Of a stretch of 64,000 bases of DNA, positions 1 through 64,000 are shown in pieces (position 1 is the stretch's first letter; the number at the start of each line of letters is the position of its first letter). The DNA is from Eledone cirrhosa (Eukaryota), in the NCBI GenBank assembly GCA_964016885.1, contig OZ024745.1:33108001-33172000 (forward strand), given 5' to 3'. The translations under genes and the position numbers were made by a program. The notes under the pieces are model-generated. The model made no database searches. It was not told where the DNA came from and saw only the letters and a list, made by a program, of their open reading frames with translations.

Positions 1-367
1 CAGACTAGTGATTAGAGATGGCCCAATTTTGCTTCACAATAATGCACGGCCTCACACCTCTCAAGCTACGGTCCACAAGTTGCAAAGTCTGAATTATGAA
101 ATTTTGCAACATCCTCCCTATTCTCCTGATATATCTCCTACTAGCATTTTGAGCTTTTTATACACAATAAAACATTCTTAAATAGAGAAGAGGTAATTGA
201 AGCATTCGGACAGTTTATCAGTGCAAAAGATAAATTCTTTGAAGATGGAATATATGCCTTAGAGGAACGTTGGGCGAAGGTTAAATGTAAACAAGGATCT
301 TATTTTGAATAAATTAAACACTTAAAAACAATTTTATTCTTTCCATTTCATGTGAGACAACCTAATA
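1..367 (+). mobile_element. Mariner (DD34D-type) transposase 3' remnant with right end
   Basis: Translates to PILLHNNARPHTSQATVHKLQSLNYEILQHPPYSPDISPT, matching the mariner HDNARPH and HPPYSPDLAP motifs. A frameshift/deletion follows, then the typical GSYFE* end at ~312 and a TIR-like ACAACCTAATA. Confidence 0.85.
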
Positions 368-1271
368 CTACAAATACTTTACTAATCAACTCATTTTTAG
401 ATATATTCTGCCAAATTATTAAGAGCTAACCATCTCGTCTAACGATTCATCTTACTCATGTTCGTAAATTTTTTGTGTATATATGTTATCATCATCGTTT
501 AAATTCCATTTTCCACACTTGCATGGAATAGACGGGTTGTCACATTAAGAGACAAGTCAGGTCCAGATACGTCTTGCCCATACGGACCTGTATTTTGGCT
601 TGGTTTTTTTATATGGCTGGAAGCCCTTCCTAACACCAACCACATTAGTTATATACATTTTAAATTTCTTTTCTGCAATTTATTTATGTTACATATTCTT
701 GTCCCTTCTTTGTCCAACAAATCCGTTTCATGTTTCAAAACATTTTTTTAATGTTTGTAGGAGTTACTAAGATAATGTTTCCATTAGACCATTATAAATG
801 TCTTCATTTAGACAATTCATGTAATGTAAAACTGATATTTCTTACTTTTCCTACTTTCATAGACTTTATCATCACCACCACCATTTAACACCTGTTTATC
901 TATGCTACCATTGGCTGAGCCAGTTGTCAAACCAACTCAGTACTTAATCAGGGATATTAACTTTTCAGACATGCCGGACTCTGACATTTTGCTTACATAC
1001 ATTCCAACACTTTACAGGATGTACTGGGTGCAATATGTCATGGCACAACCACCAGGGAGGTTGTTGTACCTTTGACAAAACCGAAGAAGCACTTCTAAAA
1101 TAATATCTAAAGATATTTTATGATAAGGTCATTGGAACAGAAACTAGTTTTTAAGTGAGGAATTCACTTTACAAACATGTTGGTCGTGTGGAACCTAGTT
1201 GTTAAATGAAGAGTGGCTGAACTGTTAAAGTATTCAAAAGAAATAAAACTGTAATTTCAAATTTTACTTAC

Positions 1272-1436
1272 ATATCAATTATATCCAGCTTTGATTCTAA
1301 TGGTCTGGGTTCCTCTTTACTAACAGGAGAACCAACTGAAACCAACTTTGGTGATTTAGAATCAATTGAAGGTCGTTGTGGAGATCTAGATCGACTGCTT
1401 TCTTTTGATGACCTACTTCTAGAAGAACTTCTTGAC
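1272..1436 (-). CDS. SRRM1: SRRM1 coding exon 6 (RS-rich; gene continues beyond the left edge)
   Basis: CAG acceptor, GTAAGT donor, 165 nt phase 2-2; encodes (R)SRSSSRSRSSKESSRSRSPQRPSIDSKSPK...LDIID in frame with exon 5. Confidence 0.85.
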
Positions 1437-2943
1437 CTGTATATATATAAAAAAATAGCAAACATTAAACCTTTTAATACTGAAATCGTCCTTGGCTCTA
1501 CCATACAAAACCACAAAGTGTCAATAATCATTACTGCTTTATATCTATTTTCCCTGCATGGGTTAGACAGGTTGTCACATTCTGAGGCTAGACCTGTCAA
1601 ATGACTTCATTTTACACATGTTCATTTTGGCGTGGTTTCGACAGCTACATGCCATTCCAATGCTACTCACTCCACTGGGTACATATTATTGGGGCACCAA
1701 CGCTACTACTTTACACACACATATGTGTATGTATACAAAAAAAAGTAAAATTATGCTACAAACAAGAAAGTTAGATAATATCATTTTTTTTAAACTCATA
1801 ACTCCTGATGAAGTTGTAGGGGTGCTTTATTGACAGTGTTTCTCAGGGCATTTTTAAAGCCTGGTGGAGCCCATCTCTCCTCTAGATCTGAACACAGCAA
1901 ATTATTCCAGAGAAGGACAGGTGAGAAAGAGATATAGAAAAAGAATCAACCCCAGTACTAGAATGGTACTTTTTAATTTACCTCAAATGGATGAATAGCA
2001 AAGTTGACCATGGCATGATTTGAACTGAGAAAGCAGAGAGCCAGAAAGAATACTGTTGCAAAGCATTCTATCTGATATTGTAATGACTGCCAATTCATTG
2101 CCTATAGTTATATTTTTAAATCCCTCCAAATTCTTGAGTGTTTTCAAAATTATTAAAAAAAAAAAAAATCAAAAAAAAATCACTGGCAATGGTTTTTATT
2201 AGAAATATGGTAACAGAAGGTTAATAATAAATATAAAAAAAAAATTTTCAGCAAAGATTAGGCTTAAGCTGATTAATAATCTTCCAACACTAGTAATTAT
2301 TGACTTGAAACAATATTTATTCAAATTAATTGAGAATTATCCAAAGATTGATTGTACAAGTTGGTTAGACAATTAGAAAAGAAACTAAAAATGACAAAAT
2401 AGTTTTTAAATCTTTCAGCTACAACTCAATTCTGAACCCTTTCAAGACCCTATTTCTATTGAAATATAATAAAACTGCCTCTATGTTATTATTTTAAATT
2501 TTGGAAATAATCAGTAACTGGTTGCTTCTTCTTTGTCCGCTTATTTCTGAAAGGTCGTGAGGGAAGAGTCTTCAAACACTCCTACCAACAGGTCCTGTCA
2601 AAAGCAACCATCTCCAACTAATCCGGAATTAGTATTGCATATACTAATAAAAAAGGGACACTTCAATTATTCATCTACACTGAAAATAAACTGGTTAATT
2701 TATTTTACAGATTATTATAGTAAAGTTCCTAGCATCAAAAACACTCAATTTGAAGACCCCCACCACACCAGTCTCAAAAATAAAGCCTCATCATCTTTGC
2801 GAAGTTTAACGCAACTATTATTCTCTGAGGTGTAAGGTAAATTTTTTAGATATATTCTAGGGAAAAAGTAAGAAAACTGCTTGTTTGACACTAGGAAATT
2901 TTGTGCTTTAAAAAAAAAAAACTGGAAAATCTAAAAAGCTCAC

Positions 2944-3053
2944 CTGTCTAGAGACCTTTGATCTCTTCTGTCAGCATCGTGACGGTCTTTATTAATATCT
3001 TTCATATGTTCTTCTTGCTTTCTTAAGCCAGCCTGAATTCGTTCCTGTTCAGC
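2944..3053 (-). CDS. SRRM1: SRRM1 coding exon 5
   Basis: TAG acceptor, GTGAG donor, 110 nt; AEQERIQAGLRKQEEHMKDINKDRHDADRRDQRSLD(R), the charged segment after the PWI domain. Confidence 0.9.
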
Positions 3054-3278
3054 CTAAATGGGAGATGGTCATATCAGAATATATTTACAATTATTATTTT
3101 GAAAGTCAAATAAATTTGCACATTTTAAATCGTATATGTATATCTAATGAGGATCAATGATACATCTTAAATTGTAGTCATTGAACCAATTTGGAGCCAA
3201 GGAGTCAACTGTCCAAATATCTGCTTTGCTAATTCTGATTAACACATCAATAGAGAAAATAAACAGATACGTGCTTAC

Positions 3279-3452
3279 CTGGCGTTTTTTGATTTCTTCT
3301 TTTTTTTGTTCAAGGAATTTTGTTGGAATTCCACTAACATTATCTTGCGCACTTATCAACAAATCCCACAACTCTTGCATAAAAATCCGGGCATTTTTGG
3401 GGTTCAGGAATCCGGTAAGATTAATTTGAATATCCTTTGGATCTGGCTGTTG
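3279..3452 (-). CDS. SRRM1: SRRM1 coding exon 4 (PWI domain C-terminal part)
   Basis: 174 nt, GTAAGC donor; QQPDPKDIQINLTGFLNPKNARIFMQELWDLLISAQDNVSGIPTKFLEQKKEEIKKRQ closely matches the SRm160 PWI domain (QINLTGFL...ELWPLLLSAQ...GIP). Confidence 0.95.
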
Positions 3453-4006
3453 CTATGAAGTTATAGAATAAAAAAATTTAACAACAAACGCCCACCTGAA
3501 ATCAACAGGCCATTACCTGTATGACAATCTAAAACAATAAAACAAAGGACAAAGGAGCTACAATGAACAAGTGTTCTTCATGGTTTAACAGATAATATAC
3601 TTAGCTTATTCCAAAAAGTAAAGAGGCCTGCAGGACAATAGCCAAAGAAATAAAACTGCTTTGTACTTACTAGTAAATACTAATCACACTAGTGCTCTTT
3701 AGTTTTGAAAATTATATAAATTTCTAACTAATGATCACAAACATTTATTTCAAATATAAATTACTGCTTCACCTCAACTAATATCAGTTAATAAAGTACA
3801 TCAATATTTTGGGGCCCTGCAAAATGTAGGCTGGACATATGGATGCTTTAACCACCGTTGAAAGGTAACCGAATACTACAAATAACAAAAGTGCTATCCT
3901 ATAACATTTTCTCATAACAAAATATCACTTAAAAAAAAGGAGAGAGAGAGAGAGAGAGAAGAAAGAATAGATTAAAAGGAAAAACCAGCCCCAAATTTAT
4001 TATTAT

Positions 4007-4046
<40 letters not shown>

Positions 4047-5071
4047 ATTTTTGCTTTGAAATTACTATATAGTGATTTCCAAGCAAAAATTATTTTATTT
4101 TATATATATATATATACTTCAGCCCAAATTCAGCTATGCAATAACTGAATTAAAACCTAAAAATTATTTTGGCATTTGATCCCAATGTTAGTAACATTAT
4201 AAACAAAAATATGAGCATTTCAGATGAAAATAGAACTGATTTGATTAAGAAATCACCCTAGGCCTACCTAAGAAAGTAGAAACCAACTTCTAAAACAATA
4301 ATTAGTGAAATCTAGGAAAGATAAAAAATTGTGGTATTACTGAACAAATCTTTAAATTGATATGTCAATGAGAAAGTCTTTTTGTGATCACTCATCTCAC
4401 TAGAAAAAGTAGCCAAATCTGACTCAAATCACACAATGAAAAAAAAAATTAGATAGACAATGTAATTGTAGAAAAACCTAAAAAGATGAGATGGTCACAA
4501 CTAGAATGCCTTGGATACTAATTCTGTCCAATCAGTGTTGACATGGGATTAAACTTTAAATTGAGAAACCATAAACACACATACATACACAAAGTCATAC
4601 AATTATATAAATCATGTAAATTTAATTAAACCAACGGAATTTTCTCACTGTATCATTGCTAAAAGGTAATATATTCCAAAACAAGTGCTCAGACAAATAA
4701 TTTAACTAACATAAATAAAACCAAATACTTTATTCTAAAGGGAGATAAATATGAAAATATTGTCATATTATATTATGACTTAAACCCGCACAGGATTAAA
4801 AGTAAATTTAGAAGCACCGAAAGAAGACTTTTTAGACCATTCCAAAATCAGAACTTAAACATAAAAATCCCCAATGTAACATACATGCTCATGTGTTTTT
4901 TTCTTTCTTTTGTTAACTAAGTCCCTAAACACAATAGTTCCTGTACACTAGCAGATAGTATTTTGGTGTAAATGCTATTACTTATTTTAGAGGGGGGAAA
5001 AAGATTAGAGCAGTGTGCAACAAATTACCATAAATGATGCAAGAGGAACAAAGGTCAAGAGAAACACATAC

Positions 5072-5263
5072 CACGGTTGAGAATGTCTTAAAATGTCCCG
5101 ACCATGTGGTTTATACCACCTTTGAGAGAAAGGTTGTTGCTCATCGATGGCAGCGACGACCAATAGCATCCAGCCGACATAATAGTAAGAAATTAATCCT
5201 GCAAGTGAGCAGCTTTGCCAGGACTTTGACGGGACAGGGAAGGCGTTTATAATTTGATCATCT
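5072..5263 (-). other. SRRM1: Candidate PTC-containing (poison) cassette exon in SRRM1 intron 3
   Basis: Non-repetitive GC-elevated island. It has a TACTGAT branch-like site, a pyrimidine tract with TAG acceptor, an immediate AGA TGA stop in phase 0, and a GTG|GTATGT donor (weaker donors at 5117 and 5120). Confidence 0.6.
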
Positions 5264-5324
5264 CTAATTGTGAGAGGAAACAGCCAAACATCAGTACATT
5301 ACCATAAACAACCAGAAACATATA

Positions 5325-6006
5325 TACCGTATACTCGTGTAAAAACCAAAAACAAATTTTAAAACTATTTTTTGAAGGTTAAATTTATGGGCAGCTATTA
5401 TTTTGAGGGACTGAAATTCACGCTAAAATTCAAAATACCAAATGGACTCTGAATTACTAAAAGCAAAAACAATGACTTACAGTAATAATTGTTTCTACGT
5501 TTAGGCACAAGGCCAGCAATTACCCAGTGCATTACTGGTACTTTATTTTATCGACCCCGTAAGGATGAAAGGCAAAGTCAACCTCGGCAGGATTTGAACT
5601 CAGATCGTAAAGGGACGTAACTATGCTGGAAAGCATGGCGTCCGACCCTCTACCGATATTGCCAATCCACAATGGTTTCTAGTTTAGGCACAAGGCCAGC
5701 AATTGTGGGGAGAGGTGAACATTTATTAAAATGACCCCAGGACAAATGGCAAAGTTGATGTTGGCAGGATTTGAACTCAGAATGTAAAGACATAGATGGA
5801 ACAAATGCCAAAAATCATTTTGCCTGACACTAATGATTCTGCCAATTCATTGCTTTCTGAATTCCAGTAATAATACTGATGTCTCTATCAACAAAACATT
5901 ATAAAGACTTCAAAGCCCTTTTATTTGTGTAACATAAAAATTAATTTCCTCATCCAATTATTATGAGATACATAGGGGCTCAACTTTTACACGAGTATAT
6001 ATGGTA
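5325..6006. mobile_element. Tc1/mariner/pogo-like MITE carrying two nested SINEs
   Basis: TIRs TACCGTATACTCGTGTAAAA ... TTTTACACGAGTATATATGGTA with TA ends. Confidence 0.7.
5484..5855 (-). mobile_element. Two tandem tRNA-derived SINE copies (family A)
   Basis: B-box GAGTTCAAATCC, core GCCTTTCATCCTTACGGGGTCGATAAAATAAAGTACCAG, tail GCTGGCCTTGTGCCTAAA..TAGAAAC(ATT)n; same family as 21163-21845. Confidence 0.85.
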
Positions 6007-6227
6007 TATATATAAATACAGATATAATTTACATTATAGAATTCAGTAGATTCTATATATACAAATAATTATATAGTTTTATATGACAAATAAGTACATT
6101 ATGAAATCTATTAAAATATGATACATGTCAATTATATGTTGTCAATAATCTATTACATTCAATTACATTATTAATATTACATATACAACATGACAAATAA
6201 CAAGAACAGATCATTAAAAGCACCTAC

Positions 6228-6350
6228 TTTGTCTTCAAGTTGATTATATACAAATTCTACAATAACATCATCCTCAATCCCTAAAAGTTCAGTGATCCTC
6301 TGAGATATCCATGGCTTCAGAGTTTCCACATTGACTTTGTTCATATCAAC
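6228..6350 (-). CDS. SRRM1: SRRM1 coding exon 3 (PWI motif)
   Basis: 123 nt phase 0-0; VDMNKVNVETLKPWISQRITELLGIEDDVIVEFVYNQLEDK contains the KPWI signature; TAG acceptor and GTAGG donor. Confidence 0.96.
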
Positions 6351-7675
6351 CTAAAATTACAGAAACAATCATATCAAATAATTGACTCACCCAACAAAAC
6401 AATGAATAGTACAAACAATGATAATGCTTTAATCTTGTATAATTTAAATATTAAATCACATTTTTTAAAGATATGTGAAAAATAATTTCATATGAATGCT
6501 CTTGGGAAAATGAAAAGACAGAAAGGGGTAATAAAATTATTTATAAGATGTAACAGAGATGAAGCAAATGGTCTCTAAACAAATAGAAACGACACTCAAA
6601 AGTAAACTTTAATAAGAAAGTCATCTCAAACTGTAAACAAACTTTTACTCATCAGTTTCCAACAATATATATACATTACCAGAAGTTCCTGGCGGTGATT
6701 ATAGCGGATTAATTGCCTTAAAGAGAAATTACACACAATTATACAATTCCATACCAAAATTTTGAAATTAATCTTTAAAAATATATATTAAATAGAGTAG
6801 CAGAGACTTATTAATATTATAAAACCATTACAGATATAATTATTATTAGCACTATTATCTATGAAAACCAAGTCTTTAATTTATTTTTGTCATATTCCTA
6901 GCAATATTATAAACATCATTGGTATTATGTCCACTTTTCTATGCTGGCATAAACTGGACGAGACTTGTTTTTTACAGCTTGATGCCGTTCTTGAGACAAA
7001 CCGATACTTTACAATTAAGTATGGCATATACTGTTCATTTTTGTTGGACCAATTAACTGCTTGCTTTAGATGGCATCAATATGAAAATATTCAGTGACTA
7101 ACACACACATCTGAGGCTATATTAGACACTTGGCCAAAATGCCAGGCAGTGGGACTGAATTGAAATCATGTGGTTCTGAAGTAAACTTCCTAATCTGATA
7201 TACATATAATTATTCACATTACCTTTGAAAACTGAACCTAGATTCTTTTTATCACATTCCTAGCAATATCATATATCAATTCTCATCTGAAGTTTTTTTG
7301 TTTTTTTTTTAATCACAGAATATGAAGACATTACCAAAAGAGATGTGGAAGCCATATCTACTAACAAATATTTTATATTTTCAGTTAGATTGACTAAACC
7401 AAGTCAAATTACATAGCTTGTCTATAAGCATTCCTTCTGGCAGAGCTTTAAGACAATATTTAGTTGAAAAATTGAACCTTGTAGCTTTCTGCCCCTACCC
7501 ATTCTGACATGCCTTATAAAGACTTGGAAACATTGTTTAGCCAACCTAATCCTGTCAGGAAAGCCTTACTCCTCAAACAGGCTAATCTACAATTTTAAGA
7601 TTAGAATTTTTACTAGTTTCAGTTAATATGAAAGAGAAGGAAAAAAAGAAAGGAAAAAAAAAAAAAGACATTTAC

Positions 7676-7765
7676 TTTTTTCTCCAATCCATCTGCAAAT
7701 TTCATTGATTTCAATAGTTTTTTCTTTTTATCTGCGAACCGATTGTCCTGCTCTGCACTGGTTCC
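7676..7765 (-). CDS. SRRM1: SRRM1 coding exon 2
   Basis: 90 nt; GTSAEQDNRFADKKKKLLKSMKFADGLEKK, near-identical to the SRm160 N-terminus; canonical AG/GT. Confidence 0.96.
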
Positions 7766-10700
7766 CTACAAGTGAAAAATAATTTTATGTTACTTATATT
7801 TAAAGAAAATAAAATATAATAGCTAATATAGATAAAACTGAAAAGCTATGATCATCATTTTTACAGTAGCTTTTCCATGTTAGCATAGGTTGGACATAAC
7901 ATTTCTACAACCGGATGCCCTTTTCAATGCCAATTTATACTTAAGTATGGCATACAGCTTTAATTTACAGTGAACTGCTTGATTTAAATGTTATTGATAT
8001 GTGATAAACTGACACACACATTTTATATCAATTGCACTCAAAGCACTGGGATCGAACTCGCAACCACATGCTGGATTTAGTTATTACAACTATAATTTTA
8101 TACACTCAGACCACAGCACAGTCAATATCCAGAAAAAAAATCACAAGAAAGAATTTTTCTAAATCGCCTTTATAATAAGAATTAAAACCCCCTAAATCCA
8201 GACATTACTATCTTAAAAAAGTAGGGACAAAGTTAATGCAATGTTCCGAGGAACTCACTATTGCTGGAGGAAAAATAGTCATGGCTTCCATGCTTTTATG
8301 GATGGCCATGGGTTAAACAATAAGTTAATTAACATACATAAATCTGAATTATTTACAAATATCTATCTATCTATCTAGGGTGGGTAAAATTCCCAAGATC
8401 CATGGACGAGTTCATCATCGCTGCCATGTCCTGCGTCTCCCAGAGACCAGTGTTCGTCCTTAGGGCATCAATATGTCAACCTCGATCTCCCTCTTTTAGC
8501 GTGTCCATATAGAGGCTCCCACAGGAGCACTGAGTACAGTATCAACTCTGAATGTCGGTGAGTATATATGTATATATACTTGATATTTTAATTTTAAATA
8601 CTTTACAAATATTCAGTCTACACATTGAGATAGGATCAGATGGTTTAAATGGTGATGATGGCATACATTAGAGAGAGAAACAGCAATGTTTATGTAAATA
8701 TCAGAGGCACATTTAAGGTTTTATGGTTAGAATATAGGGATTATATGATTTGTATATAATCTCGAAATAATTATTAAGAGCAGACGGTATTTTCGAAAAA
8801 TTTTTAATATTGAACACGTCTGATTATTTTGTAAATAATTTTACAGGAAGGTAGTTTGAACTAGTAATGCGAATTTCTAAACATAGTTTAATCAAGAGAC
8901 TAATGTTTAGCCACATGTCAACCTTGTTAAAACAAATTTATGATAAAAATCATTTCAGCCATGATTATCAAGCCCCTCCCACCCTTTTTTTCACGCATAA
9001 GTTTCCATTGTATTTCTCTTTTTAAGACAATAGTAATTAGAGCGAGAATTTGCTGTTATTTCTAACAGGTCGAAAGATGCGTTGAGACTTCCTTTTCTTG
9101 ACTTATTACTGCATAAAAAAAAAGGACCCAAGTCCTGTTGCCAGACAAACTGAAGGTTTCAAGTTGTTCAAATATCAACCGCTTTCCGACAAGTCTGTAG
9201 TAGAACGTGTAGCAGTGGAACTTCAGGCGTTCTGGAATCCAGAGCCACCTCCTTACATGTTATTATCGGGACAGAGTTGGACTGGCTCTACCAACAAATT
9301 TTCCCCGCTAACTTTCAGAGTAACCTCTTTCTATTCTGCCCGTTAAAATCATAAGGCGGTGGTATATACCTGAGGCTTTTGCACGTCGGAGAGGCGTGAT
9401 ATTCTATCAACTGGTTCGTGCTGTGTTACCGTTAGTCATTACATACACAAAATTTCAACGCATAAAGTGTTTATAGCTAGCTCAACAGTTCTCATATATA
9501 TCATTATCACACAATACCTTGCAACATGTGCTTTAAATGAGGTGAATATACAAACAAAACATCAAGCTCGATAAATTGTTGTCCATAACTCCCAAGTATG
9601 GAAGTGATATGTAAAATAAATCCACCCGGTATTTCTCTTTGGCACATTACTTCAAAGATATTCATCACCCTCAGTATATACGTTTTGTAAATTTCATCTT
9701 CACATTACATTTCAACAACGAAAGTATTTATCATTTTGATTATATCTCTTATATGCCCCCATACTTAAAATTCATGAATGTTAAACTCTCGGGATTTGTG
9801 TTCGCTTGATGTGCCGAAAATTCGTAATTGGAAGCTAGGAATTAGATTTTATTTTTACAAACGCCTACCAGCTTATATTAGCACAACCAAACATGCTATT
9901 TTTGAAAATGTACTATAATAGACTATTTTACAATCAAACTTCTTCATTATCAATAATTATATTTAATTGCTATATTTTAATTACTTCCATTAAATAAAAA
10001 CATTTCGAGGTTGTCTTACAAAATTGTTTAACGTCTGGTCAGACCCGATCATCCCAGCTTTGTATAAAGAAATCAGGTTTACAAGACGGTATGGCGTGAT
10101 TTGAGGGAGATTTAGCAGCTTTTTCTAGTAGGTTTAAGTGATCGCGTAAGCTCCACACACCCGGAGAAAGGGGGTAAAGATCCAAAGTCGACCACATGCC
10201 CTTAAGTTAGGTGTCTTTTGTGGGGTCCACTTTGTTGCAAGCATTCGGACCAGATCTCCGGTTTGTGGATACCTTCCTCCTACCAAACTAGGAGACACTG
10301 AATAATAAGCTTATGAATATTATCCATCTCTGAGTAAACAGCAAATTACAAAGAAAATCTAGATTTGTTCTAAGACTCTTTAATGTAACGAAAAAGTTTC
10401 GTTATTTTGTACACTAGAAACACTGTCTTACCATTAAAAAAAATATTTGAACCGTTCTGAAATTCGGCGTAAATACGGTTTAGTGCTCCATCACTCGAAA
10501 ATGAAAGTTTATTACGATTACCAATAAAACTATTTTCATATGTGGGTAATAAAGAAATCATTATTGTAAAGTTCCGTTAATGTCTTTATATAAACTTAAT
10601 ACGTTCAATCTGCGTTTTGTAGTATGCTAAACGTAAAATAGGGTTATTTTCCACCATACTTTTCAATTTCGTGTTGATAATGAATACCAATCATTTTCTG

Positions 10701-11234
10701 TAGGAACGCAACGTCATTTATAATACTATGAAGTGCGAAAAAATATACTTTAAAAACAAAAATAAAAAAAAGTCAACATAACAACCTTGAAATCCTATCT
10801 GCAAAATTTCATTTTATATGCATTGTTAAGAAAGCTATAAGGAAACAAAGTCGGCAATGAGGGGGGCGGGGCGGAACTAAACTGCAGTTTATGCTGAAAT
10901 TTCAATAGGTGTACACACGCTGTTTATATTATGTACAGAAATAAAAAATGAATACCACATCCTTAAAGAGCACAACGCTTTCAGATTTACAGTTTGGGTC
11001 GGAAATGAGATTACGTGCTATGTGCGTAAAACAAGGTTATCTCTTTAAAAAACATGAAGCATAATTCTACAAACAGAGAATCGAAACAGTATATCTTGTA
11101 TAACAAGAAACGGGGCAACAATTACGTTTTAAAGGGAAAAAAATAAAATTATGAAAACAGTGCCGAGTGATGAAGAAGCACATGGTGGCAGAAGAGAGAA
11201 CATACAAAAATATATACATATACTGATTTGTAAT

Positions 11235-11425
11235 TTAAGGGAAACGACAAAGCTGATGTGATAATCAACCCTAGTACTTGACTGGTACTTTATATTATCG
11301 GTACTAGAAGGATGAAAAGCAAAGTTGACCTCATAAGGATTTGAACTCAGAATACAAAGAGCCTGAACAAATACCCCAGTGCTATTTTACCCGACGCTCT
11401 CGCAAATTCTGCCAAATCTACCACC
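11235..11425 (-). mobile_element. SINE family A copy
   Basis: Reverse-strand B-box (GATTTGAACTCAG) and core (ACTGGTACTTTAT...GGATGAAAAGCAAAG). Confidence 0.75.
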
Positions 11426-11804
11426 ATAAGCTCCAATTCGAGATGAAATGAAAATACGTGTTGTAAAACGAATCAAACAATAACATTTACATATTACTAA
11501 ATATGTTCGAAGAGGTAATGAGAGATCGAGATCAAGTTATAACCTAGAGTCATTTTGAGATAGATATCCAGTTTATAATTGTTTTCGATGTTCATGTTAA
11601 AGATACAATTATTACTGCTTAAATTTTTTTTAAACATGTGGAATGAAATCGGGATTGTAAACTAGAAACGGCTTTATTGCTCTTTATGGTCACTCGACCT
11701 GCTAAGAATGGGAACCAAATTTTCTTGAAATATTTTAAAAGGGACATATTGGATATTCTTGTCTGCTGCTGGGGTTTAACATACTTATTGTGGCTACAAA
11801 GTAT

Positions 11805-12020
11805 TAATAAGAGTTTCTACTTTTGGCACAAGGTCAGCAATTTGAAGGGAAAGTCGATTAAATTGACCCCGGTGCGTTACTGGTACTTTATTTTATCGAC
11901 CTAGTAAGGATGAAAGGCAAATCTAAACTCGGAGGGATTGGAATTCAGAAGGTAAAGAGCCATAACAATATGCCGCAAAGCATGTTGTCCGACGCTCTAC
12001 CGATACTGCCAATCCACCGT
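11805..12020 (-). mobile_element. SINE family A copy
   Basis: Head-to-tail match to the 21.2-21.8 kb SINE consensus in reverse orientation. Confidence 0.8.
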
Positions 12021-12904
12021 AGTAGTAGTAGTAGTAATAATAGATATAAATTTTAGGCACAAGGCCAAACAATAATAACAACAGCAAAACCAAATGTGAT
12101 TATGGGGGGGGGGGGATCTCCTTGGTCGTTCAAACTACTAGAAACAGAAGTCAAATCATTAAAGACGGGGAGGGGGGGGACTAACAATGTAGTTCTAGAC
12201 ACCCTCTAAAATATGGATAGTTATGGCTGAAACGCTTTTAATCATAGCTCCATTAGATCAAAGCTGCCGTCAAAACTAAGTATACCTTCAAATAAATGTA
12301 TTACACACACACAAGAAAAAGTCTTCGTGGATTCTAAAGGAGGAATCATTTTTCTCCATAAGAGTAATTTATTTTGATATTTCGATATGAAAATATTTAT
12401 AAATTATTTTTAGAAAAGACAAAATAAAAAAAATAAATAAATTTTATCAACTCGAAAATTAAAATGAAACCTTTCCGTAGAACCGAAATTAAAAAGAAAA
12501 ACGAAACATCGTGTCTACATAATTTTATCAATTTCGTACATGGTTTTATCATATTTGATAACAACCATGTTTTAATTACACAGCATTTCGTTAATATCAG
12601 AAAGATAAGTTCAGCGTTATAAATCCAAGCATATTTCCTACAGAAAAATTACACATGCATAATATATAAATTTTTAGAGTGTGTCTCATTATATATATAA
12701 ATATATTGTGTGTAGTTTGAGCGGCAAACAGGTAACATAGCAGCCATATTGTTAAGTGTCTGACCTACATAAAATACACACACCATTATCACACAGTTAA
12801 CATGTTCACAAAGGACCGATTCCAGCGAAATCGACCTAAATGGCAGTAACAGGGGAGATATTAAAATTGCCAGTAAAAATAAATGATTGTTTTTTTCTTT
12901 TTAC

Positions 12905-12928
12905 CTTAAAGAACCCTGCATCCGTCAT
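12905..12928 (-). CDS. SRRM1: SRRM1 coding exon 1 (start codon)
   Basis: ATG ACG GAT GCA GGG TTC TTT AAG|gtaa = MTDAGFFK, matching the SRm160 start MDAGFFR; phase 0 join to exon 2. Confidence 0.93.
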
Positions 12929-14039
12929 GATTGCGGTATTAATGCAGCTTCAGTCTAGAGAACGTGCAAAAAATCCCAGGCAAGAAATTACCCACAATGC
13001 GTTTGTGTGTTGCTATCAGTTAGCTTCTTTCACTGCTTACCTGCCCCTGGTGTTAGCTTGTCACCTAAGGGGGAACCACTGTTGCATACACGTGTGTACT
13101 TTTAGTCGGAGATGTACGTTAATTTATAATATATACTTATTACATACATAAAAAAAGTGTGTATGTATATATACAGCTGTATGCACGCACACATGATTGT
13201 GTATGTGTATATAGAGAAAGATTGATATATACACGTTTATGTACGCATATAGATACACAGTTTGTATCTACCTAAACAAAATACTCATTTCATATAGTAG
13301 GATTTATCTATTCGCGTAAAGCTAATAATTTATCCTGTCGCTAAGATTTTCTCCATATGTGTTATTCTTCAAAATACAAAAATATGGCAATTTATCACTG
13401 CGTGATCGTACATAGCAAAAAAACTCTAAATAGCGGCGTGATAAATCGAATATCTTCGAATGAATATATATATATACAGGTGACGTTACCAAGTTGAAAC
13501 TTCGAAGTCCCAGCCGAGTTTCTGTCCTTTATTTTTTAAATTATATATATATATATATATATGTGTGTATGTTATGTATATATATTTATACATGTGTGTA
13601 TGTTTGAATATATATGTTTGTGTGTATACATGCCAACAGCAATATATATATTCCTTTACCTGTTCCAGCCTTGCTGGGGCACCGTCCTTATGATGAAGGA
13701 TGCGAGAATAAGTACTCAATATTGAGTTTAATTATATTCTTTATTATGATTAAGTGACGAGTTTTGTTACTCTGTGTACTCACATGATCATCAGACAAGA
13801 CTATCTTGTCTGATAATCATGTGAGTACTCTTACATGATGGCAGCCACCCCGTGATCAACTATGGCTATCAAGTGACATTAGCTTGAGTCATGTGGGTGC
13901 TGCAAACGAATATTTTTTTAGGCCTGCAAACGACTTGCAGTATTTTGTACTGAGTTGGCAGGTGTGCAGCGCTCTGGATATAACATTATTGGCCTCTTGA
14001 GGACCATTATGCATTTTAATGTACCTTTTTAGGTTCTGC

Positions 14040-15280
14040 TTATGTATGTTGCGTTTCTGGCCATGGCAATTTGGTAATCAACAGGAGCTCTATATTCATG
14101 ACTGCAGAGATTTCTTTTTGCATGGAAAAATGGGGATAGCAGAGACCAGTACCAGGTAGCTAAGAGAGAAGCTAGACATCAGGTATATACAGCTTGGAGA
14201 AAGGCTGAAGAAAGAAAGTTTGCCAACATCCTGAGACGTCAAGATCAGAGACGCAAAATGTTCCACATTGCAAGGCAGTGTGAATCGTGATGTTATTGGG
14301 GAAGAGTGTGTTAGAAATGACACCGGTGCATTTAGCACCACTGATGCTCAAAGGGAAGAGGCCTAGAAATGTTGCTATGAGAGACTGATGAATGTTGAGA
14401 ATAAATGGGAGGAAGAGAAAATACCCCACCCTACACAATAGAAGGGTTAGCCATAGAAGTTAACAGTTACAGGGTTAAAGAAGCTATCAAAGAGATGAAA
14501 AATGATAAAGCTGTAGGATCATTAGAGATAGTTGCTGAGATGCTAAAAGCAGCAGAAGTAAGAGTCAAACTAGTAACCCGCAAAAGTTATGCCCTAGAAA
14601 GGAACAAGTATAGATGAATAAAACTAATGAACCAAGTTATGAAAGTGATGGAAAGAGTTATAGTGCAACTAATTAGAGAAAGAGTCAAATTAGATGAAAT
14701 GCAGTTTGGTTTCCAAAAATAATCCACTCTCCCTAGCTTTCGTTGATCTAGAAAAGGCATTTGACAGAATACCTTGATCTATTATCTGGTGGTCCTTAAG
14801 GACATTACGTGTAGAAGAATGTTTGGTGGGAGCAGTGCAAGCTATGTACAGAGGAACTGTCAGCAAAGTGAGTTTAATGAGGAAATAAAGGTAGAGGTAA
14901 GACTTCATCATGGTTCGGTTCTCAGTTCACTGCTGTTCATTATAATTCTCTAGGCTATAAAAGAGGAGTTTAAGACTGGTTACCCATGGGAACTTCTTTA
15001 TGTAGATGATCTGGTCCTTATAGATAAATCCATTAAAGAACTAGAAAATAAGTTCCGACAATGGAAACAGAATTTGGAATCAAAAGGTCTGAGAGTAAAT
15101 TTAGCCAAAGCTAAAGTGCTAGTGAGTAGGAGAGAAGATAGGAATCTGATTCCTTCAGTAGCCCTGATCGATATGTAGAAAGGGAGTAGGCATAAACTCC
15201 ATATGATGTACAGAATGTAAATATTGGGTACACAAGAGATGTAGTGGGATAATGGGTAGACTAATGAGAAGTGTGACTTG
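14040..15280 (+). mobile_element. Degenerate RTE-clade LINE reverse transcriptase fragment
   Basis: Broken frames give AFVDLEKAFDRIP, LHHGSVLSSLLF and ELLYVDDLVL, plus a C-rich WVHKRCSG segment; many stops. Confidence 0.85.
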
Positions 15281-15309
15281 CTTTCTGAATCCTGAGATTC
15301 ACTTCATCA

Positions 15310-16930
15310 TCTAGACCTGTTCAGGGTGCTCCCAGGGCACTTCTGTATTGGTTTCCAGGTGTAGATTGCAGCATCACCGCAGTCTTTTTGAGATTTATTG
15401 TCAGCCCCAAGACAGTGCAAGTCTTCTCAAAAGCATCCATCAGATGTTGCATAGCCTCTTCTGTGTGAGACAAGATCACAATCATCAGCAAGGAGCAAAT
15501 CCTTCACCAATTTCAAAATTACATTTGTTGTTGCCTTAAAATATCTGATGTTGAAGATATTTCTTGTTATTTGATAGCGGACATAAACATCATGACTACA
15601 GTCCTTGAAAGCCAATTGAAATACCATTGCGAAGTTCAAAACAAAGTGTCAGAGCAGGAATATCTGCCTACTTCACTCCATTTCTGACGTTCATAGGTTC
15701 AGATAACTTTCCAACCACATTTACATGAGCAAATATGCCATCATGAAACCCTTTCAGAAATTTCAGAAATTTTTCAGGGTACCCAAGCTTCTCCAATGTT
15801 CTCCATATACATATATACTTGCATGCATACATATATACATACAAGATGGTTGAAGTTTGATTCAAGAGTTACCACCACATGATCCCCCTCTCATACATGA
15901 GTGGCATGAATATGACTTTAGCTCTGCATATTCTGCAGTAATGAACATTACTTCTACTTTGATTCCCTGTTTTGTTTTGGTGAGCTTTTAAATGATGTTG
16001 GGGTCCACCGACTGTGGCACATTGTTTTCCACACTTCCAACAGGAAGAAATGCCAAAGAGATCATTGCAACATTTTTTGTACATGGTTTCTATGATGACT
16101 TCTAAGACCAACTTTACTGAGGCTAATCAGGCCACACTCATTGCACATAAAGTTATTTTGAGCATCTGAAAATCCACTTAAAGTAATATTGTGTAGACCC
16201 TTACACAGATCCTTCTTTAATTTTTTATGCTCTACACAAAATTTTTCAAATTCCTCTTTTTCATTAAACACTGTTTTCTTGCAAGATGATCAGTCTAAAG
16301 CAACGTCTTCTCAGTTATCTTCTCCGATTCTTTACTCTTTTGATGCTGTCTTTATACCTGAGTTTTGGTTTATGCCTTGGCCATTTGCCTTTGACTAACG
16401 CCCCATACATTAACTGTTTAAGAATACAATGTTCCTGCATTCTTACAACATGGCCACTCAAGCGCAATCTATATTGAATTATGGGAGATTCAATACTTTC
16501 AAAATAACTTTGTTCTAGCACTTCAACATCACTCATATGTGACTACCAATGGATACTGAGAATTTGGCAAAGACACTGTTCATGAAAATGTACAAGCATT
16601 TTTATATTTCGCTGGTATGAAGACAATACACATGTTCTGTACGCCTTTAACTTTGTATCAATGAAAATCTCACATCGACATTAAAGATGCTTATTTAATT
16701 TTCCAAAAGAATCACTTTTCACCTTCAAGGATGAACCATGATAGCTGTGCTGCCTAAATACACAAATTTATCCACAATTTTCAATGTTTTGCCATATACA
16801 TAAAGGCTCAGCTCAATGAAGTCCTTGCCTGGAGTAGGTCGATACATGACAACTGTTTTGGCCAGACCGATTGTCAGACCTAAGGCACTGCATACCTCTG
16901 AAAAAAGAATCCATCAGGTGCTGCATTCCA
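15310..16930 (-). mobile_element. Two rearranged RTE (BovB-like) LINE fragments, one ending in C2H2 zinc fingers
   Basis: LGYPEKFLKFLKGFHDG...VRNGVK, DLLLADDCDLV, LRLSGHVVRM...RYKD, followed by CNECG..KVGLRSHHRNH and CWKCGK...HLKAH. Confidence 0.85.
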
Positions 16931-17049
16931 TTTTGGCATGTCTTCTAATGCTAGATGTCCTCCCTATCAATGAATGTTAAAGCATCTTCTCTATCCTATA
17001 TCAATTCTTATTTGAATTTCCTGCTCTCCTCAACAGGTAGTGTCTAATG

Positions 17050-17560
17050 TCGACCCTGATTGTATATACAAGACTAGCACTTACACCTGCAATGGCGTTA
17101 GCGAGATGTGAGCACCCCAATGCCATCATCAAACAATTCCAGTTACTCTGTTGTTTTCAGATGCAATTATACATGATGCACCCATAAGTGAACACTCTTC
17201 TTTTATGTGCAAAACTTTAGGGCTCCTGCTACTCATATTGGCACAATGAAATCTATGTTTGGAGAGATTGTAGAGATACCAAAAAGAAAAGTAGGACATG
17301 TATGCAGTGTACAAGATGGACGGAAGCCTCTGCCAGACTCTTTACAATTAAGGAACAACTTCTTTTGCATGGGCAACAGCTAGATACTAGGCATATTGTT
17401 AGCAGAGTAATGGGTAGATTTGAGGCAATATGTGACAGAAAAATTAAGTTTAGGGCCAGCATGAGACTTCAAGTGTCCTCAGTCCCCACACTGATTTTCT
17501 TCATAAAATTAGAAAGACAGCAGCCTGCCTAGAATGAAGGGAAAAGGAACCGAACCTTGC
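17050..17560 (-). mobile_element. Possible highly degenerate non-LTR retroelement C-terminal remnant
   Basis: Coding-like composition with Cys-rich and ...LIVKSLAEA... / PNIDFIV segments reminiscent of restriction-like-endonuclease LINEs; motifs are weak. Confidence 0.25.
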
Positions 17561-18011
17561 CATTGAGGAAAAGTGTGCTTGAAGGGAAAGACAAACAGTA
17601 ACATGGGAGGAGTGCATCTTCAAATGCTGTTGCTGTGTATGAGACTGTTATTCCCGTGTGAGCCTGTAGTCAAAATGGATGCTGCAGCTCATCAACAGTT
17701 TAAATGAAATTCTTTAGGCTCAAATGCATAGTCTTTTGAGAGAGAAAGATTCTAAGAATATATCTGTGTGTGTGTGTGTATGTATGCGTGGTAACCATTG
17801 ATAAAAGGTCAAGAAAAACAATGCTCAATCTAGTACAAGATAGCTTATTTGGTCTATATTAAATTTCATACACTTAATATGTAGTCGTGTTTTTAGTGAT
17901 GTATTATTATAATCTAGGTTTTCTTTGGAATTACCCTCAGTTCTTGAGTAGAAACTCATCACGAACTATGACCCCTTTTCGAAAAGTAATGCTTTTTCTT
18001 TAAAATTTGTC

Positions 18012-18091
18012 TTTGGGCCTGACGAGAGAGGCCAGTTACTCCACTATACAGTAGTGGTCATAACTGAACCCGAAACCTAAGGTCGCGCATA
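18012..18091 (+). ncRNA. Type I hammerhead ribozyme motif (family C, long stem II)
   Basis: CTGACGA (18019), stem II CAGTTA/TAACTG plus CCACTA/TAGTGG, GAAA (18072), stem III ACC-TAA-GGT, GTC triplet; stem I imperfect. Confidence 0.7.
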
Positions 18092-18115
18092 CATGAAATT
18101 TAATATTGCAAAAAA

Positions 18116-18165
<50 letters not shown>

Positions 18166-18214
18166 ATGATGTTAATAAATGTCAACTATATTTATAAAAC
18201 CATATTTATTCTAT

Positions 18215-18430
18215 TATATATATTTCAAGGGTACCAAAACTTTGGTACACACTCATCAAATAAAATACAAAGTTTGTTTTATAAATATTGACATATCCAG
18301 GAACGAGATCTTTCCTGAAAAAACTTGAACCGTTAAGATCTTGTTCCTGGATATGTCAATATTTATAAAACAAACTTTGTATTTTATCTGATGAGTGCGA
18401 ACCAAAGTTTTGGTACCCTTAAATATATAT
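18215..18430. repeat. ~85-bp-arm palindrome of a Penelope-pLTR-like repeat (family F)
   Basis: AAGGGTACCAAAACTTTGG...GAACGAGATCTT / AAGATCTTGTTC...CCAAAGTTTTGGTACCCTT; related copies at 22720-22860, 25150-25215 and 32895-33163. Confidence 0.8.
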
Positions 18431-18594
18431 TTTATAGATGGCACACTATCTCTCTCTCTCTCTCTCTCTCTAGTGTGTTACCTTTTCAACATATTGTATT
18501 TTAAAGAGCTTAGGATTCCTTTTCCTTTGAGCACATTATTGACAGGGAATAACGAGAATCTATGGCTCCATTAATTTATTGTTATATATATATA

Positions 18595-19050
18595 TGTAAC
18601 GAAGGGTATTAGTAGTGGTTGTTAGATGTAAGAACAACAAATAGCTGATTTACTTTATATATAAAAAGGTTTACTTAACTTCAGTCAAAAATAACAATAA
18701 ACAAGTTACCACGAGTCGTGAAGGTTGACAATGTTATTTTGTTGTTGGTTCATGAGGCTGGTGTAGTCTGAGACCAGGAGAGAGAAAGAGTAATGGTCTG
18801 TGGTTGACTGTAGACCTCCGTGGTCTGTAGGTAGCGATGAATCTTTCACATAGCTGTACTATAACGTATGGCCCCGATCTCTCTGTTTGTTAGACGTGGG
18901 ATAATACAGGCTTTATATACCTGTCGCTGTCTGTCTCCCACTTCGAGGGGTCGCTCACGCATGAACCTGTCCACGCCGAAAAGGATGGTGACCTAGAATT
19001 TGACTTTTAGGTGTCACCCAGGGTTCAAGGCATGGACAGATCTCGCTACA
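18595..19050. mobile_element. Solo LTR inserted in a (TA)n tract
   Basis: 456 bp with TG...CA ends and short terminal inverted repeats TGTAACGA/TCGCTACA; TATA-like signal on the minus strand; TA run on both sides. Confidence 0.7.
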
Positions 19051-19201
19051 TATATATATATATCATACACAAAACGCCAGCATCAACAGTTTTCCAAGAT
19101 TACAACATGAATGGACCTGTTATTTTTCTCTAAAAAAATATTTTTTCGATTCCGCCCTGCTAGTCTCCTCAATCTTCCTACTTTTCTTTAATTTATCATT
19201 C

Positions 19202-19241
19202 TATTTTCTGATGAAGGACTAGCGTCCGAAACGTTAAGACA
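19202..19241 (+). ncRNA. Minimal type I hammerhead motif (family D)
   Basis: CTGATGA-A-GGAC TAGC GTCC-GAAAC-GTT: 4-bp stem II and palindromic AACGTT stem III, the minimal form described for Penelope-like elements. Confidence 0.7.
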
Positions 19242-19344
19242 CTTTTCTTACTATATCAAACGTAAAACTAATAATCGTTTGTTCTGTTTGCCTTTTGGAT
19301 GTGTGTGTGTGTTGTGTGTGCATGCATGTATGTATGTATGTATG

Positions 19345-20772
19345 TATACTTGGTTGCCCTGATAAGTTCCTTGCTTTGGTTAGGCCTTTCCATGTCAACA
19401 TGAAGGCTTGGGTTAATGTCAGCGGTAGCATGTCGGAGCCTATCTCAGTAAAAAATGGAGTGAAACAGGGGTATATTCCAGCACCGACCCTGTTTGCCAT
19501 ATACTTTGCAATGGTTTTCTATATTGCATTCAGGAATTGCGAGCATGGTGTTTACATCCAATATCGAACCTCTGGCAGCGTATTTAACATCAGGCACTTT
19601 GCTGCAAAAACAAAAGTATTTGCATCAATCATAAGAGACCTCTTGTATGCAGATGATTGCGATCTTGTAGCGCACACAGAGAGTGATATGCAGCACATTT
19701 TGAATACATTTTCTGATGCTTGCACAGTCCTAGGATTGACTGGCAGTCTCAAGAAAACCGTCGTCATGTACCAACCTGCCTCTGGTAAGCAGTACAGTGA
19801 GCCAAATATCTATGTGTGTGGTAAACGACTTGGAGTGGTTGATCAGTTTGTCTACCTGGGAAGCACTCATCATCATCATCATCGTTTAACGTCCGTGTTC
19901 CATGCTTGCATGGATTTGCACTGTCAATCGATACAGCAATCTTGCTAATGAAATTCCATTCTGGATTAGGAAAGCAAGTGATGCTTTCGGAGAGCTAGAA
20001 AGACGCCTCTGGGGTCGACGAGACATACACAAGAAGACAAAAGTAAAGGTGTACAACGCATGTGTGCTCTCTTCTCTTCTTTATGCCCACAAGACCTGGG
20101 TCACATATAGACACTACCTTAAACAATTGGAGCATTTCCATCAGATGTGTCTCAGACGGATCCATGGCGTTCACTGGGGGGACTACATCAGTGATATCGA
20201 GATTTTGGAAAGCTCTCTGTGTGACAGTAAAGAAGCTCTTGTGCTTAAGCAAAGACTCTGATGGAGTGGTCACCTTGCCAGGATGAAGGATTCTAGAATA
20301 TTGAATGCTAACATCTCTGCTGATACATGGGAAAACGTAGCTGCTGATCGTAATAAATGGAGAAAGATTGTATATGAGGGCAAAGTTGCCCATGAGGCAT
20401 CTCGAATCGCATACAAGAAAGTAAAAAGGGATGTGAGGAAGGGCATTGCTGTTGCATTTCCAGACAACGCTGACATGCGTTGTCTGTGTGAGACTCTGTC
20501 TCAGCAAAGCTGGACTCGAGAGTCATCTTCGCAGTCATAAAGTGAGACCGGTGGTTGACTACCAGGCTGCTGTTGGAGATGCTGCTCATCATGTCTGCCA
20601 AGCATGTGGTAGAGAGTGTAAATCAGCAGGAGGGCTCAAACGACATGCAAAAGTGCATGCACTCCAACGACAGCTGGCTACTGCCAGTGAATGTTTTGGT
20701 TGCCAACTCTGTGCAAGCCATTTTAGATCATTGGGTGGGCTAAAAATCAATATTCGATTGCAGCACCGCTAA
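19345..20772 (+). mobile_element. 5'-truncated RTE (BovB-like) LINE with three C-terminal C2H2 zinc fingers
   Basis: VKNGVKQGYIPAPTLF, DLLYADDCDLVAH, FVYLGS, KVYNACVLSSLLY, WSGHLARM, then three CxxC...HxxxH-type units; interrupted at ~19868-19918 by a (CAT)n-tailed short element. Confidence 0.9.
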
Positions 20773-20775
20773 TTG

Positions 20776-20813
<38 letters not shown>

Positions 20814-20819
20814 GATATG

Positions 20820-20904
<85 letters not shown>

Positions 20905-20926
20905 TAATATATATATATATATATAT

Positions 20927-21087
20927 AACAAAGGAAATGTGGTAAGGAACCAGGTGGACCATAATGCACCAAAGTACTCAATACTTAGGGTAGTAGAGTG
21001 GGTAATAGGAATGAGTAGGACCCCGACCCCGAGTCCAGAATTAGCCGTCGAAACGGCTTGAGCTCAGCCATCGGGGTCCTACTCGTT

Positions 21088-21091
<4 letters not shown>
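20927..21091. repeat. Hairpin element with half-hammerhead (family E) between (TA)n tracts
   Basis: ATAGGAATGAGTAGGACCCCGA...TCGGGGTCCTACTCGTTCCTAT inverted arms plus a tail shared with 25655-25850 and 45110-45308. Confidence 0.75.
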
Positions 21092-21130
<39 letters not shown>

Positions 21131-21162
21131 TTAAAATTCTCTTTTATTATCATTATTATTAC

Positions 21163-21845
21163 ATCCCGCCGAGGTTGACTTTGCCTTTCATCCTTACGGG
21201 GTCGATAAAATAAAGTACCAGTAATGCACTGGGTAATTGCTGGCCTTGTGCCTAAAGCAGAAACAATTATTATTACATCGGTGGTGGATTGGCAGTAGTT
21301 ACGTCCCTTTACGATCTGAGTTCAAATCCCGCCGAGGTTGACTTTGCCTTTCATCCTTACGAGGTCGATAAAATAAAGTACCAGTAATGCACTGGGTAAT
21401 TGCTGGCCTTGTGCCAATAGTAGAAACAATTATTATTACATCGGTAGAGGGTCGGACGCCATGCTTTGACGTATAGAGTTACGGCCCTTGCCATTCTGAG
21501 TTCAAATCCCTCCGAGGTTAACTTTGCCTTTCATCCTTATGGGGTTGATAAAATAAAGTACCAGTCACGCACTGGGGTCGATTTAATCAACTTTCCCCTC
21601 CCCCCAAATTACTGGCCTTGTGCCTATATAAGAAACCATTATTATTACAGCGTTGGATTGGCAGTATCGGTAGAGAGCCGGATGCCATGCTTTGACGCAT
21701 AGAGTTACGGCCCTTGCCATTCTGTGTTCAAATCCCTGCGAGGTTAACTTTGACTTTCATCCTTACGGGGTCGATAAAATAAAGTACCAGTAATGCACTG
21801 TTTAATTGCTGGCCTTGTGCCAAAAAGTAGAAACAATTATTATTA
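21163..21845 (+). mobile_element. Tandem array of four variably truncated family A SINEs
   Basis: Four repeats of CCGAGGTT(G/A)ACTTTGCCTTTCATCCTTACGGGGTCGATAAAATAAAGTACCAG...GGCCTTGTGCC...AGAAAC(ATT)n. Confidence 0.88.
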
Positions 21846-21994
21846 TTGTCATTATTGTTGTTATGTTTTTTTTTCGTGCAATGGCCATACTCGATAACGA
21901 GGGGGCAGCCATCATCATGTATATATATATATATGTATCTACTAATATATTATGTTCTTGTGTTTTTGTACGTCACGCAAAGGGAAGTAACTCA

Positions 21995-22305
21995 TCTACT
22001 ACTTTGACGCTAAACTCCACCAGTTGCAGTCTGCGCATCAACATGAGATATTTTTCTCCACAAAGTTCGATCAACAGCAGAGTTTAAAGAGGAAAGATCA
22101 AGTCCAGCCCATAGGTTAACATTATCAAGCCATCGTTTTGGCTGCCGGCCTCTGCTTCTCTCACCAGCCAACTTTCCTTCCAGGCAACTCACACCACGAG
22201 TTGATCTTTTACTTTAAACTCTGCTGTTGCTGATCAAACTTTGTGGTGAAAAATAATGTTGATGCGCAGTCTGCACCTGGCGGAGTTTAGTGTCAAAGTA
22301 GTAGT
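21995..22305. mobile_element. RTE LINE 3'-end fragment with inverted partial copy
   Basis: Minus strand encodes CLEGKLAGERSRGRQPKRWLDNV..W...DRTLWR; 22214-22303 is an inverted copy of 21995-22088. Confidence 0.7.
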
Positions 22306-22999
22306 GTGTATGTAATAATTGTTTCTACTTTTGGCACAAGGCCAGCAATTAACCAGTACATTACTGATACTAGTGTGTATGTAATAATAATGTTTAACTA
22401 GCGTTCTTAGAATGGCTACACTTTTGTGAGTGTATGTGTGTGTGAGTGTGTTTGTGTCTGTGTGTTTTTATGTGTGAGTATGTGCGTGAGTGTATGTATG
22501 AGTATATGTGTGTGTTTTTGTGTGTGTGAGAGTGTGTGTGTGTGTGAGTGTATGTGTTGTCCAAGGAGCCAAGTCCCTAGCAATATCGCAATAAATTAGA
22601 ATTATTAGGAATATAAAACGACCGCAGTTGAAAGGTACATACGAATACACATCTACCCTTTAGCCGTCATTTTTGACGGCAGGGGGCCAGCTAGTATATA
22701 TATATATATGTATGTAAGCAAAGGGATATTTAATTTGTTGGGAATTCAACAAGTATATTTATAACAGATTCGAAGCACTCGACAAGTTTTCTTGAGTATA
22801 ATATCAATGATATTAATAAATGGAAACTATATTTATAAAACCATATTTATTCTATTATAACTGCTAAAAAAAATATACTTTATTTCATAAATATATCCTT
22901 CATAGTTGCACAAACAACATTACTAATCGTTTGCAATTCCTTCTGAATGAAAATATAAATGGAGCATATAAATAAATTTACAGTAGAATAACATAACTA

Positions 23000-23645
23000 A
23001 TATGTTTTACATATATACATAAATAACATTACAAATGCCTCAGTAACACTACAAAGGATGATACAATGAAAGATATATTCCTTCAATGCTACAATATTAA
23101 AGAACATGTAAAGGAAGGGGTGAATAACGGAGCCAACACCAGAGCAAAAGACAGCAACGTTGCAATACTGGGCAACCTCTCTAATGATTTTTGAGGCAAG
23201 CCAGCACACTCGTAGCGTTGCCTCGGGTGAGGGCGAAGCTGATGCGCTGAAACAGCCAAGCACCCTCGGGAGATTCGCCAGTGAGGAAAGGAACCTCGCA
23301 GTCAGCGGCCCGACTCCCCCAAACGTCTCGAAAGTCACAGGCTGAAAAATGTAGCTGGCCAACAGATCAGAGTATTTGAGGGTCTTACTCCGCTCTGCTG
23401 CAGAAGCTGTGGCTCTCGTCCTAATCGCAACACCCAGGATGTGGGAAAGAGCAAAAGAGTCACTAACAGTGACGTCCCAGGATAAGACCGTCAGGTCTTT
23501 TACCGTCACTTCTAGACAACCCAGATGGTTCCAAGACTGAGGGGATATTCGCCCGGGCCAAAGCTCTCTTCAGAATGAGGTTTTGCTCCGTGTGACGCGC
23601 GAAGCGGCCGGCATTCAGGCGGCAAGAAAGACCGTGGAGGCCTGT
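23000..23645 (-). mobile_element. CRE-clade (restriction-like endonuclease) non-LTR retrotransposon 3' fragment
   Basis: [47 protein letters not shown] and ISFALTRGNA-type motifs. Confidence 0.8.
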
Positions 23646-23647
23646 AG

Positions 23648-24110
23648 GAATTAAGCCGTACAGTGTTTAGCAACCATCGTTACTCTTTTGTTCAACATTG
23701 ACAAAGGAACGATGTACTAGTTTCAAGCTTATTAGCTATCGTCAGCACCGTACACCTTCCTGCCAGATGATTGAACGTCTGAAAGTATATACTTTCCTTA
23801 TGCATATTAACTGCTGAGCAGCCTAATTTGCATATCGAGTGAGTTAATCGGCTGGGCGCACCGAAAACGATAAATGGAAAAAATGAAACGAAATTTCATT
23901 TCTCACTCTTAGTACGGCTGTTACTTAAATATAAGTATGTATACGTACATACATATATGTATACAGACGTACAGTAGTATGTATATATATGCATATATGC
24001 ACTCATATATATATATGTGCGTATGGATTTACCGAACATTTATTATAATGCTCGGTTTGTTTGTAAATAAACATCCCGAATTAAGCCGTACAGTGTTTAG
24101 CAACCATCGT
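23648..24110 (-). mobile_element. ORF-less ~430-nt hammerhead element (family B) with 33-nt terminal redundancy
   Basis: GAATTAAGCCGTACAGTGTTTAGCAACCATCGT at 23648 and 24078 (period 430); internal hammerhead and octamer; second copy at 32347-32720. Confidence 0.75.
23710..23750 (-). ncRNA. Type I hammerhead ribozyme (family B)
   Basis: Minus strand reads CGGTG-CTGACGA-TAGCT AATA AGCTT-GAAAC-TAGTA-CATCG: full core, stem I CGGTG/CATCG, palindromic ACTAGT stem III, GTA triplet. Confidence 0.85.
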
Positions 24111-24189
24111 ATATATATACATACTACTGTCCGTCTATATACATATATGTATGTACGTTTAGATGGGTATGTTATGTTATAGATGATAA

Positions 24190-25215
24190 ATTATTTAAAT
24201 GTATAGTATTTTACATTGGAAAAATATTTAGAATCTAGTTTTGTTTATTTAATTAAAGTAAGTTTGGCAAAATTGTATTTAGCCAGAATTTGTTAATAGT
24301 TGTAAGTCAAATCTTAAACACCTAAAAAATTCCAAAGATTACGAAAAATTACGAGAGTTTACAAAGGATTAAGTACTTAATTAGAAGTATATACTAAAAC
24401 CATTTAAAAATTCAGACTATAAATTAAGACTATAAAAATTGAGATTATAAAAATCAATAAAGGAAATTTAAAGGAAGTTTAAAAGGGATTTAAAAAAAAA
24501 CTCAAATGACTCCAAGGATACATAAAAATCTCTTAAAAAGTTATAAGAAGTTATAAAAAATGATCTTAAAATATAATTAAAACATAAACCATACATTATT
24601 CCAAATTTATAAAAGTATTTGGAAATATATGAAAATGCATAAATATTAAAAATGTTTAAAATATTGGAAGATATGAAAATAATAGTTTTTCCGTATCTTT
24701 CAAAAAAATCTTCCAAAAAATTTTCAAAAAATCCTTTTAAAAAACATTCAAAAAGTCTTTTAAAAGAAAATTTTAAAAATCTTCGAAAACCTTTCTTAAA
24801 AGAATTTCAAGTAGTCATTCAAAAAGGTTATGATATATTTTTTGGAGGTAGGATTGATAAGTGTAATAATATAAAGTATATTTATGAAGTAGAAATATTA
24901 GAAAGTAAAGGTTTTAAGGAGTAAATTAAACATTTTATAAGTGTATTTTATATATTTACGAAGTTATTAAAATTAGAATTATATTAAATTCTTGAACCAT
25001 ATATGGATATAATCTGAGGAATGAGATTATAGGTGTTTGGATAGAGAAAACCGTTGCTTTTTCAATTTTTCTGACACTCATTTGCATACTTACTCATAAC
25101 CTTTGAATCACCCTAAATAAAATATTTTTTCCACTATCCAGCGAACCTTAACCGTTAAGGTTGTCTTTATGTATGTCAATATTTATAAAACAAATTTGTA
25201 TTTTATCTGATGAAA
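24190..25215 (+). mobile_element. Putative decayed Penelope-like element ORF followed by a family F repeat
   Basis: Extremely A-rich, Lys-rich broken frame (IVFPYLSKKSSK...VVIQKG...KYIYEV) resembling the PLE RT-to-GIY-YIG linker; flanked by an inverted family F copy upstream and a direct copy downstream. Confidence 0.4.
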
Positions 25216-25570
25216 GCATGTGTCACATGACCTCTACCGACCAATCAAAATTGTTTTGACCACAAGAATTTTTGCAACACCAAAGTAACGCTGGAGCCAC
25301 TTTTTTAACATAAAAACAGGTAGAATTCCCAAAACTAATCAGATCAGAGCAAACAACACCGACACTCTATCTCAAAATTATTTTTGAAAAGCATTTAGAA
25401 ATGCGCAACCGGTAAAAACTTAAAACCACAACTGAATACTAACCCATACAATCACTAATACTCTTTTATTCCTAATTAAACCATTTTTCAACTGTGAACA
25501 ATTTGTCAGCATTTTCTATTCCGTTTACCAATATATAATAACTTGTGTGTTACACCTCTATTCTTTTAAC

Positions 25571-25630
<60 letters not shown>

Positions 25631-25654
25631 TGTATGTATGTATGTATGTATGTA

Positions 25655-25850
25655 TAGGAAAATGTTTAACCCCAACTGCAGAGCTCAAACCGTTTCGAGG
25701 GCTATTTCTTGGCCCAGAAATAGCCGTCGAAACGGCTTGAGCTCTGCCGTCGGGGTTAAACCTTTTCCTATCACCCACTCTACTACCCTAAGTATTGAGT
25801 ACTCTGGTGCGTTATGGTCCATCTGGTTCCTTACCACACTTCCTTCGCTA
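25655..25850 (+). repeat. Hairpin element with half-hammerhead (family E)
   Basis: ~55-bp arms centred on TGGCCC (~25712); the right arm has TAGCCGTC-GAAA-CGGC..GCCGTC-GGGG; an 80-nt tail follows; microsatellite flanks. Confidence 0.78.
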
Positions 25851-26038
25851 TATATATATATATATATATATATAATAAATGTAATCTGAGTTTTTCGAAT
25901 ATTAATAACATTCGATACGTTTGCAATTATGCAAACAAGCCTCAATTTTATAGAGATGTCAGTAGAATGGTGATACCCAGAAACATTATTGTCTGCAGTT
26001 CTGTTCACATGCCAACATAAGAGCAAGAATGAAGGGTT

Positions 26039-26503
26039 TGTGGTAAAATGATTTATCCTAGTTGGATTGTTTATCGACATAGACGTGAGGGAAGGTCCCT
26101 CGTCTATTTACCATTTTTTGTAAGTGAGAATTATAACAAGTGAGTGGGTGTGTGCATAAACAAGACAATAACCACAACGAGAGTTATATTCAACAAATGT
26201 AAATAATGGTGATGTTTATTCTGTTTATATGTGTTTATTATATTACAAATGAAACATACCAAATATATACGTGATTCAGTTGTTGTGATGGGAGCGTATT
26301 ACAATTACAAAGGTATTGTGGGGTTTGCTGTTTGCTGTTGCCGATGGCTGTTTATCGTTTCGTGGTACAGAGGCTGTTTTCTGTGGCGTGTATACCGTCT
26401 GCTTTCCCGTGGCTGTCTCTGTTTACCTCTGGTGTTCTCAACCAGGGGGAGACAACTAGGCTTGGTCCATTATCCGCTAGGGAGCGTGAGGCGTCTTACT
26501 ACA
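26039..26503 (-). repeat. 3' LTR of the Gypsy element
   Basis: TGTGGTAAAA...CTTACTACA; by eye it differs from the other LTR by 3 substitutions and a 1-nt indel. Confidence 0.95.
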
Positions 26504-26718
26504 GTATCACCTGCCAGATATTCAAATCATCGAAAATCGATGTTATTACTCACACGTGGAGTAAGATGGCGAACAATGCAACAAGGGGGAGCTATTCGCT
26601 CTACCAATCATTAAATCCAGAATAAGGATTTGAAAAATGTTAAAAAACACACCATGCATGCATAAAAAAACAAGGCAAAGAAAAAGCAGAAACACAGAGG
26701 CAAAAAAAAAAGGTGCAG

Positions 26719-29700
26719 CTAACATAGTCTAAATATAGACGGTGCTGCAAATTTTTTTGGGCCAGTGGACCCTACGACCTGAACGGGTCGTGGTCTTGTA
26801 ACGTGGCGATAGTGGTGGTGTAGGGACAGGCGATGATGGTGGTTCAGGAACAGGCGTTCGCTCAACAGGCAAATATGAAGGGGTTCGTGGATCAGGAACC
26901 ACAGCGTCCGTGTCAAGGTGTGCCTGCTTAAGCCTGTCTATTGTAACTGTCTCCCTGGAACCTTTAATATCTAAAGTGAAATGCTTAGCCGAGCGCGCTA
27001 AGACACGGTAAGTTCCGGTGTAAGGCTGTGTGAGCAGAATCTTTCCTTACAAAGACATGCGTCCACGAGGCAACATCCCTCGGGACAGCAGTCTTGACAG
27101 TTTGTTTCCTAGTATCCATTGGCGGCAAATCCTGGAAATAGGAGCGCAAACGGGACACGTAGGAAGCGTGATCTTGGGCATCAAGATCGATAGGGGCAAG
27201 CATTTGCCCGGGCAACGTCAGAGGGGCACCGTACAGTACTTCGGCCGGTGAAAATCCAAAGTCGACCTTCACCGTTGACCGAATCCCCAATAGCACAATA
27301 GGGAGGTACTCGCTCCAACGCGCCGAGTCCATTGAGGCCATTAAGGAGGCCTTCAGTTGTCGGTGAAAACGCTCCACCATACCATTCGAAGCGGGATGGT
27401 ACGTCGTAGTTCTGATGCGTTTAGCACCAATTAATTTTGACAGTTCGAGGAAAAGGCTCGACTCGAACTGTCGTCCACGGTCGGTAGTTGCTGTGGATGG
27501 AACTCCATAACGAGAGATCCATCCAGACACAAGAGCACGCGCTGTTGTCTCAGCGGTGATGTTTTTCAAGGGGATGGCTTCAGGCCATCTCGAAAAACGG
27601 TCAATTATGGTCAGCAGATAAGAATAACCATCGCTGACAGGCCAAGGTCCCACTATATCAATATGAATGCGCGAAAAACGCGCATCTGGGTTAGTAAAGG
27701 TACCCAGGGGAGCCTTGACGTGTCGATGGACCTTTGATTTCTGGCAAGCGACGCAGGAACGGCACCAAGCAGCAATTTCACGCCTCATATTTGGCCAGAA
27801 AAATCTAGCTGATATGAGCTTTGCTGTGGCAGAAGATCCTGGATGCGAGAAACCATGTAATGCCAGAAACACGGTCCGACGATGATTCTCTGGAACGAAG
27901 GGCCTAGGCACGTCCAAAGAGACGTCGCAGAGAATTTGGCCAACTGCAGTCGACAGAGACAAGTATTTCATCTCGCAATTCGCAAACTCGGGCGATGTAA
28001 CATCCAATGACTCAAGGGGAGGCTGATCCGCAGCCAAACGAGTCAGATCTATGTCAGAGGGTGACGAGATCGCTGTCACGGGTAAGCGGGACAAAGTGTC
28101 GGGCGCTGTATTTAGTGAACCCGGAATGTGTTGGATACCATTCGTATATTGCGAGATGAAATCAAGGTGTCTCGTCTCTCTGGGCGAGTATTTATCAGCC
28201 TTCGTTTTCAACGCAAAAGTCAATGGTTTATGGTCAGTGAGAATAGTAAATAGTCTACCCTCTAGTATATGTGAAAAATGTTTCACGGCCAAATAGATGG
28301 CTAAAAGCTCTCTTCCAAAGGTGCTGTAACGCGTCTCAGCAGGTTTCAGCTTTCTGGAAAAGAACTCCAGCGGTTGCTGGTAACCATTGGTGTTTTGCTG
28401 TAGCACTGCGCCCACAGCGATATCCGATGCATCAACACAAAGCGTTAGCTTTGCACCGGGTACCGGGTGAGCCAGTAAAGAGGCATTAGCCAAAGCAGTT
28501 TTGGCGTGCTGAAAATCAGCAAGTTGAGTGTCTGTCAAAGAAATGTCTTTGTTCTTCTTCCGACAATTTTTAAAAATCTCCGTCAGGGAGAAAAGCAATC
28601 TTGCACAATTTGGCACGAAACGCCTATAAAAGTTAATCAGGCCTAAGAACTGGCGTAACTGACGTAGTGAGGTCGGTGGAGGCAAATCCTCTATGACCTT
28701 AACTCGCTCAGGCCGGAGTCGAATACCGTCAGCATCGATGACGTGACCCAAGAAAGTCAGTGACTTAACACCAAAAACACATTTGGGTGCATTAATCTGC
28801 ACGTTATACGCCTTCAATCGGCGGAAAAGAAGATTCAAATGGTGCGTATGTTGCTCTTGAGAATAACTAGCAATGAGCAGGTCGTCAATATAGGTATAGA
28901 CGAAATCGAGGCCACGAGTAACCTCATCCATAAACCGCTGAAACGTACTAGCGGCATTCCTTAATCCGAACGGCATGGTCAAAAACTCAAATGACCCAAA
29001 TGGCGTAACTATAGCCGTTTTTATGGACAGGAATTTGATGGTACGCACGAATTAAATCCAGTTTGGAGAATATCTTGCATCCCTGCAACGAAGACGCAAA
29101 GTCTTGCAGATGAGGGATAGGATAACGGTCCGGTTCCGTTATCGAATTTAAGCGTCGATAATCTCCAGTAGGTCTCCAATCGCCAGTCGCTTTCGGTACC
29201 ATGTGTAATGGGGACGCCCACGGGCTCGTGGACGGACGAATAATCCCCAACTGCAGCATATGATCAAACTCTGATCGTGCTGCTTTGAGTTTGTCCGGAG
29301 GTAAGCGACGAGAACGAGAAAAAACGGGAGCAACAGTTGTAGATATGAAGTGCTCCGTGGTATGAGTTGGCTCATAAACTCGAAAATTTCCCTGAGTCAG
29401 TTGCGGGAACGAGTTCAACAATGCATGGTAAGTATCACCGGTGTTAGCAAGAAAAAAGGTCGGGCTAACCGTTGGAACTCCTGCTGCCTTGCCAACAACA
29501 GAAAAACTAGTGATGTCATCAATTAGGCTTTTACGACGGAGGTCCACCGTCAATGAAAAATGGTGGAGAAAATCCGCGCCTAGAATCGGATGCGGCAAGG
29601 CAGTGACAGTAAAAATCCATTTAAACTCACGCCGCAGATTACGGAACTGCAAAGGTAGCGAGATTTGTCCGAAGGTTCGAATCGGCGAACAATTTACTGC

Positions 29701-29886
29701 CTGCAACTCAATAGGTGACTCAGGGGGAGTCTCCTTCATACAACACACAGGCCATATTGAACAAGCTGCACCTGTGTCAACCAGAAAGGCTCTACCTGAT
29801 AGCAGGTCCTCAATGAAAAAGTGGCGGTTGGATGATGTTTCGCAGAGCGCACTATCCGCCGTTAGTGACTCTGGTCGTCGTTTCCC
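26719..29886 (-). pseudogene. Gypsy pol (protease, RT, RNase H, integrase), frameshifted
   Basis: [37 protein letters not shown] and DDE integrase motifs (HIDIVG, TDRG, MVERFH). Frame breaks at ~29020 ([12 protein letters not shown], short deletion) and ~27000. Confidence 0.93.
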
Positions 29887-30636
29887 ATGTAAGCACAAGG
29901 AGGCCTACAACGGGCGGCTTTGTCACCATATTTGTCATGGTAATAACAATATGGTGGTTTTGATGTTTTGGAAGGGCTACGGTGGCGAGGAGTTGAATAA
30001 GTTCGTGAGCGGCTCCTCTGCCGTCCAAAAGACCTGAATTCCTGGCACAACTCCGCCATTTGACGAGTCATGGCTTCCATTGTTTTGACTAATTTCTCAT
30101 CACTCGTTGATGAGCGTGATTGAGGAAGAGAAGAGGAAGCAACGTACTTTGGCTTCGAAGTGTCTCTCTTCGTCACTTCTACTATTTTGTCAGCAGAGAC
30201 AGCAATGTGGTCGAGGGTATTTACTTCTAGCATATGGGCTAGGATCGCCTGTACCTTTTGAGGTAGGCGAGAGAAGAACAATTGCTTCAGGAAAGGGCTA
30301 TCCTGATCTTGGGAATCACTCAAATTCCGCAAATGCCGGAGAAAAGCGGTAGGGGTTCTGTCACCTAGTCGTTCGTCCTCGATCAATGACCGAAAACGAC
30401 TCTCTACCGACTTACAGTTCCTTCTCAAGATCTCGCCTTTTAAAGACTCATACGTTAAGTCAGAGGGGGTCTGTAATTAGGTCTTGGACCGAATCTGCTA
30501 AATTAGGGGGAAGTCCGCTAATCAAGACAGCGAGGCGCTGGTCAGACTCGGTCTTACAGACCGTAAAATACGCCTGTAGCTGGGCGAACCACAGCTTAGG
30601 GTTTCCGGTAAAGGCGGGCAAATGTGGCGCATTCAT
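29862..30636 (-). pseudogene. Gypsy gag, frameshifted near 30430-30460
   Basis: MNAPHLPAFTGNPKLWFAQLQAYF..., [31 protein letters not shown] (CX2HX9CX3C). Confidence 0.9.
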
Positions 30637-31288
30637 TGTGAATCGTTTAAAATAAAAAAAAAATATATATATAAACAGCAATTAATGTTCCCTCGTACAG
30701 GGAAAAGCAAACACCCAAAATGGAAAAAAAATGAAAGGTCAAAAAGAAACAGACATTCAAAACATTAGGAAATAGGAAAAATACATAAAATACATATATA
30801 TATTAAAAAAAAGAAAAATTTTCCTTCAACGTCTATCCCTTGTGTTGCTTCAACGGGCCAGCCAAATCAAATAACCCGTGAAAAAGAGAAAAAAAAAAAA
30901 TGTTTGTTTTAGGGTATATCTACGTTGGATATCAACAATAGGTAGCCTGTGGCTAAAAATCCCTTAGAAAAAAAGTAAGGCATGTATATCCCCTACGGGG
31001 CAGTAATGTTCACAAAAAAGTTTTTTTCCCTTGATCAAATATGGAACACACGCAATTCAAAATGTCCCTGTCCTGGCGGAAAATTACAAAACGGGGAAGG
31101 AAAGCAATGCCATCTTGGAAACATTTTTTGGCTGGTTTGTATACCTTGTCAATACGGTATAAACACTTTATTATTTCTCTGTCTTTTTTTTGTATTTTCG
31201 TAAGTTGCGAAAGGGTTGGCAACGTGGTAATAACAGTGAAGTTCAACTGAATAAAAAGGCTGCGTAAAATTCTTACGTCGGTCACCAG

Positions 31289-31752
31289 TGTGGTAAAAGG
31301 ATTTATCCTAGTTGGATTGTTTATCGACATAGACGTGAGGGAAGGTCCCTCGTCTATTTACCATTTTTGTAAGTGAGAATTATAACAAGTGAGTGGGTGT
31401 GTGCATAAACAAGACAATAACCACAACGAGAGTTATATTCAACAAATGTAAATAATGGTGATGTTTATTCTGTTTATATGTGTTTATTATATTACAAATG
31501 AAACATACCAAATATATACGTGATTCAGTTGTTGTGATGGGAGCGTATTACAATTACAAAGGTATTGTGGGGTTTGCTGTTTGCTGTTGCCGATGGCTGT
31601 TTATCGTTTCGTGGTACAGAGGCTGTTTTCTGTGGCGTGTATACCGTCTGCTTTCCCGTGGCTGTCTCTGTTTACCTCTGGTGTTCTCAACCAGGGGGAG
31701 ACAACTAGGCTCGGTCCATTATCCGCTAGGGGGCGTGAGGCGTCTTACTACA
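31289..31752 (-). repeat. 5' LTR of the Gypsy element
   Basis: Near-identical to 26039-26503; PBS immediately internal at ~31273-31287. Confidence 0.95.
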
Positions 31753-31949
31753 GGTTCATTCTACTGACATGGCTATAAAATTGAGGCTTGTTTGCATAAT
31801 TGCAAACGAATCGAATGTTATTATTAATATTCGAAAAACTCAGATTACATTCATTGTATTCATCCATGTAGAGCGAAAAAAAAAAAATTTCTTTTTTATT
31901 TGAATTTGGCAAAGCCGGCTATTTATCGCTCGTATACAGGAAACTGACT

Positions 31950-32050
31950 GGCCAGTCTGCTGATATGCAAATCTGGCTGATCAGTGGATCTGCTAATATG
32001 CAGATCTGACTGCTCAGCCAGTCTGCTAATATGCAAATCAGGCCGATCAG
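31950..32050 (+). promoter_or_regulatory. 3x 33-nt repeat, each unit carrying an octamer motif
   Basis: ATGCAAAT at 31965 and 32031, ATGCAGAT at 31998; ~85 nt upstream of the hammerhead core. Confidence 0.5.
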
Positions 32051-32099
32051 TCACTGTGTATTTTTGAAAATAACATATATTTTCACTAACTCTGACAGT

Positions 32100-32178
32100 T
32101 TGGCAGGTGAACAGTGAGCTGTACTGATGAAGGCTGATATCCAGAAACAGTAGTGTCTGCAGTTCTGTTCACATGCCA
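32100..32178 (+). ncRNA. Type I hammerhead ribozyme with extended stem I (family A)
   Basis: CTGATGA (32124)-AGG CTGATAT CCA-GAAAC-AGTAGT-GTC (site after 32157); stem I TTGGCA.GTGAACAG.TGAG.CTGTA pairs with TGCAG.TT.CTGTTCAC.TGCCAA. Confidence 0.85.
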
Positions 32179-32562
32179 ACACATGAGCAAAAATGAAGGG
32201 TTCATTCTACTGACATGGCTATAAAATTGAGGCTTGTTTGCATATTGCAAACGAATCGAATGTTATTATTAATATTCCAAAAACTCAGATTACATTTATT
32301 GTATTCAGCCATGTAGAGCGAAAAAAAAGTTTTATTTTATATATATATAAATGGAAAAAATGAAATGTCATTTCTCACTCTTAGTACGGCTGATACTTAA
32401 ATGTATGTATACGTACATACATATATGTATACAGACGTACAGTACAATGTATATACATACATACATGCACACATACATATATGTACGTATGGGTTTACCG
32501 AACATTTATTATAATGGAAAGTATATACTTTCAAACGTTCAATCAACTGACAAGAAGGTATA

Positions 32563-32603
32563 CGGTGCTGATGACAGCTAATAAGCTAGAAACTAGTTCA
32601 TCG
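32563..32603 (+). ncRNA. Type I hammerhead ribozyme (family B, second copy)
   Basis: CGGTG-CTGATGA-CAGCT AATA AGCTA-GAAAC-TAGTT-CATCG; lies in the inverted half of the 32347-32720 copy. Confidence 0.8.
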
Positions 32604-32816
32604 TTCCTCTGTCAGTGTTGAACAAATAGGGCAGTGATGGTTGCCGAACACTGTACGGCTAATAATTCGGGCTTTTGTTTACAAACAAACCGAGCATTAT
32701 AATAAATGTTCAGTAAACGTACATATATGTGTGCATACATACGTACATATATGTATGTGTGCATGTATGTATATACATACTACTATACATATATGTATGT
32801 ACGTATACATACTTAC

Positions 32817-32878
<62 letters not shown>

Positions 32879-32894
32879 TGTATATATATATACA

Positions 32895-33163
32895 ATGATA
32901 TTAAATAAATGGAAACTATATTTATAAAACCATATATATTCTATTATATATATTTCAAGAGTACCAACAATTTTGGTATGCTATCATCAGATAAAATACA
33001 AATACCCTTAAAATATATATAATAGAATAAATATGGTTTTATAAATATAGTTTCCATTTATTTAATATCATTGAATACTTACCCCAGAAACTTGTCGAGT
33101 GCTCTGAATCAGTTATAAACATCTATATTTGTTGGATTTCCAATAAATTAAATATCTCTTCTA
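32895..33163. repeat. Family F repeat, inverted pair
   Basis: ATGATATTAAATAAATGGAAACTATATTTATAAAACC ... GGTTTTATAAATATAGTTTCCATTTATTTAATATCAT; the distal part is the reverse complement of 22720-22860. Confidence 0.78.
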
Positions 33164-33164
33164 C

Positions 33165-33244
<80 letters not shown>

Positions 33245-33584
33245 ATATATATATATATATATACATACATATGTGTATGTGCGTGTGTGTATTCATGCAT
33301 ATACATGTTAATATAAATAGTGATTGTATTTTTGAGGTTTTATCAAGAAAATAAAATTAAAATAGCGAAGTTTTTTAGTTTTGGTCAGCTCTTCCGATAT
33401 AGAATCAGTAGTAAAACCAAGAAACCATTCCTTTTATTCTGGTTTAAGCTCTCATGATAAAAAGAAAACATTAAAGTTGTTAAAAAAAAACAATTTGCTT
33501 TATTTAGATAAGAAACAAAACAAAAAGTAACTTATTAAAAATTGAAAGTAACAAATGAAAAAGAAAAAAGGAACCATTGATAGA

Positions 33585-34290
33585 CAACACCGGAAGCTAT
33601 GTTATTAGTCTGCTGTTGACGTTCATACGAAAGTGAAACTAGGAATCTCTAAACGGTGTAATTTTATCCAAATGAAACTGATCTACAGAGCATCACCCCC
33701 AAAACAGATTCCATGCTTAGTGGACGTGAGTTTTATTATTATTATTTTTTAATAATGAGTAAATATAAAGATATATTGAAGTAATTAATAGTTATTATTT
33801 CTGATGTATGTACTTGTAAAATGGAACTAATTAAAATATTACAAAACAAAACGGGGCAACAAAATATAACTAAACCGGCAATTTATGGCAATATTTCACA
33901 TAATTTTTTGATATTCTTTGTAGTATATAACTATTCTGTTACCATCTTTGCTTTTACTATAATTACTGCCACCTTAACGATCACTGTCACCATCATCATC
34001 ATTGTTGTCCTTATTCCCCTCTTTCTCCACTATCACATCAGTATTATCATCTTCACTCCATCTTAATCATCTTAATCATCACCATCATCATCACTGTCAT
34101 CACCAGCATCACCATCATCATCATCACTATCATTATTATTTTCATCCCTGTTATCGTAATCGTCGTTGTTGTAATTTTAATGAGAATAGTGTGATTGCAG
34201 TTGGTGCTAGTTTAAAGATGTTTTCTTGAGACGCATTTCAATAAATAAAAGCAAAAACGCTTTTGAACTTGTTCATCGTTCTTGGTGGAG
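33585..34290 (+). promoter_or_regulatory. TMEM181: Putative distal TMEM181 promoter and two non-coding 5' exons (~33600-33725, 34201-34290)
   Basis: ETS-like CCGGAAG at ~33590, GAC|GTGAGT donor, TGCAG acceptor and GAG|GTAAGT donor. The 90-nt exon has stops in all frames. The 36957 exon has an acceptor and so needs an upstream exon. Confidence 0.5.
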
Positions 34291-35449
34291 GTAAGTACTT
34301 CTTTTATGCACATGGACACCATTACAAAAACTGATCTTTCCTTAAATCCGACCCTTGCTGCAGTATTTGACCCGTATCTCGTCATCACGACCCAGTCTCT
34401 CCATAATGAATGAACGCACGCACGCATACGCACACACACACACACATATACATACATAAACACATACACACTCGCAAACACACACACACAAACACACATA
34501 CATATATATTTATATAATGAAACTGCTCCCGGCAACTCAACTGCGACTCCCTGCAAGTCTCCATATTTTTTTCTCCATAGGCATGAACTTTACGAAATTC
34601 AGGGCGAACATAAATTATATTGAGGACCTGGAAAGTTATTGGTATTGTTTTCTTTCCCTGGACCAAACTATGAAATTATAAAAATAAAAGAAGTCATTGA
34701 CCATATGGCTTGAACGCGAGAAAAATAGTTTTTGTTACGTTTTTTTTTAAAATCTATGTAAATTCATTTTCTTTATTACGGTTCACATATGTTACCAATA
34801 TTTTAAATCTCAAGTCTATTAAATCAAGTATAGAGCAGTATTACATTTTAATAGACAGAATTTTTAGTTGCTAGTAATTTCAACATAGACGATCGTATCT
34901 TAGGGTGACGCGAACATAAAGGAAATATAATTGTTTCTACATTTGGCACAAGGCCAGCAATTATCCCAGTGTATTACTGCGTTCTATACACATTTCCTTT
35001 CTTCTCTAGTTACTTTCTTACTACAAATATATTTGCTTCTCTGAGTGTACTAGCATGTTATTGTCAATCAATCCTTCTTACTTTATTTTATGTAAGCAAT
35101 ATAAACAAACTTTGAAAGTAGGGGGTGAATTTTTTTTAATGAAGTGAAAGTGTATCGGTATTTTTGCATAACTACGGAATAGTCATTCGTCATATAATAT
35201 ACAGGCTAGGCCCAGAGCCCGTCACCCCCTCTCATTCTTCTGTGATCCCAGAGCCCTTGCCTTACCCTTTCCGTTTCCGATTTCAAAATTGCCTTGAATT
35301 TTTCGAGAACTACAAGCAGTATCTTTCATTAGAAATGTGGTAATGAAAGGGTTAAAGTAATTTATTAACACATCAAAAGAACATTACATTACAGCATTAA
35401 GATTTTGTTATATTTATTTCTGGGGATCAGATATTATGAATTGCACATT

Positions 35450-35646
35450 CGGGGGTCGACTGAAAAGTTCATAGGCTGACTATGTAGGAGTGATGCTAGA
35501 GCTGTGGAATCTTGCATGCCTTAATTCCATCTTCTTGTTAATAACTACATTGTTTCTTTCCAGGGACTATATTGAAAAATAAACCTCATTTGGTCATTTC
35601 ATGAGAGTATCTGGTCAGCCTATGAACTTTTCAGCTGACCCTTGTA
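35450..35646. mobile_element. Mariner-derived MITE
   Basis: ~30-bp TIRs GGGTCGACTGAAAAGTTCATAGGCTGAC / GTCAGCCTATGAACTTTTCAGCTGACCC; second copy at 55523-55730 in opposite orientation. Confidence 0.8.
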
Positions 35647-35907
35647 TATGACCATATATACGCATCTTCCTTGCATCAATATATTCCATTTTCACCCTTT
35701 CCATTCTATTTCTTTCACAGAGGCTTTTTGTCAATTTTTTTATTTCATTTTATATATATCTTGTATTAGTTGTAATTCATTTTTTTATTTGTTAAATAGC
35801 AGTTTCAGTTTATTTAGACGATTTAAGACGAACCTGAAAACTACATCCGTGTTTGTATTTATTTATACTAATATAAATACAAACACAATATATATAAACA
35901 CAATATA

Positions 35908-36460
35908 GTACTTCCCTGACATTTGTGTATTATTATATGTACTATACATACACCTTTGACGAGTTGTAGTGCACCTGAGCACTTTACACAATAATTTCAT
36001 TATTATTATATTATATATATATATATAATCATCATTTAACGTCCATTTTTCGCGATAGCATGGGTTAGACGGGTTGTCATATAATGACACAAGTCAGGTC
36101 AGGTGACCATGTCTTGCACATATGGACCTGTATTTTGGCTTCATTTCTAATAATGAAAATTATTGTGTACAGTGCTCAGGTGCACTACAACTCATCAAAG
36201 GTGCATGTATAGTACATAGAATAATGTACAAATGCCAGGATAGTTAACAGTGTATGAGTCATGATATACATACAGACACATGTGTGCGTGTGTATGGAGG
36301 GGAAATATCAGGTGTGATGTTGACGGATTTTGGGAAGCATGGACAAAATGCATGGTGGTACACTTGTCCACAGCCAGCTTGAGTTGCCAGTCCATAATCC
36401 ATTGTTGCATTGTGTCCAGGTCTGATTGCAGGAAAGATCTATAGTGTACAGGATCTGTAA
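35908..36460. mobile_element. Two CR1 3'-end fragments in tail-to-tail orientation
   Basis: 35908-36010 (+) and 36147-36460 (-) match the 3' UTR/ORF2 end of the 47.2-51.3 kb LINE (GTGCTCAGGTGCACTACAACTC; QQWIMDWQLKLAVDKCTTMHF). Confidence 0.85.
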
Positions 36461-37016
36461 AGTACCCAGTTCACACTGTAAAGTGGTCATGTAGATATCA
36501 CAATAAACATCACCCAGTACACACTGTAAATGTAGTTGTCAGTAGGAAGGGCATTCAACTGTAGAAATAAGTTCTGTAAGAGCAAAACACAGTCCTCCGA
36601 CCTGGCTTGTCTCACAACGGGACATCTCATTTAACCCATGCTAGCGTGATTAAAATGGTTGAAACCAGAAAAGATAACCAACTGTAAAACATTGCCTCAT
36701 AATTGCACTCAATGATGGGTATAACATCTATTGTGAGGCACAAAATACTGGAAAATGGCCTTAGAATTCTTTTTGTTGTTTCTGTTGAATTCTGCTAAAT
36801 TATTTTTTCATGGTTACATTTAAATAAAGTCTTCTTACAGATATAATATAAAAAGTAGATGAAAGAGGATGAAAGTATTGGCATTCAGTTGGGGTTTGAA
36901 CTCACAAATCCTTTTTAGATGCTTAATTTTTTAATTTTTTAATTTTATTTTTACAGGTAAATTAGGAGCAGTGTGTTTATCTTCACTCCCTTCCATTCTG
37001 TCTTTGATTCCTTCAC

Positions 37017-37159
37017 ATGGATTCAGCTGAGTATACTTTTTCCTATGCGTCTCCAAGTTGGGCAGACAGCATCCGAGCATTCCTCAGTCAGTTTTCAAAC
37101 ATCTTCAGTGCATTTTCACCCCATATTGCTCCAACATATCACCATGATCGTTGTGAAAG
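37017..37159 (+). CDS. TMEM181: TMEM181 alternative first coding exon, long N-terminus (exon starts 36957)
   Basis: MDSAEYTFSYASPSWADSIRAFLSQFSNIFSAFSPHIAPTYHHDRCE-AG|gt, phase 2, joins exon 2 as RSVQMRLY. IAPxYHHDRCERSVQMRLY is the invertebrate TMEM181 N-terminal motif as I recall it. Confidence 0.85.
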
Positions 37160-40100
37160 GTAAAAAAAATATTTCATCTTTTTTTTCTTCTATTTTTCTT
37201 TTAGCAACACTGGTGTGTATCCATAGCAAAACATATTTAGTCCACCCTATTCAGGGGTAGTGCTGTTGCTACAAAATAAAAAAAGCACCCAGTTTCACTC
37301 TATAAATTGATCAAACTTGTGCTATGATAAAAAGCACCAAATCCATTCTGTAAAGTGGTTGTGCTGGTGCCATGAAAAAAGTTTCCATTATATGCTCTAA
37401 TATAGTTGGCATTAGGAAGGGAATTCAACTTTAGAAAATCAAGTCAAAATCAGATTGTATGAATAAGACATAGTCACAACCTGTCTAATCCATGCAAACA
37501 TGGAAAATAGACATTAAACTAACGATGATGATGATGATGATGATGTCATACACGGTGACTAAAAAGGGGTGGGGGCTAGGACTGGCATCTGACTATAAAA
37601 TGTTGCCTTAAAAATGGACCATATGATGAATATAAAACCTGTCATGGAGCTTTCAAGGCTAAGCTTTGCTTTAGGAAGGAATAATGACTAAAAACTAATA
37701 AGGAAAAATATTTGGTAATCATCAAGGTTTGCATTCCATATTAAATATTGGAGTGCTGCTCTCATATCTAGACTGTACTCCTCTCATCTACTGAGTACAT
37801 CTTATCATAGCACCATCATTAGCAAGGTTGTCATATCTTTTACACAGCTGAAGTGTCCTCCTAATCCTTTGTTTGGCAAATTTTCTATGGTTGGATGTAT
37901 TTCCTACCACCACCCACTTTACAGAGTGTACTTCCTGTGTATATTGTGTAAACCACCAACACTAGGAAGGATGTTCAGTTTTAACATATATAGGAAAAAT
38001 ATATATGAAAAATGTGGGTCAGGAAAGAATTCCAGAGGGTAGGAAAAATTGGGACAAAAGGTTAGTGTTGACCTTGTGTGTGGGTGGTGACAAGAAGAGG
38101 AAAGGTTGGTAGATTTCTAAATCATCAAAAGACTAGTTTTAAAATTATAGCATCTGTGAAAGATCATTTCAGTTAGTTTTGCTTGTAGATTTCTGTAGAT
38201 ATTATAAGAATTACAACCAAGAGTCTCTGTTAACAGAAATCAAACTTCTCAAATAACCTAATCACATTTGTTGTTAGAATGTTACTTTAAAATTCTTTGT
38301 GGATATCTGTTGTCAAAATAGCTTGCTTTTTTTCAAACTTTAAGCTGTTTTGTTACTGCTGATCCTAATTAAGTTATTATTTCATATTTTATCTCTATTT
38401 TTTTTGTTCTATTTTTTTTTTCATTGACACACATTTCATGCTTTGTTTGAAATTATATTACTAATCTAACAATGAATATAAAAGAGAAAAGAAAAATCAA
38501 TATTTTATATTTGCTATCTCATATATTCTCTTGTCTTTTTCTCAGCTTTCTATAAGAGCAATGTCTGAATTGAGTTTAAAGCTGCAGCTCCCCCCTCTCC
38601 ACATCTACCTTTACCCTACCAATTATATTAAAGAATAACTTGTGAATAGTCTTATCTTAATTGAATCAGTAAATTGATTTAGTAAGTTGACTTAGAGGTT
38701 ATTTTCATAACATTTTAACTTGACTTGTTAAAAAAAAAGACATGAAGACATTAAGACAAGATAAATAACAAAATTCTCAGCTTTCAGTATCAATCACTGA
38801 TTTATTTTGCTGCAAAGGATCGTGTTTCATTAAACTAGGTTACACTGACATGACTGTGACTTATAATTGTTCAACAATAACACAAATATTAAATTTTACT
38901 CACCTAGGACTTCATTAACCATTTGGATACCAAACTAATTGAAATCATCTCTGGTTCTATGACCCGAAACTGTTTATTTTAAATAGTTTATATATATCTA
39001 AAAACCTTCCATCATAATTTTATTTAAGAACGTTTTTCAAATTAGGTTCTAAACATCAGTTTAGTAATGAGAAACTTAGTTATATTACTAAATCAGGGAC
39101 AGTGGAACTGAGGAGAGCCCATTGCCTCCTCCTCCCCACCATAATTATATTTTTCTTCCCAAACTACTGAATCACATATGAATTTGTATATACACTACAA
39201 TTTATGTACATGTTATGTTTATCACTTATCACATTTTTTTAATATCTTGCTTGATATTTGATAATAACAGCTAAACTAATCACTACAACTAAATTGACCA
39301 AATTTACTCCCCCCACCCCCACTAATTTAGAAATGCTGTTTTTAAAATGATTTGAAAATCAAAGGTAGTGTCTTTCATTAGAAATATAATGAAAAGTAAA
39401 AAAAATTGAATCATTACACATTTGGTAATGCTGCTTTGAACAGAAATACTGTCGAGTAATGAGGATTCTTTGGTCATGTGGGACACAAGAACATCTCACT
39501 AGTGATAGTGCTATGATAAAATACACACAGTACATTCTGTAAAGTGGCTGGTGAATGAGTGGAGACAGTACAGAGTTGTGAGGACCCTTTAGTCTGGCTG
39601 AAGATATGACACCCTCTCTAGTGTTGGTCTCTCGATAACATATCTAATATAGTAAAGTGGTTAGTGTTAGTTTGGGCATCCAGCCATGGAATTTATGATC
39701 AAGAAGTGGTCTTCTAACATGTTTCATAAAAACTACCTGGGCTGACGACTTTCCCAACCCATTCCAGCATAGAAAACAGACATAAAATGATGATTTGATG
39801 ATGATGGGGTTTGTGACGATTGCATCTCGTGTGTAAAAATAATTTTTAATTGCATTATTGTTAATGTGTGAAATCTCGCAATTACTCTCAGTACATTCTT
39901 AGTTTATTAACCTAGCTATATTAAATATGCCTTTTGTTGGTGTATAACCCAGCCCAATCCTGACCGAAGAGACCCATGCTCCAAGACATTCCAATTTAGA
40001 CCAGCCTGTCTTTTTTTCAGATAGTATATCTCGGATCACATTATCCAGTGTATCGTTCCTTCTTAGGTAGGGTGTGATTGAAAAGAAATTTCTCTGCTAT

Positions 40101-40328
40101 TTCTAGCAAGAAATATTCGTATGGTCTAGACTGGAGCATCTTTTATTGTAGGTCTGGATTAGGGCTGATCTGGGTTTAAACAACAGCAGCCATAAAGTGT
40201 TGCGAACATGCTTCGACTTCTTTTTGTTTTTGAGAAAATGCAAGTGTCAATAATAGCAGTGGATCTCCCACAAATCAGGACAGATACATGGGATTATATA
40301 GTCTTATATACACTCTATACCAGGGATG

Positions 40329-40668
40329 CAGGGGCGAAGGGTCCGTGCATGCGTTATCGAATCTTGAGTTGATCAATTGCGTCGGTTGAAGCAAGCAGAA
40401 TTTTGGCTGCTTACTAAAATGTATAGACACAAAAAAAAATAACACACACAAACACACGACAGCTTTGGGGCAAGCAGAATTTTGACTGCTTACTAAATCG
40501 TAGACACATAAAAAGATAACACACACACACTAGATAACACTACATGCGGCTTTGACTGGGAGGGTCATTTAGAGGGAATTGAGGGGGGAGGGTAAGGCTG
40601 CACAGCCCCACTTTCCACCATGGCGATTGGATTGCATGCCCTGCTTTCCAGGTTACCCTTCGCCACTG
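40329..40668. mobile_element. hAT-like MITE
   Basis: TIRs CAGGGGCGAAGGGT / ACCCTTCGCCACTG, 8-bp TSD CAGGGATG/CAGCGATG, internal ~55-bp duplication. Confidence 0.72.
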
Positions 40669-41019
40669 CAGCGATGGCATGGTCATAACTGGAACGTATT
40701 TGGTCTTGTGTCTGCCGAATCAAGGTGGAGCTGACCTATGCCGAACAACAACAGTAACAACATTCCAAAATATCAGTTACATTTTGCATGGGAGACACAT
40801 TAACAGTAACACCGGTGTACAGAAGACGAAGATTGTCAAAAAGATACTCAAAACTTTTTTCTTAAAACTTTTTACGAAATGGGGCAGATGTAAATGCCAC
40901 TATTTTATTAGCGAAATCAACATTTGGAATGTAACAGCAGCTGTATAATTTATATCTAACTTCCGGGTGGGGAAAAGTGATTTAGGTTAAAGTTGTGTGT
41001 GGTCTTGGCTGCCGCTACC

Positions 41020-41042
41020 ATGTCACGTCGCGAAATTGAAAT
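41020..41042 (+). CDS. TMEM181: TMEM181 alternative first coding exon, short N-terminus
   Basis: Strong Kozak GCCGCTACCATG, MSRREIE-AT|GTAAGT, phase 2 compatible with exon 2; ETS-like ACTTCCGG ~55 nt upstream. Confidence 0.72.
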
Positions 41043-41849
41043 GTAAGTTAAACCCATATTTATATCTATATGATTTGTAAAACAAGGTAAGTTGTTGAAG
41101 GAAGGATTCCGCTATTTGAAATGTCAGAACTTACCTTCACGACATACCAACTTATTTTGTTTTACGAAGTTTATTAACTGTCTTTCTTTTTGCCCACACA
41201 TTCTGTTACTAGTTTCTATTTTATATATAAGAAAGCATACCCAATCATCGCCACCCCAATGATTCGAGCCTGCATATATGTAGTGAGATATAGATTTATT
41301 TAGATAAATGATACAAAGTATAATGTTGACATCTAACCATATTTTGCAAGCATTAAATCAACCCAAAGTACTTGACTGGTATTTATATATTTTATCTTTC
41401 GGAGTTGTTTGGCGAGTGACCGTGTAATGATACTAAAGAAATTATATCGTGAAAGAGCCATTTTAACCATTCAAAAGTTCGCAAAAATTGTTAACTTTAT
41501 ATTTATCATCTATATTTTGGTGTCAATGACTAAGTCGTAAACTGCGACCAAAATAAATAAACGCAAAGTAAAGTTAACAGCTTTTGAATGGCTAAAACGA
41601 CTCTTTCACGGTTATTTCATCAACCATATAAAATAATTACTAAAATATTATTACCAGAGGTAACAGTTAAAAAGTTATAAAGAATTGAATATCTACAAAC
41701 TTCTTCCCTTCAGGGTATCAAGAGGATAATGAATTACTGAGGGTAACCACCCAGTCCTCTATATAGACGTCTACCACCACTTGATATATCAAAGCTGATC
41801 GAACATTTGCGATTTGTAGTTTAATTTTGATCTCTCACATTTTTGAAAT

Positions 41850-42004
41850 AATGGTTTCTGATTTAGGCACAAGGCCGATCCTCAGTGCATTACTGGTACT
41901 TTATTTTATCGACCCCGTAAGGATGAAAGACAAAGCTAACCTCGGCGGGGTTTGAACTCAGAAAGAGCCGTAACTAAATACCGACGCTCAAACGAATCTG
42001 CCAA
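41850..42004 (-). mobile_element. SINE family A copy
   Basis: TTAGGCACAAGGCC...CGACCCCGTAAGGATGAAAG...TTTGAACTCAG. Confidence 0.8.
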
Positions 42005-42443
42005 GAAATAATCTATATTATTTGTCTTTGCGTTTCTCTCACCGCCCCCTCTTTTTAATTTGTGAAATAAGAAGCAAAATAAACAATTATCAGTTAGATA
42101 AAATTATAACGAACACTTCGTATGATATTTTTAGAGTTAGTGAACGACAGGGAAAAAAGTAACGTCTGTGTGCAGTAAAAAAACTTATTTTAAGAACCTA
42201 AACTGATCATTAAGATATATTAATTTAAGACTATTAATATGATATAATACAAAATTCACTGTTAATGTTATTCCTTGAATTCCAGAAATAATTATAAAAT
42301 ATTCAATTTTCTTAATTTGGATTCGATTTTTTAAAGTCATGTGTAACTTTCTATGAGCAAGAAATGTCATTAGTTAGATGTCATATTGCCCTTTGAGTGT
42401 GTGTGTGTGTATATACACACACACATATGTATGTGTTTGTATA

Positions 42444-42510
<67 letters not shown>

Positions 42511-45109
42511 TATGTATGTGTATACACACATTAATTAAACTGTACGTACAAAGTATGTTTTAAATTGTTTTTCCATGTAATTAACCGGCGAATTAAATTT
42601 TACTTGTAACAATTTTGACTGTGCTTTGCTTTGTTATTTACGGTATGGGGTGTGACAGAAAATATCACAAATCCAATAAGATATATTATGTTAGATTTTT
42701 TAACCGTGACGCTAATACACACAGGTGGGGCAAGACATAATACGTTTGATAAAAAAAAAAAAGAAAAATGGATACGGTCTCTGAAATTAGGTATTATTGA
42801 GCTCGATTTAAGAAAAAAAAAGGAGAAAAAGAAAGCATTTCGTCTGTTTCACTGGATTAATTTTTCGCATTTTTCGCTCATTCACACACACTACCTGAGG
42901 AGGGAATCACGAACCTAACCCTAATCCGTATATACGCAATAAATCCAAAGAATGGGCTGTGATATTTTAATTTTCTTCATTCGAGATCTATTAATGATAC
43001 CCAAAAAATTTGTTAGATAAAAAAGCAAACTAAAAAACAAACAGATAGAGCTCATTAACTGACAGTCTGTCTAAGAGAAGGATAACTGATTTTAAATCCG
43101 AGGTATATGGGGTTCCTTAGCTTGGTGACAACTTTTCAAATGGCCAACAGCTTCAGTTTTGTGATGAAGGTGGATGAGCTACAGCTCAGGAGTCAGCTTC
43201 CAAGGAATGGTTGGACAAGGATTCAGGACCCACCAATGCCATTCTTATTCCCTTAAGAATCATGGACAAACAACATCATATATAATATATATTTAGTCTG
43301 CAGAGTGCTCTCCAGAGATATTTTCCCTTAGCCTATATCACCAGGTGGCTTTAAAGACCAGATCCTTTCTAATTTGCATTGTCTATAATGTCCAAATATT
43401 TTGACCAATAGATTTATCATGTTTATTGTAATTTAGCTTTTAAACACCAAAGGCAGTTACTAATTGCCTGGATAGTCTACTAATTGCCTGGATAATCTCA
43501 ATTCATAAAAGTTTTTCAACTTCCTATCATTCATATTTGTGACCCTACCATAGGTAATATCACTTGGGTGGGGTAGTGGTAAGTAACTCTTAGGAGAGCT
43601 GGACAGCAGAACGTCTTCAGAGAAGAAACCCCCTTCAAGCAAGTGTTTTGGCCTTTAACTTCTAGGTAATATCACTTGGGTGGGGGTACCATGTGTTAAG
43701 GTATATGACATAGATGCTATGTCACAGATAAAGATATATGACATGTGTAAATGAGATATCATTGTTATGTTAATATTATAACACTGTTTGCATTATTCAT
43801 GCTGGTTATGGCTATTTAATGGGGCTATTACTAGTTCAGTGTCAGCATGTAGTTATTCAGTTGTATAAAAGCTTCTGGGCATAAATTGGCAATCAACTCT
43901 GGCAGTAACACACAACAATGGTGTCACTGGTTAATAAAAACAAATTTCCACTTGATGACCTAGATACGACAATGGCATGACTGCAATGTTTCATGTAGAG
44001 GGCTGAAATGGAAAATTGTATTTCATCTAATGCACTAACAATTCTGCACATCAACAAAAGATTTGGTTTTATTAAAAGCATGACATGAGAAATTTCTATA
44101 ATTTCTAAATTCTACGTAAATAAGGTTTCGATTTTTGCCCATTTCTCAGACATAAGATAGTGGGATCAGCTCATATTCAAATATATACTGTAATTTAACA
44201 GTTTGAAATGACGTCTGAATTTCAGATAACTAAAGAAAAAGTAATAAATAGAAAGTGTGTGTGTGTGTGTGTGTGTGGGGGGGGATCTCAATGACATCAC
44301 TATGCCCCCCCTCACCCCCGCCTTAATAGATATAAGGATAAATCTGGTTCTAGATGTTGCTTTTTCACCATCAAAATAGATTGCACCTGGTAGAGCATTC
44401 TTCAAATGTTAAAAAAGTATACATGGTTGATGAAATTTAAGAAGGTGAATATGAAATTTCTGCGAGTATTTATGAAATTGACCTTAACTCTTTTGTTACT
44501 GTAATTGTAATGAAATACACTATGTGATGTGTTTCAATAAATTTTGAAAATATTCAAATATTTGGAGGAATTTAATAAAATAACCTTTTCATTAGCAAGC
44601 TGATATTTAGAACATTTCTTAACAATTTAAAAAAATATAATTATCATAGATGAATTTAATATAAGGATGAACATTTTAAAATGAACAGTTTGGTATTATA
44701 ATCTAAGGTGGTTTCAGGCAGTTTGATATCAAAGAGTTAAGTTGTAAATTGATACTGGCAGTTAGGTAACCATAATACCTCTCAGTATTTCTGAGTGGAT
44801 TTAAATAAACCAAAAGTAAGCTAATCATTGAAATTATGGGAAAATTTGATGTATTAATGGAAACTGAAACAAGCATAGAATTTGTGAGTGTCATTATTGC
44901 TAAATGTTAGAAAATCATGACTTGCTTGGTTTGGTCGTGATGAATGTTGATAGTTCCATATTAATTCATGAGATTGAAGCTCTGTGACAATTTGGGAGAT
45001 TAAAAGATTTTAAGATTAACATACTTCTCAAAGGAAACATCAGGCCATATTATTTTTTATCTTATGTCTCTCTATTAATGAAATGCAGGATAATTATATA
45101 TATTTATAA

Positions 45110-45300
45110 ATCAGGATGGATTCAGTTTGAAACTGGTTAGACCATTACTCACCAGAGTATTCGATACTTGGGGTAGTAGGGTTTGGTTATATTATAAAGT
45201 GTCGGGACCCTGACGGCTGAGCTCTTGTCATTTCAACAGCTAGTTTCAGACTGGAACTAGTTGTTAATGGCAAGAGCTCAGCCGTCGGGGTCCTGACTCT

Positions 45301-45308
<8 letters not shown>
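45110..45308. repeat. Diverged family E hairpin element
   Basis: GGACCCTGACGGCTGAGCTCTTG...CAAGAGCTCAGCCGTCGGGGTCC arms plus the shared tail, next to (TA)n. Confidence 0.7.
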
Positions 45309-45342
<34 letters not shown>

Positions 45343-46086
45343 TACATATATGCAAAGATGACACATTCCTTTAACAGTGTGTGGCACTATAAAAGAATGA
45401 ATTGGAATAAATATCCAACCACTCTTAGACGTAAGTCTACAACACATATCTGAGGAGCTTTTGATTCCAGAAGCAGGATCGATCATTAATCGATCGTTCC
45501 TCAAGCTGATCGACAGTGAAACATGTGATATGTAATTAAATATGTATATGTTGCAACACTGGTTCTTTGTTACCTTATATATTATTATTATTATTATTAT
45601 ATATCAGTCTAACCCATGCTAGCATGGAAGATAGACGTTAAATGATGATGATTATGATGATGATGATATATAATTTTCCATGCTGGCCTAGGTTGGACAT
45701 GTTTTTTGAGACAATGTTTTACAACTAGATGTTCTTCCTTACAACATGTAGCGATATGGTCTACCCATTCTAACAACCAGGATACACACAACAGCGGTAG
45801 ACTACTTGATCAGCCAAAATAGACTACACCTTTTATTACAATACATTGAGTTATTTTTCTCCATTTGTTAAAATCAATACATATAATAATTACATATTCT
45901 GTACAGGTGCATATCACATGCACATTCATGTACTGACATGTCTACATCTTGAGAAAATTACAGAATTCACAATGTTTCATTCCTTCCTGCCTTTATGAAT
46001 GTGTTATTTTGTTTACTTTAACATATTTTTAACATAACTTTAAATTGATTTTTAACTAATATTTCTTCTATATTTCTCCACCACAG

Positions 46087-46190
46087 ATCAGTTCAGATGC
46101 GACTGTACAGTCTCAGTAAAAGACAGTTTGTGTTGGTCTTTGCCACTTTTTTTTTATTCTTTGGAATCAGTGTCCTTATTGGTGTAGCAG
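46087..46190 (+). CDS. TMEM181: TMEM181 exon 2 (first TM helix)
   Basis: SVQMRLYSLSKRQFVLVFATFFLFFGISVLIGVA(G), matching TMEM181 MRLYTLSKRHFVLVF; CAG/GTATGT; 104 nt. Confidence 0.95.
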
Positions 46191-46789
46191 GTATGTATCT
46201 TTCTTTGGAATTTTCATCATCACCAGGAAGGCTCAGTGGTTACTAGGAATAGCAGCCAAGTCTCTATATGTTATTTATTATACATAATTTATACTATATA
46301 AGCATAGGAAAGTGAACATGAAATGATGATGATGATGTATATATATATATTTGTAAGGTGGTTGGAGATAGGAAGGGCATCCAGCTATAGAATCCTTACC
46401 AAAAAGAAGGGTCAAAAGGACTTTCCAGTTGCATTAAGGGCATGACAACCTCTTGTGTTGTGGTGACATAAAACGCACCCAGTACACTCTGTAAAGTGGT
46501 TGGCAATAGGCATCCAGCCAAAGAAAATTTACCAAACAAAGAGTAGAAAGGACTCTTCAGTTGTGTCAAACATATGATGACTGCCCTAGTGCAGCTGCCA
46601 CATTAAAATTTTAAACACCAGAGGGAGTTTTTGCCTACTAAATGCCTGGATAATCTCAAATCATAAAAGTTTTCAAATCACTATCTTTTGTATGTGTAAC
46701 CCTACCATATGTATTATCATTTGGGTGGGGGTACAACATAGATGCTATATCACAGATTAAAATATATGACATGGGTAAATGAGATATCA

Positions 46790-47075
46790 GTGGAGGTGCA
46801 TGGCCTAGTGGTAAGGGTGTTGGACTTATAATCATAATGTCATGGGTTCAATTCCTTGACTGAGTTGTATGTTATGTTCTTGAGCAAAACACTTCATTTC
46901 ATGTTGCTCCAGTATACTCAGCTGAAAATGAGTATTGACAATAGCTGGGGGTTTAACCCTGCGATTAACTCATCATGTCGAGGGGAAGCTTGTACTCTCA
47001 GTCACGTTATGCCATGAAAATTGGGATAAGCATTGACCTGATGAGATTCCATACTCGAGACAGACTTTAAACTTT
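46790..47075 (+). mobile_element. tRNA-derived SINE (family B)
   Basis: A-box TGGCCTAGTGG, B-box GGTTCAATTCC, core TTGAGCAAAACACTTCATTTCA; related copies at 59000-59307 and 60853-60987. Confidence 0.8.
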
Positions 47076-47366
47076 TAAGTGAGGAATCATTGTTCTGCTA
47101 ATATTATAGCCTTGCATGTATTATACATGCTGGTTAAGACTGTTTTATGGGATTATTATCAGTTCAAAATAGAGTATGGAAATATATGTAATAGAAATCA
47201 GTTACTCTGATTAATAATAATAATGAAATTATTGTGTAAAGTGCTCAGGTGCACTACAACTCGTCAAAGGTGCATGTATAGTACATAGAATAATACACAA
47301 ATGTCAGGGAAGTGAATAGTGTATGAGTCATGATATACATGTGTGTATGTGTATGGAGGGGGAACA

Positions 47367-50195
47367 TTAGGTGTAGTGTTGGCAAATCTCGGGAAGCATG
47401 GAGGCCTTAAGGGATGCAGTGTCTCTACAGCTAACAACCGATGCAGGTAGTTTGTTCCATGCTTCAGCAACTCTGAGCGTGAAAAAATGTTTCCGAAAGT
47501 CATGGGAACTGTACTGTTTTCTGACTTTGTGGGCATGCCCACGTGTGTTAGACACATGGAAATCAAAAAGGTACTCAGGGTTGTTGTTGGCAAGATGGTT
47601 AACAATTTTGTGGGTGTTTACCAAGTCAGTCGCCAGGCGTTGGAGCTTCAATGTATCCATGCCCAGGGAAGCAAGGTGCTCAGAGTATGGTAGATGCCTG
47701 ATGGAGGGTATTCGCTTGGTTGCACGTCTCTGAACAGTTTCCAGGCGGTCAATGTTCTGAGCAAGATAGGGGTTCCAGACTGGTGATGCAAATTCTAAGT
47801 GTGGCCGCACCATAGCCATGTACAGCCTTAAATAGATAGCTGGAGAGCGGCTGACAAAGGTCTTCCTGAGTGATGCTAAGACACCCTCGGCCCTCTTGAC
47901 AATTTTAGAGACGTGCTTCGTCCAACACAAATCGCTGCTGACCGTAATGCCCAGGTCACGTTCACAAGAAGACTTCTTGATATTAGTGCTGTGGAGGGAG
48001 TATGTGGACGCTGGGTTTTTACTCCCAAAATGCATGGTGGTGCACTTCTCCACAGCTAGCTTGAGTTGCCAGTCTGAGATCCATTGTTGCATTGTGTCCA
48101 GGTCAGACTGCAAGCAAGATCTATAGTGTTCAGGATCTGTCCTTTTTATCTCAAGGTACAGCTTGATGTCATCTGCGTACTTTAGTACTGTGGCATTCTT
48201 GAAGTTGGCATCTATGTCATTAATATATGCCACAAACAAAAGGGGGCCAAGAACAGATCCCTGTGGTACACCAGATGACATATCATATAGTGAGGAATGC
48301 TGTCCCAGAACCGTGACTACCTCTCTTCGACTGAGAATGAAGGACTTCAACCAGTTAAAAAGATCATCCTTCACACCCATTGCAGAGAGTTTTGCCATAA
48401 GTCTTTTGTGTGGCACAGAATTGAAAGCTTTCGCAAAGTCAAGGTAAAAAACATCCACCCATGAGCCGCCATCAGTGATCCGGGTGATGTCTTCAAGAAG
48501 CTCAATAAGTTGATCACAACAGTCGGAGTTAGGGATAAATCCAAATTGCGAGGGCCGGATAAGACTGTGAGAGTTCCAGAAGTTCCAAAGTGTTTCTCTG
48601 ACACAGGATTCCATCAGTTTGGCAATGCAACTAGTAAGACTGACTGGACGATAGTTCACAGGTGATGTGCGGTCACCCTTTTTGAACAGAGGAATGACAC
48701 TGGTAGTTTTCCACTGTTCTGGAGTAGCATCGTTGTTCAGACAGAATTGGAAGAAGCGTGATAACTGGTGCAGAAGGAAGTAGCCACCATGTTTAAGAAG
48801 CAGGTACATAACACCATCAAGACCAGGAGAGGCATGGTTGCGTTTATTGTTTAGGTGACGTCGCAGCATTGCAGGTGTAAATTCCATAGTTGTAATAGAA
48901 TCCGGTGTCATAGGTGGTGGAGATGGTATACTCTGGTCTTCAATAGTGAAAATGCCTGCATAGCATTCAGCAATGAGCTCTGCGCATTCTTTGGGGTCGT
49001 CAGTAACCTGGCTTGTGTGGGGATTGTGAAGAGGACCAACTGGAGAATGAGGCCTCTGCTTTGAGTGAACATACTTCCAGAACACCTTACTGTCAGGGCT
49101 GGTTGCTATGCGCTGCTCAAATTGAAGCACTGCCTTTTTTGTCACCTGTTTGAGGTGGTTGGACGATCTATTTTGCCTCGTCCTATTAATGTCTGATTTG
49201 TGCAGGTTGTACTCACGTTCAGCATTGCGACGTTCTTTTCTGGCAAGATGGACTGCTGCAGTCTCCCAAATTGCACTTTTGGGATGTTTTTTCCGCTTAC
49301 ATGGCACCGATGCTGCACATGCTGTCCATATTGAGCTCAGGATGTTCTGGAGTATAGTGTTGACATCTCCAGAGTCGTAGAACTCGAGCCAGTTTGGCCA
49401 TTGCAACTCGGTGCAGCAACAGTTCCAGTCTGCTTTATTCCAGTCAAAGTGAGCAGTTTGGAGATGGTTGTGGTTCTTGTTACTGCCCATGAGGGATAGA
49501 TTGGCAATGATCATAGCATGATCAGAGTCACCTAAAGGTTCCTCAGCAGTAACACTAATGACCATTTCAGGAGTAGTGGTGAAGAGTAGGTCCAAAGTGT
49601 TGTCACCTCTCGTTGGTGAGGTGACTACTTGGGACCAATTCGAGTCCCGCACTAGCTCAAGGAAGTCATTTGCACTTGGCGGCCAACGAAAGGTTTCCCA
49701 GTCAATCTCAGGGTAATTGAAGTCTCCTGCAATGAAAACATAAGTGGCTGTTTTCCTGGCAGCAGCTCTGAGGATATCACAAAGTTGAGTGTCCTGATGG
49801 TAATTTGGGGGACGGTAAACGACTCCAAGTAGCAGTGTCGATATGGTCATACGTATATCGCAGAAAAAAACTTCCTGCTGTGATTGGTTCAAATCAACAC
49901 AAGGAATTGCCGACAAATTTGACCGAACGTAGACCATTATACCACCACCACGATGATTAATGCGGTCTTTACGAAACAGGTTGTAGCCAGTTATGCTGAA
50001 AACCCCATCACAGAGTAAGGGATGTGCCCAAGTTTCCATGACTGTAATGAAGTCAGGGTTGATACTTTTGGCGTAGGAGTCAAAAAGATTAATCTTATTG
50101 CATAGACTAGGTACATTCAAGGACAACAATTTGTACCTTGATTCCAGTATATGATTATGTGCAGGGGATGGCAGGTTGTTCTGATTTAGTTTCCC
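47367..50195 (-). CDS. CR1 ORF2: APE endonuclease plus reverse transcriptase (uninterrupted, no in-frame ATG before the APE domain)
   Basis: METW, YRPP, AGDFN, SDH (APE); YLDFAKAF, SGVPQGSVLGPLLF, YADD (RT); RPHLEF..VWNPY, TRGH, RV..WNKLP (CR1 C-terminus). Confidence 0.93.
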   Translation of the reverse strand, partial: GKLNQNNLPSPAHNHILESRYKLLSLNVPSLCNKINLFDSYAKSINPDFITVMETWAHPLLCDGVFSITGYNLFRKDRINHRGGGIMVYVRSNLSAIPCVDLNQSQQEVFFCDIRMTISTLLLGVVYRPPNYHQDTQLCDILRAAARKTATYVFIAGDFNYPEIDWETFRWPPSANDFLELVRDSNWSQVVTSPTRGDNTLDLLFTTTPEMVISVTAEEPLGDSDHAMIIANLSLMGSNKNHNHLQTAHFDWNKADWNCCCTELQWPNWLEFYDSGDVNTILQNILSSIWTACAASVPCKRKKHPKSAIWETAAVHLARKERRNAEREYNLHKSDINRTRQNRSSNHLKQVTKKAVLQFEQRIATSPDSKVFWKYVHSKQRPHSPVGPLHNPHTSQVTDDPKECAELIAECYAGIFTIEDQSIPSPPPMTPDSITTMEFTPAMLRRHLNNKRNHASPGLDGVMYLLLKHGGYFLLHQLSRFFQFCLNNDATPEQWKTTSVIPLFKKGDRTSPVNYRPVSLTSCIAKLMESCVRETLWNFWNSHSLIRPSQFGFIPNSDCCDQLIELLEDITRITDGGSWVDVFYLDFAKAFNSVPHKRLMAKLSAMGVKDDLFNWLKSFILSRREVVTVLGQHSSLYDMSSGVPQGSVLGPLLFVAYINDIDANFKNATVLKYADDIKLYLEIKRTDPEHYRSCLQSDLDTMQQWISDWQLKLAVEKCTTMHFGSKNPASTYSLHSTNIKKSSCERDLGITVSSDLCWTKHVSKIVKRAEGVLASLRKTFVSRSPAIYLRLYMAMVRPHLEFASPVWNPYLAQNIDRLETVQRRATKRIPSIRHLPYSEHLASLGMDTLKLQRLATDLVNTHKIVNHLANNNPEYLFDFHVSNTRGHAHKVRKQYSSHDFRKHFFTLRVAEAWNKLPASVVSCRDTASLKASMLPEICQHYT

Positions 50196-51260
50196 AGAGT
50201 TTTTTCAGTTTCTTTATTGTCAGTTGTTGTGGGTACAGTGTTTTCAGATCAGCTGGTATCTCTTTTCCATGTTTCACCAGCCTTAACAAACTTCCATATC
50301 TGCCCATCATCACGTAGGCTGAAGCTTTCATGTTCTGCCGAGGTGCGGTTTAAGGAAGCTGCAGCACGCAACTTTGGGCGGACATCAGATGGAAGACCAA
50401 GGCGTGTTCGGAAAGCAATCCGACTTTCACGCCTAGCTTTATCAGAGGCTACAAGGTATGAATGTGCCTCAGTTGAGTTTGAAAACGACAGTCTAATTAG
50501 CCTGGGTTTCGGGCCTGGTCGACCAAGGTGTAGAGCACCCTTTGCGGGAGCACAGCCCAAGTCTTTGGATGAACTTGCAGCAAATGCCTGAAGATCAACT
50601 ATGTCTTCTGGTACACCAATGGCAATCACTTCGTGGTTTGCAGATTCAGTGGCATTCTCAATGCATCTAGGTTCAACATGAGGTACGCGGAGATTTTTTA
50701 ACAAGGCACTCCGGTAAGATCCCTCATTGTGGGGTTCTACACAAACGTTTGATTTTATTCCCGCTATTTCTCGGCTTAAAGCGGAAATCATTTGCCGTAT
50801 TTCCTCAAACTCTGTATTGATGGTCGATTTTTGTTGTTCTTCTCCTTCAACAGGCATGATAGGAGAAGACACAGTCGTCGGTTGTTGTTGAAAAGTAACG
50901 GGGGAGGAAGACATGGGTTGCTGTTGTTGATGAAGTCCTTCAATGGGGGTAGTAACAGAAGCTACGGTCGTTGGTTTTTGCTGTTGTTCAGGAACAATGG
51001 TAGAGGAAGACACGATCTTCGGTTTTTGTTGTTGTTCGGGAACAATGGTAGAGGAAGACACGATCTTCGGTTTTTGTTGTTGTTGTTCCGCAGCAAAGGT
51101 AGAGACAGGCATACAGTCCAGGCACTGAAAGGACCAATTTGTTAGCTGGACCATCTCCCAGAGTCTATCCATCATAGCAATATGATGTTTCTTGTTTTGG
51201 CCTGGGATCTTCCGGAAGCCTGTGGCGCATTGAAGGCAGACAGAGATGTGACAGAAGTAC
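50186..51260 (-). CDS. CR1 ORF1 (PHD-like Cys motif, Q/P/T repeats, coiled coil) with an internal TGA at 50249-51
   Basis: CLQC...WSFQCLDC, (QQQKPKIVSSSTIVPE)n, EIRQMISALSREIAGIK, IAIGVPE, LGRPGPKPRLIRL. The frame continues past the TGA to LGN* at 50186. Confidence 0.7.
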
Positions 51261-51929
51261 TGACTTGTTTTTGTGATGACCCACCCAACCCTTGCTAGTT
51301 GGAAAAAAAACTGATTTTTTATGATGATGAGGATGAATGAATAATTTGACATTTTTTAAAAATGTGTTAACATGGTTTCAGATTATTCAGAAAGCATCTG
51401 AATGAGGGAGACATGATTATATCTCTGAAACTTTTGGTAATGCATAAATAAATCAAGCTGTTAATTATAAATATTTTCAACTTCCATATTGTGTTGATTG
51501 CTAATTTTATTTGTTTATTCACATTCGTGACTATGTTCTAGATAAATGAGCCAACTAAGGTACCTCTGTGCAGTCATTCAATGTGCAAGAAATAGCAGCC
51601 AAATTTCCTTTGAATCAAATCCTGTTTTTTTTGTTTTTTTTAAAAGAATGATACTTCAGATAATATAGTCTTGAATAAACATAATTTCTGTTAGATAAAC
51701 AACAATTTAGCAAATGTTATATAGGCTGCCCATATGCCACATTAGATTAACTGTATTGAAAACAAACAAAAGCCCTGTATTGTTATAAAAAACATTCATG
51801 TCTTTCCCCGAAACCATTAGAAAGTGAAGTGAACAGATAGTTGAGGGGAGGTAATTAGGGGCTATGTTTTGTGTGCGTGTGTGTATATATGTGTGTGCAT
51901 ATGTGTATATATGTGTGTGTGTGTGTGTT

Positions 51930-53078
51930 TGCTGCAGCAGGTCTTTGAGAAATCATGGGAGTATTGCCACAAAAAGTGGGCCACAAAAAGGCATATGACC
52001 ACATTGCACAGGACCTGTTGTGGAAGGTTCTGGGATCAATGGACAGCTTCTTGTTGACTTGATGTCACTATACAAATACCTGAGGATTTGTGATAAGATT
52101 AATGGTTTTAAATCGAGACCATTTAATGTGGGTATCAGACTCCACCAAGAGTGCGTACCGTCACCTCTTCTGTTCATAAACTTCATGGACAGGATTGATA
52201 TGCACAGCCAAGCTGGAAGTGGTATCATGACTGGCAGGTATAACATCAGTTGGCTGGAATTTGCAGATGACATGGTATTACTTAACTCGTCAAAAGGTGA
52301 TCTTCGACATGCACTTGATAGATTTGATGCCGAGTGCTGCATGGCTTGAATGAAAATCAGCGCTGCAAAAACTGAAACACTCATCCTCTCAAGTAAGCTT
52401 GAACAGTGCATTCTACATGTGTGTGGAGTAACACTGAAGCAGGTGGAGAAGTTCAAGTATCTCGGGACCGTGTTCATGAGTGATGGAAGGCAGGAGGCTG
52501 AATTAAATGCAAGAATTGCAGGAGCTGGTGCTTCAGACGAAGGGAAGTAAGTGAAAAAGCCAAACTCGCCATCTTCAATTTGGTATTCATGTCAATGTTT
52601 ACCTATAGTCATGAACCTTGGGTAATGACGAAAAGAATATGATGGTGAATACAAGCGACCGAAATGTGGTTCCCTCAAAGGGTCTTTGGAGTAATGACTG
52701 AAAGAATGCAATCACAAATACAAGCAGCTGAAATGGGGTTCTTTTGAAGAGTCTTTGGAGTAACGTTACTTGCTAGAGTGTGTAGTTCAGAGATCAGAGA
52801 GTTGCTACAGCTCTGTATTGATAGATCACAGCTCTGATACTATGGACATGTGGTTAGAATGTCGCAGGAAAGAATTGTTGAACAGATTTTACAGGCAAAA
52901 CCAACTGGTAGGAGACCCAAAGCAAGATGGTTGGATAACATTCATGAGCTCAGCTGGTCTTGCTTGGAGATCCAGCCAGATGAATTGTAGACAGTTGCTT
53001 CTGACATGACCTGCTGGAAGGCATGTTTAAGGACTCTGCCTCCACGACCCTATCAGGGATAAGTGAGCGAAGAAGATA
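51930..53078 (+). mobile_element. Degenerate RTE LINE 3' half
   Basis: LHQECVPSPLLF, EFADDMVL, QVEKFKYLG, IQAAEMGF and YGHVVRM motifs with stops and frameshifts. Confidence 0.88.
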
Positions 53079-53673
53079 TCAGTGTGTGTGTATAATAAGG
53101 GTGTATATGAAAACACAATATATTTATGTGCAATAAACCTATGAGAACCAAAGAAAAAATATATTTTCATTATGAAAAAAAAATTTTTCTCATGTTCTAT
53201 GAACATGTCACATATATCTCAGTAGCCATTGAGAATGCCAGACAGCTGTTTCAAGATTTGTTAATCTTTCATCACTGAAATTCACTCAACCGGTACTGAG
53301 ATGATAATAGACTAAAGCCTATATAGATTTGGCATGATGAACATTTTCTGGGAATGCTCATTTGCATAGTGTGTGAACTTATAATTAATTGGCAGTAGCA
53401 CTAACATAGCGTTATGCATAATAGGGTTGTTTATGAAAACATATACAATATGTTTATGTACAATAAACACATGAGACTCTTGCTATCAAAGAAAAAAAAT
53501 ATTGTTTTGTTTTGAAAAATTATTTTTCCCTTTTGTTTTGTGAAAATGTCACAAAACAGTTGTCTGGCATTCTCAACGGCTAGTGAGATATCTGTGACAT
53601 GTTCATAGGACAAAAGAGAAACATTTTTTCCTAACATAAGTTATGAAATAATTGAATCTCTTTATTTTTACAG

Positions 53674-53741
53674 GTCCCCCCATTATTGAAAAAGTCTCTC
53701 AAAATGCTTCTTCATTGCGACAGATAACCCCAGATTTAAAG
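53674..53741 (+). CDS. TMEM181: TMEM181 exon 3
   Basis: 68 nt, phase 1-0; (G)PPIIEKVSQNASSLRQITPDLK; TTTTTACAG acceptor, GTTTGT donor. Confidence 0.85.
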
Positions 53742-53874
53742 GTTTGTGTCATTTAGCCATATATATATATCAGATAATTAATGTATACAATTTTGTTTGT
53801 TCATAACTTTTCTACAGATTTAGCTGGGCAGCCAGATGAAGTCAGTATATAAATACTTTTGTTTTCTTTTTTAG

Positions 53875-53965
53875 ACTGGGCCTTTTCATTTGAAGTCACC
53901 ACCCATGTCGACGTTTCATCAACAGTTATGGTTGATTGCTAGCATTAATGCTGACAATGCTGGAA
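53875..53965 (+). CDS. TMEM181: TMEM181 exon 4
   Basis: 91 nt; TGPFHLKSPPMSTFHQQLWLIASINADNAG with the conserved STYNQQLWL-like motif; TAG/GTAAGT. Confidence 0.92.
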
Positions 53966-54222
53966 GTAAGTATGACATCAAATACACAATCTGTGTATGA
54001 GAGAGAGAGAAATTCCATCCTCATTATTAACCCTTTAATGTTCAAACCGGCCAGAATTCTCTACCTTTTTCTGTTGAAACTGGCTGTAACTGGTCACTCA
54101 AACTGATGTTAAGGTATTGTTCTCAAAATAAATACTTTCAAAATCTCATAGATTCGATATTATGTGAGACATTTATGCGAGGTAAAACCTTTACCATGAA
54201 AATATAATAGTATATATAGAGT

Positions 54223-54253
<31 letters not shown>

Positions 54254-55522
54254 GTTTAATGTCCATCTTCCACGCTAGCATGGATTTGGAGCTAGCATGG
54301 GTTTGGACTAATGTGAATGGTTAAGGGTTGAGGACCATGGATAATTGTACCAATGCTCATCCATATGGTACTGTACAGCCATCAGAAAAAAAGTGACATT
54401 GGTGGGTCCCAGGTCTTTTTTCTAAACATTATTCAGGAGCTGACTACCGAGTTGCATCTCATTGACCTTCATCACAAGGATGAAGCTGTTTATCATTTGA
54501 AAGGTTGTCACCATGGTAACTAAGGAGTCACATCTACCTCGGTTTTAAAATCAGAGTGATCCATCTCTTAGACAGAATGCCAATCAAGGGTAACCAGCTC
54601 TGTCTACCCTTTTGAAAGGCAGTGACATTAGATGTATTCTGTTAGCTGGAGCACAGGTGAGTTGGGAGAGTGGTTGGGCAATTCTGTTATGAATAGTTTT
54701 CATATAGAAACATTAACTTGAAATTAGGTTTAGTTAATGAGAGCAATAATTGTATTAATTTTACTGAATATTCAACAGCTGTGAAAATCCAACTATTCAG
54801 CATATTGAGCCTTGTAAGTGAGGAAAGGGAAGTATGTACAGAGAGGGAGAGAGAGAACAAGCTGTCTAATTAGCTTATGTTTTTTCCAACTAAAATTTGT
54901 TACTAGTCATGGAAAGGGTTGAGGTAAAGCTTATTATTATTATTTTTTTGTTTATTCAGAATCTATAAAACTAATTGCTGTATATACTTGTATATAAGCT
55001 GAGAAACATGTATAAAAAAAATAAACCAATGGTAAAATGGGGGTTATCTTATATTTGAGGTCAATATAACAATCGTCACCAACTTCAAAATTTTATGTAA
55101 ATGAGGTATGGGGTGCTAAAATATTTTCACTTTGGAGGTGAATATTACACCGGTTTCACTCTTGGTGTGAAATTTATTTTTGATGTGTTTTGAATAATAT
55201 GGCTTTCAAAACAGTCAGAAATTATTAAAAAATCATTGTGTAATGGAGTTTTGAAACAAAAACTGTATTCTACAGGACACTTAAAACATTTTAATATCAA
55301 AATTGGCCATTATTTACCAATTAGTCAAACATTTTCTTAAGCCTATCATCAAGCTTTGGTATTTGGGAGTGTCTCAGAACATTCTGGGAGGGCATTCTAA
55401 TTGCCTAGGGAATGTTAACATTTAAAAAAAATTATTTTTGATCTTTGTTCTTATTTTGAGAAGAAAGCTGAATAAAGTCAAGACTTCAAGGAGCGTATTT
55501 CAGGACACTCTTTTCTATAAAT

Positions 55523-55730
55523 TACAATGGTCAGCTGAAAGGTTAATAGGCTGACCAAGATACTCTCATGGAATGACCAGATGGGGTTTATTTTTCAACA
55601 TAGTCCCTGGAAAGAAAAACAAACAATGCAGTTATTAATAAGAAGAGTTGAAATTAATGCATGCAAGATTTCACAGCTCTAACATCACTCCTTCATAGTC
55701 AGCTTATGAACTTTTCAGCCCACCCTCTTA
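55523..55730. mobile_element. Mariner-derived MITE (second copy)
   Basis: Same TIRs and interior as 35450-35646, reversed; TA ends. Confidence 0.78.
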
Positions 55731-56220
55731 TATGTTCTAAATCTGAGAGTGCATCATTGAAAAGTACTGGGGCAGTGCCACCCAGTGCATCCCTTTGGCA
55801 ACAGGCCTGTACCATCACCATCCTCATCATCATCCTAATTTTACATTTTTCATGCTGGCATGGGCTTGATAGGTTGTCATATTAAAAGAAAATAGTCTGC
55901 TACCTACATCTTGCTCATATGTTCTATATCTTGGCATGTTTTGTACAGCTGGATGCCCTTCCTAATGACAACCATTTTACAGAATGAACTAGATGCATTA
56001 TATCATGGCACTGGCACTATAGAGGTTATCATGTCCTCTGTCAGACTGAAGAGTTCTCTTTGCACTATATTATCTCTGTTTAAACACCAAACACTCCTCT
56101 CTGTTACTTTATTAATATTTTCTGTACAACTTTTGACATGATGTAATGTGGCCTTTTAATCTTTTGTTATTTAAGAAGTTATCAATTCTTGTTAAAAAAT
56201 AGTTTTATTTGTTTTAACAG

Positions 56221-56360
56221 TGGCCAGATTTGAACAAGAGTTCACAGTGAGTGTTCAGATTAGAGCTATTCAGAAAGATGAAAACCTCAAAGATTTGTTT
56301 GACAATCCAAATTTGTCTGGTGAGATGCTGAATCACACAAGAAACTTGCGATGTGCTCAT
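56221..56360 (+). CDS. TMEM181: TMEM181 exon 5
   Basis: 140 nt, phase 1-0; (M)ARFEQEFTVSVQIRAIQK...NHTRNLRCAH; CAG/GTAAGT. Confidence 0.9.
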
Positions 56361-57018
56361 GTAAGTTGGAAACTAAAACAAATTATTTTCTTTTTACTTT
56401 TTTTTGTTCATAGATTGAGGCAGCTAACACTTATTACTTGTAATAATGTCAGGTGAATTCTAGGTGGACTGTGGTCTGATACAGAACTGTCCCAGATTGA
56501 TGTGGTAACATGTCCCACAGGGGTTAGCAATAGAACTGACAGCTAATATCACTAATACAACACAAGTTCCACTCTTTACTTCACAGTTGAGTGGTTAGTA
56601 GTTGTAAACTGTCATTTTAAATATCACAGAAATTAGACAACCTCTGTACATAAGCAGGCAACAATAAGCAGTAAAATGAAACTGAATGGCACCTGTTTTA
56701 TCTGTAAAGTCCAAGTAATTTATTATTAAAATATAACAAATAATTATTTAACAGCTAAACATAAAGACAAATATATTCAATATACAAAAATCTCATAATA
56801 TCATGTAAAATCATTGACTCTTCTTTTCATTTCCCCCTTTAAAAAAAAAATGTTTCTTCCTTTTTTATTCCCTCTTATAGTGTGTTATGTTTTTATTAGA
56901 TACTGCTCAATAATTTTTTTATAATGTCAATGGCTTTTCATGACATTGAGAGATTTTGTACATTGAATATGTTTTGTCTTTATGTTTAGTTGTTAAACTG
57001 AGATACTTTGAATAAACG

Positions 57019-57060
<42 letters not shown>

Positions 57061-57312
57061 AAGAAAATGATTGTAATTGATATTAATAAATATAAAATTA
57101 AACCATGTTTCCCAGTTTGTATATCCAGTAGTCCTGGTATATATGGCATACTAATTCTAGACTCCCAAAATTAAATACATTCAATACTATTGTTGTCATT
57201 ATTGATAGTACTGTTTCACAAGTAATTAAGATAACTTTTCTGAATTTATAAAACTATTGTCAACTAAGTTTATTTAGATATATTTAATGATGAACATTTG
57301 TGATTATTGCAG

Positions 57313-57432
57313 AAATGTGATGACCTTATTCTGATGCACTTGGGATTTTTGGATTATTCCAATTATATTATCACTGTCCGTTTCTTTGGACTGGAAAACC
57401 TCAAATATAAATTAGAAAATATCGACTTTCAT
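57313..57432 (+). CDS. TMEM181: TMEM181 exon 6 (gene continues beyond the right edge)
   Basis: 120 nt; KCDDLILMHLGFLDYSNYIITVRFFGLENLKYKLENIDFH, matching KC.EII..HLGYL.Y; CAG/GTAAGT. Confidence 0.93.
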
Positions 57433-58999
57433 GTAAGTAAACTTAACTCTTAACATCCTAGACAGCATGAAACCATATTAGGAAGACATTTTTGAAAATG
57501 CACTCTATGACTGCATCACATCAATCCTTTAGCATTTACATCACTCTCTATGCTATTGTATTTTCACTGTAAAGGCTTTATCTCACATAATATTTCATAT
57601 AAAATCAAATCTATGAAATTTTGATATTATTTACTTTGAGAACAATACCTTAACATCAGAGAGAATTCTGGCCGGATACAGCAGGTTTAAATGCTAAAGG
57701 GTTAAAGATTCAAGTCTGAACTCCAATACTTCAATGTGTCCACTAGTAAAGATATTATTAACATTTGTATTATCAAATTGTTTTTTTGCAAGGTGGGTGA
57801 TGATAGTCATATGAAATATAGAAAAAAATGAGAGAGGAGGAGAAGTGTGTTGGCACGAAGAGTTGATAGGAAGAAAGAAGTAAAGGAAGACAAATTTGAA
57901 TAATGAATGATACAGATATTCTTGTGTTCTATGAATTTCAAAAACGCTCATACTTTGTCTCAGTTTTTGAGACAAAAATGTTTCATCATCATCATCATCG
58001 TTTAACGTCCATCTTCCATGCTAGCATGGGTTAGATGGAGAATATGCTACAGGATGTTAATAATTAATATAGTGTGGCAGTATATTATTCCCACTTGTTA
58101 GTTTTGTTTCAGTTTATTCTTAGAAAAGATGTTATTTATCATAGATTCAGTGATACATTACAAGGTTACCAAATTGGGCAACAAGTAGATTAGGCTACTT
58201 TTTAGGACTGCATGCTACCATTTTTTTTATTTGAGCTACTTACTAGTGTAAAATTACAATTTTTAAAGATAAGAATTTTATTGACTATCATAATATTGTT
58301 CCACCAACACAACCACCTTACAGGGCAGACTATGTGCTTGTGCTCCCTGTTGTGCCACCAACCCGTCCACTCCACAGGGGTGACCGGGTGCCTTCTATCA
58401 TGTCACCAACGTGACCACCTTACAGAGTCACCAGCTTACAGAGTGACCACCTTACAATGTCACCAGCATGACCACTATTACTATATTGAAATTGGTATAT
58501 CAGTGGAGTGACTCCATCCCCTCCAATGTAATTAAAAAACAAATAATTTCAGATGGTTTTGAAGGTCAGATTTATTCAAAACACTAAAAACATAGGAAAG
58601 ATTATAATGAAATCTCTGAGCGTGGGAAACTCCGAGGTTGTCCCTTCTCCCTCTGATATCTGAAAAACAAGTAATTTTTGATGAGTTTGAAGGTCAGAAT
58701 CATTGAAAACTGAGGAAAAAATACAATTTCTGCCTGAACCCAAGATAAATATTTATGTAAAAATTTACAGAAAGGTTTTATTTTAAGTATAAACATTTTA
58801 AAATGAACTGTTTTGTATCATAAATCTTGGGCAGTTTCAGGTTGTTGGTATCAAAAGGGTTAAGGTGCTGTCCCCATCACAAGTTCAGGTCTTATTACTA
58901 ACATTGTGCTGTGTCTCTGAACAATGTAAACAAACTCTAAACCCTACTCCATGGTTGAGTGGTTAGTTTAATATATCTCTAGTGTTACAATTTTAACTT

Positions 59000-59307
59000 T
59001 TCTTCTTCTTGAGCCACCCCTCTTTCGAAGGTGAAGTATTCATTTTTGCTTTTAATAACGGCTAGAATATCTGTGGTTTGCCACACCTACATAAACATCC
59101 ACACCACTGATGTTGTCCAAGGGAAAGGCAATGGCCGGTACATCTTGACTCAATGATATAACTCATTTCTATAGCTGAGTAAACTGGAGCAACATGAAAT
59201 AAAGTGTATTGCTCAAGGATACAACATATCACCCGGTCTGAGGATCAAACTCACAACCTCCCAATTGCAATCCCAATGCTCTAATCACTAAGTCATGCGC
59301 CTTCACA
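59000..59307 (-). mobile_element. Complete family B SINE with TSD
   Basis: tRNA-like head, (AAG)n tail, AATTTTAACTT duplicated at both ends. Confidence 0.82.
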
Positions 59308-59767
59308 AATTTTAACTTAGCTTATATATAAAACACACAAGGGAAAACATTTTTTATTGTTTTTCTGATCTGTTGGTTGGGTGATAGTGTTTTTTTTTTC
59401 ACATTTATTAGTTTTGTTTCAGTTTACTTTTAGAAATATTTGTACATTATTCTATGTACTATAAATGCACTTTTGATGAGTTGTAATGCACCTGAGCACT
59501 GTACACAATTTTTATTATAAAAAGTCTGATATATGATTTATCATAGATTCAGTGATGGTTACCAGTTATGCACCTCGTAATAGGACTGCAAGGTACTATT
59601 TTCTTTGAATTTGGGCTGCTCACTACTTTAAAATTATAATTTTTATAGATAAAAATTCTATTGAATATCATAATAACCTTTTCCATAGCAACCTGGCTGA
59701 ACAATAAATACTATTTCATGGTTGATTGGTCAGTGTAATGCATTACTAGTATTACAACTTTAACATA

Positions 59768-59823
<56 letters not shown>

Positions 59824-59952
59824 TCACACTTTATAACTATTGTTTACTCTGGACCTAATGTTTTTAATTTTCAATCCATTGAGTGCTTTGTGATTGCCTC
59901 TAACAATTTGAATAGTACTTGCTGTACAACAGCTAAAACTTCAATTTACACC

Positions 59953-59994
<42 letters not shown>

Positions 59995-61747
59995 CATAAA
60001 AAAACAACATTTTTTTCTTTGATCTGTTGGTTGGCTGTTCTTTACCTTTGTACACACCTGCACAGTAGTGTAACTGTCTTTCTTCTCCCCCCCCCCTGTC
60101 CTTCTTTCATTGCAGCATATGTCCTGTTGTCATACATTCACTTTTTAACTTTATTTCTTCCTCCCTCTCTCCTTCCCTTCCCCACCTGCTTTTTATATTG
60201 TTGCTCCTGTCCCTCCTGTCCTTGACATTATCAATGTCTGAACACAGAGCATACAGACTCCTCTACATACATCTGAGTAAATAAGATACAGTATGAATAT
60301 TTTAATACAGGCAACCTCAGGTGTTCAAAGGATTAAAAACAATAATGATAGCCTTAACCCTTTGGAAACCAACTTGCCCAAAACTGCCCTTGGTTCTATA
60401 AAACAAAGTTACCCACTTTAAAAGGGTTCCTGTATAATTTAAAATCTTCCAACATAATTTTATTTAGACACCATATTTTATGTTATCTTCTTAATAATGA
60501 AATAATCAATAATTTTAATAAATCTCTCCATATTCTTTCATAACTAATTCAAATACAATGTATTTCATTAGAAATATAGTAATGAAAGGATTATTATTTT
60601 ATGTAAAGGCATTATCATTACAACATCTCAATACAAAATTTGCTTCTCAAATACATAAAATATGCTTCTATATAATTGTTTGTATTCATCATCATCATCA
60701 TCATCATTTTACGTCCGCTTTTCCCTGCTTGAAAGGGTGGGACGACAACTGATTCTGGCTTGATTTCTACAGCTGGATGCCATTCCTAATACCAACCTCA
60801 TTTACAGTGAGTGCTGGGTGCTTTTTTGCCGTGGCATCTCCACGACCACTTTGTAGCTGAGTAAACTGGAGCAATGTGAAATAAAGTGTCTTGCTCAAGG
60901 AAACAACACATCACCCGATCTGAGAATTGAACTCTCAACCTTTCGATTGCAAGGCCAATGCTCTAACCACTAAGCCATGTGCCTCCATGTGTTTGTTAAC
61001 TGTTAAACATTGGTGTAATATGTTGTCATCGAGATGGTGACAGCTGTCTTAAAACTGATATTCCAGTGGGTCAATGCATCTTAGTGTACAACACTAAGAA
61101 AAGATGTTTATGAAATCAGATCAAATGTATGTGTGTCTATTATCATTATCATGCCTGCTTTTCTATGCTGTCCTGATAGTTTTTGAGGTAGTTTTTCTAC
61201 AACCAGATGCCCTTCTTGGCATTAATCCATACTGTATTTTTAAGTATGTTATTTACCACTGACCTCCAGTGGATTGCTAAGCTGCAGAATGTATTGTTTA
61301 TGCACAACATAAACAAATATCACATGGAGAAAGACACACTGCAAAAACATACACACACATATATTTAATGTCTATTTTTATGCTGCCATGTTATGAAACT
61401 AGCCAGGTCAAGTGATCACATCTTGCTCATATGCTCTATTTTTGGCTTGGTTTTCTACAACTAGATACCCTTTTAGGGTGGACTGGGTGCTTTTTGTAAT
61501 GACATCAGCACAAACCTTCAACAGGGTGGATTATATATATATATATATAGTGAACCATCTTTTGCTTACATATATTTCAGTTTTGGTATGGTTTTAACAG
61601 TTGGATGACTATCCTAACACCAAGCATTTTATAGAGTGTACTGGTTTCATTTTATTGTGGCACCAGCAGCTGAGAGGTTGTCAGGTTTTTGATATTGCTA
61701 AAGTCTCCCTACACTATATTACTGTTTAAATACACACACACACATGA

Positions 61748-62384
61748 GGGATCAGATGTTGTTTACTCGAGAGAAGGCTACGTTGGTACGGTCACGTGAT
61801 GCGCATGAAAGACGACAGCTGTATAACAAAGTGCAGGGCAATAAAGATAGACGGTAGCCACGGAGTAGGCAGACCCAGAAAAACCTGGGACGACATGATA
61901 AATTCCGACCTCACACGCTTACACCTCTCCAAGACAATGTCACTGGACCAAGACCTTTGGCGGTACTCAGTAATAGAGAAGACCCGCCTTACCTAAATAC
62001 AAAGTAAAAACCTACTACAGTCAGTAGGCATCTCTATCAAAACACACCCCCGTCCCACCACCTCCACCCCATCCACACCGCCCCTTTCAATGTAAAGTTA
62101 TGTTGGTCCCACAACATCCAGGCCGAAACAAATGAGATCGTGTGGGTGTCACTACAAAAAACACACAGTCCACGCTGTAAATGTGGCCGTGTAGGCAACA
62201 CGGTAAAAACCTCCCAGCCCCACACTGTAAATGTGGTTGGTGTTAGGAAGGGCATCCAGCTGTAGAAAACCCGCCAGACAGTCCTATGCGAGCAAGACAA
62301 CCACTCTTGCCTCAAGTGGGAAAACCCCCGTCCAAACCCATGCAAGCGTGGAACACGGACGCTAAACCCAATGATGATGATGAT
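61748..62384 (+). mobile_element. RTE LINE 3' end with (ATG)n tail
   Basis: ERRLRWYGHVMRM...GRPRKTW followed by the 3' UTR; this 3' UTR end is shared by many short (CAT)n-tailed repeats across the window. Confidence 0.9.
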
Positions 62385-62476
62385 ATGTATATATATATAT
62401 ATGTATATATACATGTATATATATATCTAACACCTTTCGTAACTGTACGCTTTGTTGTTGTTATTTACTTTTCCTA

Positions 62477-62523
<47 letters not shown>

Positions 62524-62538
62524 GTATATATATATATA

Positions 62539-62573
<35 letters not shown>

Positions 62574-63199
62574 GGGATGAGGTGATAAAAGCTGACCTTG
62601 CTCAATTGCACCTCTCAAAGGCGATGACACAGGACCGTGACCTCTGGCGTAATGCAGTAATACAGAAGAATCGACTTCCAACAGGTACAAGTCGAAGCTG
62701 AAGCATATAGACAATATGACCCCATCCCCTCCCACTGCAAAGTGGTCGTGGAGGTGTCACGACAAAAAAGCACCCAGCCCACACTGTAAAGTGGCTGTGT
62801 AGGCACCACGGTAAAAAAGAAAGAACCCAGCACTCACTGTAAATGAGGTTGGTGTTAGGAAGGGCATCCAGCTGTAGAAATCAAGTCAGAATCAGTTCCT
62901 GTATGAGCAAGACAAGGTCACCCGACCTAGCAGTGCCCACAACAGGACAACCCATCTAACCCATGCTAGCATGGAGAATGGACGTAAAACGGTGATGATG
63001 ATGATGATATATATATTTTATATATATCATCATCATCACCGTTTTACGTCCGTTCTTCCACGCTAGCATGGGTTAGACGGGTTGTCCTGTTGTGGGCAGT
63101 GTCTGGTCGGCTGACCATGCCTTGCTCATACAGGAACTGATTTGGCTTGATTTCTACAGCTGGATGCCCTTCCTAACACCAATATATCTATCATCATCA

Positions 63200-64000
63200 T
63201 CTTCATCATCATCGTTTAACGTCCGTGTTCCATGCTTGCATGGGTTTGGACGGAGGGTTTTCCCACTTGAGGCAAGAGTGGTTATCTTGCTCGCATAGGA
63301 CTATCTGGCGGGTTTTCTACAGCTGGATGCCCTTCCTAACACCAACCACATTTACAGTGTGGGGCTGGGAGATTTTTACCGTGTTGCCTACACGGCCACA
63401 TTACAGCGTGAACTGTGTGTTTTTTTACGTGACACCTACACGATCTCATTTGTTTCGGGCTGGATGTTGTGGCACCAACATAACTTTACATTGAAAGGGG
63501 CGGTGTGGATGGGGTGGGGGTGGTGTGACGGGGGTGTATTTTGTTAGAGATGCCTACTGACTGTAGTAGGTTTTACTTTGTATTTAGGTAAGGCGGGTCT
63601 TCTCTATTACTGAGTACCGCCAAAGGTCTTGGTCCAGTGACATTGTCTTGGTGAGGTGTAAGTGTGTGAGGTCGGAATTTATCAGCTCGTCCCAGGTTTT
63701 TCTGGGTCTGCCTATTCCGTGGCTACCGTCTATCTTTATTGCCCTGCACTTTGTTATACAGCTATCGTCCTTCATGCGCATCACATGACCATACCAACGT
63801 AGCCTTCTCTCGAGTAAACAACATCTGATCCCTCTTATTTCTAATTTTTTCCTTAGTTCGTTTATGCTTTGCCGTTCACGTATATTACTATTACACATCC
63901 AGCGGAGCATGCAAGCTTCGTTTCTCTCTAGTCTGCGTATATCCTCTGCACACAATGCCCAGGTCTCACTGCCGTGCAACATTGCTGTTCGTATGCAGGC
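63200..64000 (-). mobile_element. RTE LINE 3' part (extends beyond window), inverted relative to 61748-62384
   Basis: MLHGSETWAL...LRWYGHVMRM...GRPRKTW; highly similar to the 61.7-62.4 kb copy. Confidence 0.9.

Follow-up and report, generated by a model that had tools for sequence, protein, structure and literature searches.

The youngest copies of a hammerhead-bearing repeat family in the genome of Eledone cirrhosa, here called F3, may be a living retroposon. A Penelope-like element (PLE) protein would copy a circular RNA by rolling-circle reverse transcription, priming both strands at two fixed sites, with each insertion being a clonal record of one circle. We give this reading a probability of roughly 0.55. 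F3 and its relative F4 are very probably a non-LTR retrozyme, a repeat free of protein. The retrozyme class itself is already known; what is new is the clonal array pattern seen in 12 long young F3 insertions. Retrozyme circles have been shown, their use as template for a return to the genome has only been proposed, and PLE hammerheads may or may not matter at all. In this genome a very young family, with its long clonal arrays, occurs beside candidate helpers that are intact, so that the question becomes testable.

Hammerhead cores in the window

The window, the whole 64-kb stretch of DNA that was analysed, was searched with a type I hammerhead descriptor that includes a stem I pairing rule and was scored against 100 block-wise dinucleotide shuffles; the assembly searched comprises 3.0 Gb in 1,796 contigs. 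Five sites were found in the 64 kb (shuffles: mean 0.09, maximum 2), four of them within 18012-32720, where the shuffles gave 0 with a maximum of 0. The hammerhead cores in the window are real, but of mixed origin. Four of the five complete type I cores reported in the earlier note pass the descriptor, at 19208-19235 (+), 23745-23715 (-), 32124-32157 (+) and 32568-32598 (+), while the fifth, at 18019-18084 (+), has the core motifs and fails the stem I rule in this copy (a G.G mismatch), although the family consensus pairs. None of the cores is inside a long ORF, as had been stated. An Rfam scan of the window returned 58 matches at E<=1, with hammerhead not among them. A further hammerhead family that the earlier note lacks, F5, is present at 32990 (-), as a pair in 18155-18430 and as a 5' half at 25207 (+).

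The four sequence families initially distinguished become three lineages, since ~290 nt of F3 (23745, 32568) and F4 (32124) are homologous, with a local score of 108 against 45 for the best of 100 shuffles. Similarly, the several parallel ribozyme parasites that had been envisaged reduce to a single lineage that has three branches or more (F3, F4 and F7). The retrozyme interpretation stands for the F3/F4 lineage, which accounts for three of the five cores plus the half-core at 25975, and falls for 19208, 21040 and 25720.

Tails of autonomous PLEs

Judged by sequence, the elements at 19208 and 21040/25720 derive from autonomous PLEs, of which they are truncated tails; for these the novelty drops, as the earlier note foresaw for pLTRs of autonomous Penelope families. 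Tail stubs of this kind (F2, F5, F6 and possibly F1) are ordinary. The F2 stub (19062..19300, +) corresponds to the final ~220 nt of an autonomous PLE that is old and has a CX2-5CxxC linker and GIY-YIG; it carries a minimal hammerhead with its core at 19208-19235. Among loci of this GIY-YIG family, 16 of 20 carry the F2 hammerhead 700-930 nt downstream of a frame on the same strand; the GIY-YIG motif was identified by eye, and Pfam gave no GIY-YIG match on a 69-aa piece.

The half-cores at 21040 and 25720 are indeed 3' hammerhead halves, but with a U3-A8 core and not CUGANGA. The first is an F6 stub (21032..21090, +) from a Hydra-type PLE tail, and the second is an F6 fold-back stub (25657..25848, +) made of an inverted short end and a tailed sense end, with its truncation in stem II and lacking the 5' core half. 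A CUGANGA parent was rejected, as it gave just 30 heterogeneous matches, and a U3-A8 parent fits instead, namely a Hydra-type PLE with 690-790-aa frames. All five chosen F6 loci have same-strand upstream RT/GIY-YIG frames of 443-786 aa, with the hammerhead 682-1235 nt downstream in four. The Hydra-clade motifs RWR, DKT and CxCX5C occur in loci L261, L270 and L483 (the F6 parent and an 832-aa family), an assignment made by motifs. The Hydra-type proteins went unrecognised in Pfam, and 660 unnamed homologues were found at E<=1e-20.

F5 is represented by a head-to-head pair of PLE tail ends with degenerate cores (18155..18430, unstranded), by a piece with an octamer at 25080 and a 5' core half at 25207 (25048..25217, +), and by a two-armed stub (32900..33226, unstranded) with an intact minus-strand core at 32990-32945. 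Of 30 long F5 loci, 8 have a same-strand frame with RT and GIY-YIG in the 1.5-kb flank upstream. F1 is an old 5'-truncated repeat (17765..18098, +) composed of an inverted tail (17765-17876) and a sense part (17894-18098), with a long stem II in its core at 18019-18084. Its copies are 71-81% alike with homology extending 825 nt upstream; no linked PLE frame was found in seven extended loci, nor was a parent.

It could be argued that all of the cores, those of F3/F4 included, are truncated pseudo-LTR tails of autonomous PLEs, as holds for F2, F5, F6 and possibly F1. Of 30 F3 loci sampled by position, one (L552) has an endonuclease piece on its strand 1.3 kb upstream, and of 30 F4 loci one (L295) has such a piece 0.9 kb upstream, beyond the inverted arm. 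For F3/F4 this explanation is largely refuted and has next to no probability, given that their units are preceded by the end of another unit and not by a coding region, that they form frameless arrays of up to 14 units, and that none of six PLE tails matches F4 above shuffles.

F3 and F4 as a retrozyme lineage

The retrozyme reading of F3/F4 rests on closed units without ORFs, tandem units that bear hammerheads, a PLE-type insertion geometry and the presence of young autonomous PLEs in the genome. Exact cores number 26,639 for F3 (control 0) and 1,400 for F4, so that tens of thousands of hammerheads missed by Rfam come from a single retrozyme lineage. Units of the lineage are ~420-540 nt long (F3 measured at 419-538, F4 at ~438 nt). 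Direct tandems account for 45 of the first 100 F3 cores listed, F3 arms hold up to 14 cores, and F4 forms dimers and near-trimers (L365, L369, L389, L404 and L405). The youngest F3 insertions consist of 424-base units, all identical, one after another. No protein-coding frame linked to F3/F4 units was found in the window or the sampled genome loci.

Stem covariation across genomic copies, which the earlier note had made a touchstone, is observed as compensatory changes between F3 and F7. In 11 mutually related F3 and F7 rows, with the structure set by the analyst and F4 left out because MAFFT misaligned it, 99.2% of 120 stem cells are paired, five of 12 pairs change on both sides, and 14 two-sided changed cells are observed versus 4.0 in shuffles. 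The monomer folded as a circle scores z -9.9 (F4) and -10.8 (F3) against 40 shuffles, with the F3 signal partly due to TA-rich palindromes. The base of stem II is mismatched in both F3 and F4 (U.U, C.A or A.A), indicating that their cleavage may be weak, and stem III of F3 is palindromic. Each F3/F4 unit also contains an octamer. Newt satellite 2 has an snRNA-type promoter; as an explanation of the octamer such a promoter was rejected, since the upstream regions of the U2 genes in this genome lack the octamer and match F3/F4 only at shuffle level.

Insertion geometry

F3/F4 insertions display the PLE-type pattern of a partial tandem, an inverted 5'-truncated arm, an optional tail and a (TA)n target. 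Both ends lie in (TA)n, which hides any target duplications. In 10 of 13 young arrays both arms end in (TA)n, one of them at unit position 276-277 and its partner at 218-221. The arm starts (n=24) are scattered with none at the cleavage site.

The same pair of ends is found in the window at a two-armed F3 insertion (32347..32821, +), with an inverted arm (32347-32516) whose 3' end is at unit position 277 and a sense arm (32511-32821) that has its 3' end at 221 and holds the core at 32568-32598. The second F3 copy (23650..24110, -) spans ~1.07 units, from young-unit position 35 to position 63 one turn later, and is 88.6% identical to the young monomer, with its core at 23745-23715 and an octamer at 23826. 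This copy borders on a piece of a LINE-like frame (22997-23569) that is unrelated. Over 23560-24120, contigs from a sequencing run of unspecified type, possibly from the assembly's own sample, contain tandem joints of 426-430 nt, and a run from a second organism (type likewise unspecified) gave scattered weak cover only.

The F4 insertion is in two parts. Its left part (25870..26038, +) comprises an inverted arm (25870-25969, unit 408 to 306, adjoining (TA)n) and an upstream partial unit (25965-26038) that contains the half-core at 25975. This half-core is a hammerhead piece as claimed, but it belongs to the same insertion as 32124. The two parts are separated by a Ty3/gypsy-type LTR element (26039..31752, -) with LTRs at 26039-26503 and 31289-31752 that are identical at 461 of 464 aligned bases, and with a 4-bp duplication, GGTT. 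The remainder (31753..32323, +) contains the end of the partial unit and one full 438-nt unit with a long stem I, its core at 32124-32157 and octamers at 31965 and 32031.

The 5' ends of F4 pile up at the predicted cleavage site, with four of 96 exactly on the first base after the predicted cut (0.4 expected) and 12 of 96, one of them an internal deletion, within 259-266 (~3 expected; Poisson p ~0.0004-0.0007). Seven of the eight F4 copies that reach the upstream cleavage site continue past it. No such pile-up was seen for F3 (one of 105 anchors, in a sample biased to core-bearing copies).

Clonality of young F3 arrays

The 12 long arrays (136 monomers) were the top matches to a six-unit query, 12 of 22 scored, a choice of query that favours long homogeneous arrays. 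Substitutions private to an array run through every unit of both arms, as with A328T (17/17 units), C398T (9/9) and A129G (11/11, 10/10 and 7/7). Nine other substitutions are each confined to a single unit and none is common to a subset of units. Seven of the 12 arrays have no array-wide substitution, leaving five informative, three of which have one variant, A129G, in common. Between one array and another there are 0-2 substitutions per 424 nt, and no variant lies within 8 nt of the cleavage junction in any of their 136 monomers. Variants that are array-wide and never limited to a subset are the pattern expected of reverse transcription round one circular RNA. Among position-sampled arrays, all within-array distances are below that to the nearest other array in five of eight, and a sixth ties. 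There are also mixed arrays, with an A-B-A-B alternation at 14-16 differences in L576 and units differing at 22 sites in L578, and L569 and L568 are mosaic. Array L591 has numerous small indels, a sign of poorer sequence.

Linear read-through templates from homogeneous master arrays, with the hammerhead only trimming ends and no circle, would give the same retrozyme a different route, one that we consider unlikely. PLE reverse transcriptase starts internally and, in vitro, accepted RNA that was unprocessed (PMC11167929); multimer templates are needed for the mixed and A-B-A-B arrays; and copying of linear cleaved RNA is evident from the F4 5' ends that lie at the cut site. In addition, A129G is common to three arrays and five equal the reference in substitutions and TA length, like daughters of a few masters. 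Against this, new array-wide variants such as A328T and C398T still demand passage through a single unit followed by re-amplification, the arms reach 12-14 units although arrays can only become shorter by linear copying, and none of the nine single-unit substitutions recurs in another long array.

A one-unit bottleneck could also arise by rolling transcription of an excised monomer DNA circle or by repeated jumps of the reverse transcriptase onto the 3' end of a linear monomer. Both predict clonal arrays, each unit has its own octamer, and repeated template jumping is known for other reverse transcriptases (PMC12039810). We nevertheless regard these routes as quite unlikely since the 136 cleavage junctions bear no scar, the monomer is selected to fold closed and highly paired, and circular RNA accumulates in related retrozymes (PMC7229834). 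Very unlikely, finally, is growth of the arrays once they had inserted, whether through unequal crossing over or through gene conversion, or their homogenisation by the assembler. The alternations in L576 and L568 are typical of local duplication and L591 fits an assembly problem, but private variants span both inverted arms, the small distances between arrays leave little time for conversion, and fixed positions are kept at both outer ends. A circular RNA is the template that we favour for the F3/F4 units, as somewhat more likely than not.

Proposed mechanism

F3/F4 are likely mobilised by a PLE protein that goes repeatedly round a monomer RNA which has cleaved itself and been circularised. 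A tandem copy would be transcribed, and hammerheads would cut the transcript to monomers, probably as dimers via the palindromic stem III of F3; the 5' ends of F4 do pile up at the predicted site. A host ligase may then close the highly self-paired circle, by analogy with coral, mussel and axolotl retrozymes. The PLE protein would nick both (TA)n strands, with reverse transcription starting at unit positions 277 and 221, where the ends are observed. A circular template has no end, which would allow up to 14 turns and yield the observed two inverted arms of identical units with a variable junction. A minority of insertions would have used dimer circles or linear multimers.

Candidate young helpers are four 832-aa PLE frames, 6-17 of 2,496 nt apart, and two 900-aa PLE frames, 5 of 2,700 nt apart. 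Tail similarity assigned no helper, as F4 is at shuffle level against the six PLE tails; F3 exceeds shuffles against three of the six, a signal that may stem from TA-rich stretches. In vitro, a lizard PLE uses two internal start sites and extends both strands, and insertion did not need hammerhead cleavage (PMC11167929). Eight of nine frog retrozyme dimers failed to cleave in vitro (10.64898/2026.07.22.740005).

A circular template was proposed in 2014, as an explanation of tandems (PMC4209133), and again in 2020 (PMC7229834), and we found no demonstration of circular-template reverse transcription for retrozymes or PLEs in the open literature. If correct, our reading would be direct genomic evidence for this long-proposed template of retrozymes and PLEs, and would offer a natural pair, a 424-nt circle and young PLE proteins that are intact, by which a small RNA circle could be written into tandem DNA of several kilobases.

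Comparison with known systems

No description of a cephalopod hammerhead or retrozyme was found in open-literature main texts, although the supplements of PMC8557442 and PMC4209133 may list some; the words cephalopod, octopus and squid are absent from the available text of PMC7229834. The animal non-LTR retrozymes described there resemble F3/F4 in being tandems of ORF-less units, a few hundred bases long, that each contain a type I hammerhead, in a predicted circle that is highly self-paired, and in having PLEs proposed as helpers. Axolotl HHR_Amex2 shares the weak U.U base of stem II. At 420-540 nt, F3/F4 units are at the top of the range reported in that text, and they differ in that their insertions target (TA)n, have two inverted arms and 3' ends fixed at two sites, and form arrays that are clonal. 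For those retrozymes both circles and cleavage were demonstrated; for F3/F4 they are predicted.

Among PLE hammerheads in the text of PMC4209133, F2 is like the minimal ones (extra base after A9, G10.1-C11.1, loop III absent) and the U3-A8 core of F6 is like Schistosoma Cercyon. Stem III of F6 differs in having 5 bp, and the young helpers here differ in their CCGAAGA core. Hydra-clade and canonical EN+ PLEs, as described in PMC8557442, insert as partial tandems with an inverted 5'-truncated arm, an optional tail and (TA)n targets, as here, and their RW[KR], DKT and CxCX5C motifs are shared by the F6 parent and by the 832-aa family. Hydra elements are few outside cnidarians by that account but abundant and young here, and the tails here, at 27-95 nt, are unlike those of its PLEs. 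Poseidon PAc of Anolis (PMC11167929) resembles F3/F4 in that two internal start sites define the tail, both strands are nicked and extended, and the target is AT-rich; it is unlike them in being an autonomous element with a linear template and a ribozyme that was dispensable in the assay.

The survey in 10.64898/2026.07.22.740005, whose available text covers 31 vertebrates, three insects, one anthozoan and no mollusc, defines retrozymes by no fewer than two units in a row having a complete hammerhead, as F3 and some F4 loci have, and both sets co-occur with PLEs. Retrozymes are viewed there as non-autonomous PLE derivatives, whereas no parent pLTR was found for F3/F4. Arrays are attributed there to local amplification after insertion; in contrast, the arms, ends and clonality of F3 point to arrays made at insertion.

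Hammerhead cores in the window

A type I hammerhead descriptor matched the window at 19208+, 23745-, 32124+, 32568+ and 32990-, and shuffled versions of the window gave 0.09 sites each (100 shuffles). The earlier note had listed five complete cores, of which 19208+, 23745-, 32124+ and 32568+ pass this descriptor and 18019+ does not, as its stem I fails in the window copy and pairs in the family consensus; the 32990- core had not been named. Rfam recognised no hammerhead in the window. Every window motif belongs to a repeat family of this 3.0 Gb genome, with first-look candidates, which are not copy numbers, amounting to 337 for F1 (18019), 4,092 for F2 (19208), 2,864 for F3 (23745/32568), 3,029 for F4 (32124), 2,299 for F5 (which includes 32990-) and 2,850 for F6 (half-cores 21040/25720). 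Loose scanning of fetched loci from the same genome, 1.37 Mb in total, gave 297 cores in many further clusters, indicating that five cores in 15 kb reflect a hammerhead-element-rich genome and no functional cluster.

Among the neighbours are minus-strand exons of a PWI-domain, serine/arginine-rich gene (1268-7750), presumably SRRM1-like, with 5' exons near 6300-7750, so that the hammerheads apparently lie upstream of it. There is also a ~460-nt repeat with flanking (TA)n (18590-19050) that recurs at a few other loci, the decayed remnant of a LINE RT adjoining F2 (19238-20772), four tandem copies of a SINE-like 163-nt repeat (21163-21830) that occurs in 197 of ~600 fetched loci, an 800-nt AT-rich low-complexity stretch (24250-25050) with no match in other fetched loci, and a 945-aa LINE frame with endonuclease and RT (47367-50204).

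Families that are tails of autonomous Penelope-like elements, and F1

The core at 19208 and the half-cores at 21040 and 25720 had been proposed as retrozymes, a reading contradicted by their linkage to Penelope-like element (PLE) frames. F2 copies extend upstream at falling coverage up to a GIY-YIG frame that carries the CX2-5CxxC linker and lies 680-810 nt 5' of the core (five loci, read by eye); when this frame was the query, the F2 core lay 700-930 nt downstream in 16/20 loci. All five chosen F6 loci have PLE frames (443-786 aa), with Hydra-clade motifs in the longest. The F6 consensus lacks CUGANGA, two untruncated copies have a TTGANAA core, and the window copies are cut within stem II; the TTGANAA-type pattern has 4,177 genome matches with N7 filled by all four bases. 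Of 30 long F5 loci, eight have the end of an endonuclease frame on the same strand, 0.85-1.45 kb upstream, and three have an inverted PLE piece. F1 is an old family with homology continuing at least 825 nt upstream, a window copy with an inverted tail and no tandem, and no linked frame in seven extended loci.

Among the autonomous PLE families examined, the two youngest (loci L261, L265, L270) have tails with a CCGAAGA core, with C at position 4; these cores and the TTGANAA of the F6 parent are missed by descriptors fixed on CUGANGA. Hydra-type PLEs are abundant, intact and young here (117,053 first-look candidates), and Pfam did not recognise their proteins from this genome. The published descriptions (PMC8557442) are mainly cnidarian.

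An ORF-less retrozyme lineage

Judged on sequence features, F3 and F4 have the characters of animal non-LTR retrozymes as given in PMC7229834 and 10.64898/2026.07.22.740005. The retrozyme claim holds for these families and falls for F2 and F6, which like F5 are autonomous PLE tails. We found no description of a cephalopod retrozyme in the main texts of the open-access literature. F3 and F4 align over ~290 nt, and F7 (3,116 candidates) is a third, intermediate branch. Their units are closed, the 5' neighbour of an F3 or F4 unit being the end of another unit. Exact core matches number 26,639 for F3, with direct tandems in 45 of the first 100 cores, and 1,400 for F4, with arrays of fewer than three units in sampled loci. 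Comparison of F3 with F7 shows covariation in stems I and II, in a set of related rows without the misaligned F4 rows and on a structure that we supplied. Folded as circles, F3 and F4 monomers are predicted to be ~10 standard deviations better than shuffles. In the predicted circle of the F4 consensus (window 32120-32157) the CUGAUG core is paired to bases of loop III, which would inactivate the ribozyme. One F4 copy (L384) has its core deleted between both arms of stem I.

In the window, F4 forms a single insertion with two arms (25870-32323). A young Ty3/gypsy element, flanked by a 4-bp duplication, interrupts it and accounts for the half-core at 25975. Of the reported half-cores this one belongs to the retrozyme lineage, in the same insertion as 32124, and 21040 and 25720 are F6 tails. 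F3 is present at 32347-32821, where the arms stop at unit positions 277 and 221 (of ~424 nt), and as a permuted piece of 1.07 units at 23650-24110. The latter adjoins the upstream end of a frame fragment (22997-23650) without a Pfam match, which we take to be LINE-like with a restriction-like endonuclease motif; the junction is either a template switch or a later insertion.

An octamer, ATGCAAAT, precedes the hammerhead by ~80-165 nt in the F3, F4 and F7 consensuses, is reversed in the F5 parent tail, occurs in the window at 23826, 25080, 31965 and 32031, and is absent from the U2 genes of this genome. It is possibly an internal promoter element.

Among 96 F4 segments anchored just past the predicted cut, four start exactly at it (~0.4 expected) and 12 within eight bases (~3 expected), one of these being an internal deletion. 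Another 29/96 continue into the upstream unit, and seven of the eight reaching the upstream site go past it. This suggests partial F4 cleavage in vivo. F3, in a biased sample, showed no excess of starts at the site.

Clonal arrays

The interest here lies in the clonal arrays more than in the hammerhead cluster itself. A query of six young F3 units gave 22 scored loci, and the 12 with the longest arrays, a choice biased toward homogeneous ones, yielded 136 monomers after intervals beyond 380-560 nt (a few in L591 and L592) were dropped. Five of the 12 carry one substitution in all units (A328T in 17/17, C398T in 9/9, A129G in 11/11, 10/10 and 7/7 units), and wherever the count covered two arms it is present throughout both. 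Two are marked by a shortened TA run (17/18 and 7/8 units), and five equal the reference save three single-unit indels. Nine substitutions are confined to single units; none is common to a subset of units, and no monomer has a scarred cleavage junction. The pattern is best accounted for by a bottleneck of one unit that is then amplified during insertion, and a circular monomer would be the simplest form of such a bottleneck. The youngest F3 subfamily has 1,667 exact 62-base matches in the genome.

Eight further arrays were chosen by position. In five of them the units are closer to one another than to those of the nearest other array, and in a sixth the two distances are equal; of the remaining two, one has an A-B-A-B order and the other is mixed. 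This indicates either that dimer circles or linear multimers are copied too, or that old arrays have decayed. A-B-A-B arrays are seen in L576 and L568, as expected from a dimeric circle copied twice.

Insertion geometry and relation to known elements

In 10/13 young F3 arrays one arm stops at 276-277 and its partner at 218-221, each within (TA)n; of the other three, one has a second arm that could not be resolved and two show just one arm with cores. Arm starts (n=24) are scattered across the unit, three lying 5-14 nt past the cleavage site and none on it. Most of 30 F4 loci taken by position end at 403-408 or 427-435, and none at the cleavage site. Young, intact candidate PLE helpers occur in the same genome. 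In one of 30 loci (L237) an F4 copy is joined directly to a shortened 3' region of the 900-aa PLE family, which is only a weak lead.

Circular templates have already been proposed (PMC4209133, PMC7229834), and we found no demonstration of rolling-circle copying in the main texts of the open-access literature. F3 and F4 insertions share the layout described for PLEs in PMC8557442, with a partial tandem, an inverted arm and a tail, and the F3 arm ends agree with the two internal start sites, with both strands extended, that PMC11167929 reports from in vitro PLE work.
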